DNA of 64,000 nucleotides from Leucoraja ocellata (taxonomy: Eukaryota): the NCBI GenBank assembly GCA_036785375.1, contig JAWMAR010000084.1, positions 3,162,001 to 3,226,000 of the forward strand. The letters run 5' to 3'. Within the stretch, counting starts at the first letter, position 1, and each line of letters starts with the position of its first letter. Below, one piece after another: positions 1 through 64,000 of this stretch. The translations under genes and the position numbers were made by a program. The notes under the pieces are model-generated. The model did no database searches, was not told the DNA's origin, and saw only the letters and a program-made list of their open reading frames with translations.

Positions 1-276
1 ATTTGGTGTACATATAGTGGCTGGTGTACATATGGTGTACATATAGCTGCTAAATTTGTATAAGATAATTATAAGCAGTTGAATAAGGGGTGGGAATTAA
101 TAAGCTCTGGCTTCTTCCTGCCCCTTTTCGGACACATACAATTTCATTTATTTATAGATATTGTTTATGACTCTTTATAAATATTCTTGTTTTGTTTTTT
201 GTATGCTGTTTCACACTTGCTTTTTATTCTTTTATTCTGTTCGAAATAAATAATAAAATAAAATAAAACAAAATAA

Positions 277-1925
277 ATGAATAAGTATATTAGCCAAGTA
301 TCCACATACAAGGAATTTGCCTTGGTGCTCCGCCCACAAGTAACAACTTGACATACAGTGACAGTTAAGAATGATACATAAAACATTAAACATTAATAAT
401 AAAACATTATTGATTAAACATGTGAATTAAATAAAATACCAGAGCAAAAGGAGGCTACAGATTTTTGGTTATTGAGTAGAGCTACTACTCGTGGAAGAAA
501 GCTGTTTTTATATCTGGCTGTGGCAACTTTGACAGTCCATAGTCGCCTTCCAGAGGGAAGTGATTCCAAGAGTTTGTGTCCAGGGTGAGATGGGTCAGGG
601 ATGATCTTACCCACTCGCTTCCTGGCCCTTGCAGTGTAAATTTGTCAATGGTGGGAAGGTTGCAGCCAATAAACTTCTCAGCTGATCGGAGGATTCGCTG
701 CAGCCTCAGGGCTATGTGCTTGGTGGCTGAACCAAACCAGACCATGATGGAGAAGGTGAAGATGGTCTCTACGATGGCCGTATAGAATTGGACCATCATT
801 GCCTGTGGTAAATTGTGCTTCCTCAACTGCCGCAGGAAGTACATCCTCTGTTGTGTCTTTTTGACTGTGGAGTCGTTGGTAGCCCCCCCACTTAAGGTCC
901 TTGGAGATGATGGTTCCCAGGAACTTAAAATACCCCACAGGTGTGACTGTGGTGTTGTTGATATTGAGTGGGGTGAGGGGAGGGGGAGCTCTCGTAAAGT
1001 CTACAATCAATTCCACTGTCTCAAGAGCATTGAGCTCCAGGTTGCCAGCTGTGACACTTCCTGTCTGTTGGCAGATTCCTCCTCATCCTGGATCAGTCCA
1101 ATCAGGATTGTGTCGTCCGCAAACTTGAGAAGCTTGACAGATGAGTCGGTGGAGGTGCAGTCATTGGTGTAGAGAGAGAGAAGAGGAGAGGGGAGAGTAT
1201 GCAGCCTTGCGGTGCTCCTATGCTGAGGGTTTGCGGGTCTGAGATGTGCTTTCCCAGACTCACATGCTGCTTCCTGTCTGTCAGGAAGCTGGTGGTCCAC
1301 TGACAGATGGTTCAGGCACAGTCAACTCGGAAAGTTTGGAGTGAAGTAGCTCTGGCACAATGGTGTTGAATCCAGAGCTAAAATTAACAAACAAAATCCT
1401 TGCATAGGTCCCCTGGAAGTCTAGGTGCTGGAGGATAAACTGCAGGCCCAGGTTGACTGCACCATCCACAGATCTATTGGCCCGATATGCAGGCTGCAGA
1501 GGGTCCAGCAGGGGGTTTGTGATATTTTTCAGCTTGGCCAACACAAGCCTTTCAAGGGTCTTCATGACAACAGAGGTCAGTGCGGCAGGCCTGTAGTCAT
1601 TAAGACTAGCATTCCTTGCCTTTCTGGGTATAGGGACAATAGTGGAGACTTTGAAGTAGGCAGGGACATTACAGGTTTGCAGGGACTGGTTAAAAATGTC
1701 TGTGTAGACCGGTGCCAGTTGTTCGGCACAGAGCTTGAGAGCAGAGGGGAAACATTGTCCGGTCCTGGAGATTTCCGGCTTTTCTGTCTTCTGAAAAGCC
1801 TCACCACCACCTCTATTTTTGTTGTTGATGATGGAGAAGTGATGTTGTGCAGCACGGAGGGTGTGGGAAATTAGGTGTGAAGTGGTGATTGGAGAGGGGT
1901 GGTCTGGTGTTCTGCTCCGCATTCA
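277..1925 (-). mobile_element. Rex-Babar (Rex1-like) non-LTR retrotransposon, 5'-truncated and frameshifted
   Basis: Minus-strand RT pieces: [21 protein letters not shown]...YRANRSVD...[15 protein letters not shown] (1281-1922), LYTNDC...KFADDT (1007-1300), FKFLGTIISKDLKW, and C-terminal YFLRQLRKHNLPQAMMVQFYTAIVE (485-844). 3' UTR runs to about 277. Confidence 0.85.
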
Positions 1926-2129
1926 CAGGCTGGGTTCTGGCGGAGTCCCCATCTCCACATGCTGGCATTGAAACGCCCAACACCAGTACAAAGTCTGTTG
2001 AACCACCCATGCACCTCTGGGGAGGTCAGACCCTGGACAGCTTTTATCTGGTGAAGAGATGTAGCTGTGTAATGGAGATGAGGTTGCCTTCCACTCCTGT
2101 GATCACTTGGTGGCTATTCAGTGTGCTTT

Positions 2130-2620
2130 TGTTCCAACTATGTCCCAGCTACACTAGTCCCACTTGCCTGCACTTGGTCCATATCCCTCCAAGCCTGTCC
2201 TATCCATGTACCTGGCTAACTGTTTCTTAAATGATGGGATAGTCTCAGCCTCAACTACCTCCTCTGGCAACTTGTTCCATACACCCACCACCGTTTGTGT
2301 GAAAAAATTACCGCTTGGATTACTGTTAAATCTTTTCCCCTTCACCTTGAGCCTATGTCCTCTAGTCCTTGATTCCCCTACTCTGGGCAAAAGACTTTGC
2401 ATCTACCTGATCTATTCCTCCCATGATCGTGTACACCTCTATAAGATCACCCCTTATCCTCCTGCACTACATGGAATAGAGACCCAGCCTACTCAACCTC
2501 TCCCTCTAGCTCACATCCTCTAGTCCTGGCAACATCCTTGTAAATATTTTCTGAACCCTTTGAAGCTTGACAATATCTTTTATATAACATGGTGCCCAGA
2601 ACTGAACACAATATTCTAAA
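2130..2620 (-). mobile_element. CR1-type LINE 3' fragment
   Basis: ORF2 C-terminus ESRTRGHRLKVKGKRFNSNPSGNFFTQTVVGVWNKLPEEVVEA (ORF 2154-2402). Confidence 0.85.
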
Positions 2621-3117
2621 TATTTTGGTGCCATTTTCGATGTCCAAAATAAAGCTCACCATAGTGACCCATTGCAGCCATCACCTCCTTCCAGACCATC
2701 CCTCGAACTGTTGTCCCTCTCCTCGCCAGCCCACCATTCACCCTTTGACCTCCGGTGGCACTTCCTGCAGCCGACCTTGAGGGCACGGTAGGTAAACTCC
2801 CCTGTTCATCTTACCGGCCCTTTGTTCTTGCATCCGTTGACTCCCTCCACCTTCCTCTACAGTTCTCCAGTCCTCTGGCACGAGCAGGGGCTGAGCCTGG
2901 TGGCTTCCCTCTCTAGGCTTATCTCCTGGTTCCACGGCCTGCTGCCGGCAATTGGTGTGGCCCATGGCTCCATGTCCCCAGGCTAAGGTAGTCTGAGCTG
3001 GGTTCCCAGTGGAAACGAATGCCTGGGTCCAACCTGGGTTCACAACCTGTGGAGTAACCCATGGCAGGCAGGCACCAATATGTAGACAAGAGATCTGTCT
3101 CATTGTTTGTTCAAAAA

Positions 3118-3372
3118 TAGACACTAAAAGCAGGAGCAACTCAGTAGGACCGGCAGCATGTCTGGAGAGAAGGAATGAGTGATGTTACGGGTTGAGATCC
3201 TTCTTCAGACTAGTTGGGTTATAAGGGAAACAAGAAATATAGACGATGATATTGAGAGATAAAGAACAATGAATTAAGAATATTCAAAAATGTAACGATG
3301 ATAAAGGAAATGGGTCATTGTTAGCTCTTTGTTGGGTGAGAACGAGAAGCTGGTGTGACTTTGGTGGGGGAG

Positions 3373-3415
<43 letters not shown>

Positions 3416-3538
3416 ATGCCGGGTTTACTTGAATTTAGAGAAATGAATATTCATACCACTGGGTTGTAAGCTGCCCAAGCGATGTATGAGATGCTGTTTC
3501 TCCAATTTGTGTTTAGCCTCACTCTGACAATGGAGGAC
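3118..3538 (-). mobile_element. Penelope-like element 3' end (GIY-YIG C-terminus plus pseudo-LTR)
   Basis: Minus-strand translation of 3425-3538 is VLHCQSEAKHKLEKQHLIHRLGSLQPSGMNIHFSKFK*. It is followed by a (TC)n tract and GTCTGAAGAAGGATCTCAACCCGTAACATC (about 3180-3210), a decayed hammerhead-like core. Confidence 0.75.
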
Positions 3539-3551
3539 AATGTTTGTTCAA

Positions 3552-4318
3552 ATTCAGATTCAGATTCAGATTCAATTTAATTGTCATTTGGACCCCTTGA
3601 GGTCCAAACGAAATGCCGTTTCTGCAGCCATACATTACAAACAAATAGACTCAAGACACAACATAATTTACATAAACATCCATCACATTGCTGTGATGGA
3701 AGGCCAAAAAAACTTATCTCTCCACTGCACTCTCCCCCCCCCCCCCCCCCCCCCCCCGATGTCAGAGTCAAAGTCAAAGCCCGCGGCTGGCGGTGGCTAT
3801 TATCCCGCGGCAATTAAAGTCACGCCGGGTGGTGCGAGGTCGCACACCGGGTTCTTGATGTTGGAGCCCCCGGCGGGCGCTCGCAGAGTCCCGCGGCCAT
3901 TCCAAGCCGCGCGGGGCGGTGCTGTAAGGCCCCGCTCCAGGAGCTCTTCAACCCCGCAACTCGGGCGGGAGAAGTCGCCGTTGCGGTAGCCCTGAAAAGC
4001 GGGCTCCCGGTGTCGCCGTTCGCCAGACCCGCAGTTGCAGCCTCCGAATCTACGGAGGTCGGGCCGCAGCAGCGCTCCACCACCGCACCACCCGCTCTGG
4101 ACTCGGCCAGCTCCGCGACGGTGAGGTGAGTCGTCGGCACCAGAGCCCCCGGTCTTCCTGTTGGAGGCCACTCCTCATTGCAGCCCCAACAACAACGGAG
4201 ACCCGACAAAGAAAAGGTCGGGTCTCCCATGCAGGGAGAGATTAAAAGTTACCCCCTCCCTCCCACCCCACACACACACACACCCCAACAAAAAATAACA
4301 AAAACTACACAAAAACTT
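3552..4318 (-). mobile_element. GC-rich non-coding retroposon or long 3' UTR with a Rex-type tandem tail
   Basis: (CAGATT)n tail followed by TTTAATTGTCAT, the same style of 3' end as the Rex-type elements here. Interior is CpG-rich with no credible ORF. Confidence 0.45.
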
Positions 4319-7300
4319 TAAAATGGCAACAGATCTGCTATAGTTGTCAAGTTGATGTATCTCTTTCCTTCAGTTAGAACTGGTGTTCATTATTCAGAGA
4401 TTTCTGTTCTATTCTCTCAAGTTTGATTGTGAAGGATTCAGATTTGTGTTTATACACCTGTGTTCTAAAGTGCTTGTGAGAATTTGCCCTTCACAGCAGT
4501 TTTAGACTGCAGCTGAATGCATCAATTAGCTGGCAGTATTCAAAATACTTGTTCATTGTGCAGGTGTTCATGCAGAGGTAGACTTCAATCTTTTTCATTA
4601 CCCTCCGGCATTATTAAATACAAGGCATCTTTAGCATTCTGTCTTCCCCAGTGACCTGATAAGTATATTCATATTTATGATGTGACTATTGAGAAAATTG
4701 CAGGAAGAAAAAAAGCTTGCAGTGCAGAAGAGATGGTGATATTAGAGATGTTACAAGCATTGTGTTAATTGACTTTTTATGCATTTTTTTCCTGCTTTTG
4801 CTAAGTTTGGACAGAGAGGAACTAATCGGTGGAAGGCGGTTACAGGAGATGCAAAAGACCAAACTTTATATCTGGTTGAATATATAAATCTTTATGCATT
4901 TCACTATCTGAAAGATTTTCGCAAAGGCACAGATGATAAACCAAAGAGAGAGATATTAGGAAGAGTGACCAAACATTTGATCAAAATAATTAATTTCAAG
5001 GGGGGGGGGGGGGGGGGAAAGATACAAAAGCAAAAGATTCTAGAGCAAGGGGCTTACCTGAGAGAAAGTGTGGAACTAGGATGAAAGTATTGTTTCAGGA
5101 AAAAATATAGTTACAGGTGCATACATTAAAAAGGTTATGTGTTATTTTAAGCACATGTTTGAGACCTTTTGGTGTTAGGTTGCAATGAGAGTCAGTGCAG
5201 TCTGTTAACAATGGCAATGGTATTTGAACAATAGAAAGCAAAGAGCTTAAAGATTTTAAACATCCTTCTGGTTATGGCAGATGGAAGACAGTCTGGCTTT
5301 GGAGTCATTGGTACAGTTGGTGGCGAATGTCACAGGCAGAAATAAACCGTTATTATAACGGAAAAGAGCAATAGGCCTGGGAGCACAGTGGGATGTAAAT
5401 TGTCCAGTTCATTCTGCCAGGGGAGAACACAGTCATTATCAATGGCATGTTTTATTGATGGAGGCTAAATATGGAGCGGCATAAATGCACCCAAAACTTA
5501 AAATATATTCTGTGTGAATTGTTGGCAACTTTATTAATTTGATTCTGTTACAGTTAGTGGAGCCAGATTTAGTAGTATGCAAAAGTGCTACAGTGATGCA
5601 TGTTCATAGAGAATAGGTTTGGAAGAACAGTGTTATTTTGGTCTTTATTACACAGGAAAGTTGTCACATAAAGAAACATTGATAAGGTTGCATGGGGGAA
5701 AAGGTTAGAATATATTTAGAGCATAATGTGCATTTTTCTTCACAGTAGCTAAAAATATATACTTGCCTTTGTGGCTGTGCAGTGTTGATTCACTAGATTG
5801 ACTCCTGGAGTAAGGAACCTTTGTAATAAACTGATGATTCACATCGTGTAGTTTAGAATAATGAATCACTCACAATGAAACATCATGATTCCAGGTGGGA
5901 TTGACAGGGTAGATGAAGAGAGGGACTGTGTCCTTCACTGGATGGTTTGAACAAGAGAACATAATTTCAGGATGTGGGGCAGCCATACATTGAGACGTCT
6001 TTTACGTGGTGAATTGCAAAGTTTGGGGAATTTCTACCTCCAACAATTCAATCACAATCAACATACGAGGAATTTCATTTGCCAAGTCGGTCAAGCGTAT
6101 TTAAGTGTATCAAATGTATATAAGGTTACGATGGGTAAACATTTAGACATAGAGGAATCTCTGGATTGGGGATCAGTTGAGCAAATGACTGAAACTCAGG
6201 TCAACCAATATCTGAATGAATGCGTGAGCAAGATTAAAGTGTCATGTGGCCTACAGCAGTTTCTATTTCATCAGTTCTGGTGACCCAAAATAAATCTGGG
6301 CTCCCAATTTATTTCTTCCCTAATGTATCATTTGAGCATTCTAAAAGTTGTTTGGAAATTACGAGCAGAGATCAGTTGTTTTTGGCATGTGGATCTGATC
6401 CTGACACAAAGGTCAATGATTGGGACATCTGTTATAGGAGTAAGTAGGAAAAAAAACACAATTTACAACTGAATAACTTTTGGTGCCTTAATTCAGGAGA
6501 GAGTACAAAAGAGACACTATGAAAATGGGGATTGGGAGATAAGACATATGAATAGAACAATTATCTGAGTTAATTATAGAACAAAGATTTAAGAGATTTA
6601 ACTGAGGTGTTCAAAACTATGAAAGGGTTTGATGATGTAGTCAGGAAAAATTCTTCCATTAGTTTGTGATTTAGCAACTAGGGCATATCGATTTAAGATA
6701 ACCAAAAACATTAAAATAAAGGTTAAAAGGATTTCCTGATATGTTAAGCCCTATCTCCATAGTCATGGCAAAATAATCCATTACATATTTTAGAACGTAA
6801 GTGGACATTTTTAATATATTGGAACGAATAATTAAGTTCTGGTGAAACATTCATTGACGAGAAGCATCTGCCATCTGACCTGCTAAATATTACCAGCAAT
6901 TTTTGTTTTATTCAGATTTTCAGCATCTGTAATATTTTATTTTTTAAATTGGTAATCTGACTGCCACTGAGCCAAAAAGAAAATGTATTCCAATTTGTTT
7001 GCATGGAATAAAATTTCTCAATGAATATACGGCCTGAGGTAGGAATGAACGGGGCAGCACCACCACCATTGTATTGCAGAAAGGTGTTTGCTTGTGGATT
7101 ACCCATCGGTGTTTATATGAAGCTATTTTTAAGCAATTAGTATTACAAGTAGAGGTCATACGTTTAGCCTGAGCGGTAAGAGGTTTAAGGGAACCTGTGA
7201 GAGAACATTTTCATTGACAGAATGGGTGGAATGAGTTGTGGAGGCAGCTGCGTTATAACACATAGGAAGTATCTCGACAAATAATTGAATTGCTGAGGTA

Positions 7301-7617
7301 TGGAGAGTTATGAACCAAGTGGGCAGCACAGCTGTTCGTTCTACTGCCCCACAGTGCCAGAGATCAAAGTTGAATCCTGACCTTGGTTGCCATTTGAGTG
7401 GAGTTTGTACGTTCTCCCTGTGACAGCATGGGTTTCCTCCAGGCGCGCTAGTTTCCTGACATATGAATGAATGAATAAGTTTATTGGCCAAGTATTCACA
7501 ATCAAGGAATTTGCCTTGGTGCTCTGCCCGCAAGTGACAACGACATACAGTGACAGTTAGGAATGACACATAAAACATTAAACATTAATAATAAAACATT
7601 ATTGATTAAACATGTGA

Positions 7618-7680
7618 ATTTTACTTCGGAGTCACGTGAGTGACTACGTGAAGAACCCACCCAGCGCGCAGGCGCGGCAT
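7618..7680 (+). repeat. DIRS1 left terminus (left extension plus ITR)
   Basis: 7618-7654 is the exact reverse complement of 12072-12108. 7645-7680 is the exact reverse complement of 12299-12334. Contains the small hairpin AGTCAC-GTGA-GTGACT. Confidence 0.95.
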
Positions 7681-7793
7681 TACGTCAGTAGTGCAACAGC
7701 GGCAGCAGCTGGAGCCAGGCTCTCCAGCTGCAGCATAAAGACGAGACCTCAGGTAAGTGCCTTTTTTGTTACAGAGTCGCTCTAGAGAGAATA

Positions 7794-9005
7794 ATGGCCT
7801 CTCGCAAGCGACCAGCCAGGAGGACTGCCTGCCCAACTCCACCCGAGGACGGGTCCATAGCGGGACGGCAGCCTCTCGCAGCGGAGGAGCCTTTTCAACG
7901 CTCCCGCTCACCCGACACCGAGCCACCCCCAGTGCTGCAGATTTCAACGCCCCGCACAGGGAGGAAGGCGACACATAAAACCGACCGGCCGGTGTCCTCC
8001 GATGAATCGGAGGAACGGGAACACTCTCCCCCACCGAAAAGGGGAGACGCTCGGATCAGCTGCATGAGGCAGCTCCTCGAGCGCATGATAAACGAGGAGA
8101 TGCGGCATCTCCCAGGAGGACGGGCTTTGGCCTCCTCCTCTCCACACCCTTCTGTACCCTCTATGTTCGAGGGCAGTAAGGGAGGCCAGGACTGGGCTGG
8201 CCTATCCCAAGGGCAGGCGGAGGATACCGTCAGCATGCCGGGCGTGCCGGAAGAAGAGCTACTGGGTGTAGTGGGCCGATATGCGGCGCCCCCAACAACT
8301 GGGATGGTGTTGCCACCCAGAATGGCGGCCACTATAAACAGGCTGTCCAACAACCCGCTGCAGGACAAGGCTGTCCAGCAGGCCCTTGACAATTACATCG
8401 CGCCAGAAAATTGCGAGGCGCTGAGGGTCAAGACGGTCAATGGGCAGATCTGGAACCAGCTGGGGCAGCAAATCAGGGCTCAGGAAGTCAAAATGCAGCG
8501 AGTCCTGAAGCTCCACTCAGCAGCCGTCACCGCCTTTGCTCGGTCCGTTGGGGATGAAGACCTGACCATACCCCAGCAGGATGCCCTCGCACTGATGTGC
8601 AGCACCACGTATGAGCTAAATAACCTACGGCGGGACAACATCAGGCCTGCCCTCAACCCAACATATGCCGGCCTCTGTAAAGCTCCAGCGCCCGAACGAC
8701 AGGCGCTGCTATTTGGTGCGGATCTGGCCAAAAGGCTGAAGGAGTTGGAAGAGGCGGCAAAACCAGTAGGCCTCATGAGGGCAGGGCCAGGACCGAGCAG
8801 GGTGAAGACACCCAGTTGGCCGCACGCCCCGGCAGCCACCAGCAGATACCGAGCTGGTGAAAGCCTGGTGACCGCCTCCCACTACCCCCAGAGCTCTTTT
8901 TTAGAGCGGGGCCCAGGGCGGAGCCGTGGGAAGATGCGCCGCCCCACCGCAGCACCAACACGGACAACCTTGGGCCAGACCCACCGAAAACGACCCCACA
9001 AGTGA
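7794..9005 (+). CDS. DIRS1 ORF1, gag-like protein (403 aa)
   Basis: Intact ORF in the ORF1 position. PENCEALRVKTVNGQIW...ELNNLRRDNIRPALNPTYAGLC...LLFGADL followed by a basic low-complexity tail, as expected for DIRS1 ORF1. Confidence 0.85.
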   Translation: MASRKRPARRTACPTPPEDGSIAGRQPLAAEEPFQRSRSPDTEPPPVLQISTPRTGRKATHKTDRPVSSDESEEREHSPPPKRGDARISCMRQLLERMINEEMRHLPGGRALASSSPHPSVPSMFEGSKGGQDWAGLSQGQAEDTVSMPGVPEEELLGVVGRYAAPPTTGMVLPPRMAATINRLSNNPLQDKAVQQALDNYIAPENCEALRVKTVNGQIWNQLGQQIRAQEVKMQRVLKLHSAAVTAFARSVGDEDLTIPQQDALALMCSTTYELNNLRRDNIRPALNPTYAGLCKAPAPERQALLFGADLAKRLKELEEAAKPVGLMRAGPGPSRVKTPSWPHAPAATSRYRAGESLVTASHYPQSSFLERGPGRSRGKMRRPTAAPTRTTLGQTHRKRPHK

Positions 9006-9007
9006 AC

Positions 9008-10942
9008 ATGGAGGTAGGTGGGTCTGGTTCCTGTCAACATACACAGACAAAGGGTGTAGTATTAACAGGGGGACGTTTGAGGTTCTTCAAGCATGTTTGG
9101 TGCTCCCTTACTAACAATAAGTTTATACTCAACAGTATTAGTGGATACAAAATTGAGTTCAAACCAGGCGTAGAACCGCCAGTTCAGCACATGCCCCAAA
9201 GGGTGTTCCTTCCCTCGGCAGTTGAGAAGGTAGAAGGACAAGCTGAACTTGATCGGCTCGTGGCTAAAGGCATCATAGAAATGACCACACACGAGCCGCA
9301 AGAATTTGTATCAAATATTTTTCTCAAAACCAAAAAAGATGGTGGATGTCGCATTATTATTGATCTGACGTCACTTAATCAGTCTGTTGAGTATCAACAT
9401 TTCAAAATGGAGACATTTGTCACTGCCAGACAACTGATCTCCAAGGGATACTACATGGCAAGCATAGATATCAAAGATGCTTACTATTTGGTACCCATTC
9501 ATAAAGATTACTTTAAATATCTGAAATTTATCTGGAGGGGCCAGCTATGGCAGTACCGAGCTTTGCCCAATGGTTTAACGACAGCTCCCAGACTATTTAC
9601 GAAAATTCTTAAAGTGGCCATGAAGAAATTGAGAGAACTAAAACATTTAGTTGTGGCCTATCTGGACGATGTTCTCATATTAGGAAGAACACGGGAACAA
9701 GCTGTCGCAGGAGTGTTAGCCACTAAACAACTCCTTGAAACTTTGGGTTTTATCCTTCACCCAGATAAATCAATATTGGAGCCTACTACTAACATGGATT
9801 ACCTAGGCTTCACTATTGACACGATTCACATGACTGTCACTCTGCCCAGAGACAAAACAGTTTCACTTATTGAAGCTTGTAGCTATTTAATTGCTACACC
9901 ACAACCTAGAATACGGCATGTAGCCAGAGTTATTGGCTCTATAGTAGCAGCATTTCCGGCTGCCCAACATGGGCCCTTGCATTATCAAAATCTACAAAGA
10001 GCAAGGACTCATGCATTACGCCTTCATAGGGGGCATTATGATCGCAAAATGGATTTACCCGCTGAAGCCAAATCAGAACTTCAGTGGTGGGTTGACAATA
10101 TTTGGCACAGTCACAGTCCTATCGCCGTAACCAATCCTAACATAACCATTGCAACGGATGCCAGTGCTTTAGGCTGGGGAGCTACTAACTCCATAGACAG
10201 CACAGGTGGCAGATGGACTAACTCAGAGGCATCGCTACTACAATCACTGGGCATTAACTTTTTGGAAATGCTCGCCGCCTTTTATGGGCTAAAAGCATAT
10301 GCATCTGATATGCGGCACGTGCATGTTAGAATTATGATCGACAACACTACGGCAGTATCTTATATCCAGCACATGGGTGGCATTAAATCAGTATCATGCG
10401 ACAAATTAACTGCTATAATCTGGCAATGGTGTGTCGAGAGACATATTTGGCTATCAGCTGCCTATTTACCAGGCAAGCTAAATTTAGTGGCGGACACCAG
10501 GTCACGAAAATTCAACGACAACATCGAATGGATGTTGGACCCAAAATTATTTGCTAAAATTGTCAAGCAATATGGTACGCCAGATATAGATTTGTTTGCG
10601 TCTAGGTTAAATCACCAACTACCCATGTATGTGGCTTGGGAACCAGACCCAGAGGCAGCAGCGGTAGATGCCTTCACGCTGGATTGGGGAAATTTCTTTT
10701 TCTATGCTTTCCCTCCCTTCTGCCTCATCAGTCGGGTACTCCAGAAAATTCAGGCAGACTCAGCCTCTGGCATTCTGGTCGTGCCCGACTGGCCTACCCA
10801 ACCATGGTTCCCAATGTTCCACGACATGGTGGTAGAGACACCAATGGTCCTTCAACACCACCCCCAATTATTGACTCACCCGGTAACTGGCATTAGCCAT
10901 CCATGCCACCAAAAATTGAAACTCCTGGTTTCCAGATTTTGA
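9008..10942 (+). CDS. DIRS1 ORF2: reverse transcriptase, RNase H and Dam-like methyltransferase domain
   Basis: RT: IDIKDAY, LPNGL, YLDD (9659-9670), YLG. RNase H: TDASALGWG, INFLEM, IDNTTAV, ADTRSR. MT: DLFAS (10589-10603), YAFPPF (10703-10720), VVPDWPTQPWF. First ATG at 9008, 2 nt after the gag stop; the ORF track opens at GTG 9002. Confidence 0.95.
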   Translation: MEVGGSGSCQHTQTKGVVLTGGRLRFFKHVWCSLTNNKFILNSISGYKIEFKPGVEPPVQHMPQRVFLPSAVEKVEGQAELDRLVAKGIIEMTTHEPQEFVSNIFLKTKKDGGCRIIIDLTSLNQSVEYQHFKMETFVTARQLISKGYYMASIDIKDAYYLVPIHKDYFKYLKFIWRGQLWQYRALPNGLTTAPRLFTKILKVAMKKLRELKHLVVAYLDDVLILGRTREQAVAGVLATKQLLETLGFILHPDKSILEPTTNMDYLGFTIDTIHMTVTLPRDKTVSLIEACSYLIATPQPRIRHVARVIGSIVAAFPAAQHGPLHYQNLQRARTHALRLHRGHYDRKMDLPAEAKSELQWWVDNIWHSHSPIAVTNPNITIATDASALGWGATNSIDSTGGRWTNSEASLLQSLGINFLEMLAAFYGLKAYASDMRHVHVRIMIDNTTAVSYIQHMGGIKSVSCDKLTAIIWQWCVERHIWLSAAYLPGKLNLVADTRSRKFNDNIEWMLDPKLFAKIVKQYGTPDIDLFASRLNHQLPMYVAWEPDPEAAAVDAFTLDWGNFFFYAFPPFCLISRVLQKIQADSASGILVVPDWPTQPWFPMFHDMVVETPMVLQHHPQLLTHPVTGISHPCHQKLKLLVSRF

Positions 10943-11913
10943 ACAGGCCTTACCGGGGATTGGGGTTATCAGACAGAACAATCACCACCATGTCGGCATC
11001 CCTGCGAGTTTCCACCAAGAAACAGTACCTGACCTTCATCAGGAAATGGGAACAGTACTGTCTGGACGCAGGGACATCCTACAAGACGGCTTCGATCTCG
11101 GATGTGCTGGAGTTCCTGGCCCACCTGCACCATGATCTCAAGATGAGCTACAGTGCCATCAATACGGCTCGGAGCGCACTGTCCGCATACCTCATGCCGA
11201 TAGAACAGCATAGTGTGGGATCCCACCCTCTGGTCATCAGACTCCTTAAGGGGATCTTTAATACCAAACCCCCTACACCTAGATACACTCACATGTGGGA
11301 TGTGAGTGTAGTTCTGACACACCTTCGAGGTTGGCCTCCGGTGGGATCCCTGAGCCTGGAACAGTCCACTTATAAGACCCTCATGCTCATGGCGCTTGTC
11401 TCAGCTCAAAGGGTTCAGTCGCTCCATCAGCTAAATCTGAACTACATGGTGACCACCCCAGATACCATTACTTTCACCATGCCGGGGTTGGTAAAACAAA
11501 GTAGACCAGGTACATCAAACTCCCCGTTGATCTTCCGGGCTTACCCTCCAGAACCTAGGCTGTGTGTGGTGACCCACCTTCATCATTATCTAGACACAAC
11601 CCAAACGCTTAGAGGGAGAGAGAAAGCCTTATGGGTTAGCCACAGAAAGCCTTTTGGACGGGTTACCAGCCAAACATTATCCAGATGGTTGAAACAGGTC
11701 CTCAGCATGGCAGGGATTAACACAAATGTTTTTAAATCCCATTCAACCAGGGCAGCGTCCACCTCAGCGGCGGATAGGATGCAGGTTCCCCTAGACCACA
11801 TCCTCAGAGCAGCGGGATGGTCAAGGGAATCGACATTCCAACGATTTTACAGGAAACCGCTGATGGAACAGGACGTCTTTGCGGATACCATTTTAGAAAC
11901 CGCAAAGTTATGA
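10903..11913 (+). CDS. DIRS1 ORF3: tyrosine recombinase (the real start may be ATG 10990)
   Basis: Core-binding region (STKKQY...YSAINTARSALS) and catalytic set R (AQRVQSL), K (VKQSRP), HxxR (HSTRAAS), AGW and Y (FQRFYRK). No stops. Confidence 0.93.
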   Translation: MPPKIETPGFQILNRPYRGLGLSDRTITTMSASLRVSTKKQYLTFIRKWEQYCLDAGTSYKTASISDVLEFLAHLHHDLKMSYSAINTARSALSAYLMPIEQHSVGSHPLVIRLLKGIFNTKPPTPRYTHMWDVSVVLTHLRGWPPVGSLSLEQSTYKTLMLMALVSAQRVQSLHQLNLNYMVTTPDTITFTMPGLVKQSRPGTSNSPLIFRAYPPEPRLCVVTHLHHYLDTTQTLRGREKALWVSHRKPFGRVTSQTLSRWLKQVLSMAGINTNVFKSHSTRAASTSAADRMQVPLDHILRAAGWSRESTFQRFYRKPLMEQDVFADTILETAKL

Positions 11914-12071
11914 TTTAAAGCCCATGGGAGCTATTTTTTGTTATAGTTAATAAACATTTCTTTTATAACTAAACAAACTTGTTGGTCTTTAGCTACCACT
12001 TCCTCCCTCGATGATCTTTCGGCAGTGAGTGATATAACTGTTACACGGTTTGAAATCACAGACCTTTGAAG

Positions 12072-12184
12072 TCTTCACGTAGTCACTCACGTGACTCCGA
12101 AGTAAAATAGTAAGATTAAATGAGTACTTACCAGTACGAAGTTTGATCTGTATTTTATGAGGAGTTACGATGAGGGATTACGTG
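12072..12184 (+). repeat. DIRS1 internal complementary region (ICR), a reverse-complement copy of the circle junction
   Basis: 12072-12108 pairs with the left end (37/37). 12106-12184 pairs with the right end 12329-12407 (78/79). The two halves share AAT at 12106-12108. Confidence 0.95.
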
Positions 12185-12298
12185 CCCTCCGCTCCCACCC
12201 TCATTATATAGATCAAATTCGGACTAATGTCTCGTTGGTCTTTACTATCTTTACTTCAACTAGTGTCTATCTGTGATTCCACACCGCTGCTTGGAAGT

Positions 12299-12407
12299 AT
12301 GCCGCGCCTGCGCGCTGGGTGGGTTCTTCACGTAATCCCTCATCGTAACTCCTCATAAAATACAGATCAAACTTCGTACTGGTAAGTACTCGTTTAATCT
12401 TACTATT
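12299..12407 (+). repeat. DIRS1 right terminus (ITR plus right extension)
   Basis: Complementary to the left ITR and to the ICR. Ends TTTAATCTTACTATT. Confidence 0.95.
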
Positions 12408-12811
12408 AAATAAAATACCAGAACAAAAGGAGGCTACAGATTTTTGGTTATTGAGTAGAGCTACTACGCATGGAAAAAAAAGCTGTTTTAATGTCTGGCT
12501 GTGGCAGCTTTGACAGTCCGGATCGCCTTCCAGAGGGAAGTGATTCAAAGAGATTGTGGCCAGGGTGAAAGGTGTCAGAGATGATTTTCCTTGCTCGCTT
12601 CCTGGCCCTTGCAGTTCGTTAATGGAGGGAAGGTTGCAACCTTCTCAGCTGATCGGACGATTTGCTGCAGCCTCCAGATGTCGTGCTTGGTGGCTGAGCC
12701 AAACCAGACCACAATGGAGAAGGTGAGGACAGACTCTATGATGGCCGTGTAGAATTGGAACATCATTGCTTGTGGCAGATTGTGCTTCCTCAGCTGCTGC
12801 ACGAAGTACAA

Positions 12812-13655
12812 CAGTCAAGTCAAGAGAGTTTTATTGTCATGTGTCCCATATAGAAACAATGAAATTCTTGCTTGCTGTAAACAGATAAAGTGCAATAGGC
12901 TGTTATTGTTCAGAGTTTGTTTGATGGTGAGTTTTACAGCCTGATGGCTGTGGGGAAGTAGCTGTTACTGAACCTGTTTTTTCCAGATTTCAAGCTCCTG
13001 TACCTTCTTCCCGATGGCAACGGAGGGATGAGTGTGTGGCCAGGATGGTGTGGGTCTTTGATGATGTTGGCAGTCTTTTTGAGGCAGCGACTGCTCCTTC
13101 AATCCCTTCGATGGTGAGGAGGCCAGAGCCGATGATGGACTGGGCAGTGGTCACAACTTTCTGCAATCTTTTCCGCTCCCGGACGTTCAAGTTACCGAAG
13201 GAAGCCATGATGCAACCAGTCAGTATGCTCTCTACTGTGCACCTGTAGAAGTTCGAGAGGGTTCTCCTTGACATACCGACTCTCCGTAATCTTCTCGGGA
13301 AGTAGAGGCGCTGAATGCATCAGTGTGCTGGGACCAGGAAAGATCTTCGGAAATATGCACGCCTAGGACTTTGAAGTTCTTGACCCTTTCCACCATCGTC
13401 TCGTTGATATAAACTGGATTGTGGGTCCCTATCCTACCCCTTCCAAAGTCCACAATCAGTTCTTTGGTTTTGCTGGTGTTGAGAGCCAGGTTCTTGTCCT
13501 TGCACCATTTGGTCAATCGGTCGATCTCACTTCTATACTCTGACTCATCACCATCAGTGATTCGTCCCACAATAGTGGTGTCATCAGCGAACTTGATGAT
13601 GGAGTTTGCACTATGCCTGGCTATGCAGTCATGAGTATAGAGTGAGTACAGCAGC
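12812..13655 (-). mobile_element. Second Rex1-like LINE fragment nested in the first
   Basis: (CAAGT)n tail. IKFADDTTIVGRITDGDESEYRSEI...LNTSKTKELIVDF and TLSNFYRCTVESILTGCI (ORFs 13232-13570 and 12990-13274). Confidence 0.85.
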
Positions 13656-14254
13656 GAACTGTGCCTTTTTGACTGTGTAGTTGATGGTAGCCCCCCATTT
13701 AAGGTCCTTGGAGATGATGGTTCCCAGGGACTTAAAAGACTCTGTAGATGTGACTGTGGTGTTGTTAATGCTGAGTGGGGTGAGGGGAGGGGGAGCTCTC
13801 CAAATGATTTGTGGGTTAATTGGCCTCTTTAAAATTTAATCTAATGTGTAGGGTGGGTGAGAAAGTGGGATAACATAGACACATTTGAATGGGTGATCGA
13901 TGGTCGGTGTGGACTGAAGGGCCTGTTTCCATTCTGTATCTCTGAACTCTAAATTAAGAGTACTATCTGGGATTAATAATGGTGGGCAAGGATGAAGTGG
14001 GACAAATGACTTGTTTCTATGCCTCCAGGAATCTATGAATGGAATAATTGCAAAAAATAGTTTAAATTCTGAATTAATCACTAAATCACTTGCCTGCTCA
14101 AAAAAACTTAGGGCCTATAAATTCAGAATACATGATGACAAATCTCTTGAGATCTTTTCTCTGCTGCACAATTGTATAGATTGGGATCTGTTCATTTTAA
14201 TGAAAGACCTTCCTTTTGCATAAACATAGTCTATCATTGCCATGTGCACAAAAG

Positions 14255-14592
14255 GCATAGATGGGGTAGACAGTCAGACCTTTTTTCCCAGGGTGGTATT
14301 GTTCCGCACTAGAGGGAATAGCTATAAGGTATGAGGAGGAGTGATAAAGATGTGCAGGGCAAGTTGTTTCCACAGAGTGGTGGAGGCCTGCAATGCATTG
14401 TCAAGAGTGGTTGTTGTAGGCAGATATGATAATGGTGTTTAAGAGGCATCTAGATAGGCACATGGAAGTGAAGGGAATAGAAGGAAATGAATCATGTAAG
14501 GGAGTTAAGATTAGTTTAATTAGGCTTCATGTTCGGCACAAACATTGTGGGCGGGAGGGCCCATCCCTGTGCTGTACTGTTCTATGTTCTAA
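14255..14592 (+). mobile_element. CR1-type LINE 3' fragment
   Basis: ACTAGAGGGAATAGCTATAAGG...CACAGAGTGGTGG...CTGTGCTGTACTGTTCTATGTTCTA 3' end. Confidence 0.65.
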
Positions 14593-15884
14593 AAGAAAAT
14601 AAGTAAATCATACTTTTGGTCTCGGCACCGGAGAGATATTCAGCAGGAATGGTACAGGTTTGGGCTATCGGTCATGTGGAGAGACCATGTTGAAACTTTC
14701 ATGGTTGAGTCTGGGATTGGGTTCATACTCAGAAGTGTTTGGGGTATATGGCAAGATGCATTATAAGGGTCCCTGAAAGAGTTATCACATGGGTTAATTA
14801 TGTAACTTATAGAGGGAAGTTCATGAAAAAGGCTTGTATGTTGCAGCCACAGTAATCTGGGAGTGGAGACCTGGGAATCTGAATAAAATAACCATTTCTG
14901 GAAAGATTCAGCAGGTCTGGCTGATGTTCAGTTCTGAGCAAGGGGAGGGAGTTGTCAGGGATGATGGGGACTCTGATCATACAGCAAATAAGATAAATCT
15001 GGGTCTTACCTTTTTGGATCCCAGGCTGGCATTTACTTTGAAGACTTGAGGATCAGCAGATGCTGGAAGCAAAACGCAAAGTGCTGAAGGAACTCAGCGG
15101 GTCAAGCATCATGTGCGGTGGAATTGGACAGGCAATATATCGGGTTGGAACATTACTTCAAGAATTTAAGTTTTATTGCCTGGTTCATGAATGGATCGGT
15201 CAATCCTTGGACAATGCAACAAAAGAATGGGGAATTATGTCCATATAACAATTACAGCACGGAAACAGGCCATCTCGGCCCTACAAGTCCGTGTTGAACA
15301 CTTATTAATCATTGGGTGCGTGGCTAATGTAGAAATCTCTTTAGGCCTGTCGGAGAGAGACAGGTTGGGTAGAATTTACAGAGTGATGGGAAGTGACTGG
15401 GAAATGGTCATATTTGTTTTCCACCTTAGAATGGATCCGTTTTTTTAATTTTTAATGCTGTGACATAAACCTCATTGTGCAATCTAAGTCTTAGACAAAT
15501 ATATCTCAGCCTTTGTTTTAATTTTCTCTATAAAAAGACAATTGAGGGAGAAAAAAAATTGCAGTTAAAAGTTACAAGCATCCTTCATGCTTGAAGGCTT
15601 ATTGTTTAATGAACATAGTTGCTTTCATTCAAACATTAAAGAGAAAAGATGACCAATGCTTCCAGTGTAATCTAATTTCTGCTTCATCTACGGGCAATAT
15701 GTCAACTGGTCACATTATAAATCAAAGAGGAATGAAACAATTCTCCGTGCAACTGTGCAATATATTGGTTTGGGTTGAATGGTATAAATAATAGTCAGAC
15801 CAACAGCACTGTTGTTATTGAAGTGTAAGCTGAAAACTAACATCTGGTAACTGGACATGTTCAGTTAAACCAAAATTCAGGAAG

Positions 15885-16282
15885 TTGGTAGGAAGGAACT
15901 GTCAATGCTGGTTTACACCAAACATAGACACAAAGTGCTGGAGTAACTCAATGTGGCAGCATCTCTGAAGAAAAGGAATTGGTGATGTTTTGGGTCAAGG
16001 CCCTTCTTCAGACTGAGAGTCGGTGGAGAGGGAGAGTAATACGGAAGTGTAAGGTGTGCAAATGACAGATCAAAGCAGACGATGATCAAGGAAATGTAGA
16101 ATGGTTCATTGTTGGCTGTGAGGAAGGTGGTGAGGAGACATACAATCAGTAAGATTAATCAGGAGGACATTAAACTAATCGGAAAACTAGTCCGTGTTCC
16201 AGGTGTGGACTCCTATATATCAGCGAGACCAAGCGCAGACTCGGGGATCGTTTCGACCCGAAGAAGGGTTTTGACCCGAAAC
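15885..16282. mobile_element. Penelope-like fragments: inverted pseudo-LTR plus GIY-YIG piece
   Basis: 16195-16254 (+) translates to CSRCGLLYISETKRRLGDRF, the GIY-YIG YIG box region. Hammerhead-like cores at about 15983-16012 (-) and 16258-16282 (+). Confidence 0.7.
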
Positions 16283-16535
16283 TGAAATACAAGGCATGGT
16301 GTATAGCTTATAGGGTTTACTTAACTGATCTGCTAAGTTGGTAAAATATTTTGGAGTTTGTTCAATTCAGATAATGCAAGATTTTAGTTGTTTTATAGTT
16401 ACTGCCAAACAATCTTTTCTGATACTGAACATTAACTTTTGCACAGATAGTCACAAATTGCTCATCTCAAATTGACTCAGCAGGTCAGGCAGCATCTCTG
16501 GAGGAAAAAGGATGGGTAAGGTTTCTGGCCGGGAC

Positions 16536-16750
16536 TGTAAAGGAGTCAAGTCTGACACACTGTAACTTTACTGAGTCTTTAATAAAGGCACATGTCAAAC
16601 ACGTCCCAGTACTGACTGCATCTAGTCTTCAGGCGTACTGGAGCCAAGGGGGGAGCAAAGGGAAGATATCACAGTTATACTGAAATGACTGGGCGTGGTT
16701 AGTGGTATTGAGGTAGCTACATTATAGGTTGCATGCATAAACCATCTACA
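16536..16750 (-). repeat. Gypsy 3' LTR
   Basis: TG...CA ends. Four substitutions relative to the reassembled 5' LTR, by my count. Confidence 0.95.
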
Positions 16751-16818
16751 TCCTTTCCCTTAGAAATCTAAAATTGAAGTTATAACAGTGGCAGTGTGAT
16801 TATACAATGCATGCAAAT

Positions 16819-19800
16819 TTAAACAAAATCACCGTAGCAGACAGGAGGTTTGACAACCCGACCCGAGCGTGTGCGTATAGCACCATCACCCTCCCCACCA
16901 GATAGAAGAGGAGGCGGAGCAGTAGCAGCCGGGAAGGAGAAAGTCGGCGGAGACCCAACCGGGAATGCAGAAGGTGACCCAGCCGGCACAGGTGATCCAG
17001 GAGGAGGAGACGGGGGAGGAGAAGGAGAACGCGCAGGGGAGGAGAACATCTGCCCGAACCCAGGAAGTGCAGAGGGAGGAGAACGCGGCAAGTGAACTAC
17101 CCGGGGCATGCAGGGAGCTGTGGGGTAATTAGTAATGACAGGCTCGAAACACAACGGAGGAGCGTAGGGATCCGCAGGAGGAGGCTGAGGCTCATTAACG
17201 GCCAACAGGTGCTGGCGGCTCCGGCGGTAAACAGTTCCATCAAAGTCCACCAGGTAAGATCTCGGGGAATCGTCCACACCAACAACGGTTGCGATTCGGG
17301 AGAATCCGGTGGCTGTATGCATGTGGACGACCTGGCCAGGCAGTAGTGGTGAGAGCGGGCGGCAGGACTTGTCATGAGAGCGGCGCTGTACCTCATGCTT
17401 GTGAGCAATCTGTTGCTGGACGGCAGCAGGCTGGAGGACCTTGGGCACCAGGGATTGTTGGGCGATCGGCATCGGTGGGCGAACACACGGGACATTAGAC
17501 GCTGGGCAGGGGATCGCATGGTAGGGTCGCGTGAGATGTTGCGAAGGTTTAGTAGACCCAGGTAGAAGTCACCATTGGAGAGACGAGACTGCTCGAGCAA
17601 ATTCTTGGCACTGCGGACAGCTCGCTCGGCCAGGCCATTGCTCTGCGGGTATTCGGGGCTGCTGGTATAGTGAGTGAAGCTCCATTTCACAGCGAAAGCC
17701 TGGAATTCTGCACTGGTGAACTGACGGCCGTTGTCGGCCTGCAAGCGGACCGGGGACCCAAAGGTAGCAAAGTGTCTGCGCAGCTTACTGATAACCATTT
17801 CAGAGGTGATAGCAGGGAGAAGATCCACTTCGAACCAGTTGGAGTATGAATCAACCAACACCAGGTAGTGATTGCCTTGCCATTCGAATATGTCAGCAGC
17901 CAGCGAGGTCCAGGGCATGGCAGGCGCAGGCTGCTGCAGAAGTGGCTGGCGCTGCTGATGTGGGGCAAGAGTGTTGCAATCAGGACAGGAGGCTACTCGG
18001 GCTTTAATGTAATTGGCCATGCCGGGCCAATAGTATTGTTCTTGGGCATGTGAGACGGTGGCATCGGCACCGGGATGCCCCATGTGAGCAGCGTTGTAGT
18101 ACAAGTCGTATAGGGAGGCAGGGACGACCACCTTGTGACCCTTGATGATGATGCCGTCCCGGAGCACAAGCTCATCGCGGACCAGAAAGAAAGGGTGGGG
18201 CGCCCACAGGCAGTGAGATGCGTCTGCTGGGCCACCCCTGCTGGATGACAGCTGCGAGCTGTTGCAGGTCGGGGTTGTTGGCGGTGTGCTCAACCAGGCA
18301 CTGCAGCTGCTTGTAACAAAGTTGACATTTAGTACCTGCAGATCCTCCTGCTTGTAGGGGTGCCTGTCACCTGAGGACCGGGGGGCCCGGGACAGCGCGT
18401 CGGCCACATGCATCTATGCCCCTCTTTTACACGATCAGAAAGTTGAACCGCTGGAGCTGTAACATCATGCGCTGGAGTCTAGCTGGAGCGATGTGGATAA
18501 GCTTATTGAGGATGGTCACCAAGGGTTGATGATCCGTCTCGACGGTGAACCTGGTACCGAAAATTACGTCCTTGAACTTGGAGCAGGCGAATACAACCGC
18601 AAGAAGCTCCTTCTCGATTTGTGCATAGCACTGCTCAGTATCTGTCATGGTACGCAAGGCATAAGAAATGGGCTGCAGCGAGCCGTCATCATGGAGTTGC
18701 AGGCAGGCAGCACCGAGTCCGAAGCGGGAAGCATCACACGTAACTACAATTGGACTTTGCAGATCGAAAAACTTGAGAGTTGGTGTGCTAATCAGCTTTG
18801 TTTTGAGAAGGTTGAAAGCCTGCTGGTGTTGGGGAAACCAGGACCAGGCAATGTCTTTTTTTGTCAGTTGCCTCAGGGGTGCGCTCAACTCGCTGAGGTC
18901 GGGGATGAACTTTCCCAAATAGTTGACCATGCCCAGGAAACGCTGCAGGCTGGTCACGTCGGTCGGGGCAGGCAGCTCGGAGATAGCGTTGGTCTTCTGC
19001 GGATCAGGTTTCAGCCCATGGGCTGTGAAGATGTGGCCAACATAGGGTACTTTATCTTTCCCATAAACCAGGATGTCATCCACGATAATGGCACACGGCA
19101 GGCCAGCAAACAGTTTCTCCATGGAGCGTTGAAACACTTCACTAGCAGAGTTGATGCCGAACGGCAACCGCAAAAATTTGAATCTTCCGAAGGGAGTGCC
19201 AAAAGTGGTTAAGTCTGAGGAGCGTTTGTCTGGAGGTATTTGCCAGAACGAGCTCCTGGCATCAAGGACAGAGAACACCGTGGCCTGACCGACCTGGGCA
19301 GCAACATCTTCTACAGTTCCCATGGGGTGATGAGGACGCCTTATTGCCAGATTTAAGTCTTTGGGGTTGATGCACACCCATATCTCGCTCTTACCCTTCT
19401 TCATGGTGGCGACCATGGTGGAGACCCACTCGGTGGGTTCGCTGACAGCTTCAAGCACTCCCATGTCAACCATGTTCTTCAGCATGGCTTCGACCTTGCC
19501 CTTCATGGCAAACGACACCCTGTGTGGAGCACGGACCACTGGTACAACCAACGGGTCAGTTGCGATCTTGTATACAAGGGGCAGCTTACCCAGAGCATCA
19601 TCGAATAGGTCAGGGTACACGGAGAGTGGATTCAGCATCACCCGCACTTCGTGGACAGTACGGTCAAAGGACACCAGCCCGAGATCCTGACATGCCTGAT
19701 TGCTCAACAGAGTCACACAGTCGCAGTCAAGAATGAAAAACGACAGGTCACGCGAAGATTTCTTCAGGACACAGTGGAAGGTGGCCCTCCCCACAGGTTT

Positions 19801-20922
19801 TAGCTCCTCTCCCCCATAAGCATGCAATATGGAGCGATCAGCAGTTAACAGCTCATTATTTTCTTATCTTCCTGAACAGGGATGTAGACATAACATTCAC
19901 TTTCGCCCCTGTGTCCAGCTTAGCAGTGAAGGACTTGTTGTTGACAAGCACAGAAGGATTGGGGAGGTGAGATTGATTATGAAGGAGAGAATAAACACTG
20001 GCATCTCCCATGGAAATACTGGGGTCAGAGTCGAGGGCAGTGTCGACAGAAGACTGGGAACCAAATTCATTATCAACTTGTTGAAAGTTGTTTAAAACTT
20101 GTCTGGGAGCTGGAGGAACATTCCCACGGGAGCGACAGGCAGCTGAGCAATGGTTCATCTTCTTACAGAAATTACAAGCTTTACCAAATGCTGGGCACTG
20201 CGACTGCATAGAGTGGACATAATTGCAGTTGGGGCACTTCTTGACAAGCGGGACCCGAGCGGCATAAGTCAGCCGCGGTGCAGGGCGAACGTTGTCTTGC
20301 TTGCAAAGGGGCACAGCAACACCAGTCAGATTAATAGCCCGATTGTCAGATCCCTCCGCCCATGTAACGGGGCAACCACCTCAGCTATTCAGCATGCATG
20401 CATAGCCTCAGTCAGGGAGAGATCCGGTCTCCGCAGCAGCTCTGCTCATAGCTTCTGATCTAGCATGCCGGTGACCAAAATATCTCTGGTGAGCTGATCA
20501 CGCATGTTCTCGAAAAGGCATTGCTGAGCAAGGTAGCGCAGGTCAGCGTTAAAACATTCAACAGGTTCATCAGGTTGCTGTTTCCTTGTAAAGAATCTAG
20601 CCCGCTCCAATATACGGTTGGAGGACAAGTCACAAATTTCCGCAAACTTGCGTAAGAGACATACCGGGTCATTGGCAAATTCCGCCGGCTCGACGGCCTG
20701 GTTGTTGTCATCCAGGACCGCTGGATTGTAAGTGAAAGCCTGAGCACGCTTCATAGCATCGGGACCGGCAAGGTTCAGCAGGAGTGAGGCTTTGACCGCA
20801 TCAGGGTCATTTTGGTGCACGATGTTGATGAAATGGTTGTAGTCCATCATGAAAGTAGCCCATCGCTCCGCAATGTCAGCGTCAAAGACAAGGGGAGAGG
20901 GCTTGCGGCACGAGAATGCCAT
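16819..20922 (-). pseudogene. Gypsy gag-pol, frameshifted
   Basis: Gag MAFSCRKPSPL (ATG 20922) with tandem Zn knuckles CPNCNYVH...C and CNFCKKMNH...C. Protease LDTGA. RT LDARSSFWQI, LPFG, IVDDIL with an apparent in-frame deletion after YGKDK. RNase H CDASRFGLGA. Integrase HMGH...CPDC, ADIF, DNGRQF, GLAERAV. Confidence 0.92.
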
Positions 20923-21179
20923 GGTAAATAGGGAACTAAACACTAGTAAAACTAGGAGCAAATAAAACCCGATAAACAGGAGGCGTGCGTTTAACTTACT
21001 GACACCATATAAAGGAGTCAAGTCTGACACACTGTAACTTTACTGAGTCTTTAATAAAGGCACATGTCAAACACGTCCCAGTACTGACTGCATCTAGTCT
21101 TCAGGCGTACTGGAACCAAGGGAGGAGCAAGGGGAAGATATCACAGTTATACTGAAATGACTGGGCGTGGTTAGTGGTA

Positions 21180-22865
21180 CAGGTGCACAACCTTTTATCC
21201 GAAGTTCCAACTAACGAAAACCTCCGAATAGCGACATTTTTTCAGTCCTTGAAGAAAGGTCCTTGAAAACGTTCACCGAGGGCGGCCCGCAGAGGTGACA
21301 GCGGAACCTCCGGTCGGTCCTCGAAGAAAGGGGAACTAAATCCCCATTCATAAAAGAGAAGGTGAGGGTATATTGCGCGGGAGGGTTAATAATTGACAAT
21401 CTGCTGCTGCCTGCCCGCTGAGTTAAAAAGTTCCCACGGTAGACTCACGATACACAGTGTATCGTGAGTCTTGCATGAGAACTTTTTAACTCAGCGGGCA
21501 GGCAGCAGGAAATTGTCGCTCCCTTAAGTTTCACCCCACCTACACCCCTCTGCTTCCAGGCCATGTGTGTGACCCCTTCCCTCCCCTCTCCAGCTCCCCG
21601 CCCATTGCACCGGCGCGGGGGTTTTGCACTGTCTTCAAGTCGGAGCTAGTGCCAATCACCAGAGACGTCAGGACCAACGGGACACCGACCCCCAGGCCCA
21701 CTGCAAGCACGGAGATCCCAGAGACCCACAGCCAGCAGCAGCCCAGCCCCGTTCCAATTCCAGAGGAACACGCTCCCCGTAGGGACCGAAGCTGATGGTG
21801 TGCAAGGTGCGTCTTGGTCTTGAGGTTGCGGATGAGGGGGCGCAGCTCGGGCTGTGACGTCTCCGGCCACCCCCTGTACAGGAGCTGAGACTGGGAACTG
21901 TGGGGTTGTTTGCAGTTGCAGAGGGTGGGGGCAAGGGCGGTAAAGTTCCCAGTCTCAGCTCCATTCCAGGGGGGTGACCGGAGACGTCAGGACCAATGGG
22001 ACACCAACTGCAAGCACGGAGATCCCAGAGACTCACAGCCAGCAACAACTCTAGCCCAGCCCCGCTCCAACTCCAGAGGAACCCGGGTTGCGGATGAGGG
22101 GGCACAGCTCGGGCTGTGGGCGAACTGCCACTTGTCGCTGTAGCGGCCCATCGGGGAGCGGGTTCTTGTTGGTCCTGACGTCTCCGGCCACCACCCTGGA
22201 CAGGAGCTGAGAGACGTCAGGACCACCAGAAGCCGCTCCCCGATGCACCGCTACAGCGACAAGTGGCAGTTCGCCCACAGCCCGAGCTGCGCCCCCTCAT
22301 CGGGACACCGACCCCCAGGCCCACTGCAAGCACAGAGATCCCAGAGACTCACAGCCAGCAACAACTCTAGCCCAGCCCCGCTCCAACTCCAGAGGAACCC
22401 GGGTTGCGGATGAGGGGGCGCAGCTCGGGCTGTGGGCGAACTGCCACTTGTCGCCATAGCGGCCCATCGGGGAGCGGATTCCTCTGGAGTTGGAGGGACA
22501 GGGAGACACAGCAGCTTTTGAGAATGGTGGGCAATCACTTCCAAAGTTCTGCCCACACAGCCAGTACACCTCTCCTACACTTGTCTCCCGCACTAAGATT
22601 ATCTCGCAGAGAATGATCCCAGCCTAACCCTCCCTATTCTCTCCTATTCTGCAAGAAAAAACTACATTGAAGACTCAAACTCGCGATCGAGTAACTGCCG
22701 GGATCGAGGCGCAAACTCGCGACCTTGCGGATACGAGCCGAGCAATCTACCACTGCGCCATCCGTTAAAATCTACGCTAAAAATCTTCCGTTCCGAAAGC
22801 CGAAAAATTCTGAATTACGAAAAGTGTCTGGTCCCAAGGCTTTCGGATAAAAGGTTGTGCACCTG
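21180..22865. mobile_element. Non-autonomous Tc1/mariner (pogo/Tigger-like) DNA transposon
   Basis: Perfect 24-bp TIR CAGGTGCACAACCTTTTATCCGAA and TA duplication (21178-21179, 22866-22867). The right end TCTGGTCCCAAGGCTTTCGGATAA resembles Tigger4/MER46 ends from recall. No transposase ORF. Confidence 0.9.
22695..22763 (-). other. tRNA-like (SINE-head-type) remnant inside the Tigger-like element
   Basis: GGATGGCGCAGTGGTAGATTGCTCGGCTCGTATCCGCAAGGTCGCGAGTTTGCGCCTCG: A-box TGGCGCAGTGG, CT-CGT-AT loop, degenerate B-box. Stems are imperfect. Confidence 0.5.
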
Positions 22866-23811
22866 TATTGAGGTAGCTACATTATAGGTTGCATGCATAA
22901 ACCATCTACAGGGACCTTCCAGTCTGAAGAAGGGTCCTGACCCGAAACATCACCCAACCTTTTTCTCCAGAGATGCTGCCTGACCCGCTGAGTTACTCCA
23001 GAACTTTGTGTGCATCTTTGGTATATGTCAGCATCTGAAATTTGTTTCTGCACATTAACGTTTGCAATGTTGGTTTCTCCTCTGGGTTTTAATTAAATTC
23101 TGAAAATTAAAATAATATTTATTTGCCTCTTAGTCTGTTTTACCCTTTTATTGATTGACTGTGAATTGAGTGCAATATTCTAAATTAAATTCCTTTGTTG
23201 AAATTGAGGAGATTATATGCATGGTAACTAATTGTCTGCTAGAATGTTTGGTTAGCAACTGGATGGTGAGCCAGCATATAACCTTTTATGACATGCCATG
23301 AGGAAGACTGGTAGGGGCATTACTGAATCATCCACAGACAAGGAAATACATTTCCTTCTCTATTGTGGAGTTTGCAAAGAAAACTGAGTAAGGTTTATAC
23401 AAACGTGAGGTTCTGGTAGTCATGTATGGATCAGGATGAAGTTTGACATAAAAAGCTGGTGTAACTCAGTGGGACAGGCAGCATCTCTGGAGAAAAGGAA
23501 TGGGTGAAGCTTTGGGTTAAGACCCTTCCCAACCAACATCTGCAGTTCCTTTCTACACATTCAGGACAAATTTTCTTCAGTGGGAGTGTCTGGTTGCGAA
23601 TTGGATGTTTAGGATTATGTTGGAATTGTGGCAGGGGGTGAGTGTGCGAGTTGGGAGTGGTTGATAGTTGAGTTGGACTGTGTAATTGACATTTGATCTG
23701 TTGTGGTATTGATAAGGGGGATGGGACTCTATGATCCACTGAGTTACTCCAGCCCTTTTTGTCTTTTTTTCTTTTTTTTGTAAATTAGTAACTGCAGTTC
23801 TTGTTTTCTAG

Positions 23812-24106
23812 GCAGCATAGTAGCGCAGTGATAGGGTTGCTGCCATACAGTGCCTGAGACCTGTGTTCTATCCTGACAACGGGTGCTGTCCGTATGGAGT
23901 CTGTACATTCTCCTCGTGATCACGTGGGTTTTCTCCAGGTGCTCCGGTTTCCTCCCACATCCCAAAGACATACAGGTTTGTAGGTTAATTGGCTTCGGTA
24001 AAAATGATAAATTGTCCCTAGTGTGTGGAATAGTGCGAGTGTATGGGGGTCGCTGGTCAGCGCAATATCGGTGGGCCGAAGGGTGTGCTTCCGCACGGTA
24101 TCTCTA
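23812..24106 (+). mobile_element. tRNA-derived V-SINE-type SINE
   Basis: GGCAGCATAGTAGCGCAGTG head, GGAGTCTGTACATTCTC...GGTTTCCTCCCACATCCCAAAGAC core, GGTATCTCTAAA tail. Other copies at about 25990-26160 (-), 45524-45812, 54862-55147, 59973-60125 and 60946-61230. Confidence 0.75.
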
Positions 24107-26805
24107 AAATGAAACAAATCTACATGGTTTTGCAATCCTATTTGCTGCTATTTATGTTGGTGTTGACTAAGTTGCAGAAGTACCATCACTACAAGAGCTA
24201 AAACCAGCCTGAAAGCCACCCAGATGTAATCTGGATGTGAATTTTTGCATTCTCATCATCGCATAAGTAAAGAATTGCTAATGAGACAAGAGACTGCCGA
24301 TGGCTCTGATTATTTATTGAATTTCAGGCACTGATATTTAATTAGTGCTCCTGTTTCCATTGGTTAATTTTTGACCTCCCATTCACTTATTTATTTCCTA
24401 TTCCCTTTTATTTATTGGCTCACAATATTTATTTAATTAACAGGACCCTAGGGATGTCTGATGGTTCACTTGTTTATTTTTTCAATATCATGATTTAATT
24501 ACGGTTTTACCTTGCTTGACAATGAATTAAGAGATTCCTGTAACAGTAAAACTTGAGGGATCTTTTTTTCACACTTGCTCCTCCATTTAAAATTTTAGAG
24601 TGTAACATGTCTTCTGACTCCAGTATGTGCGAACCCATGGGGAAATCCACTGGTACATATATCTTTAATGGCGAACAAATCTGATCCTATTACCAGCCTC
24701 TAATGTCCACTTCTTGCTACTTAATGTTGCTGTCTGTCATTCAGCTCTCTCTTTATCCATACTGCTATTTATTTTGTACCAACAGTTCTGAGTTACTTTT
24801 TTCAATCAATATCTGGTGTGATGCCTTAATAAATGTTCTTGGGGATCTATGGATTTCATTCACTCAGCCCATTTGTGTGTTGTGGTCAATAAAATTCTGT
24901 CCTGTCTCAGACATGGCCTCCCTATGTTTGATGATAATTCCTGGTTAGTTCATTCATTTTGCTTCAACCTGATTAATTAAGCAAATTAGAAACATTCGAT
25001 AAAATCAAGGGGTTTACCATCAGTTTGGATGTGCTTTGTAGAGGGAAAAATTGAAACAAATAGACTGAAAATAACTGCCAAGAAAACAGTGTGGAAAATG
25101 TAAATTTTCTGGGGCCTCAATGGTTGTGGGAATGTTCCAGTTCAAACTGTGGAGGTAGAGTGAGTGGGTGTTGTCTGGCATAAGAATCGAGGTATCTTCC
25201 CATATATGCTGGCACACTAATCAGACTTGGGTTTAGATTTTCAAAGGGATTGGAGGCACTGTTAGTATGTAATCTTGGCATGGCTAAACACAGTGAAAGA
25301 CTCAGCTTCTTTCTCCTCCCCCCCCACTCCCGAGATCCAATGTTTTCTCAAAGTTTTCCATTTTTAAAACTGCCAATTTGGCTGTCGTACAATCTTTTAA
25401 AAAATATTATTGAGATAATGCCAGCTGATTGATAATTATTAGGTCTCTTTCCTAAAGACTTTGAACAAAGATATAATATTTGCCTTTCACCAGTCTTCTG
25501 GCACACTGTATATTGGTTTCAAATGTTGAGGTTTTAATTTCATATCTATTTCCTATCTTCTTTTGTACTTTTAAGTTTAACACTATCTGATCCTGCCCTT
25601 GGTTCAAGAATTACATCAGCTAATTATTTAAAAAAAATCTTTCCAAGAAGTATTATTTGCTATCTCCCTTCTCTTCAACTTGTTCAGTTTGCTGTTTTAT
25701 TTAAGATATTGTCCTTGTTCTCCTCATTCAAATGCAATATTTGCTGAATTCTTGCATCCACCATTCTGTTTAAATGGCTGTACTATAGTTGGCCTGACTT
25801 GCGTAGGAAGACCTGTGAATCGGACTCTTGGAACATCAAGCTGTAGTCATTTGAAAATTAATATGTGCATTTGATTCCACCCAGTTTTATTGGTGGTGTT
25901 ACAGTAAATTCAAAGATATTTTTGTGGGATGTGATCATTAGCCTCTTCTTTGTCCCCATCCAAAAACTTTGTTTTTCCACTCACCTGGTAGTTTCCAATT
26001 AACCTACAACCTGCATGTGTTTACAATGTGGGATGAAACCGGAACAGCCAGAGAAAACCCATGAAGTCACATGGAGAACATACAAACTCGTTACAGACAG
26101 CACCCGTAGTCAGGATAGAACCTAGGTCTCTGGCGCTGTGCGCAAGCACACTGCACCATTCTGCTACTCCTTAATGTGCCATCTCAAGCCCTGCAAGTTA
26201 TGTTGAGATAAAATAAATCATTTTAAACTCCAAGCGTCAATTACCTGAAACGTAAACCTGTTTCCACAGATGCTGCCTGATCTGCTTAGTATTCCCAGCA
26301 CCTTTTGTTGTTATTTTATATTTCTAGCATCTGCAGTAAATTATTTTGCGGATCACCAGCTCAACGTGAATGAGGCTTGGGATTGAAATTGTTTTTTTCT
26401 CTTCATTCATGGCAAATCAACCATCTTAAAGTTAAATGTATTCTTGCCTTTGAAGGAAAGTACATGGGGTGTAATACTTTGAAAGATGACATGGAGCAAA
26501 GTTTCACTTGTTGAAATTTAACCAGACTCGTACATCACTTCCCAACTCTTCTCTCCAGATTTTCTTGGATATTTGGCTATTGATTAACCATTGTTCATCA
26601 AGGTGTTTTATTTACAGGGCAGCACAGTGGTGCAGCTGGTAGAGCTGCTGCCTCACTGTGCCAGAGACCTGTATCTCAGCCAACAGACAGCTGGGCAACA
26701 CCCCAAAAATACCATCAGGCAGAATTTTTTTTGTCTGAGTTGTGAAATAAAGAAAATTAAAAATGTTATTTGTAATAAGATCAAACAAACTGAAAATGGC
26801 GATAA

Positions 26806-27231
26806 AGGGGCTGTCCCACTTGGATGACCTAATTGGCGAGTTTAGAAGAGTTTGGACAACGAATAGTGGAGAGTGAAGACGATTTCCTTCGACCTCCCTT
26901 CGACTATGATGAAGACTATGACTACCTTCGACTACCCTTGATTACCTGCGATTAACATGCCGACCTACTATGACCTACTACGACTAAACCTACGAGTAAA
27001 AAAAGTATAGACTTTTTCCATGGAGACCTTTTTTTACTCGCGGGCATTTTTTAACATATTGAAAAAAATGCTGCGACCTAGCTGAGGCCTCAAGAACGCG
27101 GAGACCACTCTTGAGCATGAAGGAGAGTTACGAAGACCTCCTACGACCTCGTGTCGACCATGCTGCGAGTACGATTCGAGGGCAAACTCGGCAGAACTCG
27201 CGGATTAGGTTGCCCAAGTGGGACAGGCCCT
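26806..27231. mobile_element. PIF/Harbinger-type MITE
   Basis: TIRs AGGGGCTGTCCCACTTGG and CCAAGTGGGACAGGCCCT. Flanks TAA and TTA. Interior rich in CGACYT/CGACTA repeats. Confidence 0.8.
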
Positions 27232-28622
27232 TTAGGCTGTTGTTGAGGTATGGCTTTGTGAGACATTCTTGTGTGTAGTGTCAGTGATGGTTGGTGTGAA
27301 ATCTGACCTGGTTTACTGTGAGTGACTAAAAGCATGGAGCAGCATGTATGTCTACAGTAGCAATCTAAGACCTGCACTTACGAATAAACTGCAACTTGTT
27401 CACACCAAAGAGCCAAAAACATATTCAGCTTCATCTGAAGAGCACCCAGAACCAGGGCACCCAATAAAGGCAAGTAACCGACTAGGTCGAAAAATCATCA
27501 ACCAACAGTCTGTAAACCAAGAAGTGTAAATTGGAGATAGGATTGAATATATCTTGGGTACAAAAAAGCAAAGTTGAAAGAGAATGAAAGAAGGCATTGA
27601 GAGAGAGAGAGAAAAAGCAAGGAAAGTAAAAATCTAATGAGTGTCCCTCTCCCATTGGTACGGAACATTCGCATTTTTCAGCTTGAAATTGTGCAATATG
27701 GTGCATACTGTAGCGAGTCTTTTAACTTACACTTGAATGCAAAATATATGCTTTAAATTGGATTGGAGCGTTTTTGAAAGGGGTGAGGCTGTGCGATCAC
27801 TGATCACTGGCCTTGGGGGTACCCGGTGAGGGAGTGGAGCAACCGAGTGGGGAGAGGGTGTGGAAGAAGGGTGTCCCCCCTCCCAGGGTAGGAACCTTTT
27901 GAAATTTGATGTATTAAAATCATGTTTTAGTGCACTGTAGAAGTATGATTTCAATGTTTTTTGTATGAAGTATTTTTAAGAGTTCACTTTTTAAGGGGTA
28001 ACTTTATCCACACAAAGGGTGATGGGTGTATGGAACAAGCTGCCAGAGGAGGTAGTTGAGGCAGGGACCATCCCAACATTTAAGAAAAAGTTAGACTGAT
28101 ACATGGATAGGACAGGTTTGGAGGTATGGACCAAAAGCAGGTGGCGTAGCTGGGACATGTTGGCAGGTGTGGGAAAGTTGCACCGAAGGGCCTGTTTTCA
28201 CACTGTATCACTCTATGACTACATTATACCTCCACCATGCATGAATACTTCAGAATCAAGTGATCGAGTTTTATTGCCATATACTCACATAGAAACATAA
28301 AAAATAGGTGCAGGAATAGGCCATTGGCCCTGCGAGCCAGCACTGTCATTCAATATGATCATGGCTATTCATCTAAATTCAGTACCTCTTTCCAGTTTTC
28401 TCCCCATATACCTTGATGTCGTTATCCCCAAGAACTAAATGTAACTCTCTCTTGAAAACATCCTGTGAATTGGCCTGCACTGCCTTCTGTGGCAGAGAAT
28501 TCCACAGATTCACAACTCTCTGCGTGAAGAAAGTCTGTTCTCATCTCAGTCCTAACTGGCCTTTATTCTTAAACTGTGAACCATGGTTCTGAACTCCCCC
28601 AACATCGTGAACATTTTTCCTG

Positions 28623-29451
28623 TAGTTACAGTAAGTGAAAATCTAGCAGGCAAGCAGGATGCTTTCTCCAACCACCCCCATTTGAAATTCACTATCTTCC
28701 ACCGTATCTACCCAGTGCTTGGTACTTACTTCCAGCAGCCACTGATTGTCCTCCAGAATGCACCGAGCCGCAGCCTGATCCATGCCGGTCACCTGGGCGA
28801 ATTCGGCACAGAGACTCTCACGGCAGTGGCGCAATGCTTCTACGCCTCCGCCTGCCCGGGACTCTTGCACTGAGGCTGCTCCATGGCCGGAGCTGCAGTG
28901 AGCGACTCGCCAGCCTGGCAAACACTCGCCAGCCCCACTCCCCGTCCGCATCTGTCCCCGCCGCTGCTTCTGCTTCCAACACCCGCTCCCCATGCAGTTG
29001 ATATGAGTTTTGAAATTTTCGTTGATCACAGAATTTCTCACAACAGAGCGAAATAAATTTGTGATCAGCGTGAGAATTTTGTGAAATGCGTGATTCTCAT
29101 GGTCAATGCATGGGAGTTCCCTCTCCCTCTCCCTCCCCCTCCCCCTCCCCCTCCCCCTCCCCCTCCCCCTCCCCCTCCCCCTCCCCCTCCCCCTCCCCCT
29201 TCTCTCTCTTCCCTCTTTCTCCCAGTCCCGGCTCCCCGCATCTGTTCCCGCCGCTGGTTCTGCTCCCATCCCTGCCGCAGCTCCGGCTCTCCAACACCCG
29301 TGGACCATGCAGTTTATCCGAGTTTTGAAATTTTCGTTGAATTCAAAATTTCTCACCACTGAGCGTGAGAAATGTCTGATCAGCGTGAGGGCGTGAGAGT
29401 TTGCTTGAGGGCGTGAGTCTCGCGCTGAAAGCGTGAGAGTTGGCAGCCCTG
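28623..29451 (-). mobile_element. One-ended hAT-like non-autonomous element with host-gene cargo
   Basis: End CAGGGCTGCCAACTCTCACGC at 29451, multiple CTCACGC subterminal repeats, an internally duplicated unit of about 120 bp (about 28975-29095 and 29290-29390) and a (CCCCCT)n tract. The other TIR is not found; the sequence abuts a CR1 fragment at about 28622. Confidence 0.6.
28730..28884 (-). pseudogene. TDP2: TDP2-like exon 1 fragment (UBA-like domain), disabled
   Basis: GCCATGG start context. RESLCAEFAQVTGMDQAAARCILEDNQWLLE is followed immediately by GTAAGT (28729-28724). It resembles TDP2 RRLLCVEFASVASCDAAVAQCFLAENDWEME (recalled). The ATG frame has a TAG at codon 15, and ATG to donor is 155 nt (frameshift). 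Confidence 0.7.
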
Positions 29452-29890
29452 ATAAGATCACGAGGGGAATAGATAGGCAGATGCACAGAGTCCTTTACCC
29501 AGAGTAGGAGAATCAAGAACCATAAGACATCGGTTTAAGGGGTGAGATATCATACGAACCTGAGGGGCAACTTTTTCACAGCAATGTTCATAGGTATATG
29601 GAATGAGCTGCCAGAGGGGGGCAGTCACAGGTGCCATATAAGCTGCCAGAGCAGGTACTATAACAGCATTTACAAGACGATTGGACAGGTACATGGATAC
29701 GGACCAATTACGGGCAGGTGGGACTAGGGTAGATGGTGCATCTTGGTCAGCTGGAGCCAGTTAGGCCAAAGGGCAAAGGCCTTTTTGCATGCTGTATGAC
29801 TTATGACTTTAAGTAAAGCAACTGCATGCTGTTTTAAATGGGATGATTGCCAGTTTTTTTTGGAAGAGCAAGACTTTTACAGTATGAGAG

Positions 29891-31370
29891 CAGGGCCGGC
29901 GTTAAGCCGATTTGACCGATTGCTCCCAATTGGGCCCCGCGCCTAAGCGGGGCCCCGCACTAATGTTCAGTATTTCGTACGGAAATACGAATTCTCTTTG
30001 TTAAATAAAGATTTTTTTTAATTCGCCATCCGGATTTTTTTTAAACGAACATGTATAACAACCGCTGCACGGCCATCATACACAAACGATTTGTTAACTA
30101 GTGCTGTTAGCACTTCTTAACGGTAAGTAGTTAACACCTTGTTATGCAATGTCATGAATCCGCATCTATCCGCATTCCTCAGTAAATGTTATAGTGTTTT
30201 GAACAAGTAGTAATGACACTGTGTTCCTTTGAATAAAATTCACGCGGCGTCATTAATACTTGTTTAAAACACAATTACATTTACTGAGGAATGTAGATCG
30301 ATGACACATTGAGAATTTCATTTAACTCACCATCATGAGTGAGGGCCCCGGACCGCGAGAAGGGGCTTCTTCCTGGTGTGCAGGTTAGTCATTCACCTAC
30401 CGACCCACGTTGTCTCTCTGTCTTTTGCTCACTGCCTCCCTCCCGCTTTCTCTTGCACTCTCTCTCCCGCTCCCTATATTGTCTCTCTCTAGCTCTCCCA
30501 CTCCCTCTCTATCACCCTCTCCCCTCAGCATTCCCGGAATCATTGATGTTTAGCAGTAGACAAAAATGCTGGAGAAACTCAGCTGGTGAGGCATTCGCCT
30601 GGCCCGCTGAGTTCCTCCAGCACTCTGTGTTTTTTGTTTGGCTCTGAAGTTGAAGGTGGCTCAGCGGGATGGGCAGCGGCTCTGGGGAGAGGGTTGTGTT
30701 TCTGGTCGAGACCCTTCTTCAGACAATCACAAGTACTCTCACCGACGCGAGTTCAGTTCGGTCTGAAGAAGGGTCTTCTCTCCAGAGTCGCTGCGCTGCC
30801 TGTCTGCTGAGTTACTCCAGCTTTATGTCTATCTTCAATTTCAGAGAATTACAATTTCTCACGGGGGGGCTTATAACGTCTCTAAACCCCTCTGGGACCC
30901 TCTGAACACCTCTAAACCCCCTCTAGCCCCCCCCCCCCCTATTTCCCTCTATTCCCCTCTAAACAATTGTAAACACACCTGAACCCATCTGAAGCCCTCT
31001 AAACATCTCTAAGCCGTTTAAACCCCCTAAGGCCAGCCATGCNNNNNNNNNNNNNNNNNNNNNNNNNNNNNNNNNNNNNNNNNNNNNNNNNNNNNNNNNN
31101 NNNNNNNNNNNNNNNNNNNNNNNNNNNNNNNNNNNNNNNNNNNNNNNNNNNNNNNNNNNNNNNNNNNNNNNNNNNNGCTCATTTTATTAGATGTGTGACA
31201 CTTTCATATAGTTTTTCAAAATTTTAGTATATCAAGCATTTAATGTTTTTTTTGGTTAAAGACGAGCATACTACACGAAATATAAACATACATAAATTTT
31301 TACTTTTCTAGAGTAGGGGCCCCGCCATCAGTTTTCTAATTGGGCCCCGCAATTCCTAGCACCGGCCCTG
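29891..31370. mobile_element. Non-autonomous hAT transposon spanning an assembly gap
   Basis: TIRs CAGGGCCGG and CCGGCCCTG. 8-bp TSD TATGAGAG/CATGAGAG. GGGCCCC subterminal motifs at both ends. Carries Penelope-end pieces (about 30555-30837) and TCTAAACCCC-like repeats. Confidence 0.85.
31043..31176. other. Assembly gap
   Basis: Run of N. Confidence 1.
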
Positions 31371-31489
31371 CATGAGAGCATCTTTTACTACTTCTGTACT
31401 TAACGATTCAATATCCATATAAATAATTAAGTCGAGGAACATCGCCATTATTCTAACAGTAAAACTCCAACTGACTTGTGAAATTATAT

Positions 31490-31968
31490 TATGAGGTGAT
31501 AACGAAGGGATACAAGGACTGTGAACAGTGGAATGACTAAAGTTGAGGGGGGAGGGGGAGGGGGGGGGGGGGGGTGAGGAAATGCAGGGGTTACTTGAAA
31601 TTTGAGAAATCAACGTTTATACCACTGGGTTGTATGCTCCCCAAGCAAAATATGAGGTGCTGCTCCTCCAGTTTGAATGAGGCCTCACTCTGATTGTGTA
31701 GGAGCCCAGGACAGAAAGATCATTATAGGAATGGGAAGGGGAGTTATAATGTTTGGAAATGGGTGATCGTGTATCTAACAGTGCTATGGAGTGAGAGGTA
31801 CTTAAAATTAACATGGATGTGGTCTTGACTTAATATGTTTAGAAACTCCCAGAGAGGAATTTTGTAGTCATACTAATCTCAGTGTCTCGACCCGAAACGT
31901 TGGCAATTCCTTCTCTCCATAGATGCTGCCTCACCCGTTGAGTTTCTCCACCATTTTGTGTCTACCAT
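31490..31968. mobile_element. Penelope-like fragments
   Basis: Minus-strand KHYNSPSHSYNDLSVLG and downstream GIY-YIG C-terminal sequence (about 31595-31770). Plus-strand pseudo-LTR end GTCTCGACCCGAAACGTT...GATGCTGCCTCACCCGTTGAGTT (31884-31968). Confidence 0.65.
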
Positions 31969-32863
31969 ACTAATCTTAATACATTCATCCTCCTCACCCC
32001 ACACATACATTCTCATCAACTGCACCACAGATCCTACCACTAAACTACATTTGTTGCCAATTAACCCACCAACATACGCCCAGAGCACCAGGAGTAATCC
32101 GCATTGTCACTGTGAGAGTGTATATACGCCACATAGACAGCACAGGAAGTCAAGATGGTATTGAGGTGCCCAGAGCTGTGAGGCTACTAGCTGGCCCACT
32201 GTGCCATCCCTGATAAGATGTTGATGACCTTCAAATGGAAACTAAAGGAGGCAGCACCAGATAACAAATAAAAGAAAGGAAAAAAATGAAATTCTTCATT
32301 GCTTCAAATTTGTGTTGTAGTTTTAAGCCAACACACATTTCAGACATCCCTACTATTTTAATAGTAAGATTAAATGAGAACTTACCAGTTTGAAGTTTTA
32401 TCTTTATTTTATGAGGAGATACGTTGAGGGACTACGTGAAGAAGGCCCGTCCAGGCACACGTGCGTCAATCTTCAAAGCAGCGGTGTGAAATCACAGATG
32501 ATATGTACCGAAGGATAATAGTAAGCTACGTGATACAAACTTAACTACCTCCTCTGGCCTTAACTTTATCTTTATTAGGGTGGGTGCGGAGGGCACGTAG
32601 TCCCTCAACGTAACTCCTCATAAAATAAACATTAAACTTCAAACTGGTAAGTTCTCATTTAATCTTACTATTTTACTTCGGAGTCACGTGAGTGACTACG
32701 TAAAGATTTTAAAGCTTCTGTGATTTCAGGCCGTAGATTCAATTCCGGCGTATCACTGCATTTTGATTGACTCTATGAGCGAAAGACAGTCAATAACATG
32801 CAACCATAACATTTGTTTAATCCGTTAATGGTTTATTTTATGATAAACATTATGTGTCCCATT

Positions 32864-33869
32864 TTAATCACTGGGAACATTTAATACTGAATCCAAAACC
32901 GTACCACCAAATACACCAGGGTCTGCAATCTCATTGTGGTAATACTTGTAAAACATCCTTTCATTTGCCCATCCTGTGGTTGCGAGGATATGGCCTATTG
33001 GAACATCCAAATCCTTGGCCGATGATGTTGCCGTCGCCCTGGTGGAATGAGATTTAAATTTGTCAGTATCAATTCCTGAATCCAATAGCACCTTCTTCAG
33101 CCATCTTGAAATTGTTTGTGTTGACACTTTTTTGTGTGTTTTTTTATGGCTGATAAGTAATGCGTATTCTACACCTCTAAGGTGCTTGGTGGTCTCAATG
33201 TAGTGTTTCAAATATGTAACCACACATAGTCTTTGGTCTGTAGGATATGCTGAAAAAAGCAATTTACACCCCGAGACTCCTGGTCTGCTCTGTTTTAGCA
33301 AGTCATAGACATATAATGTAATTTCCTCTGTTGTCATTCCCATTCTGTCTACCCGTAATTTGTGTAATGTTTGTACTCTTTGGGCTGAGACTAAAGCCAT
33401 TAACATGATTACTTTCATAGTGATTTTGTCTAAAGACAAATTTGAGATTGGGACTCCAATCCCTAAGTAGCGTGAGTACATCCCTCACATTCCAGATTTC
33501 CGTATATCTCGGTCTGGGAGGTTTAGCATTAAAGATGCCCTTCATGTATTTACAAATCAAGGGGTGTGATCCTCGAACCTGTTGTTCAGATGCTCTCGAT
33601 AAATATGCAGAGAGGGCACTGGCACTCCTTGCAGTGTTGATTGCACTATAACTTAAATTAGCATCAAAATGTCATGTTGACAAGAATTCTACAACATCTG
33701 AAGTGTTTGCAGTGTGGTAAGAAATGTTTTGTGTTGCACAAAACTGCTCCCATTTCTTAATGTAAGAAATGTACTGCTTCTGGGTACTATCCCTCCAGGA
33801 TCCTGCAATTACATCCATAGTGCGATCTGATAGTCTTCTTCCGACATATGGCCTTTTTAGAATCTGCAA
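32864..33869 (-). pseudogene. DIRS1 tyrosine recombinase, frameshifted
   Basis: STQKQYISYIKKWEQFC, KGIFNAKPPRPRY, LMALVSAQRVQTLH, LKQSRPG, TISRWLKKVL, FKSHSTRA and GWANERMFYKYY spread over several frames. Confidence 0.9.
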
Positions 33870-34300
33870 ATCAACAAATCAATACGATCATGTAAAGGAT
33901 GAAAATCACCAGTTACAGGGTGCATGAGTAGGTTTTCTTGTCTTGAGATATGCATTATAGGTTCTGTCATCATTTTTAACTCTAATGGATACCATGGTTG
34001 TATGGGCCAATCTGGGAACACCAACAATCTTGAAGCATTATCTTGTTTGATCTTCTGTAGAAATCTACATAAGACAAAAGGGAGGAAATGCATATAAAAA
34101 CATTCCACCCCAATTTAACGAGAATGCATCTACCCATGTTGCACCTGGGTCTGGTTCCCACGAAACATATTGAGGTAACTGGTGGTTCAATCTGGATGCA
34201 AACAAGTCAATTTCTGGTTTTCCAAATTTTTGCACAATGTTATGGAAAATGTCACGATTTAACATCCATTCTGTATTGTCATTAAATTTCCGTGACCTAG
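33857..34300 (-). pseudogene. DIRS1 pol C-terminal remnant (Dam-like MT domain)
   Basis: TRSRKFNDNTEWML...IDLFASRLNHQL...YAFPPFCL, then a frameshift to FPDWPIQPWYP...HPVTG...LICRF*. Confidence 0.9.
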
Positions 34301-34527
34301 TATATTTCCGTGCCTTTATAAATCATTTTACCCATGAGGAGTTCCAATTGAGAAACTCTGTCTGACATAACTTCTGGCTCAGACTCGTCCGAGTCTACTG
34401 GCCTGTTAGTTTTCTTTTTGGCCTTGCTCCCTGTGGGCGTTTCAACGGGGCTTTTTTCTCCCGTTTTAGAAGTTGCTGGTTTTTCTACCGTCGACTTTTT
34501 AGTCGGGCGGCCGCTACTCTCAGCCAT
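34301..34527 (-). pseudogene. DIRS1 gag N-terminal remnant
   Basis: KAKKKTNRPVDSDESE aligns with KATHKTDRPVSSDESE of the intact copy. Truncated at the deletion junction. Confidence 0.75.
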
Positions 34528-35135
34528 TTTTGTCTTCTTGAGTGCTTACTGTGGTGCGCTTTCCCTTATTTCTCCCACCTTTCTCCATATAGTAAGACTT
34601 GCCTGTGTTCTCTGCACGCAGTCTCCACGGAGACAAGCAGCCTGAAAGTGAAAGTAAAAAGTACCGCTTGGAGGGCTTTGCACCTCCTACCGTGGTCGCA
34701 GCGCAATGCGTCTGATGATATGACGCACGTGCGCCTGGACGGGCCTTCTTCACGTAGTCACTCACGTGACTCCGAAGTAAAATCAAGGTTCAGGATTGTA
34801 CTGTTTATACAAAATTGATATTAAAAGCCTGGCTGAAAAAAATTAAGATATTGTATTCAGAATTACTGTCTAGGACTAAATCAATGCATCAGTAATAGCC
34901 TAAAAGGAACATAGTCAATGTGATTCAATGTAAATAATTAATTATTATATATTGTTGCAAATCAGGCCCTATATTTGAATATATGTTGTTAATACCGTCT
35001 TTTGTTTTAATTTAATTCAGATTCTGGAACTGCTGTGAAATTCAGCAGCTTAAACTATTTACAAATGATTGCCATTCTCATTGTGTAATCAGGCACAAAT
35101 AAATAAGATTATGTTAATTTGTTTTCCTTCTTCAG

Positions 35136-35291
35136 GTGCAATTTTTGAGGAGACTGCCAGAAAGGATGACAAAATGTTTCGATTAGCCGTGGCCGAAATG
35201 AACATGAATGAAGAAATATTACAAAATGAAAAGATAACATTCTCGGTCAGATTTATTGATTCCAACAATCCATTCCAGGCTGTTCAAGAAG
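35136..35291 (+). CDS. GRID2-like: Internal coding exon (exon 2, amino-terminal domain) of a delta-type ionotropic glutamate receptor, GRID1/GRID2 family, closer to GRID2
   Basis: Acceptor TTTTCCTTCTTCAG and donor G|GTAAGA. 156 bp, phase 1-1. Encodes (G)[51 protein letters not shown](A). Length and motif match GRID exon 2 as I recall it; orthology is not settled. Confidence 0.93.
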
Positions 35292-36110
35292 GTAAGAAAA
35301 CAAATTTTCAGCCATTTATTTCATTAACCTTTTCTTTTATGAAATTATTGCAGTTTTTGTCACTATTATTGTATATCCTGTAAGATTTCCTATCTTTCGA
35401 GGTGGATTTTAATTATGGATCATTTCCATCAAGAGTAAATGGAAATTTTGAACTGGAAATTAATGAATTCTTGAAATAAATTGGGTGTTACATTTTTAAA
35501 ATTTTAGTCTGGGGATTTTAACATTTGGATTAAATTTAATGATTAAACTGCCAGCTCCCACTTTGTTTAATAAAATCAATGAAGTTTTGAATATATACTT
35601 CCTTCTCAATGGAATGGATGTGAACTTTTAACCTTTAAATTATCTTTCTGTAATAGCCTCCAAGTAATTGTTTAATTTTCCAGATCTTAATTAAAAGCAA
35701 GTTAGTTTTGTTTGGCTGTAAGCTGCCTACCTGTCTTTATTTGCAACTATCGTGAAGAGTAAACATTGGAACTATTTTAATAGTAAACTATGTATTTTCT
35801 TCATTTGAAATCGCTACAACTTGATCACACCATTCTTCAATTCCTCTCTACCATTGCCCAATGAGTCAGAATGCCATTACCGTTTGCCGTAAACTAATCA
35901 GTCATATCAAAATAATTTCCATTGATGGCTCTTCTTTCCTCTGCAGTGTTCTCAATGAAAAATTGCAATGAGCTAAGTAAGCCAGGGGTGTTTTTACTGG
36001 AGTTGGGTTTTGACGAGCATGATGTAAAAATACTCTGTGGCACCAGCTATACTCTGGGCTTTGCTTCTAAAGCTCTTCTGTGGATGGAATGGTTATCACC
36101 CCTTACCAAG

Positions 36111-36897
36111 CAGGGGTGGAAAACCTGGGGGGGGGGGGGGGGGGGGGGGGCGGCAGGGGGGCAGGGGGGCAGGGCAGAGGAGACACGTCTCCTCCATGTT
36201 TTGAGAGGTGGGGGACACCCCCCCCCCCCAAGTTTTTGTAATCCAGGGTTTTAGAACCCGGTGAAATCTCCACTTTCCGTGAGACAGTGGGGGTGGGACT
36301 GATGATCGAGGGCGCCGATTGGACGAGAGAGATGTCGGTCAGCAGGCAATGGGGGCGGGGCATGCTTCAGGAGGAGGGAGGAGTGGGGTGGGACTGAGGA
36401 TAGAGCGCGGTGATTGGAGGAGGGAGACGTAGCACAGACCTGTGGGGGGGGGGGGGGGCACTCGGGACAGTGCCGGAGACCCGGCCAGGATCGATCCTGC
36501 CTGCGGATGAGACGCAGGTCCAAAGATCCTGTAGGTCTATCCTCCGCTAAAGGATCTTTGGTCGGGAATCAGACTGGGCGCGGTGCCCCCAGGCCCACAG
36601 CCAGTGCAGAGAAACAGCGCTAAACCCAGCTCAACGCTGCCTGTCCCGCCAGGTGAGCCCACAGTCTTCCTGGACTTGCGGGAAATATGGCCAGCGCAGA
36701 GAAGCAATGCTGGTAACCCGTCAGTCCAGACAGTGCTGTAGTTAACCCGGTGAGACAGGCAGAGTTGAGCTGCATTTAGCGCTGGATTGAGCCACCAAAG
36801 CCTCGCGCACGTGTGTGAGTGTGCGCATGCACCTGTGGCCACCAAAAAATTGTGTCCCCCGGTCCCCTCCATGTTTTGATAGTGAGTTCCGCTCTTG
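36111..36897. mobile_element. hAT-type MITE
   Basis: Perfect 8-bp TSD TTACCAAG (36103-36110 and 36898-36905). Imperfect TIRs CAGGGGTGGAA and TTCCGCTCTTG. The paralogous empty site at about 39336-39343 has a single TTACCAAG. Confidence 0.88.
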
Positions 36898-37178
36898 TTA
36901 CCAAGGCAATACACTGCTGTGATTCCATACATAACATGGATACCTTTGGTTTGGCCTCTGGCAGAACTGAGGTTTGTGGTGTGGGCTGAAATTTGACACC
37001 TGAATGATGTTTGTGTGGAGCCTTTGAGGCCACTAAAAATTCAAGGTAGAAATGTGTATGATGTTGTTGGATTTGAGTAAATGTGTGTAGTGACTTTGTA
37101 GGAATGGGAAATTTTACATTACAGTTATAGACATAGACTGCCAGAACAAGCAGAACCATTGTCATAGTAATAACATAG

Positions 37179-37722
37179 CCTTCCGGAGGTGCAGCTGAGA
37201 AGCCGAGGTCGGAGTCTCGCGAGTCGGAGGTGGAGCATCGATGGTCGGACCCGGGGCCTCGCGGGTCAGAGATGGAGCTTCGCGGGTCAACGAAGCCTGC
37301 GGCCACCAACCTCTCGGTTGGTAGAGACCACGGCTGGGGCCTGAGTCAGAGCCATGGAGGCATTCGGAGAGGAGCCGGCAGCATTAGTGGATGGGTCGAT
37401 GCAGCCATCGATGATGGTGCCAAACGGCGAATGGGGACGGACACGCGAAAGTGAGGACGCCGCTGCTGAGGGAAGGAACAACGGAGGACCTGGCGTGGTG
37501 GGACCGCCATAAGGGAAGGGGAAAACCAATGGACAGTGAAGGACCTTGCGTGGGGGGACCACTATGAGGGAGGGGGAGGAAGAACAAAGGTGGGGGGGGG
37601 GGGGGATTTGTAACTTTGCAAGTGACCTTTTTGGGTGACTATTTGCATACTTTGGATATGCAAGCAAAGAATTTCACTGTGACTCGTCACATGTGACAAA
37701 GTATTTAATTCCATTCAATTCA
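37179..37722 (+). mobile_element. GC-rich non-coding retroposon fragment with a Rex-type 3' end
   Basis: Ends AAAGAATTTCACTGTGACTCGTCACATGTGACAA plus an (ATTC)-like tail. Absent from the paralogous segment at about 39640-39655. Confidence 0.6.
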
Positions 37723-39187
37723 ATTGCATGTGCAATTATCTCATCCTTGCATTCTCCCCATTGATCTCAGTTTAGACACCTATTTCCCAACAGCATGTTG
37801 CTCCTTGCAAACAGTTTAACTCCATTTGCAAAGTGATGACGATCAGCTCTGCTTCACCAGCATCTCTCCTGTGTTTTATGTTTTCAGGCTGATTGTCCAG
37901 CATCTAATCATTCTTGTGCCTCAATTCCCTCATTTTGAAGATTGAAAGTATGTTTGGTTCCTGCCTCCAATTTGGTTTCCACGTCCCTGGTGGACTAATT
38001 GCAATGTTGGAATCCTGTTTGATTCCAGTTGATTTGCTGACCTTATCACATAGATCTGTTGTTCATCTCAACCATTGCCTCATTCCTGAAACCCACATCT
38101 ATCTTTCTGCTATCTGGAATGCTTTCTTGCTGCCTGCAATCCACCACTCTCCAGTAACTTCAAATGATAAAGCATCCTCCTGCACTTGTTCTAACAGCAA
38201 AGTATCAATCTCAAATCTTTCCTGATCAACTGACTTGCATTAACTTGTACACTAAAATGTTATTAATTTGTATCCCTGCATTATTTTAATCCTTCCTTGG
38301 TCCTGTGACCGCCCCAGCTCTCTAAGATACTCCAGTCCTACATCCACCTAAAACTTTGTTTTTTTTTATCCTCTATTTCATTCGCATTCTGGGATCTCAA
38401 GATGTGAAATCTTCACCTTAAACCTCTGCCTTTGCACACTAGCTACGTTTTATAAGAACCTTAAAACCTGCCTCTTTTATTCAAGGATTTAGAAACTAAT
38501 CTTGTTATCTCCCTCCTTGGCTTAATTGTTATATTGCTGCAACCTAACCATATATTAATAAAAACCTTTGCATTCCTAAATTACAGGAGGGGAGAAATAA
38601 AAATTCTTCTCTCTGCTCACATCATTGTTTTGCTACAGATTCCTTATGCTACACAACACACAAAATCACTTCTTCCCCTTGGCATTTTTAATTATTGATA
38701 TTATATGTACAGAGGAAGAGAGACTGGTAATTTTATTCAGTAACTGCACTCGGCTTAATTTCTCTTATCTTTGGAACTGGAAGCAATGGAAGTAAATTGA
38801 AGTGACACTTACTACTTATAATGTCTCATGCTTTTAGACATTTTAGTTCTCTCTCCTCCACTTGAATTTTCTGCCATTGGTCATGTATTCCCAGACTGTG
38901 TTCTGTCAGTGTATCATTAATACTGACTTAGCCACTGACCAGAGGATTATAATTGAAACTAGGTAAAGACATGTTATCCAGCTCTCTCTCCTCATAAAAA
39001 TGTTAAATCAATTTCATATACTGGAGGATTCCTTCAGGAATTAAGAGTGGATGGGGTATTGAATGTTTGGCACCTGTAAAGCCAGGTAATAAAATGCTTG
39101 TTTAAATTTGCAACAGGAAGGCACTGAATGCCGATTGTTGTGCATGCAGGGCCTCAACAAATTCAGCTATTGAGTATCCCAGTAGCG

Positions 39188-39674
39188 TCAATGAGAAGTT
39201 GTTATAAGCTAAAGAAGTCTGGGGTGTTTTTTACTGAAATAGGGCTTTGTGAAGCATGTGAAGACACTCTGAGGCAACACACCCTGAGCTTTGCTTCTAA
39301 AGCACTCCTGTGGATGGAATGGTTGAATTGGACTCCTTACCAAGACAATACCCTGCCGTGTGCCTTTGCGTAATATGGATCCCTTTAGTTTGGCCTCCGG
39401 TGGAACTGAAGTTTGCAATGTGGGCTGAAATCTGAAACCACATTGATTTTTCATTTTTGGGGCACTGGAAATACAAGATAGATGTGTGTGTGATGTCGTA
39501 GGATTTGAATAAATGCATGTAGTGGTTTTGTAGATATGGGAAATTTTACATTGCAGTTATGGTCTTGAGAATTGTAGACTGCCAGAACAAGTAATACCAC
39601 TTTCGGCTGTCAGAACAAGTCTGTATTGAAGGCAATGTCATAATAATGACATTGCATGTGCCATTGTCTCATCC
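39188..39674 (+). repeat. Copy 2 (uninterrupted) of the old direct duplication
   Basis: See 35950-37746. Confidence 0.85.
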
Positions 39675-40569
39675 TATTACAATTTTGTGCAATTTGTTCA
39701 AAATTTTCCGCACAAATGTACCATACTACCATTCCTCTTTGTTGGGGGGGGGGGGAGAGGAGTTTGACCATCACAATGGTCTCTCAGTCTCTGATTTTGT
39801 GTCATGACTTGAGAAATGCATGAAATCAAGTTTCAGCGCACTGTTGACCTGAATCAACTTCAGTGGTTGCTTCCATATCGACTTGTAGAACGTGTTTGGC
39901 ATCACATTTCTCTAATAGGTTTTGATTGCATATCTCTCTGCAATGATCTTGTCATTGTGGAGGCTTCTGACCTTACCTCCACCATGCAAAATGTATGGAT
40001 CAGTGCAATAGATTGGTACAGTTCACCAATATGCAACTTTGGCATGTTCTACTTGTTCAGTAGTGTTAATACTCTCACTTACTCATGTTACTTGAATACT
40101 TTTCCATTGTTCAGGTGTGAATCAGGATTTTACTTTTGATTTAATTGCTGACTGTTTCTCCTCCAGTTTGGGCTGTAGGAAAATTAAGTATGTTCAGAAT
40201 CTGTGATGAGTTAACAACTCTGTTGAGGTGAATCTTGTGAAGAAATATAGAGTTGCATCATAACTGTATGGATAATGAACTAAACAAAAGCAGTTAGACC
40301 CACAATCTTTGGAAAACATTTATTGGAAAGGAAGTGTTAGGAATACTTTCATTCCTTTTAGGTGTATCGTTGATGGTAAAATGGGATTAATGTGTGATTG
40401 ATAGTCTCTGGTAACTTTTGTTCTCCAAGTGTTCAGGGGTTGTGATCTGAATTGAACTTCATTATCTACTGTCAGTTGAGAAAATTGATCTTGGTTCCTG
40501 AATTGTACATTCTGCCATCTGTCAAGAGTGTGTAACTGTAAGGACCAGAGTGTTCACAGAAATGATTGG

Positions 40570-41020
40570 GTTATGATGAGCGTTTGATGGCACTGGGCCA
40601 GCACCCACTGGAATTTAGAAGGATGAGGAGAGACCTCATTGAAACTTACCGTATAGTGAAAGGCCTGGATAGAGTGGATGTAGAGAGGATGTTTCCACTA
40701 GTGGGGGAGTCTAGGACCTGAGGCTATAGCCGCAGAATAAAAGGATGTACCTTTAGGAAGGAGATAAGGGAGAATTTATTTAGTTCAGAGGGTGGTGAAT
40801 CTGTGGAATTTATTGCCACAGACTGTGGAGGCCAAGTTGATGGATATATTTTTAAGCAGAGATTGATAGATTTTTTTATTAGGTCGGGTTCAGGGGTTAT
40901 GAGGAGAAAGCAGGATAATGGGGTTGAGAGCGAAAGGTGAATCAGCCATGATTGAATGGCGGAAGAGATTTGATGGGCCGAATGGCATAATTCTGCTCTT
41001 ATCACCTATGAACTTATGAA
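40570..41020 (+). mobile_element. CR1-type LINE 3' fragment
   Basis: GAATTTAGAAGGATGAGGAGAGACCTCATTGAAAC...CAGAGGGTGGTGAATCTGTGGAATT...GATGGGCCGAATGGC; same family as 46380-46995 and 62470-62925. Confidence 0.8.
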
Positions 41021-43237
41021 AATTATCATTGTAACTTTTTAATAAAAGTTAATTGTCTGGAATGATCGAATCGGCTATCTCCATGACTGAAAAGGGGGCA
41101 TTTTGTTATGGTGTTTTACTCTCTAGAGAAACCTTTCATATTTACTATGCTAGTACATTATAATCAATTGGTTCTTTCATGCAGAAATAAGAACAGTACA
41201 TGCTGGAAATACTCAAAAGATCAGCCAGAATTTGTAGACGGAGAAGGAATGTTAATATTTTTGATTGATAACCTTTGATTTGTTTTTATTGATGACCTTT
41301 CATCTGAACTGTAAAAATGAGGAATTAAGCATTCTAGGGGAATAAGGGGAATGTCTGTGATAGCACTTATGTTGTTTTCTCTCATCTAAACTCGCTCAGC
41401 TTCAACCTTCCACAGATACATCAGCTGAATCCGAGACTTAACCACCCTCCCTTGAATGCCACCAATGGCGTTTTGTTTTAATCTAAATTGTTTTTGACTT
41501 GACTCTTTCATATATATTTATTTTTGCTCTCTCCCTTTTTTGAAAATATTAATTCTGATTCTATCTCTACAGATGCAACCTGATCAGCTAAGTCTCTGAT
41601 TTTCTGGTTTTCACCGGAATTTTCTGGTTTTCACCAGATTTCCGCCATCTGCATTATTTGTTTTTGGGTTCCATTTCTCTGGTCATGAATTTGACCATTT
41701 TATGTCCCCACGCCAATCATCTTTGATTTATAGTTGATGGATATCTTCTGTTGCAGAATTGTTGCAAATCATGTTCAGACCTTAATGTAATCAGAGTAAT
41801 CTCTTAGAATTTGCTCAGGCTTGTTTCAGTTGACTTGATGCTTCCTGACCCACTGATTCCTCCTCGCAGATAGTCTTTTTTTTTGCTCCAGACTCTAGCA
41901 TCTGCAGTCTCTCGTGTCTCTTGTAACTGTTGTTGTTTCTGTGATTTCTGCAACTGCGATTGTAAATAGCAGCCTTGATAAAACATGTATTTGATCAGTA
42001 AAAGCATCTGCCCAATTGATCTTTCCTCCTTTGTAGGTCTTTGCCTCGTGTCATGCAGTCAGCCACAACTGATTAGCAATTTGAACTCTTCATCTTGATA
42101 GCATGCCATGCATTGTATTTGAATTTCCTCATTTAAATCCAACACAAATGTATCCCTTATGATTCACAGACTCGCAATGCCCTTCACAGATCATTCAATA
42201 TAATAATATATTTTCCAGATTTTTTTCTCATTTTGACCTAAATCTTCACAATTTCAAAAGGCTGTGCTTGAAATAATCTTTCAATGTTAGTACAATAAAT
42301 ACCTCCAGTGCACATGTAAGTCTTGCTGCTTACCGTAAGGGCAGAATCTTCTGCTGGTGCATTTTCAATGTGAGCTTCAACTTGCAGGCTTTTATTTGCA
42401 AAGAAAAAAACTCCTCCCATTTGCACAATGAAAGATGAATACTCTTAAACAATAAATGCACCCCGATTTACAATTTTTGACGTGTCCTGCTTTGTCAGTG
42501 TCACTCCACACTGAAGTCTTCTCTGCACTATGTTCAAGTCTCCTGCTTTTAATTCTCGTCTCACAATGCCACTGATTGCTGATGCCTTGATAAATGTCAC
42601 AATCTGAGTAGTTGATATCAGGTTGCTGTCTCCCTGCAAGGTCCTGGGAGATCTGAAAATGACACCTTTTATTCTTTTATCTTCGTCACTGGTTGTGGTC
42701 CATTGAGAGATGGTGTCCTGCACTGAAGTTGGTGGTGAATATCATCGGTTTTCATTCCTTTAGCGAGATGGGTTTTGAGGCATGAGAAGTGGTCCACGTT
42801 TCCCAGAGAGAGTCTTGATGTGAAAACTGTTTTTTATTTGTTGGAGTACAGTGTGTTACAGAAGGTAGAGGTCATTATTCTTTCAGATGTTGAACTAAAG
42901 AACCATAGAAAATGGTTGAAGTGTGGCCACTGAATATGCTTCAGTGCAAAATCATTCTCTGCACACTACAGCATGACTACTAAGATATCGATAGCCCTGG
43001 ATAACCTGAACAATGTCCCAATATTTTTTTAAATTACCACCACTCCTGCAGGAATTCCTTTGGACATGAGCTGCAACATTATGGTAAGAAAGTTGTAGAA
43101 CAATGATGAGCTCTTCATGGTGGATGGATCTGTTATATACTCATTGCTTAACGTTATGATTTGCACGCGGAGCAAGCAGAAAATAGAGACGGATTTCTGT
43201 TAGTAGCCAAACCTGAGGAGGATATTCACCTGTCAAA

Positions 43238-43440
43238 TGTGTAGGAAGGAAATGCAGAGGCTGCTTTACACCGAAGATAGACACAAAATGCTTGAGTAAC
43301 TTAGCGGGACAAGCAGCATCTCTGGAGAGAAGGAATGGGTTCAGTATGAAGAAGGATCTCGACCTGAAACGTCACCCATTCCTTCTATCAAGAGATGCTG
43401 CCTGTTCCGCTGAGTTACACCAGCATTTTGTTTATCTTCA
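43238..43440. repeat. Penelope-derived palindromic element with a hammerhead-like core
   Basis: Arms GAAGATAGACACAAAATGCT...GCAGCATCTCTGGAGAGAAGGAATGGGT and ACCCATTCCTTCT...GATGCTGC...GCATTTTGTTTATCTTC. Core TGAAGAAGGATCTCGACCTGAAACGTC. Confidence 0.8.
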
Positions 43441-44164
43441 CCTGTGAATTGATTGGTGATGTTGAAGAAGGCCAGATACAGCTTTTCTGTGTAGCTTTTT
43501 TTTAAATGTTGGAATTATCACACAGTGATGATTATGTAGTGCTGAACAGTTCCACACTGTGATTCAGCCAAATGGAAGGAGAAGTTGTGGAGAATCCCCA
43601 CAAAGGTTTGTGTGCCAGATGGCAGGGAGATCTCTTGTAACCAATGCAGTCAGAAGGAAATGGTATTTGAAGATCATAACATTTTTGATCTGAGACAAAA
43701 GTTGTGGCTGCATTGATCCCTGTCTTTCTTTAATCCTTCTGAGATCTATCTTGCCTTCTGCAACCATCTAAAGGTACTGGATAAAGATCATTAATGTCTT
43801 CACAAAATCTTCCAAATTTATTGGAAGGATAAGCAAATCAACATCAATCCCCTTTTAATCGTCAGCACTCCAAGTTAACATGTCTGACACTAGACTTTTT
43901 TTGAAATGGACATTCTATTTGAAGCTCGGCCATGGGAAGATATAACCAGTTGGACAAGGGAAAAACAAAATCAATGATTTGTTCAAAGCCTCCTTTAAGA
44001 AATGCAACATCCTGATTGAATCCTTGGGAATTTCTGAGCCATGACTGCTGAAAATGGGAAGGGAGCATCCAGTATAAAGGCTCTGCATTGGAAACAGTGA
44101 TGTTGTGTGAATTTTGAGAGGAGTGGTCCACTTTATAAACTACCTATTAGCTTCTTCTGTCATA

Positions 44165-44640
44165 TGTATTTTAGACCTGCAGCTCCGTTGAGGTGAGCCA
44201 GGCCAAAGTGTCACCGTCCAGGTCAATCAGATCTCGTTCACCATTTGGTGGCCGGTGTTTGGGACAACTGGTGATAATGTGCTCCACTGCCTGTGTTTAG
44301 TCCCTACACTCGCAGGAGGCGCTGTCCATGAGGCCCCACCTCTTCATCGCTGCTCCATAGCATCCGACGCATATCCTCAAGCAGTTGAGAGTTGTCCACT
44401 GCTTTCGGGGCAGGTCCTGGCCAGGGACTTCCATGGGGTCATCAATGTAATGGTGTAGCCTAGATGGTTCCGCTGACTTCCACTGGTCTCTCCATCTCGT
44501 CTTGACCCAGGCGGCCTTGGAAGCATCAGCCGGTGTTGTGCAGAGCCACCTAATAGCCACTGCCTGTTTCATTTGCGGGAGAGGCTGAGGTACACAGTGG
44601 TCTCATCAACTTCCTTGCATGCTTTCCCAGCGGGAATGTT
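44165..44640 (-). mobile_element. Non-LTR retrotransposon C-terminal fragment (Ingi/Vingi- or RTE-X-like)
   Basis: VPGQDLPRKQWTTLNCLRICVGCYGAAMKRWGLMDSASCEC followed by QTV/AVEHIITSCP-type sequence, a C-terminal zinc-knuckle region. Confidence 0.65.
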
Positions 44641-46379
44641 ACTAGTCCTCAAGCCCAAGGGAATACTAAAGAAACTGAAGATACATTATTCAAGAGAGGA
44701 TAAGCATTAAGAGAGAGCAAGAGCTTTAGAACATCTTCTACCAGCTTTATTAATGATTCATTGCATCACCACTTATGAATATGTCTTACATGTGATGATG
44801 TTCCATTTACATGTTCACGTGACTGATTTAGCTTTATACAACAGAGCTGCAACTGGGCTTCTTTCTAGAAATCTACTCCAAAAAGTAAAAGTCAGTTAAA
44901 GTTCCAGATGAAGAGAGAAAATGGAAGAAGGCATGTTTGAAAATGTTATTATACTTCTCAAAGCATTTTCATGTCCAGAACTGAAGTGAGAAATGGTGCA
45001 TGAATGGCTTTGCTTCTCTGGAGAGCCTATAACATGGTTGTTGAGCAGAATTACCAAACAATTGATTGCTCGACCTTCAATTTCCTCACAGCGGTGAATG
45101 CATCTCCATCTCACAAAATTCACCAAGTGTATAAGTAATTTTGAATGCTTTGCTTTCATGCTTTCATTCAACCTGTGAGTATGTGGGCTTGTTGTGGGTG
45201 ACGTATTCATCACTTTTTCCCCACAAATAACGTAAGAAAACATTTAGGGTTGTGGGATATACAATGATTACAATCCTCATCCATGTAATAGAGGCTATTG
45301 ACTGCATCTCAGCACTTTGCAGGATCCTTCCACACATTGCAGCTGGCTTCATAAATCACAACTTTCGGCTCTCTTAATATACAAATGTGTAATAATGGTC
45401 AATATCCTGTATTCGGATGTAATTTTAAGTTGCTTCATATATCTATTAAACCTTTCTGCTCAGTGATTTTTCTTATTGGAGGGACAGTTGAAGCCTTGTT
45501 TTTTGGGGATTGGGGCAGACCTCGGCGGCACGGTGGCACAGCAATAGAGTTGCTGCCTTACGGCGCCAGAGAACCAAGTTTGATCCTGACTACGGGTGCT
45601 GTCTGTACGGAGTGTGTACGTTCTCCCCGTGACCTGCGTGGGTTTTCTCCTGGATCTCCGGTTTCCTCCCACACTGCAAAGACGTTTTGGTTTGTCGGTT
45701 AATTGGTTTATTGTAAATTGTCGCTAAATTGTTTGTGGGATAGTGTTGGTGTATGGGGATTGCTGGTCAGCATGGACTCGGTGTTTCCGCGCTGTATCTC
45801 TAAAACTAAAACTAATACCTGCTTTATACCTTGTCTTGGGAACCCGCAATCTGCATCCTTTCTATTGTGGATGTTCCAGAACAGCTCCAAGAGTTGAATC
45901 AATAAGTTTCTAATCCTTACCAGAGGTTCTGATGCAAACAGCTTCCATGTCTCCATGGGGTTGCTTCCCCATTTTGGGCTGCAGATTCTTTTTTTTTTTA
46001 ACTCTCCTTTCAAAGGCTTCAGGCACTTTTAGAATCTGCAGTAATAATGCATTTCACAGCTTCTTATCGGCAAATTGCCCGTGGGAAGTGCTTTACACAG
46101 GGATCTGCCTGAACCATATGAATGACAAAGAAACCAGAATATTACAGATCCCCTGTTGATTTCCCTTCAGCAACCATTGCTCCTTTCAATCTATGATTTG
46201 ACTGTTTTATGAAATGATGACATAATTATAATCCTACACAGAATGAAATAAGTGTTTCTATGCCACATTAAAAAATGATTATCAGGTGATAAGTATTTCA
46301 AAAAATATGTTTTTGTTGTGACATGCATACGAAAGTGCCTGCAATACCTTGCATCTTTTTATTTTGTGAAGTTGCTTGC

Positions 46380-46995
46380 CATAAGGTCATAATTGATAGG
46401 AGCAGAATTAGGCCATTCGGCCTATCAAGTCTACTCTGCCAGTCAATCATGGCTTATCTATCTCTTCCTCCCAAGCCCATTCTCCTGCCTTCTCCCCATA
46501 ACTGTTAACATCTGTAGTAATCAAGAATCTATCTCTGCCTTAAAAATATCCACAGCCTTCTGTGGCAAAGAATGCCATTGATTCACCACCCTCTGATTAA
46601 CGAAATCCCTCCGCATCTCCTTCCTAAAGGAACGTCGTTTAATTCTGAGGCTATGACCCCTGGTCCTAGACTCTTCCACTAATGGAAACATCCTCTCCAC
46701 ATCCACTGTATCCAAGCCTTTCACTATTTGATAAGTTTTAATGAGGTCCCCCTTCATACTTTTAAACTCCAGTGAGTACAGGCCCAGTTCCGTCAAACGC
46801 TCATCATATGGTAACCCACTCATTCCTGGGATCATTCTTGTAAACCTCCTCTGGACCCTCTCCAGAGCCAGCACATCCTTCCTCAGATATGGTGCCTAAA
46901 ATTGATCGCAATACCCCAAATCCCTTATAGAGCCTCAACATTACCTCCCTGTTTTGTATTCTAGCCCTGTTGAAATAAATGTGGCATTGCGTTTG
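46380..46995 (-). mobile_element. CR1-type LINE 3' fragment
   Basis: LALERVQRRFTRMIPGMSGLPYDERLTELGLYSLEF...SRTRGHSLRI (ORF 46521-46874). Confidence 0.88.
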
Positions 46996-47999
46996 AAAGT
47001 TTTAATTAGAAATTTAATGAGAAAGAGAAAGATAATATTAATGTAAAACAATTTCTTTTCAGCAACGCTTGCAACTTCTGTTCTATGATATTTTGAGAAT
47101 TGGTTTTATTGGATTATTTTAATCCACATTTCAGAAATCAGAACATAATACAAAGAAAAATACAGTGCAGAAACAGGCTCTTCAGCCCACCATATCTATG
47201 CTATACATGATGCCAAGTTAAACTAATCTCAACTGTCTGCACCTGATCCATATCCCTACCTGTTCTTAATATCCAAAGACCCTTGCTAATATCAAAATAC
47301 CCTTGCTTCATATCCAAATGATCCTTTCTAATATCAAAACCTTAATGTGGTTTTCTGGTGTAGGGTAGTTCTAAATATGAGGAATTTTATTTATTGTTTT
47401 TAAATTTCAATTGAGGGTTTTGACTCTGTATGATCCTGAAATTACACCAAAACGCTACACGATAGTGCTACAATTTTTGGCCCACCTTACACCACAGGAT
47501 AATGGTGCGTATCAAGTTTCTTTCAGACTGATGGCACAAGTGATTCACATTTTAAACTTTACAAAGAACCACGTTGACAAAAATCTCTTCCATCTGCACT
47601 TGCAGTTTTCTAAAACACAGCATTGTTCTACATTTCATCCAAATGGGATCTCATTTACATTTTAAAAAATCAGTTTTTAAAAAACATAGCATCTTCCACC
47701 TCACAATGACCTCAAGAGGGGAGGGGAGGAGAGGGGTTGTGGAGCGAGAAAGGGAGGAGAGGAGGGGAGTGGAAAGAAAAGGGAGGGTGAAGAGGAGGCG
47801 GAGGAAGTGCTGGGAATGAGGGGGAATGGAGGAGGATAGGAAGAGGGATAGCGAGGCGCACTTGGGAAGGGTTACTGCGTCTTGCTTCACAACGAGGATC
47901 TCTGGCATCACAATGGGAACCCATCAGCCTGTGCAGTTGGGGGCTACGGGTGAGTGGTAGAATATTGCATTTGGGGACCAGCCCTCCCGTGTCGCGTGT

Positions 48000-48136
48000 N
48001 NNNNNNNNNNNNNNNNNNNNNNNNNNNNNNNNNNNNNNNNNNNNNNNNNNNNNNNNNNNNNNNNNNNNNNNNNNNNNNNNNNNNNNNNNNNNNNNNNNNN
48101 NNNNNNNNNNNNNNNNNNNNNNNNNNNNNNNNNNNN
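48000..48136. other. Assembly gap inside an unclassified repeat (about 47340-48525)
   Basis: Run of N. The flanks share a repeated block CACGATAG.GC.ACAA....GGCCCACCTTAC (about 47458-47490 and 48156-48188). Confidence 0.9.
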
Positions 48137-48979
48137 AAACTGCGCAAAAATGGCACACGATAGCGCAACAACTGTAGGCCCACCTTACTCACCATTGTCT
48201 TGCGAAATACATTAAACAAGTTTCGTTCAGATTGATGTTATATTTTACAAGTTATTGACATTTTAAACATTAATAAACCTCGCACTAGCGTCCCACTTGC
48301 TGCCTGCGTAGTTGGGGCAAGGTTGCTGGGCCCACTATCTGCGCATGCGCAGTTGGGGATTTCCGGGCCCACCGCCATTTTGAGATTGTCAGCTGCACCT
48401 GCGCAGTTGGCCCACTGCCATCTTGCGATTGCCATTTTAACACCCAGCGTCGTGTGTAGGTGAGTGCTACTGCGGGAATATTGCAATGGGAGAGGGTGAC
48501 CCAACAGGTCCATGCTTGGTTTAACTTAATATTCTTAATTTGATCAGACCACTTATCTGCACTATCTTTGTATACACTATCTTTGTATTCAAAATCTCGA
48601 ATGCTGATAGCCCTGCATGCAGTTACTGGTTTACGCCTCTGAGCCAAAGTTGAATGACTCATCCTCCTGGAACTATAAATTCCATTATTCATCAGTTTCC
48701 CCCTTGGTATAATTTAAACTTGAATTACCATCATTATCCCTGCATATGCCCAAAACTTAGCTCTTCGGTCTATTTTTGCTCAGCTCACATATTTTATCTA
48801 CACTGTTTTTGCATAATTCTTCTAACCTCCCAGCTAATTGTCATCAAATTTAGTTTATTCTCATACTTAAAATGATATAGCAAAGAAAGTAGCCTCTAGT
48901 CCTACTGTATCCATGCCGATCATTAAATGCCCATCTATACTAATCCCATTTATCAGTACTCGGTGAGTCAAATGCTAGT

Positions 48980-49497
48980 TAGTTAGTTAGTTTAGTTTAT
49001 TGTCACATGTACCGAGGTACAGTGAAAAGCTTTTGTTCCGTGCTATCCAGTCAGCAGAAAGATAATACATGATTACAATGGAGCCATTTATAGTGTATAG
49101 ATACATGATAAGGGAATAACATTTAGTGCAAGGTAAAGCACGGAAAGTCCGATCAAGGGTAGTCTGAGGGTCACCAAAAATGTAGACAGCAGTTCAGTAC
49201 TTCTGGTTGTGGTAGGATGAATCATTTGCCTGATAACAGCTTGGAAGAAACTGTCCCTGAATCTGGAGGTGTGCTTTTTCTCACTTTGATACCTTTTGCC
49301 TGATGGGAGAGAGGAGATGAAGGAGTGGCCAGGGAGTGACTCGTCCTTGATTATGCAGCTGGCCTTGCCAAGGTGATGTGACGTGTAAATGGAGTCGATA
49401 AAACGGGTGTTGATGTGATGGTCTGGGATGCATCTATAATTTGCTGCAATTTCTAGCGGTCTTGAAGAGCTGTTTCCAAACCAAGCTGTGATGCATT
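48980..49497 (-). mobile_element. Rex-type LINE 3' fragment
   Basis: (AGTT)n tail followed by TTTATTGTCACATGTACCGAGGTACAGTGAAAAGC, and TACCTTTTGCCTGATGGGAG (LPSGKRY motif on the minus strand). Confidence 0.7.
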
Positions 49498-52400
49498 TTT
49501 CCCAATTTTAAATACTCTGAGTGATTTTTGCCTCCATCACCTCCTCTAGCTGTACTCCGATTCCAACCAAAAGAATAAAAAAAACTCTGCCTTGGGCTCG
49601 CACTAAACCTTCTATCCCCTGCATTAAACCAATGCCCTTTGGTTTGACGTGACTCTGCTGAGAGGAAATGCTTCTAACCATCTGACCTCAATGTTTGATA
49701 CATCATTTAACAATTTGGGTATGAGAATAGGTGGTATGATAAGTAATATTGAAGATTACATGAATTTGATATTGTAATGTGAAATTATTGTTATTTGCAG
49801 TGCAGAGGATAATCATAGCCTACAGGAAGATATTGATTAGATGTTCAAATAGTCAGAAAAATGGCAGATTGGATTTAATTCTGATGTGTGAAGTGATGCA
49901 ATTTGCTGGACTAATAAGGTTAAGATGTGCAGAATGAGCTGTAGGGGTCTGAGGGAATATTGACGACCAGAGGAACTCTGTACAAGTCCTAGGATCCAAG
50001 ATGTTAGCAGAGCAGGCAAGATTACAAAGAGCATATGTAGTGTAAACTGGTGTTGGAGAAGAAGGGAAATGAAATGAAATAAAATATGAAAGTGTGACTA
50101 TGGGGATCTGGGTAATTATTCCTCCACCTCAAGAAAAATTGAAGAAGGGTCAGTCATCGAGGACGTTAGGTTGGGCTTGCTCCAGTGGGGTTGGTGGTCA
50201 GGGTAGAGGAAAGGGGTTATGGGAACATGATGATAATGGGTGGATGTTTGACAGGCATTTGTTGTTCAGGGAGGCTAGAGGAGGAGAAAGCTGGGAGAGA
50301 GGAGAGGCAGTACAAGGCATGGCAGTTGATATGTAGACTCATGCAAAGGATTCTTTTACTAGGCAGACAGGCAGATCATTGGCATAATGGCCAGAGAATA
50401 AAACTGAAAATGTGAGACAAAATGATTAAAGAGTTGTGAATTGTGAAGACAGAGGAAGGAATATGGGGGGAGATGGGGAGGAGAAAGGTGGGGGACAGGT
50501 GAGCGCAAAGATGGGGAGGCAAGAAAGGGGATGGGGGGTTATATGGGTTACCTAAAGTTTGGAAATGTCAATGTTTATTGAATCGTGGTTAAAATATGCA
50601 TTTCAGAAATAAATAAGCTTTGATAACTAAAATCTCCCAGCTTGTGCTCTGTCAAATAATATTTACCACCATGGAACCAAGTGCATCTTGTATGCTTGCC
50701 AAGTTAAAATGGAATACAGAGGCAGAAACTTAAGGTTTACCTTAAAGGAGGAGGTATTTGGAAACACTGCCCGAAAACCTTACCTAATATTTTACAACTT
50801 TCATAAGTTCAGAAGTTATAGGAGCAGGATTAGGCCATTCAGCCCATCAAGTCTACTCGCCATTCAATCATGGCTGATCTATCTTTCCCTCTCAACCCCA
50901 TTCTCCTGCCTTCTCCCCATAACGCCTGACACATGTACTGATCAAGAATCTATCACTGCCTTAAAAATATTAATTGACAGCCTCCACACCTGTCAATGGC
51001 AATAAATTCCACAGCTTTGAGTTACATTTAACATCTAAAACTTTGATTTCAAGTTTCCAATAAGGATTCCAGTAAATCTCCAAAAACCAGCAATCCAATT
51101 GTTTGAATATCCATGGTTTGGTAGTTGGAGCACTGGGTTCTGATAACCACATTTCTTCTACCAGACAGACCCATTTCTCGCCCTACCTTGGAATTTATTG
51201 GGGCCCTGGTTCCTATGGTCCTTTAACAATTACCTCGTTCTGTTTTCCATACTCCCTTGAAACCTGCTGAGTTAAATGGGAACATTATTACATAGTTATA
51301 CTGAAAAATTAATGGTTCAATGTTATAGTCATATGTGCCGTGAAATTGTATTTTTTTTAATATACAGTTCCGTGAAAATCCTACTCTACATTAGACACTA
51401 AGTAGAAGCATGTAAGACAGTAGACTGCACTGAGTATGTATGCAAGAGTCGCCACATATAAGCTGCCATCTTGTATGCTTCAAGTTCATTGATTTTGTAA
51501 TGTTAGTCTTTCCTTGGCCATAAAGGCTCGTTGTCCTGGCGATGGCTGCTCTGTGACGCTGCAGTCGGCATCCAATCCAGGAATCAATGAGTTTTCAATG
51601 AGCCTTCACCTCTGGTGTGGAGCACTCCAATTTCACTGCTCTCTTGGTGAAGATAATTCATCTTGTCTGTCTTAAAGGCCCCATTCCTCATTCTGAGACT
51701 GTTGTTCCTGTTTCCTGACCCCTCAGAGGAAGCATCTACTCTATATTCAGTCTGCTGAGTGCAGTATGATTTTCTTCACTTCCGATGATGGTCTAGTCTA
51801 TCACAACCATCGAAAGAAAATCCTCAGGCTGCAATTACGGAAGGTATATTATGCCAAATTGAATGAAGAATGTTTGAGAACATTATCAACTAGTCCAGAA
51901 AATCTGTCTGTTCAGTATCACCAATGGTCCTGATTTTTCTGGATTAAGGGAGTTTCATTATGTTTGGATATCAGAAATGTAAAATCATCTTTATCCCAGC
52001 ATAAATGACTATCAAAATAGAACATAGTCGATCACTGCCTGTTTTATATTAAAATGTATTCACTGGTGTGTTGAAGAATGAAAACCCAATCCATTGCTGA
52101 CAATAGCTCTGCCACCAAATATAAGCATTTTTAACATCCACCTATTTTAAAAAGAGCCGTATTTTTTCAGTATTTTAGTAAGTAAATATGATTGATGAGA
52201 AAATACTTTGGCACATGGACACAAGCAGAAATACTGTTAAAGAAAATTAGAATTTTCAGTAATTAGTGCACTGAATATAAATGTAGAATTGTGTTCTAAG
52301 GGCATGGTGGTTTTCTGTTTTGAGGGTTATCTGTCAAATTTAGTTTTAAGCCAGCGTTGAAAGTTGTAGAAAACCAAACAATGCTTTATCAACTGTGTTT

Positions 52401-52648
52401 TAAACTCCCAGTATTTTGCCTTTGTTTAGTCTGTTCTCTTTGCTCTAAAGATATGAAAGCTCTACATTAAATTGTTTACATTTTAATCAGTGTTCATTGG
52501 AATAACGCCATACTGTATGGAAATGGGCACCTCGTCCTTGTCACCCAGGTTAGCTGGTCCCATTTACTTCATATCCCTCTAAACCTTCCCTATCCATATA
52601 CCTGTCCAAATGTCTGTTAAAGATTGTTATGGTATCTGCTTTAATTAC

Positions 52649-53688
52649 TAGCAATGTTACAAAATTTTGAGGTTTAAAAAATCAAGTCTGCAATTTATCC
52701 CATCAGATAAAGCATAACAATAAGTTTAATTTGACACTTAATTCACTTTCATAACTCAAGTAATAAAAATGTTATGGCCATTTTCATACTCGGAAATTAA
52801 CATCTTGTTCCCTATTGATTTTCTATGAACATAACTAAAAAGCTGTGATCGTGGACAGTCAAAAACACATAACCTTCTTAAAAATTAAGAGAACTGAATG
52901 AAATTTTCAGTTATCATAGATTGAACCATTCTGAAACAAATATAAAATAATCTAACTTGGATGACCTGAAATTAAAGCATATAATTAGTTAGTTACCCAA
53001 TTGTAGCTAATTTCAAACTTCAATTTACTAGATCTAAACATCTATCCATTTCTTAATAAATGATTAACATTTTTAAATAGCCCAAGTGTCCAAATAATAT
53101 TCACAAATAATTCACAATAAAACATAATTTTTAAATCTCATTTACATCAATTTATAGGCCAAATGGAAGGAATTTAGTGTTCAATTGCTGTAAATTAAAG
53201 TCAATTTAAATCGGCTTTCTAGTGGGTTCCTGTGAACGCGCTGGTTTAGAACGTTCACATTGCGCTGGATTTGTGCCCTCAAATGCCCAGAAAAATACTG
53301 CGGGATATAAAGAGCCCAAAATGAGCTACTCGCTATAGAAAACTTTATATACAGGGTTATATACATGCCCCATTTAATGTAAAATTAAGGTACATACCTT
53401 TAATTGTTTGCTTTATAAAACCCTGGGGCTGCGAGAGGTTGCGCGTTTAGAGAGTGATTTTTAAACTACTCTAACTATTTTACAAGGCCATAAAAACTAA
53501 TAATACCTTTTGCGACGGGGTCTTTCAGCGATTTTCCGTTAATGATTTACTAGGCTGAACATTTTCGATTGCAACAGCCTAGTAAAAATCGCATTTTAAA
53601 CCTGCCCCCTCTAAACAGCGCCAAAATCACACACAAGGGGTGGGGCAGATGCTCAGCCACGATTCAGGTAGGTTTTGTAACATACCTA
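52649..53688. mobile_element. Non-autonomous TIR element with TAG...CTA ends and a 7-bp target duplication
   Basis: TIRs TAGCAATGTTACAAAA and TTTTGTAACATACCTA (14/16). TAATTAC at 52642-52648 and 53689-53695. Interrupts a CR1 fragment (about 52500-54000, -) that resumes in register. Confidence 0.8.
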
Positions 53689-54105
53689 TAATTACTTCAT
53701 ACCACAGCTTATTCCATTTACTCACCATCCTCGGTGTGGAAAATAATTGCCCCTCTGGTTCCTATACCCCTCTCACTATCCTATGCCCTCTAATCCTTGA
53801 CTTCCCCTATCCTGGGGAAAAAAAGAAAATCTCTGTGCATTCACCATATCTAGTCCCCTCATGATTTCACACATCTCTAAAGATCACCTCAGCATCCTGT
53901 TTTGCAATCAATAATGCCCTAGCTTGCACAAACTCTCTGTATCGCTCAGGCCCTCAAGTTCTGGCAACATCCTCGTTAATATTCTTGCATTCTTTCGTAG
54001 AAACAGCCTGTCATGAGTGCCGAGGTTCAGTGAAAAGCTTACATAGCATATGATGTAGGAAACTATGTAAAGAACACTGGTATTAACATTTACAAAAACA
54101 TGTAA

Positions 54106-54678
54106 AGCCCCTGTCCCACTTAGGCTATTTTTTTGGTGACTACAGGTGACTGGGCTGTCGCCACATGGTAGCGGGGTGACGTCTGTATGGTCGTGAGATG
54201 TCTCCTCAAGTCGCCTAAAGAGTTGTAACATTTTTCTGGTCGCCTCTGGATTTTGAAATGTTCAAAACTTCGGCTTGCGTAGCTTGTCTTCTCCTGTCAT
54301 AGGTGCTGTCGTAGGTTGTCGCCAGGATGACGCCAGGTGACATTGGTTGATGCCGGGTGCTGACTTCGGTGAATTCCATTGACGACTACCAACGTCAACC
54401 TACGTCAACCGCTGACAGGTTCCAGCGACTGAATTGTCTTTAGTTGTCTTCATATGTCGCCAACAGGGTCGTTGCTTGTCGTAGCTTTTCGCGGGTGTCA
54501 TAGGTTGTCACCTGTGTGGTCATAGGTGGACGTCCTAATGGGTCACCGGTTTTCGGTAGCTTGTCGTAGACATTGTCGTGGTGGGTGGGGCTGGGGGGGG
54601 GTTCCAGTCGCCACTTTTTTGGTGACCTGCTACGACTGTGGAAGTCGCCGAAAAAAACGCCTAAGTGGGACAGGCCCT
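54106..54678. mobile_element. PIF/Harbinger-type MITE
   Basis: TIRs AGCCCCTGTCCCACTTAGGC and GCCTAAGTGGGACAGGCCCT. TAA TSD on both sides. GTCG/GTTG-rich interior. Confidence 0.85.
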
Positions 54679-55931
54679 TAACTAGATTTTTTTAACTTGG
54701 ATGTACTAATACTAGTTTCTGTACCACTGTAGGCCTTTCATTCATACACTGGAAATTTCTGTGTCATCAGATAGGTCTTCTGACCACAGTAACGTCAGAT
54801 GTAAGCCAGATCAGCACTTGTTTCTATCTTGACACCAGTTAACAGTGCACATAAAATAATACGGCGGCACGGTGGTGCAATGGTAGAATTGCAGTGTTAG
54901 AGACCCGGGTTTGATCCTGACTATCGGTGCTTGTCTGTACGGAGTTTGTACGTTCTCATGACGAGGGTTTCTCCTGCATCTCCAGTTTCGTCCTACACTC
55001 TAAAAATGTACAAGTTTATAGGCTAATTGGCTTGGCATTATTGTAAAGTGCCCCTATTGTGTGTAGGATGATGTTAGTGTATGGGGATTGCTGGCTAGTG
55101 CGGACTCAGTGGGCGGAAGGGCCTGTTTCCGTGCTGTATTTCTAAATTTGAAAAAATAATCATAAAAATGTATTCTTAATAAATGCAATAATCGACTTTG
55201 AAAGCTCCCTTGAATCACCCAACTACTTGTTCAGTGATGCATTCCACAATTAATTTAAGCAGATGAAAAATCAAATATTTACCTCTAGGTATCTTCCATG
55301 GACCAAATATTATTGGCAGCTAACATTTCAAAGACTAACCACAACAAATATATAAGGGAGCATGCATTTACTCTAAATTATGATGGTCATCAAACAGACA
55401 TTTCATATCCTGAAAGATGCTTGTGTGGCCTCTGGTGAAGTAGGGGATGAAAGGCTTGAAAATGTTTATGCTTACCATAGAAAATATCATGGGAATAATT
55501 AGATGCACCTCATGGTTAACAATGCTGTAGAAAACAGTGGGAAATATGAAGTTGTTTCAACCACTGACAAAGGGAGAGATAGATTTCAGCTTAGTGGTAA
55601 ATGTAAAACAAATTTATGGGGAAGTAAACAATGTGCTTCTGAACAGTTAGTTACTTATAATTTTAGCTGTGAAGAATATATTTTAGCTTTAGGTCACCAA
55701 CTGTATCGATAATTAATGTGTCATATAATATATATATCATGCAAATGCTGATCATATAATTACAATTATTGTTGCAATTATTAGTGGCACCGACATCAAG
55801 TAACGATGAAAGAATTAATTATAAGGTTGAATTAACATTATTTTCATTCTAAATAATATTGTACTTGTATTGAATTTAAGACTGTAAAACATGTTGATTC
55901 ACTGTCAGTCATGATATGCACTTGTGAACTA

Positions 55932-56322
55932 CAGTAAAGCCTTGCAATAATGGACCACGTAGTGGGGGAGATGGTGTCCATTATTGCCGATTGTCTGCTA
56001 TAGCTGGGTCTGGAGCGTAAATATTAATGTTTAACCTAAGGCTGATGTTGGAAGGGGGAATTAAACCAGCAGGAATTCACTGGCCGAGGAGCTGCAGAGC
56101 CACAGGCCCCACACGCGGAGCACCGGGAACAGACCCGGTACTCGCGCCTCCTTCATACTGCTCGCTCTCTCTGCTCCCGCAACCGGAAGCACGCCAAGTA
56201 GGCGCAATGGGAGCCTTGTACCGAGGCACGTGTTGCCAGCTAAACGCCACCTTGAACGGACTCCTCAGTCCGCTATAACCAAAAAATGTTATATTGAGGT
56301 CCGTAATTGCAAGGGTTGACTG
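55932..56322. mobile_element. Tigger-like MITE
   Basis: TA|CAGTAAAGCCTTGCAATAATGGACC ... GGTCCGTAATTGCAAGGGTTGACTG|TA. Confidence 0.8.
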
Positions 56323-58442
56323 TACCAAGTTTCTGATGGGGAAGTTATCAATGATACCTTGATGCAAGCTCGACTGTAAAGTTTCTTGAATACAGACTAT
56401 CTCGAGCATCAGCATATGCTTTCAAGAGAGTATGCTTTCAAGAGAGAGTTGGATAGAGCTCTTAAAATAGCGGAGTCAAGGGATATGGGGAAAAGGCAGG
56501 AACGGGGTACCGAGTGTGGATGATCAGCCATGATCACAGTGAATGGCAGGGCTGGCTCGAAGGGCCGAATGGCCTCCTCCTGCACCTATTGTCTATACCT
56601 AGTATTTGTTAAATTCCTCAATTCTTGCCATTATTAGGGTGACGCGCTGAATGCATTGAAGAGATTAGAATACAATAATATTGACTGTTCATTGAAATAC
56701 AGTGTTGCTTTAATTGCAGCCATGTGAAATATCCGCTTAGAGAAGAAATGGAAGTTTATACATATTAAAACAAAACTTAAAAATATATATTTTGTAGTGA
56801 ACAATCTCTGAGATATTTGGAATGGAACCATTGTTGGGGGAAAAAACGCACATAGTGGGTTGATGCCAGCATAGAAAATGCTGATGTGAGGAGTATGATA
56901 TATATCTGTGAATATGTGAACAGGTTTGTGGTTCGAGCCAAGTTGTCATCAGAGGATCAATGACATTTTGATCACAGGAGAAAAGACTCCATGGCTAGCA
57001 TTGCTCCTAAAACAAAGATAATCAAACGTTCAATTGGTACAGTCACTCGACATCAAAAGGCAGATGCATGCTGCCTTACTGCTATGACCATATTGTTGCT
57101 TTGCCATTACCTGTCTCTCGTACATAAAAAATACATTGATTTCTAAAGATGCAGTTGCAGAGAAACCGAATATGAAACCATTTCCCACAATTTGATATCA
57201 TCCCAGTGTGATTGTGGGTCCTGATTTGCATACAAGCATTTTGCAGTGAGATTGAGACAATGCTGTAGTCCACTCAAGCCTACAGTCAGGAGAGAATGAT
57301 TTGTTTGGGGTCACAGATGTCTTATCTGGTAACCACTCTCATCACTTCTCCCATTGTCTCCTGGAGGCAGTGGGATTTATTTGCCAATAATGCCCACCTC
57401 TTTCACTGTTGTGTCTGCAGTGTGATTATAATATTCTATTCCCAATCTCATTTCCGTTGTGTGCCAGCTCCCTCTGCAACAAGTGTAGAATTGAATTAAT
57501 GTGGTTTTGTTTATGGGTTTCCAAGATTGACGACACAGTTTAATGTAGTGTAGATGATGGCAAGAAGAGGCAGCATTTATCGGTCTGACACGACCACAAG
57601 GTGGAATATACAATTTTCTCAGATGACTTGAGGAGAGTCTAATAAATTTTGAAACCATGTTGTTTAGTGTATGGATCTTTCTGCAAAAGCATTCGGGAAG
57701 ATGAAAGTTGAAGAAGAGTCTTACTCTGCACCATGGCCAGTCCTTGAGAATCATGCTGGGAGCTTTGACATTTTCTATAGCTGACTGTATACTTTTTATT
57801 TTCTGTCTGAAATATATTTTAAATCTGGCTGAAAAGAATATGCACCTATGCCCATTTAAAAGATCTTCGGTTTTGCTTGCTTATTGTTTCTCCATCCGTG
57901 TGATTGCATCAGTAAATCTGGTGAAAGTGTTTAAAGTAATTTTTGACTCTTCTGTAGTGCTTCTGCAATTGGGTGAATATTATTCTTTATGTACCTTTTT
58001 TGTGTGCCTTCGCATTGTGATCCTATCGCGCTTACTTGCTAGAAGTGATATTGCTGTAGACATTTGGTCTGCCAGCTTAAAGGCTTAAAATGTAAATGGT
58101 TTAAAATGTGCTTTCTCGCAAAATAAGAAAGGATACTTCATTGGACTGAGATATGCTACATCTCAATTAACCTGGGATTTTTGCTTCTTATCTGTTGCAT
58201 ACAACTCTGTCACAACTCTGGAAAGCTTGTCGTTGTACCTTTTAAGCTATGGCAATCTTAATACATTCCCTGTCCTGTCAATTGGTAAGTTACAAATACA
58301 GAGTACGTTTCATGCTGTGCCAATGTATTGTAAAAATTACAGTAAGTATAAATGACATACCACTTAACATAATACCAATTTAATGGGGTTTTTTCACCCA
58401 CATATACAGTATCAGTTATTTTCTCCTGTGTTAAGCAACTTA

Positions 58443-59137
58443 AGCCCCTGACCCACTTACGTGTCCTTGGCATGCTAATTACGCGACCTCGTGGTCGCGT
58501 TGAGACGTGACGGTCCCGCGAAGGTTGCACGCGACTTCATGCGTACGCACAGCTGTCTGGAGCGCGTGACGTCATTTGAAGATGGACACAAAATGCTGGA
58601 GTAACTCAGCGGGACCTGCAACATCTCTGGAGAGAAGCAATGGGTGGTGTTTCGGGTCGAGATTCTTCTTCAGTCTGAAAGAAGGGTCTTGACCCGAAAC
58701 GTCATCCATTCCTTCTCTCCAGAGATGCTGCCGGTCCTGCTGAGTTACTCCAGTATTTTGTGTCTATCTTCAATTTTCTTGGCCCCACTCTGGGAGTAGA
58801 AGCGGGGGCGGATCCGGAACTGCAACGGCCGTGATCCCCAGGCGGGTTCGGCAATCATTTGTCTGCTTCTGCTGCTGATGGAGGCGAGATGTTGCGTCGC
58901 GCCAGGGTCTTGGGCCTGTCCCACTTTGGCCGTCAGTTACACGACAGGCCGGTGGCTCATGAAGATTTAGTTCACTACAAAATTTCGGAGCGCCGTGCGA
59001 TACTGCGCACAACTACATACCCCTCCGCGCTTCTCAGTGGGACTGGCTCCGCGCGGCCGCACGATACCCGTGCGCCTCAATGCGACAACGAGGTTGTGTA
59101 ATTTGCATGCGAAGGACATGTAAGTGGGACAGGGCCT
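58443..59137. mobile_element. PIF/Harbinger-type MITE with long imperfect TIRs, carrying a Penelope-derived palindrome
   Basis: AGCCCCTGACCCACTTACGTGTCCTTGGCATGC... pairs with ...GCATGCGAAGGACATGTAAGTGGGACAGGGCCT. TTA TSD at 58440-58442 and 59138-59140. Confidence 0.85.
58576..58773. repeat. Near-perfect palindrome of about 200 bp made of two inverted Penelope ends, with a hammerhead-like core on each strand
   Basis: Symmetry centre TTCAG-T-CTGAA at 58674. Plus-strand core CTGAAAGAAGGGTCTTGACCCGAAACGTC (58675-58703), mirrored on the minus strand. Confidence 0.85.
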
Positions 59138-61984
59138 TTAGTGTCTGTCTATTCTACGGTATGTAGAGAAGGGACTTACTTGGGAAAGGTTGATAAACTC
59201 TTCATAAACTTCTTCCTGCATATTATTCTTTGTCAGGGAAGCAAAAATATCACATTAATAAAGAAAACATATATTGTTTGCAATTACTATAAATGGAATA
59301 ATAAAAGCCTTTGAAGCAACATAAATGCCAATTTTGTAAGATGCTGGGCTGGCTCATGCAGACACATTCTCACACTCACACTCACACTCACACAGTCATC
59401 GATAGGCACTTAACAGGCGTAAATCTGAGGTATACTGAGTGAAAAATTACGTTGTTTCTATCAATTTGCTCTGCCTTGAATACTCTCTTTTCCAGCTTTT
59501 CTGCCCCCACCCCTACCCAAATCTGAAAATATATCGCCGTAGATGCTGCCTGACCCTTTGCGTTCCTCCAACACATTGTTTTTCACTTAAGTTTCCAGCA
59601 TCTGCAGTCTCTTGTCTTTACTCTCGATCTTGTTTGGCTAGCTCAGTGCTGGTACCTAACAAATGTAGATTGGTCAGTCAGTTAGTTAATAATTGTAATT
59701 TAATTGAATATTTTTAATTATTTCAACATCAAAATGTGCTACTAATTACAATCTAAAACTTTATATTATCTGAATTATATTTATTTAAATGCTACTTGTA
59801 AAAATTGTTAAACAACTTGGCTTTTTATTGACAATTTCCAGTTCAGGAATAGAGAATATAATACTCTGTCCGGCTTGAGTGACTTTGGATCAGAGAGGCA
59901 GATTCCACCAAAGGCTGTCAAGTTAGATTCTGCATTCTGTCATCTGAGGCTTCCTCATTGCTAAGTTCAGAGGGCCAGAGACCCAAGTTCGATCCTGACC
60001 ATGGGTGCTGTCTGTACGGAGTTTGTACGTTTCTCCTCTCTTTAGAGTTAGTGTGCGGGGATTGCTGGCCGGCGCGGATTCGATGCACTGAATGGCCTGT
60101 TTCCACACTGTATCTCTAATCTAATGTAAAGTCAATTTTTGTCGAGGTGTATACATCTGGCAGAGACTATAGGAGCCAAATCCAGGCAGCAACTTGATTT
60201 GGATCTTTTTAAATAAACAATTCTAAAAATCGTCCATAAAATATGGCAACCACATTGGACTGTGCAGTCATTAAGCTCACCAAATTTCAAGCCCACAGCA
60301 GCAATGCTACTTTTATAAATCAACGCAAATCTTGAGTTCTGCACGATAAAATCTATAAGCAAGGTACAGAAATGTTTGACATTTCAGCAGAGTGAGCTCG
60401 ACATCTATTAACAGATGAGTTAGTTCGAGCTCTAGGGGCTAGTGGAGTCAAGGGATATGGGGAGAAGGCAGGCACGGGTTATTGATAGGGGACGATCAGT
60501 CGTGACATCACGATCATCACAATGAATGGCAGTGCTGGCTCGAAGGGCCGAATGGCCTCCTCCTGCACCTATTTTCTATGTTTCTATGTTTCTATGTGAT
60601 TTTTGAGTTGTGAATTGAAACTATTTAATGCTCCTCTAATAATTCCAACATTTCATTTGATGGTGTGCATTTATCACTCATTCCAAATTTTGGACCCCTT
60701 GCATACAATCAACTGGAGTAGTTGTTAAATTGTGGACTTTACATTGTTCCTGATTGATGTGTAGTAATTTGTAAAAAGGTTTTGAACAAGGAATGAACTT
60801 GTAACATTTAATTTTATATTGCAATAGGGTGTTTCTGCAGTAGTAAAACACAATTTAACTTTTGAATATACAATGCAGCAGGATATCTTTAAATATGGCT
60901 TACAGTGGAATTTTATTTTAATTAGTCTGTTTAGCTATTTTCTTCGGGCGACACAGAAGTCGAGTTGTGGCCTTACAGCACCAGAGACCCACTTTTGATT
61001 GTGAGTCCGGGTGCTGTCTGCACTGTTTTTATGTTCTCCCTCTAACCTCGTGTGTGTTCTATGAGTGTTCTGGTTTCCTCTCACATTGCAAAGACGTCAG
61101 CTTCATAGGTTAATTGGCTTTGGTAAATTGACCCTAGTGTGCCGGATAGAACTAGTGTATAGGTGATCATTGGTCGGTATGAAATTGGTGGGCTAAAGTG
61201 CCTGTTTCCATGCTGTATCTCTAAACTAAAGTAAAGTCAACTGTTATAAGGAACAAAGATGTGATTGTATTCCCCTAAAATGGTGTTTGATTTGAAATCT
61301 TGTAGTTTAAAACTGTTGATATCTTTGTACAGTCCATTGGTCTACCACTGGATATTAAAAAGTTTAAGTACGTTGTGCATTTTCACATCCACTTCCTCTG
61401 CAATTAGGTTGAAATTTGTAGTTTTTATTGCTAAGTTTCAACCTCCAAGTCATGACAGAATGATGTTGTGAGTAAATTTCGACAAAGCTTGGATAGAGAT
61501 TTCTAATAGCACCCCAGGGACAGCTGCTGATGGAGAATTGACAGGAAGGGAGGAACTCGAGAAAACTATAATGGCCAGGAAGATTCTTGGAACTCTGGTC
61601 TGATAAGTCTGTGGATCCAACTGGAGTTCATGGCCTCAAAATAAGTACCTAGTGTGAATGCATTGATGTGCCTTGCTGCATTGAGTTTAATTTTGCTAAC
61701 GACACAAGATTTGCAAAGGTTTCATTGTATTGGAAATTAGCAAATTCATTTCTTCAAAAAAAGAGAGGGAGGCAGAAAGCAGGAATCTCTAAACCACTTA
61801 GCTTAATATCTGTCTGAGGAATTGTTGGATGCTTATTGAATAGGTTTTAACATGATACCTGGATAACAGGATACCGGGCTAAATATACAAGGTAATAAGA
61901 GAAAGTCAATATGGTTTTGTGAGAGGGAAATCATCTCCAACCAATGTATTTGAGTATCTTGAATAACTAATATTTTAGAATAGT

Positions 61985-62925
61985 GAAGGTTAATTCCTGG
62001 GATGGTGGGTCTGTCATATGCTGAGAGAATGGAATGGCTGGGCTTGGATACTCTGGAGTTTAGAAGGATGAGAGGATATCTCATTGAAACATATAAGATT
62101 ATTACGTGTTTGGACAGGCTAGAGGCAAGAAACATGGTCCTAATGTTGGGGGAGTCCAGAACCAGGGGCCACTGTTTATGAATAAGGGGTAGGCCATTTA
62201 GAACGGAAATTAGGAAACACTTTTCACACAGAGTTGTGGAATTCTCTGCCTCAGAGGGTGGTGGAGGCCAGTTCTCTGGAAACTTTCAAGAGAGAGCTAG
62301 ATAGGGCTCTTAAATATAATGGATTCAGGGGATATGGGGAGAAGGCAAGAACAGGGTACTGATTGAAGATGATCAGCCATGATCACATTGAATGGCGGTG
62401 CTGGCTGGAAGGGCTGAATGGCCTACTGCTGCACCTATTGTCTATTTTTATTGTCTATTGTCTATTGCTTAGATAGAGTGGATGTGGAGAGGACGTTTCC
62501 ATTAGTGGGAGAGTAGAACTGGAGGTCATAGCCTCAGACTTGAAGGATGTTCTTTTAGGAAGGAGATGAGGAGATGTGTCTTTAATCAGATGGTGGTGAA
62601 TTTGTGGGATTCTTTGCCACAGAAGGTTGTGGAGGCCAAATCAATGGATACATTTAAGGCAGAGAGATAGATTCAAGTTCCAAGTTTACATTTATTGTCA
62701 CTGCACCGAATGGTACAGTGAAATTTGGGTTGCCAAACAGCCATACGAATAAAAGGAACACAACACACGGTAGAACTTAACATAAATTCTTGATTAGTAC
62801 GGGTGCCAGCGGTATTGGGGACAAGGCAGGAGAATGGGGTTAGGAAGGAGGGATAGATCAGCCATGAATGAATGGCAGAGTAGACTTGATGGGCCAAATG
62901 GCCTAATTCTACTCCAATCACTTAT
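61985..62925 (+). mobile_element. Two tandem CR1-type 3' fragments, the second interrupted by a short Rex-type tail (about 62673-62787)
   Basis: CTCTGGAGTTTAGAAGGATGAGAGG...GAGTCCAGAACCAGGGGCCAC...GAATGGCCTACTGCTGCACCTATTGTCTATT. Similar tails at about 56425-56600 and 60420-60595. Confidence 0.8.
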
Positions 62926-64000
62926 GATCTTGTGTTGCAGGATGTTAAGGTATGAATACATGTTTGGCTGGCCACCAGGAAAAGAAGTGTAGACCTGAAC
63001 CGCTATCTTTTCTATTTGAGAAATAGCTGGGATCAATGCTAGGGTCTAAGCATCTTATAGTTTGTATAAATAGCAGCGATGATCGTATTGTCGCTAAATT
63101 TGCTGATGACATAAATGCTGGTAGGAAAGTAAATTTTAAAGCACACACAAGTAGTCAACGAAGATATGCAGATGATCTGAGCGAATGAGCAAAGTAAGGG
63201 AAAATGTGAAATTGTTATCCAATTCTGCTCCAAACGTTATTCAACAAGGCAACAAGTTATTGGTCTCTATTTTTAAGTACCAAACTATCAGAGCCTTCTT
63301 GCGCCCACATGTACTACAATACTGTGTATGAATTGAATTTCCATGATACAAATTCACAAGTGAAGTTCCACTAAGTGTTAAATGCGAACTAGCCTCACCC
63401 ATGTGTGTGCTTATGCATGTCATACGCATGGAAGTGCCTGATTACATTTTCCACTTTAATTGGACTATTTCATCATCTTTGTGGGTTGTGATGAATTCAG
63501 TGCAATAAATTATTCACATGCCATTTGAAAAATGAAGGAATTTCAGGTCTGTAGCTATTCTGCAAAGGCATGTGATAATTAATGCCAGAAGCCTATAATT
63601 TGATTTTTTTTAATTGAATATAATCAATGCATAATTGTGTGCGAAAGGTCCAATTGTCACTGGAATGGCATTCTCCCTGTTAATATATTTTGGCTCCATT
63701 ACCAATTTAACGTGCAACATTCACCATCATTTTGTAGCAGGATATCTTGAGTGTAATCTGACTGTGCAAACATTATCTACAAAATTGTATATTATTTTGA
63801 AAGTACAATCATCTTGGATTTTATTGACTTGAGAAAAGAATGAACGTGAAGTAATTCTGCAAGGCCAGTACCCTTGGGAATTTTTATTTTTTATTACTGA
63901 TCTTATCTTGGGTCCTATTACTACTGTCTGCTATTCTCTGCTCGTTTTTTTGATGGCTAGTAATACAAGCAATGGAAAGAGAAAATTACCGTGTCAATTG

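Follow-up and report, generated by a model that had tools for sequence, protein, structure and literature searches.

A known relative of the element described here, DIRS-1 of Dictyostelium, encodes Gag, RT-RNase H-methyltransferase and tyrosine recombinase (YR) within ~4.8 kb, and has non-identical inverted termini and an ICR complementary to both ends (PMC7192593). According to the same source, DIRS-1 is the only DIRS element to have been mobilised, its mobility, its need for the ICR and its cDNA have been shown experimentally, and the integration step of DIRS elements has never been shown biochemically. Among vertebrates, DIRS-like families of Xenopus such as DIRS-37_XT retain all ORFs, ITRs and the ICR, show recent amplification and EST support, and are called potentially active (PMC9210276). 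The seven vertebrate elements tabulated in PMC3266345 have conserved ITRs of 102–148 bp and a size of 5.3–6.2 kb.

Here we analysed a 64-kb stretch of skate DNA (hereinafter the window), which contains a whole DIRS1-like retrotransposon of 4790 bp on the plus strand (7618–12407), with ATT at each end. Its protein set, its size, its non-identical inverted termini and its ICR are like those of Dictyostelium DIRS-1, whereas the ~300-bp ITRs and the long ORF overlap of DIRS-1 (PMC7192593) are unlike it, as are the long ITRs, TTT-type ends and long overlaps of the Xenopus elements annotated in PMC3266345. We are confident in regarding the element as one intact member of a multicopy DIRS1-like family. 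This copy likely entered an older LINE tail at an ATT through its YR and likely lies in the first intron of a GRID2-like gene; its divergence since then is likely only ~0.1–0.35%.

Termini and insertion site

The left ITR (7618–7680) consists of a divergent part (7618–7644) and a conserved core (7645–7680), and its first 37 nt are mirrored in the ICR. The right ITR (12299–12361) is followed by a 46-nt right extension (12362–12407). The core is identical to 12299–12334 at 36/36 positions, as a preliminary description had reported for the ITRs; the full ITR, however, extends over 63 bp, with 57/64 identical. The ICR (113 nt, 12072–12184, minus strand) matches the left end at 37/37 and the right end at 78/79 positions, and its two halves share AAT at 12106–12108 as a 3-nt overlap. 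Repeats of this kind would not arise by chance (79 nt at 99%; fold z = −21). Those at the termini are inverted, unlike the split direct repeats of Ngaro/PAT-like elements, and no long direct repeats were found in 7000–13000. A candidate AATAAA (11949–11954, plus strand), also present in a second skate family, lies between the YR stop and the ICR. An Rfam search gave no matches within 7400–12600 at E 0.5. Together with three open frames and the ATT ends, the termini and ICR bear out the earlier view of a complete DIRS1 element, including an ICR one base off in ~113. That sole mismatch, 12121 against 12392, had been read as C>T at a CpG. Such decay within the ICR is a plausible reading, but the second DIRS family in the window has T in both ICR and terminus, and the change may have gone either way.

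The element interrupts a host repeat on the minus strand. Specifically, the left part of the repeat (7466–7617), the tail of a non-LTR retrotransposon, is 91.6% identical to window positions 272–425, and the right part (12408–12810) is 84% identical to 429–843. This paralogue of the interrupted LINE tail is an empty site, with a single ATT at 426–428, and is adjoined by LINE-type RT and ALKBH8_N frames. The same NTT-type trinucleotide, ATT, stands at both ends of the element with no other target-site duplication. The same holds for a second, divergent DIRS family copy in the window (32360–34783, minus strand), which is internally deleted and frameshifted, has ATT at both ends, and is identical to the focal element at its left terminus (37/37). 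Insertion was likely a tyrosine-recombinase crossover at ATT in the older LINE tail. Across the four sequencing runs compared, the empty-site joint also occurs in RNA reads (90 and 108) and in contigs (1 and 7); of the 94 joints, 15 were covered, none of them inside pol. Both flanks are part of a high-copy repeat, and for this reason the empty-site joints were rejected as proof of insertion polymorphism.

The GRID intron named in the preliminary description stands in part. Exon 2 of a GRID2-like gene (35136–35291, plus strand, the same as the element) is 92–98% identical to chondrichthyan 'delta-2-like' proteins and has AG/GT ends; the element lies 22.7 kb upstream of it, likely within intron 1. 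The placement is deduced from exon 2, as neither exon 1 nor any further GRID2-like exon was found within the 64-kb window. A minus-strand TDP2-like exon, considered as a rival host gene, was rejected: it is frameshifted when compared with the single close relative, and scanning for motifs revealed no more TDP2-like exons.

Coding frames and predicted expression

The gag-like ORF (7794–9005, plus strand; ATG 7794, 403 aa) has no internal stops and is homologous to the first ORF in 4 of 24 related loci. A Pfam search of gag gave no match; a LAP2alpha lead is carried by 25% of the members of one cluster. The pol frame (8861–10942, plus strand; ATG 9008, 644 aa) comprises RT, RNase H and a methyltransferase-like domain. 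Its RT and RNase H are related to those of Ty3/gypsy, as seen in the Pfam RVT_1 match (E 3e-19), in the best match among PDB sequences, Ty3 RT (E 2e-29), and in fold matches to RT/RNase H. Across 54 aligned sequences, D154 and YLDD of RT and D384, E420, D445 and D496 of RNase H are invariant or nearly so, and DLFA and FPPF of the domain behind RNase H are invariant. This last domain has only a weak direct match (PCIF1_WW, E 0.29) and none among PDB sequences; it is called methyltransferase-like because of its motifs and of the Dam or PCIF1_WW Pfam marks on 22 of 120 homologues.

The YR frame (10897–11913, plus strand, 338 aa) matches Pfam Phage_integrase (PF00589, E 1e-6) and has an N-terminal SAM-like domain. 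Its catalytic codons lie at 11410 (R), 11494 (K), 11740 (H), 11749 (R), 11818 (W) and 11848 (Y), and R159, K187, H269-x-x-R272, W295 and Y305 are invariant or nearly so in 45 aligned sequences. The protein matches Cre (E 5e-4) and XerA; Cre Y324 is aligned one residue ahead of the invariant tyrosine. All three frames are thus stop-free with conserved catalytic residues, in agreement with the preliminary description. Its further statement that the ORFs hardly overlap is right for ATG-defined gag and pol, which do not overlap at all, but not for the open frames, which overlap by 145 nt (gag/pol) and 46 nt (pol/YR).

How pol and YR are expressed may be read from several predicted signals. A slippery heptamer, T TTT TTA (8897–8903), in the gag phase would lead into pol by a −1 shift; no stable RNA structure was found behind it (z −0.16). 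A candidate consensus splice donor (7750–7758, last exon base 7752) lies upstream of the gag ATG; the second skate family has a GC variant at the same place, and no such donor was seen in related loci L001 and L004. Another predicted donor (9011–9019, last exon base 9013, phase 0) directly follows the gag stop and ATG 9008, and a predicted acceptor (10925–10938, first exon base 10936) at the end of pol is in the YR frame. The acceptor position is common only to the two skate families: of four other loci, three carry a CAG that is shifted 8 nt downstream and differs in phase, and the fourth has none. The acceptor CAG may be a mere by-product of conserved codons.

We tentatively suggest, as a possibility rather than the expected outcome, that DIRS1 elements of a subgroup with short ITRs and no ORF overlap obtain three proteins from a single RNA, through a retrovirus-like −1 slip (Gag-Pol) and a splice that removes pol (YR behind an ATG 2–3 bases past the gag stop). 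In the window, the ATG behind the gag stop belongs to the pol frame and the splice is phase 0; in L001, a distant relative, it belongs to the gag frame and the splice is phase 2. Either combination would lead into YR. This suggests re-initiation past gag, whether in place of a slip-made Gag-YR fusion or alongside it. For Ngaro, the literature quotes a proposal of a YR frameshift; nothing relevant to a spliced YR ORF in DIRS elements was found in the literature as far as it was covered.

Family, age and activity

The DIRS1-like family has many near-identical copies, and purifying selection acts on it. Fifty contigs of sequencing run X8 extend beyond the left end into flanks that differ from one another (agreement 0.38), and one 89-nt contig has a depth of 4527, compared with ~32 in unique flank; summed contig depth was rejected as a measure of copy number. 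A full-length pol at 98% (P0001) and seven YR variants with 4–8 differences each exist in independent assemblies. None of the 14 amino-acid differences to P0001/P0130 falls in conserved columns (379 of 968 columns; P 0.0009). Named relatives were matched among skate, echinoderm, scallop and coral gene models. The skate relatives, Leucoraja erinacea LOC129695449 (P0131; 75% in pol, 69% in YR) and LOC129708389 (P0150; 50% in YR), are other families or decayed copies and are annotated as uncharacterized proteins. Our search, which covered neither Repbase and Dfam nor the Goodwin/Poulter papers, found no literature on DIRS retrotransposons in skates.

The low divergence noted earlier is supported, with a single mismatch in 152 paired repeat positions, and the copy is likely young in sequence terms. 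In simulations of neutral decay (300 runs each), the chance of staying intact was 0.61 at 0.1%, 0.10 at 0.5% and 0.013 at 1% divergence. From the internal clocks, divergence since insertion is probably 0.1–0.35%, which at the epaulette shark mutation rate given in PMC10587355 may amount to a million generations or more. The claim of a very recent insertion does not follow from such clocks. Nor does activity of this particular copy follow from the RNA reads, which are those of the family, on both strands and with variants of other copies; the copy could still be competent.

The strongest rival holds that the focal copy is an active source element that inserted very recently and is still polymorphic. 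This view accounts for the open frames, the nearly perfect paired repeats, the unchanged conserved residues and the existence of family RNA. It is nevertheless unlikely. At 5 of the 24 element positions listed, the window base is in no X8 contig, and two of these five bases resemble CpG decay; the ICR mismatch is itself a change. The best word share among 20 sequencing runs carrying element words is 0.76, the RNA comes from both strands with other copies' variants, and the empty-site joints, stemming from the high-copy repeat, are no sign of polymorphism. No locus-specific transcript or polymorphism was found in the four sequencing runs compared. Even unique flank is ~1% divergent between these runs and the window, and private changes are therefore inseparable from differences between species or individuals. 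None of the runs listed as carrying element words is recorded as RNA, which counts neither for nor against transcription.

Much less probable is that the intact frames are a product of assembly, with reads of several copies merged or polished. A high-copy repeat nested in another repeat invites such errors, three apparently private bases cluster at 9868–9901, and none of the contigs listed spans the element. However, the ATT junctions are exact and the host repeat is collinear, and at some positions the element departs from the majority base of the family; a merger of reads would tend to erase such bases. Moreover, intact proteins at 98–99% are known independently, and therefore intact copies exist whatever the focal locus is. 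That host selection keeps the frames open (domestication, e.g. because they serve the GRID2-like gene as exon or regulatory element) is scarcely credible. In its favour are the sense orientation, the splice signals and AATAAA that could act on a host transcript, and the co-option of a DIRS1 gag elsewhere (reported in PMC4495291). Against it, the termini and ICR are complete, near-identical copies are numerous, divergence is low, and a second, decayed DIRS lies in the same interval.

Replication model and comparison with described elements

For the intact family copy that we favour, a replication cycle can be proposed. By analogy with Dictyostelium DIRS-1, the transcript would lack the outer termini. 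Gag would be translated first. Pol would likely arise by the −1 slip at 8897–8903 or by initiation at ATG 9008, and the likely source of YR is the predicted RNA with pol spliced out. RT/RNase H would then make single-stranded cDNA, with ends rebuilt on the ITR and ICR; complementarity of the ICR to both ends is seen in the focal element, and the ICR is essential in DIRS-1 (PMC7192593). The joined ends would carry one ATT. Its recombination by YR with an ATT in the genome would place ATT at either end of the new copy, without any further duplication. This last step is based on the end structure and the empty paralogous site; a circular double-stranded substrate belongs to the model only. Replication through circular DNA had been taken as known, with a lack of circles as a refutation. 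DIRS-1 cDNA, however, is described as mostly linear and single-stranded, and circle-junction PCR failed even for this mobilised element (PMC7192593); thus, absent circles would refute nothing.

The compact, short-ITR, low-overlap layout that the preliminary description singled out is already published for the mollusc elements LgDIRS1, LgDIRS3, AcaDIRS1 and AcaDIRS2 (PMC3266345). As annotated there, these elements have ATT...ATT ends, an AAT junction and no long ORF overlap, as here, and similar dimensions: conserved ITRs of 31–36 bp (36 here), a right extension of 48–49 (46 here), an ICR of 39–45 + 86–88 (37 + 79 here) and a size of 4.7–5.8 kb (4.79 here). The likeness is one of layout, and the host here is a vertebrate rather than a mollusc.

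The question of DIRS integration could be approached with a copy of this kind, which is intact, compact and from a vertebrate, and whose empty site can be read. Intact Xenopus copies are already in print, so the focal copy alone does not open this question. The predicted slip and splice would explain how YR is produced without a long overlap and, if true, a large young family of intact copies would allow direct tests in the skate lineage of how a vertebrate YR integrase is expressed. More interesting than intactness are this predicted expression and the presence of an invertebrate-type layout in a cartilaginous fish.

Structure and coding capacity of the element

The DIRS1-like retrotransposon of 4790 bp (7618-12407) is real and intact, belongs to a known superfamily and is fairly young; it may still be able to move. 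As the preliminary description stated, three plus-strand frames are free of internal stops: gag (ATG 7794 to 9005, 403 aa), pol (open 8861-10942, 644 aa from ATG 9008), and the tyrosine recombinase (YR; open 10897-11913, 338 aa). In Pfam, pol matches RVT_1 (E 3e-19), YR matches Phage_integrase (E 1e-6) and an N-terminal SAM-like domain, and gag has zero matches. The predicted pol structure (pLDDT 89) resembles RT/RNase H structures.

The catalytic motifs reported earlier are also confirmed. Specifically, 54 pol sequences (the window sequence and 53 of 120 homologues listed) share RT D154/D220/D221, RNase H D384/E420/D445/D496, and the motifs DLFA and FPPF with no or almost no variation, and YR R159, K187, H269, R272, W295, and Y305 are invariant in 45/45 sequences (the window sequence and 44 of 120 listed). 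The YR profile matches Cre with E 5e-4, but Y324 of Cre aligns one residue ahead of the invariant Tyr, so Y305 is a putative nucleophile. Every DIRS1 feature tested is present, with the methyltransferase as a putative one: direct matches to this domain are weak or absent, and the C-terminal domain of pol is so labelled from its motifs, from Dam or PCIF1_WW marks on 22/120 pol homologues, and from the literature.

The 36/36 identity of the inverted terminal repeats (ITRs; 7645-7680 vs 12299-12334) is real, but these 36 bp form only the conserved core of the full ITR, which is 63 bp long (57/64 identical) and is followed by a 46-nt right extension. The internal complementary region (ICR; 12072-12184) matches the left end at 37/37 and the right end at 78/79 positions, and its halves overlap at AAT. 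The one mismatch described, 12121 vs 12392, is plausibly CpG decay inside the ICR, but the change may have run in either direction rather than C>T, because T occupies both ICR and terminus in a second DIRS family of the window. This second family is present as a frameshifted copy at 32360-34783 (-), with 50-70% amino-acid identity to the focal element, ATT ends, and most of gag and pol missing. Its ICR mismatches are 1/37 and 3/79. Its left terminus is 37/37 identical to that of the focal element, which hints at possible cross-mobilisation between the two families. The window also contains a Ty3/gypsy-type LTR retrotransposon (16.8-21.0 kb, minus strand) whose protease, RT, RNase H, and integrase are spread over several broken frames.

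Insertion site and probable host gene

The element interrupts the tail of a non-LTR retrotransposon, a repeat to which both flanks belong. An uninterrupted paralogue at 272-843, with LINE-type frames beside it, is 91.6% and 84% identical to the flanks. The paralogue has a single ATT at 426-428, and the filled site has an ATT at each element end, as crossover of a junction ATT with a genomic ATT predicts. The empty joint is found in RNA reads (90 in X23 and 108 in X24, two single-cell runs) and in contigs (1 in X7 and 7 in X8, two sequencing runs); because the host repeat is high-copy, these joints are no proof of insertion polymorphism. The non-LTR retrotransposons whose tail is the DIRS target are decayed, have RT and ALKBH8_N-like ends, and lie at 272-1922 and 12408-13828 (-). 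Both DIRS insertion sites (12405-12420; 32345-32362) run on rightward as ATT-AAA(T)A, and a target preference beyond the trinucleotide is possible from these two sites.

The GRID intron placement proposed earlier is likely. An exon at 35136-35291 encodes residues 29-80 of a glutamate-receptor protein and has nine matches: eight chondrichthyan glutamate-receptor proteins (92-98%), seven of them named delta-2-like, and a bichir delta-1-like protein (63%). Given this place in the protein, and with no further exon of this GRID2-like gene found within the window, the element likely sits in intron 1, on the sense strand, 22.7 kb upstream of exon 2. An N run at 31043-31176 (134 bases) separates the element from the exon, so collinearity across it depends on the assembly; another lies at 48000-48136 (137 bases). 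A TDP2-like first exon at ~28.7-29.0 kb (28646-28979, minus strand) was rejected as a rival host gene. It encodes a UBA domain (E 2e-5 against human TDP2 UBA) and has the donor GTAAGT, but it carries two frameshifts relative to its homologue P0325, a motif scan gave no further exons, and it is likely a dead duplicated fragment.

Copy number, age and expression

At least half of the sampled words of the element are present in 20/24 runs listed, with a best share of 0.76. Because 50 X8 contigs run out of the left end into flanks that differ from one another, and an X8 contig of 89 nt has a depth of 4527 vs ~32 in the unique flank, the family likely numbers roughly a hundred copies or more. Eight X7 contigs among those listed differ from the element at 40/4177 letters. 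In Logan assemblies, P0001, a full-length pol, has 11 differences and seven YR variants have 4-8 each. Of the 14 differences to P0001 and P0130, another homologue (one called start residue omitted), none lies in a conserved column (379 of 968 columns; P 0.0009). Most differences therefore date from lineages that were transposing under selection, which bounds neutral decay of the focal copy at about 0.35%.

In simulated decay (assumed indel ratio 0.1, CpG six-fold), the share of runs that keep all frames intact is 61%, 26%, 10%, and 1.3% at 0.1%, 0.3%, 0.5%, and 1% divergence, respectively. On the other hand, 1/152 paired repeat positions is mismatched, and at 5 of 24 element positions listed (451 further rows), 2/5 of CpG type, none of the X8 contigs compared has the window's base; differences between species or individuals may explain the latter, because X8 is ~1% different even in unique flank. 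Youth in sequence is supported, but "very recent" is too strong: at 7e-10 mutations per base per generation, as reported for another species, the epaulette shark (PMC10587355), 0.1-0.35% may equal 1.4-5 million generations.

As for the activity suggested earlier, raw single-cell RNA reads of the family exist (from a sample of about 1% of X23 and 3% of X24), but they cover the element thinly and on both strands and carry variants of other copies, and intronic read-through accounts for them as well as element transcription does. From sequence, we consider an expression scheme combining a -1 slip with a pol-removing splice to be possible rather than probable. The heptamer T TTT TTA (8897-8903) has the gag phase and follows the opening of the -1 frame by 12 codons; when the gag/pol overlap is shuffled 5000 times, such a heptamer turns up in 3.8% of cases. 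L001, a distant related DIRS locus, has an in-phase heptamer 5 codons past its pol frame opening (5.6% of shuffles) and no ATG in the first 40 codons of that frame. FF occurs upstream in the pol frame in 3/10 homologues, those of 119 with a long enough N-terminus, vs 0.27 expected (0/2000 shuffles). No stable RNA structure follows 8897-8903 (z -0.16).

Donor-like AG|GT lies within 270 nt ahead of the RT start in 12/15 loci examined, of 24, from about four families, and [EQK]V occurs in 7/10 homologues vs 3.8 expected (P 0.033). The predicted acceptor is weaker than the predicted donor: it is in phase 0 at 10936 in the element and likewise in the second skate family, and at other loci it is 8 nt downstream in phase 2 in 3/4 and absent in 1/4. 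The phase-2 acceptor of L001 does not suit the pol frame but rather an ATG in the gag frame immediately after the gag stop, which disfavours a general slip-made Gag-YR fusion; the pattern, in two families only, suggests that YR may be made by re-initiation after gag. No pol-removing RNA junction was found among the 15 joints listed of 94. AATAAA (11949-11954) follows the YR stop and precedes the ICR, and the second skate family has it in the same place, with ATTAAA in L001; RNAs ending there, if any, would be mRNAs without the ICR and not copyable. Of three single-contig cluster members (P0272, P0317, P0305), two join gag and pol in one frame, both with an xFL motif close to the junction, and one joins pol and YR; they may be indel copies or errors.

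Mobilisation and comparison with known DIRS elements

Coding capacity, complementarity of ICR and ends, a 3-nt crossover footprint, and many copies under selection are established for the element. For Dictyostelium DIRS-1, the cited account reports a transcript without outer termini, an essential ICR, proteins acting in trans, single-stranded and mostly linear cDNA, and no product from circle-junction inverted PCR (PMC7192593). By analogy, the skate transcript would lack the outer termini and its cDNA would be built via the ICR; a double-stranded circle as YR substrate, and the YR reaction, belong to the model. The earlier reliance on circular DNA as replication route, and on circle absence as a sign of inactivity, is not upheld: because DIRS-1 cDNA is mostly linear and circle PCR was negative, absence of circles is no refutation of activity.

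Among vertebrates, Xenopus is reported to carry DIRS copies that are potentially active (PMC9210276), and DIRS and Ngaro are given as 2.1% of the zebrafish genome (PMC9341512). Our search, which covered papers rather than Repbase or Dfam, found none on skate DIRS. The compact size, short ITRs, and little overlap described earlier are present but not unusual. LgDIRS3, AcaDIRS1/2, and LgDIRS1 have the same layout, the last with a length of 4680 bp, ATT ends, a conserved ITR of 31, an extension of 48, and no long overlap, and long overlaps are missing in half of the 28 DIRS elements tabulated (PMC3266345). Named relatives of the skate family come from skate, echinoderms, scallop, and coral. In contrast, the conserved ITRs of the seven vertebrate elements tabulated there measure 102-148 bp, vs the 36-bp core in skate. 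Thus, the skate family has an invertebrate-type layout, which may reflect old retention or horizontal transfer.

Follow-up and report, generated by a model that had tools for sequence, protein, structure and literature searches.

A high-copy mobile element of skates carries the first exon and splice donor of TDP2

Has a mobile element in skates taken up the first exon of a host DNA-repair gene, and by what route has that exon been multiplied? The question arises from a segment on the minus strand of a 64,000-nucleotide stretch of Leucoraja ocellata DNA (the window, throughout this text), where a sequence-only reading had described a hAT-like terminus followed inward by subterminal repeats, a GC-rich leader, GCCATGG, a UBA-like peptide and a GTAAGT donor, and had proposed a transposon capture of the first exon of TDP2. 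Every one of these features is present on that strand in the place given to it. Here we describe a real, high-copy mobile element of the skate lineage that carries TDP2 exon 1 together with its splice donor, and for which DNA transposition is the likely mechanism of spread.

Origin of the captured exon

The coding part of the cargo (28730-28884, minus strand) extends from a conserved ATG at 28884, set in GCCATGG (28887-28881), to the end of the exon, and comprises the front part of a UBA domain, as judged from Pfam, PDB and tblastn comparisons. The peptide encoded at 28831-28730 matches the Pfam family UBA_4 (E 1.8e-06, which passes the family cutoff), and its top match in the PDB is the UBA domain of human TDP2 (E 2.7e-05), with p47/NSFL1C far weaker (E 0.59); these were the sole proteins matched at E values up to 10, and neither DCN1 nor UBXN appeared. 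The best named match in the protein databases is again TDP2, from Leucoraja erinacea (E 3e-13), and the identity first proposed for the peptide is upheld by these searches. Over 34 residues the peptide is identical to the TDP2 of Leucoraja at 32 positions (94%), of Amblyraja at 31 and of Rhinoraja at 28, and to that of ten other rays and sharks at 19-22; the ten residues from the ATG onward are those of L. erinacea TDP2. When 18 rows were placed in a midpoint-rooted tree, models without the UBA exon being excluded, five element copies and the three skate TDP2 sequences formed one side of a 100/99 branch (the copies were not resolved as a single clade). The residue identities and this branch thus point firmly to skate TDP2 as the gene that donated the exon. 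With full-length TDP2 as the query, a tblastn search of the 64-kb window returned no further exon (next match E 0.48), in agreement with the earlier statement that none lies there.

The homology to TDP2 protein stops exactly at GTAAGT (28729-28724), a donor in phase 0. Three chondrichthyan gene models break exactly at the same boundary, WLLE|RALNSYF (in the Rhincodon X3 and Callorhinchus models, whose starts differ, the join is at RALNSYF, and the Heptranchias model parts from the others directly past WLLE), and both lines of evidence agree with the first-intron position proposed earlier. The donor and the roughly 107 bp that go with it (28623-28729, minus strand) correspond to the "about 100 bp" of intron-like DNA noticed before. 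Three copies known from protein databases (P0004, P0006 and P0011) read past the donor into the same piece, which is probably the start of TDP2 intron 1, and which gives way at 28622 to the 3' end of a LINE.

Ahead of the exon stands a captured TDP2 leader (28885-28986, minus strand; GC 0.70, CpG o/e 0.80), delimited by tblastn of P0007, P0013 and P0023, by comparison of N-termini and by a table of indels. It is homologous to an N-terminal extension of the TDP2 of A. radiata and R. longicauda, annotated as coding there and not in L. erinacea. A GC-rich leader is therefore present as had been described, but its label as a 5' UTR is uncertain, the sequence being coding in two of the three skate TDP2 models. 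The match to the A. radiata TDP2-like model starts at 28986, runs inward and leaves out the repeats, a weak sign that the capture junction may lie near 28990.

The reading frame of this copy is damaged. A TAG is present at 28842-28840, together with a 1-nt loss at 28841/28842; one extra base is found at this site in 18, 14 and 17 contigs of three runs (about 6-9% of the depth there), and the protein copies in databases read through it in frame, which suggests that the stop and the frameshift, both present as previously listed, are probably one lesion rather than two, the stop being a by-product of the deletion. A second 1-nt loss lies in the leader at 28936 (extra base in 15, 16 and 13 contigs), and some 25 nt are missing near 28975, among them an upstream ATG.

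The skate genes themselves show some further features. Their exon 1 has a long branch in the tree, and an N-terminal basic KR-x-R/K motif occurs in none of the three skate TDP2 sequences (P0005, P0007, P0013), whereas all ten other chondrichthyan models with exon 1 possess it (P0014-P0022, P0108). In A. radiata a further gene, TDP2-like (P0023, XP_032895808; 80% identity in the catalytic part), is located on a contig equal in length to that of TDP2 and shares a 19-residue stretch of exon 1 exactly with the TDP2 of that species; gene conversion is a possible cause, and P0023 is a possible alternative donor of the captured piece.

Layout and left end of the element

The element begins at a TIR-like left terminus, CAGGGCTGCCAAC (29439-29451, minus strand), which occurs in exact form once in the 64-kb window (29451-29439) and is a family boundary according to its sequence, its unrelated flanks at other occurrences and contig depth. 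Inward of it, and on the same strand, follow a first block of subterminal CTCACGC repeats that closes with AACTGCATGG (unit 1, 29305-29438) and a first, truncated copy of the TDP2-like 5' piece (29219-29299, with an upstream ATG at 29269), which aligns to the leader of unit 2 and to residues 1-39 of P0006 and may derive from either the gene or the element. A GA-rich microsatellite (29117-29218) then separates this part from a second subterminal block that is devoid of the first TIR bases (unit 2, 28990-29116), itself followed by the leader and exon. The two left-end units are arranged head-to-tail and are 81% alike in a self-comparison of the window, and the repeat TCTCACGC starts on the minus strand at 29438, 29398, 29370 and 29075. 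Joints in public contigs (29075>29411 and 29099>29431) connect the TIR side directly to the unit 2 block, indicating that single-unit copies exist. At the inner side, the intron piece abuts a sense, 5'-truncated LINE 3' end (28287-28622, minus strand), which is supported by joint and depth data, is 73% identical to positions 62126-62449 of the window and which we take, from its C-terminal translation, to be CR1-like. On the outer side lies an older host LINE fragment (29452-29890, plus strand), recognised by comparison within the window and broken at the terminus; an X1 contig matches 29494-29700 of this flank with 0 differences at a depth of 21.3.

The same 21-base end recurs in three other contigs (L001-L003), each time as a single end and beside an unrelated flank. 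L001 and L002, which are fish-like elements, also have in common with the window the short subterminal repeats that adjoin the TIR (75-76% identity over 89-92 bp of unit 1), and do not continue into the TDP2 leader. The occurrence in L003 (1936-1956), a contig whose ORFs presumably resemble WNK-type kinase exons, suggests related ends in another vertebrate. Within the window, 13-mer matches to the terminus with two mismatches are at the level of chance (2 found, 1.57 expected), so the status of the terminus rests on contig depth and on its recurrence at unrelated flanks. No relevant paper was returned for the exact 13-mer in the transposable-element literature, and the 21-mer gave 0 matches in viral sequences and 0 in prokaryote genomes.

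Whether this end belongs to a hAT element is a separate matter. It starts with CAGGG at 29451, which fits the hAT terminal motif YARNG (PMC3014272), and similar CAGGG ends have been described (PMC4298943). A search of the 64-kb window for a right terminus gave four minus-strand matches at three mismatches, none followed by the 8-mer of the flank, and the corresponding search for an 8-bp target-site duplication (TSD) showed that this 8-mer recurs exactly once in 20000-28620 (at 26782), away from any TIR-like sequence. This site and a TIR-like one with three mismatches at 27465 were both rejected as right ends, having the wrong neighbours and standing at chance level. The continuation of the interrupted host LINE was likewise not found in the 64 kb, including the far side of the element behind the LINE tail. 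Profile scans of 269 window ORFs (all 244 plus-strand ORFs of at least 50 aa and 25 chosen minus-strand ones) found no hAT transposase, and none is evident in the ORF list of L003. The terminus called hAT-like by the sequence-only reading thus has the end motif and the subterminal repeats, but not, within the window, paired TIRs or a TSD, and this copy is a putative rather than an established hAT member.

The window contains several other mobile sequences. A retroelement with long ORFs encoding reverse transcriptase and tyrosine recombinase, presumably DIRS-like, occupies 7692-11913 on the plus strand, with a second recombinase fragment at 32867-33484 on the minus strand, and the pol region of an LTR retrotransposon (protease, reverse transcriptase, RNase H and integrase, in several frames) lies at 17100-20380, also on the minus strand. 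A palindromic element is present at 30163-30303, and elements with long inverted ends at 26803-27234 and 32360-32672; an Rfam search of 27500-30500 gave three sub-threshold miRNA matches, all on the palindrome and outside the element described here. Runs of N occupy 31043-31176 and 48000-48136.

Copy number and mode of spread

Of 22 public sequencing runs listed, 20 contain part of the stretch and none contains half of it, with no RNA run listed as containing it; data from four of the 22 (X1, X4, X10 and X22) were aligned to 28350-29700 at 80% likeness. In the three DNA runs, from three organisms, the mean summed depth over five exon and leader bins was 284k (X1), 123k (X4) and 153k (X10), which is 6,100-13,300 times that of the unique X1 flank contig (21.3, a single-copy yardstick that X1 alone provided). 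Summed contig depth is not a copy number and conveys an order of magnitude; even a 31-fold inflation at every base, through short overlapping contigs, would leave a lower bound of 196-431 copies. Each of the three genomes is thus likely to hold hundreds to thousands of copies, plausibly thousands. The variant sites listed in 28687-28916 are covered by 62-121 distinct contigs, against a ceiling of 128, and at most of these sites nearly all of the depth carries a letter other than that of the window, as expected if the window holds an aged copy of the family.

The depth of the terminus bin is 1.23, 1.51 and 1.08 times that of the exon (X1, X4 and X10, respectively), and the depth at 29461, just outside, falls to 1.2-2.6% of that at 29422, so the copies share the end and not the flank. 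The link from terminus to donor is made through overlapping pieces, none of the listed contig pieces spanning both, and the terminus depth may include MITEs that do not carry the exon. Four further, more diverged copies are found in protein databases (P0004, P0006, P0011 and P0012) and group with skate TDP2; in P0006 the subterminal block precedes the exon in the same reading frame, and P0011 and P0012 could be the parent loci of other skates. Dispersal to different flanks is indicated indirectly by the depth, the boundary and these four copies; transposable-element sequence beside the cargo was observed on the left side, and the parent is known from proteins only. An exon-donor 20-mer gave 0 matches in metagenomes, and relatives of P0004 were confirmed in 0 of 406 prokaryote and 0 of 31 viral contig stretches. 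The contig depth refutes a single-copy explanation, and the boundary that the cargo shares with the terminus ties it to the TIR family. The proposal that the family spreads a first-exon/donor segment is likewise sustained, the exon and the intron piece standing at thousands-fold depth in three organisms.

The identity of TDP2, the exon boundary, the high depth, the sharp terminus and the absence of other exons constitute the observed part of this picture. We consider it quite probable that the element represents a non-autonomous, hAT-like Pack-TIR family, in which TDP2 exon 1 and its donor were captured at the DNA level and spread by DNA transposition. Capture would have taken place in the skate lineage, where template switching during repair or replication may have placed a copy of some 360 bp from the TDP2 5' end (28986-28624) on the inner side of the subterminal repeats. 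The LINE piece would have arrived with intron 1 or inserted early, as its presence across the family suggests, and cut-and-paste mobilisation, with transposase supplied in trans, would then have amplified the unit. The window copy would have come to lie within an older LINE, and would have lost its right end while acquiring frameshifts and a second left-end unit.

Retroposition had been set aside at first on the argument that the start of the intron is kept. It is indeed kept, but the argument is weaker than it appeared, since the fusion of the intron piece with a CR1-like tail in sense orientation is apparently a feature of the whole family: depth through the junction at 28623 is 0.97-2.0 times that of the exon, and a multi-copy deletion variant with the joint 28614>28658 reaches depths of 477 and 255. 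This junction opens a reading in which a SINE-like retroposon, transcribed from a CpG-rich head through exon 1 into the tail, was copied by LINE reverse transcriptase with the hAT-like end as a passenger. The fused LINE 3' end is complete and in sense orientation, and stringent recognition of such tails is established (PMC3747384); the right TIR and TSD are absent from the window; depth just 5' of the tail is 1.5-2.3 times that of the terminus bin, a mild 3' bias; and the retroposons SVA_F1 and pt_SVA_D6 carry first exons (PMC6139936). Under reverse transcription, however, depth should drop steeply toward the 5' side and the ends there should be ragged, and the terminus depth is instead 1.08-1.51 times that of the exon, with a sharp TIR edge; moreover, the donor is unspliced despite an acceptor-like CAG at 28622-28620, and the host LINE does not continue behind the tail. 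We therefore regard retroposition as unlikely, and the sharp TIR boundary is a better argument for DNA transposition than the kept intron.

One-ended or alternative-end transposition, in which a hAT-like element first inserted upstream of TDP2 and then moved host DNA, so that the N-terminal extension is partly element-derived, would account for the presence of this extension in two of three skate TDP2 sequences and in none of ten other chondrichthyan models with exon 1, for the start of the extension carried by unit 1, and for the absent right end in the window. Yet the A. radiata TDP2-like model no longer resembles the repeats once past 28986 on the upstream side, L001 and L002 stop short of the TDP2 leader, and a high copy number of hAT elements normally requires two functional ends, all of which make this route distinctly improbable. 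A real nested TDP2 gene or one ordinary segmental duplication, the lesions being sequencing errors in either case, to which the 94% identity over 34 residues and a 283-codon open frame through the element might seem to point, has a negligible probability in view of the thousands-fold depth, the three separate lesions and the lack of any other exon in the window. We do not regard this open frame as a gene, as it includes the microsatellite and the TIR and its database counterparts are element copies only.

Expression, precedents and consequences

The host gene context is given by a coding exon of GRID (delta-2-like; 35136-35291, plus strand), which was missed by Pfam and located by a motif scan and a PDB search (GluD2, E 1.3e-20; GluD1, E 3.7e-18), and which has AG/GT edges. 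The element lies 5.7 kb upstream of this exon and, as had been noted, antisense to it. The exon starts in a split codon and an upstream exon must therefore exist, and the element is likely to sit inside a GRID intron, although the preceding exon was not located in the window. The window copy, broken and antisense to GRID, is likely inert.

In a poly-A run of organism D (6% of it read), the depth of first mates over 28626-28947 is 7-21 on the plus and 8-19 on the minus strand with no drop at the donor, a signal that fits incidental transcription of many copies and from which the parent mRNA is inseparable. The CAG at the intron-LINE junction (28620-28622, minus strand) is a possible partner acceptor of the captured donor, with which it would delimit a 110-nt intron; a skip from the donor to this CAG occurs in none of the 15 contig joints listed out of 324, and use of the donor in general is documented neither among these nor among the 24 loose ends listed out of 2745. 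Searches for chimeric proteins gave 2 matches among 15 candidates of 82-2000 aa and 3 among 15 of 61-196 aa, all of them TDP2 or element copies, and a further search among 1.84 billion gave one representative, again TDP2 or an element copy; the sensitivity of all these searches is low, the last having missed full-length TDP2. For most of the copies a role as passive cargo is likely. A copy that is intact, intronic and sense-oriented would have the means to work as a movable first exon, rich in CpG and ending in a phase-0 donor. Like the N-terminal UBA domain of TDP2, in which R56 and F62 matter for function and whose human exon 1 encodes an NLS, the cargo has the front helices, but it contains no catalytic domain (PMC5137425). 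The residues aligning to R56 and F62 (in the RALNSYF stretch) would, by their spacing, fall in exon 2 and be absent from the cargo, which makes ubiquitin binding by the cargo alone unlikely.

Related cases are known in animals and plants. Tan et al. 2021 (PMC8277862) report 370 animal Pack-TIRs in 100 genomes, four of them multicopy in reference genomes, with 3-5 copies in examples of the latter and a count of 0 for elephant shark; "skate" and "TDP2" are absent from the 12 text supplementary files of that paper, which possibly do not include every table. As in Pack-hAT-N8_XT (CAPSL 5' UTR; PMC8277862), a genomic gene fragment from a 5' region resides in a TIR-type element with hAT-type ends, far from its parent; unlike the animal Pack-TIRs described there, the skate element carries a whole coding first exon along with its donor, does so in hundreds to thousands of copies, and was seen with its left TIR alone. 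The bat Helitron HelibatN3, which holds the promoter, six codons and splice donor of NUBPL and for which exon trapping, a process it exemplifies, was shown experimentally (PMC4778049), is similar in that the donor and the preceding 5' part of a housekeeping gene were amplified to high copy; it differs in being a rolling-circle element without TIRs and with proven trapping, whereas the skate cargo, of about 50-85 residues, is known from sequence alone. Maize Ds2 and Ds-l4 are likewise non-autonomous hAT elements with intron-containing filler, and compound forms in which one end is duplicated are also known, but they are single elements of a plant and the skate element is an amplified family; gene capture by maize hAT elements is called rare in the same source (PMC3260210). 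In SVA_F1 (MAST2) and pt_SVA_D6 (STK40), with 84 and 94 copies, a GC-rich host first exon was also amplified by a mobile element, but was acquired by splicing, with the donor consumed and no intron, and was spread by LINE-1 (PMC6139936). Literature searches on a skate TDP2 element, on hAT capture and on Rajiformes hAT elements returned no description of the family; Repbase and Dfam, both outside this search, may still hold a consensus.

For work on skate genomes, TDP2 exon 1 will be repeat-masked and will attract multi-mapping reads, effects that can distort gene models and expression counts as well as the design of guides or primers. A more far-reaching scenario, which we hold to be rather doubtful, is that a skate hAT family has made a mobile cassette, present at thousands of loci, out of the CpG-rich first exon of TDP2 with its start codons and phase-0 donor, so that sense copies would start transcripts or add a UBA fragment to host genes, and that the family may have fed back on the parent TDP2 (long branch, extension gained, KRxR lost). 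With many dated copies of a single exon, it becomes possible to test directly for transcripts arising from cassettes of this kind and for silencing of the parent by them. If the DNA-level reading is true, the family would be an unusually large vertebrate case of gene-fragment copying, comparable to the amplification of Pack-MULEs in plants and matching, by a cut-and-paste route, what HelibatN3 represents in bats.
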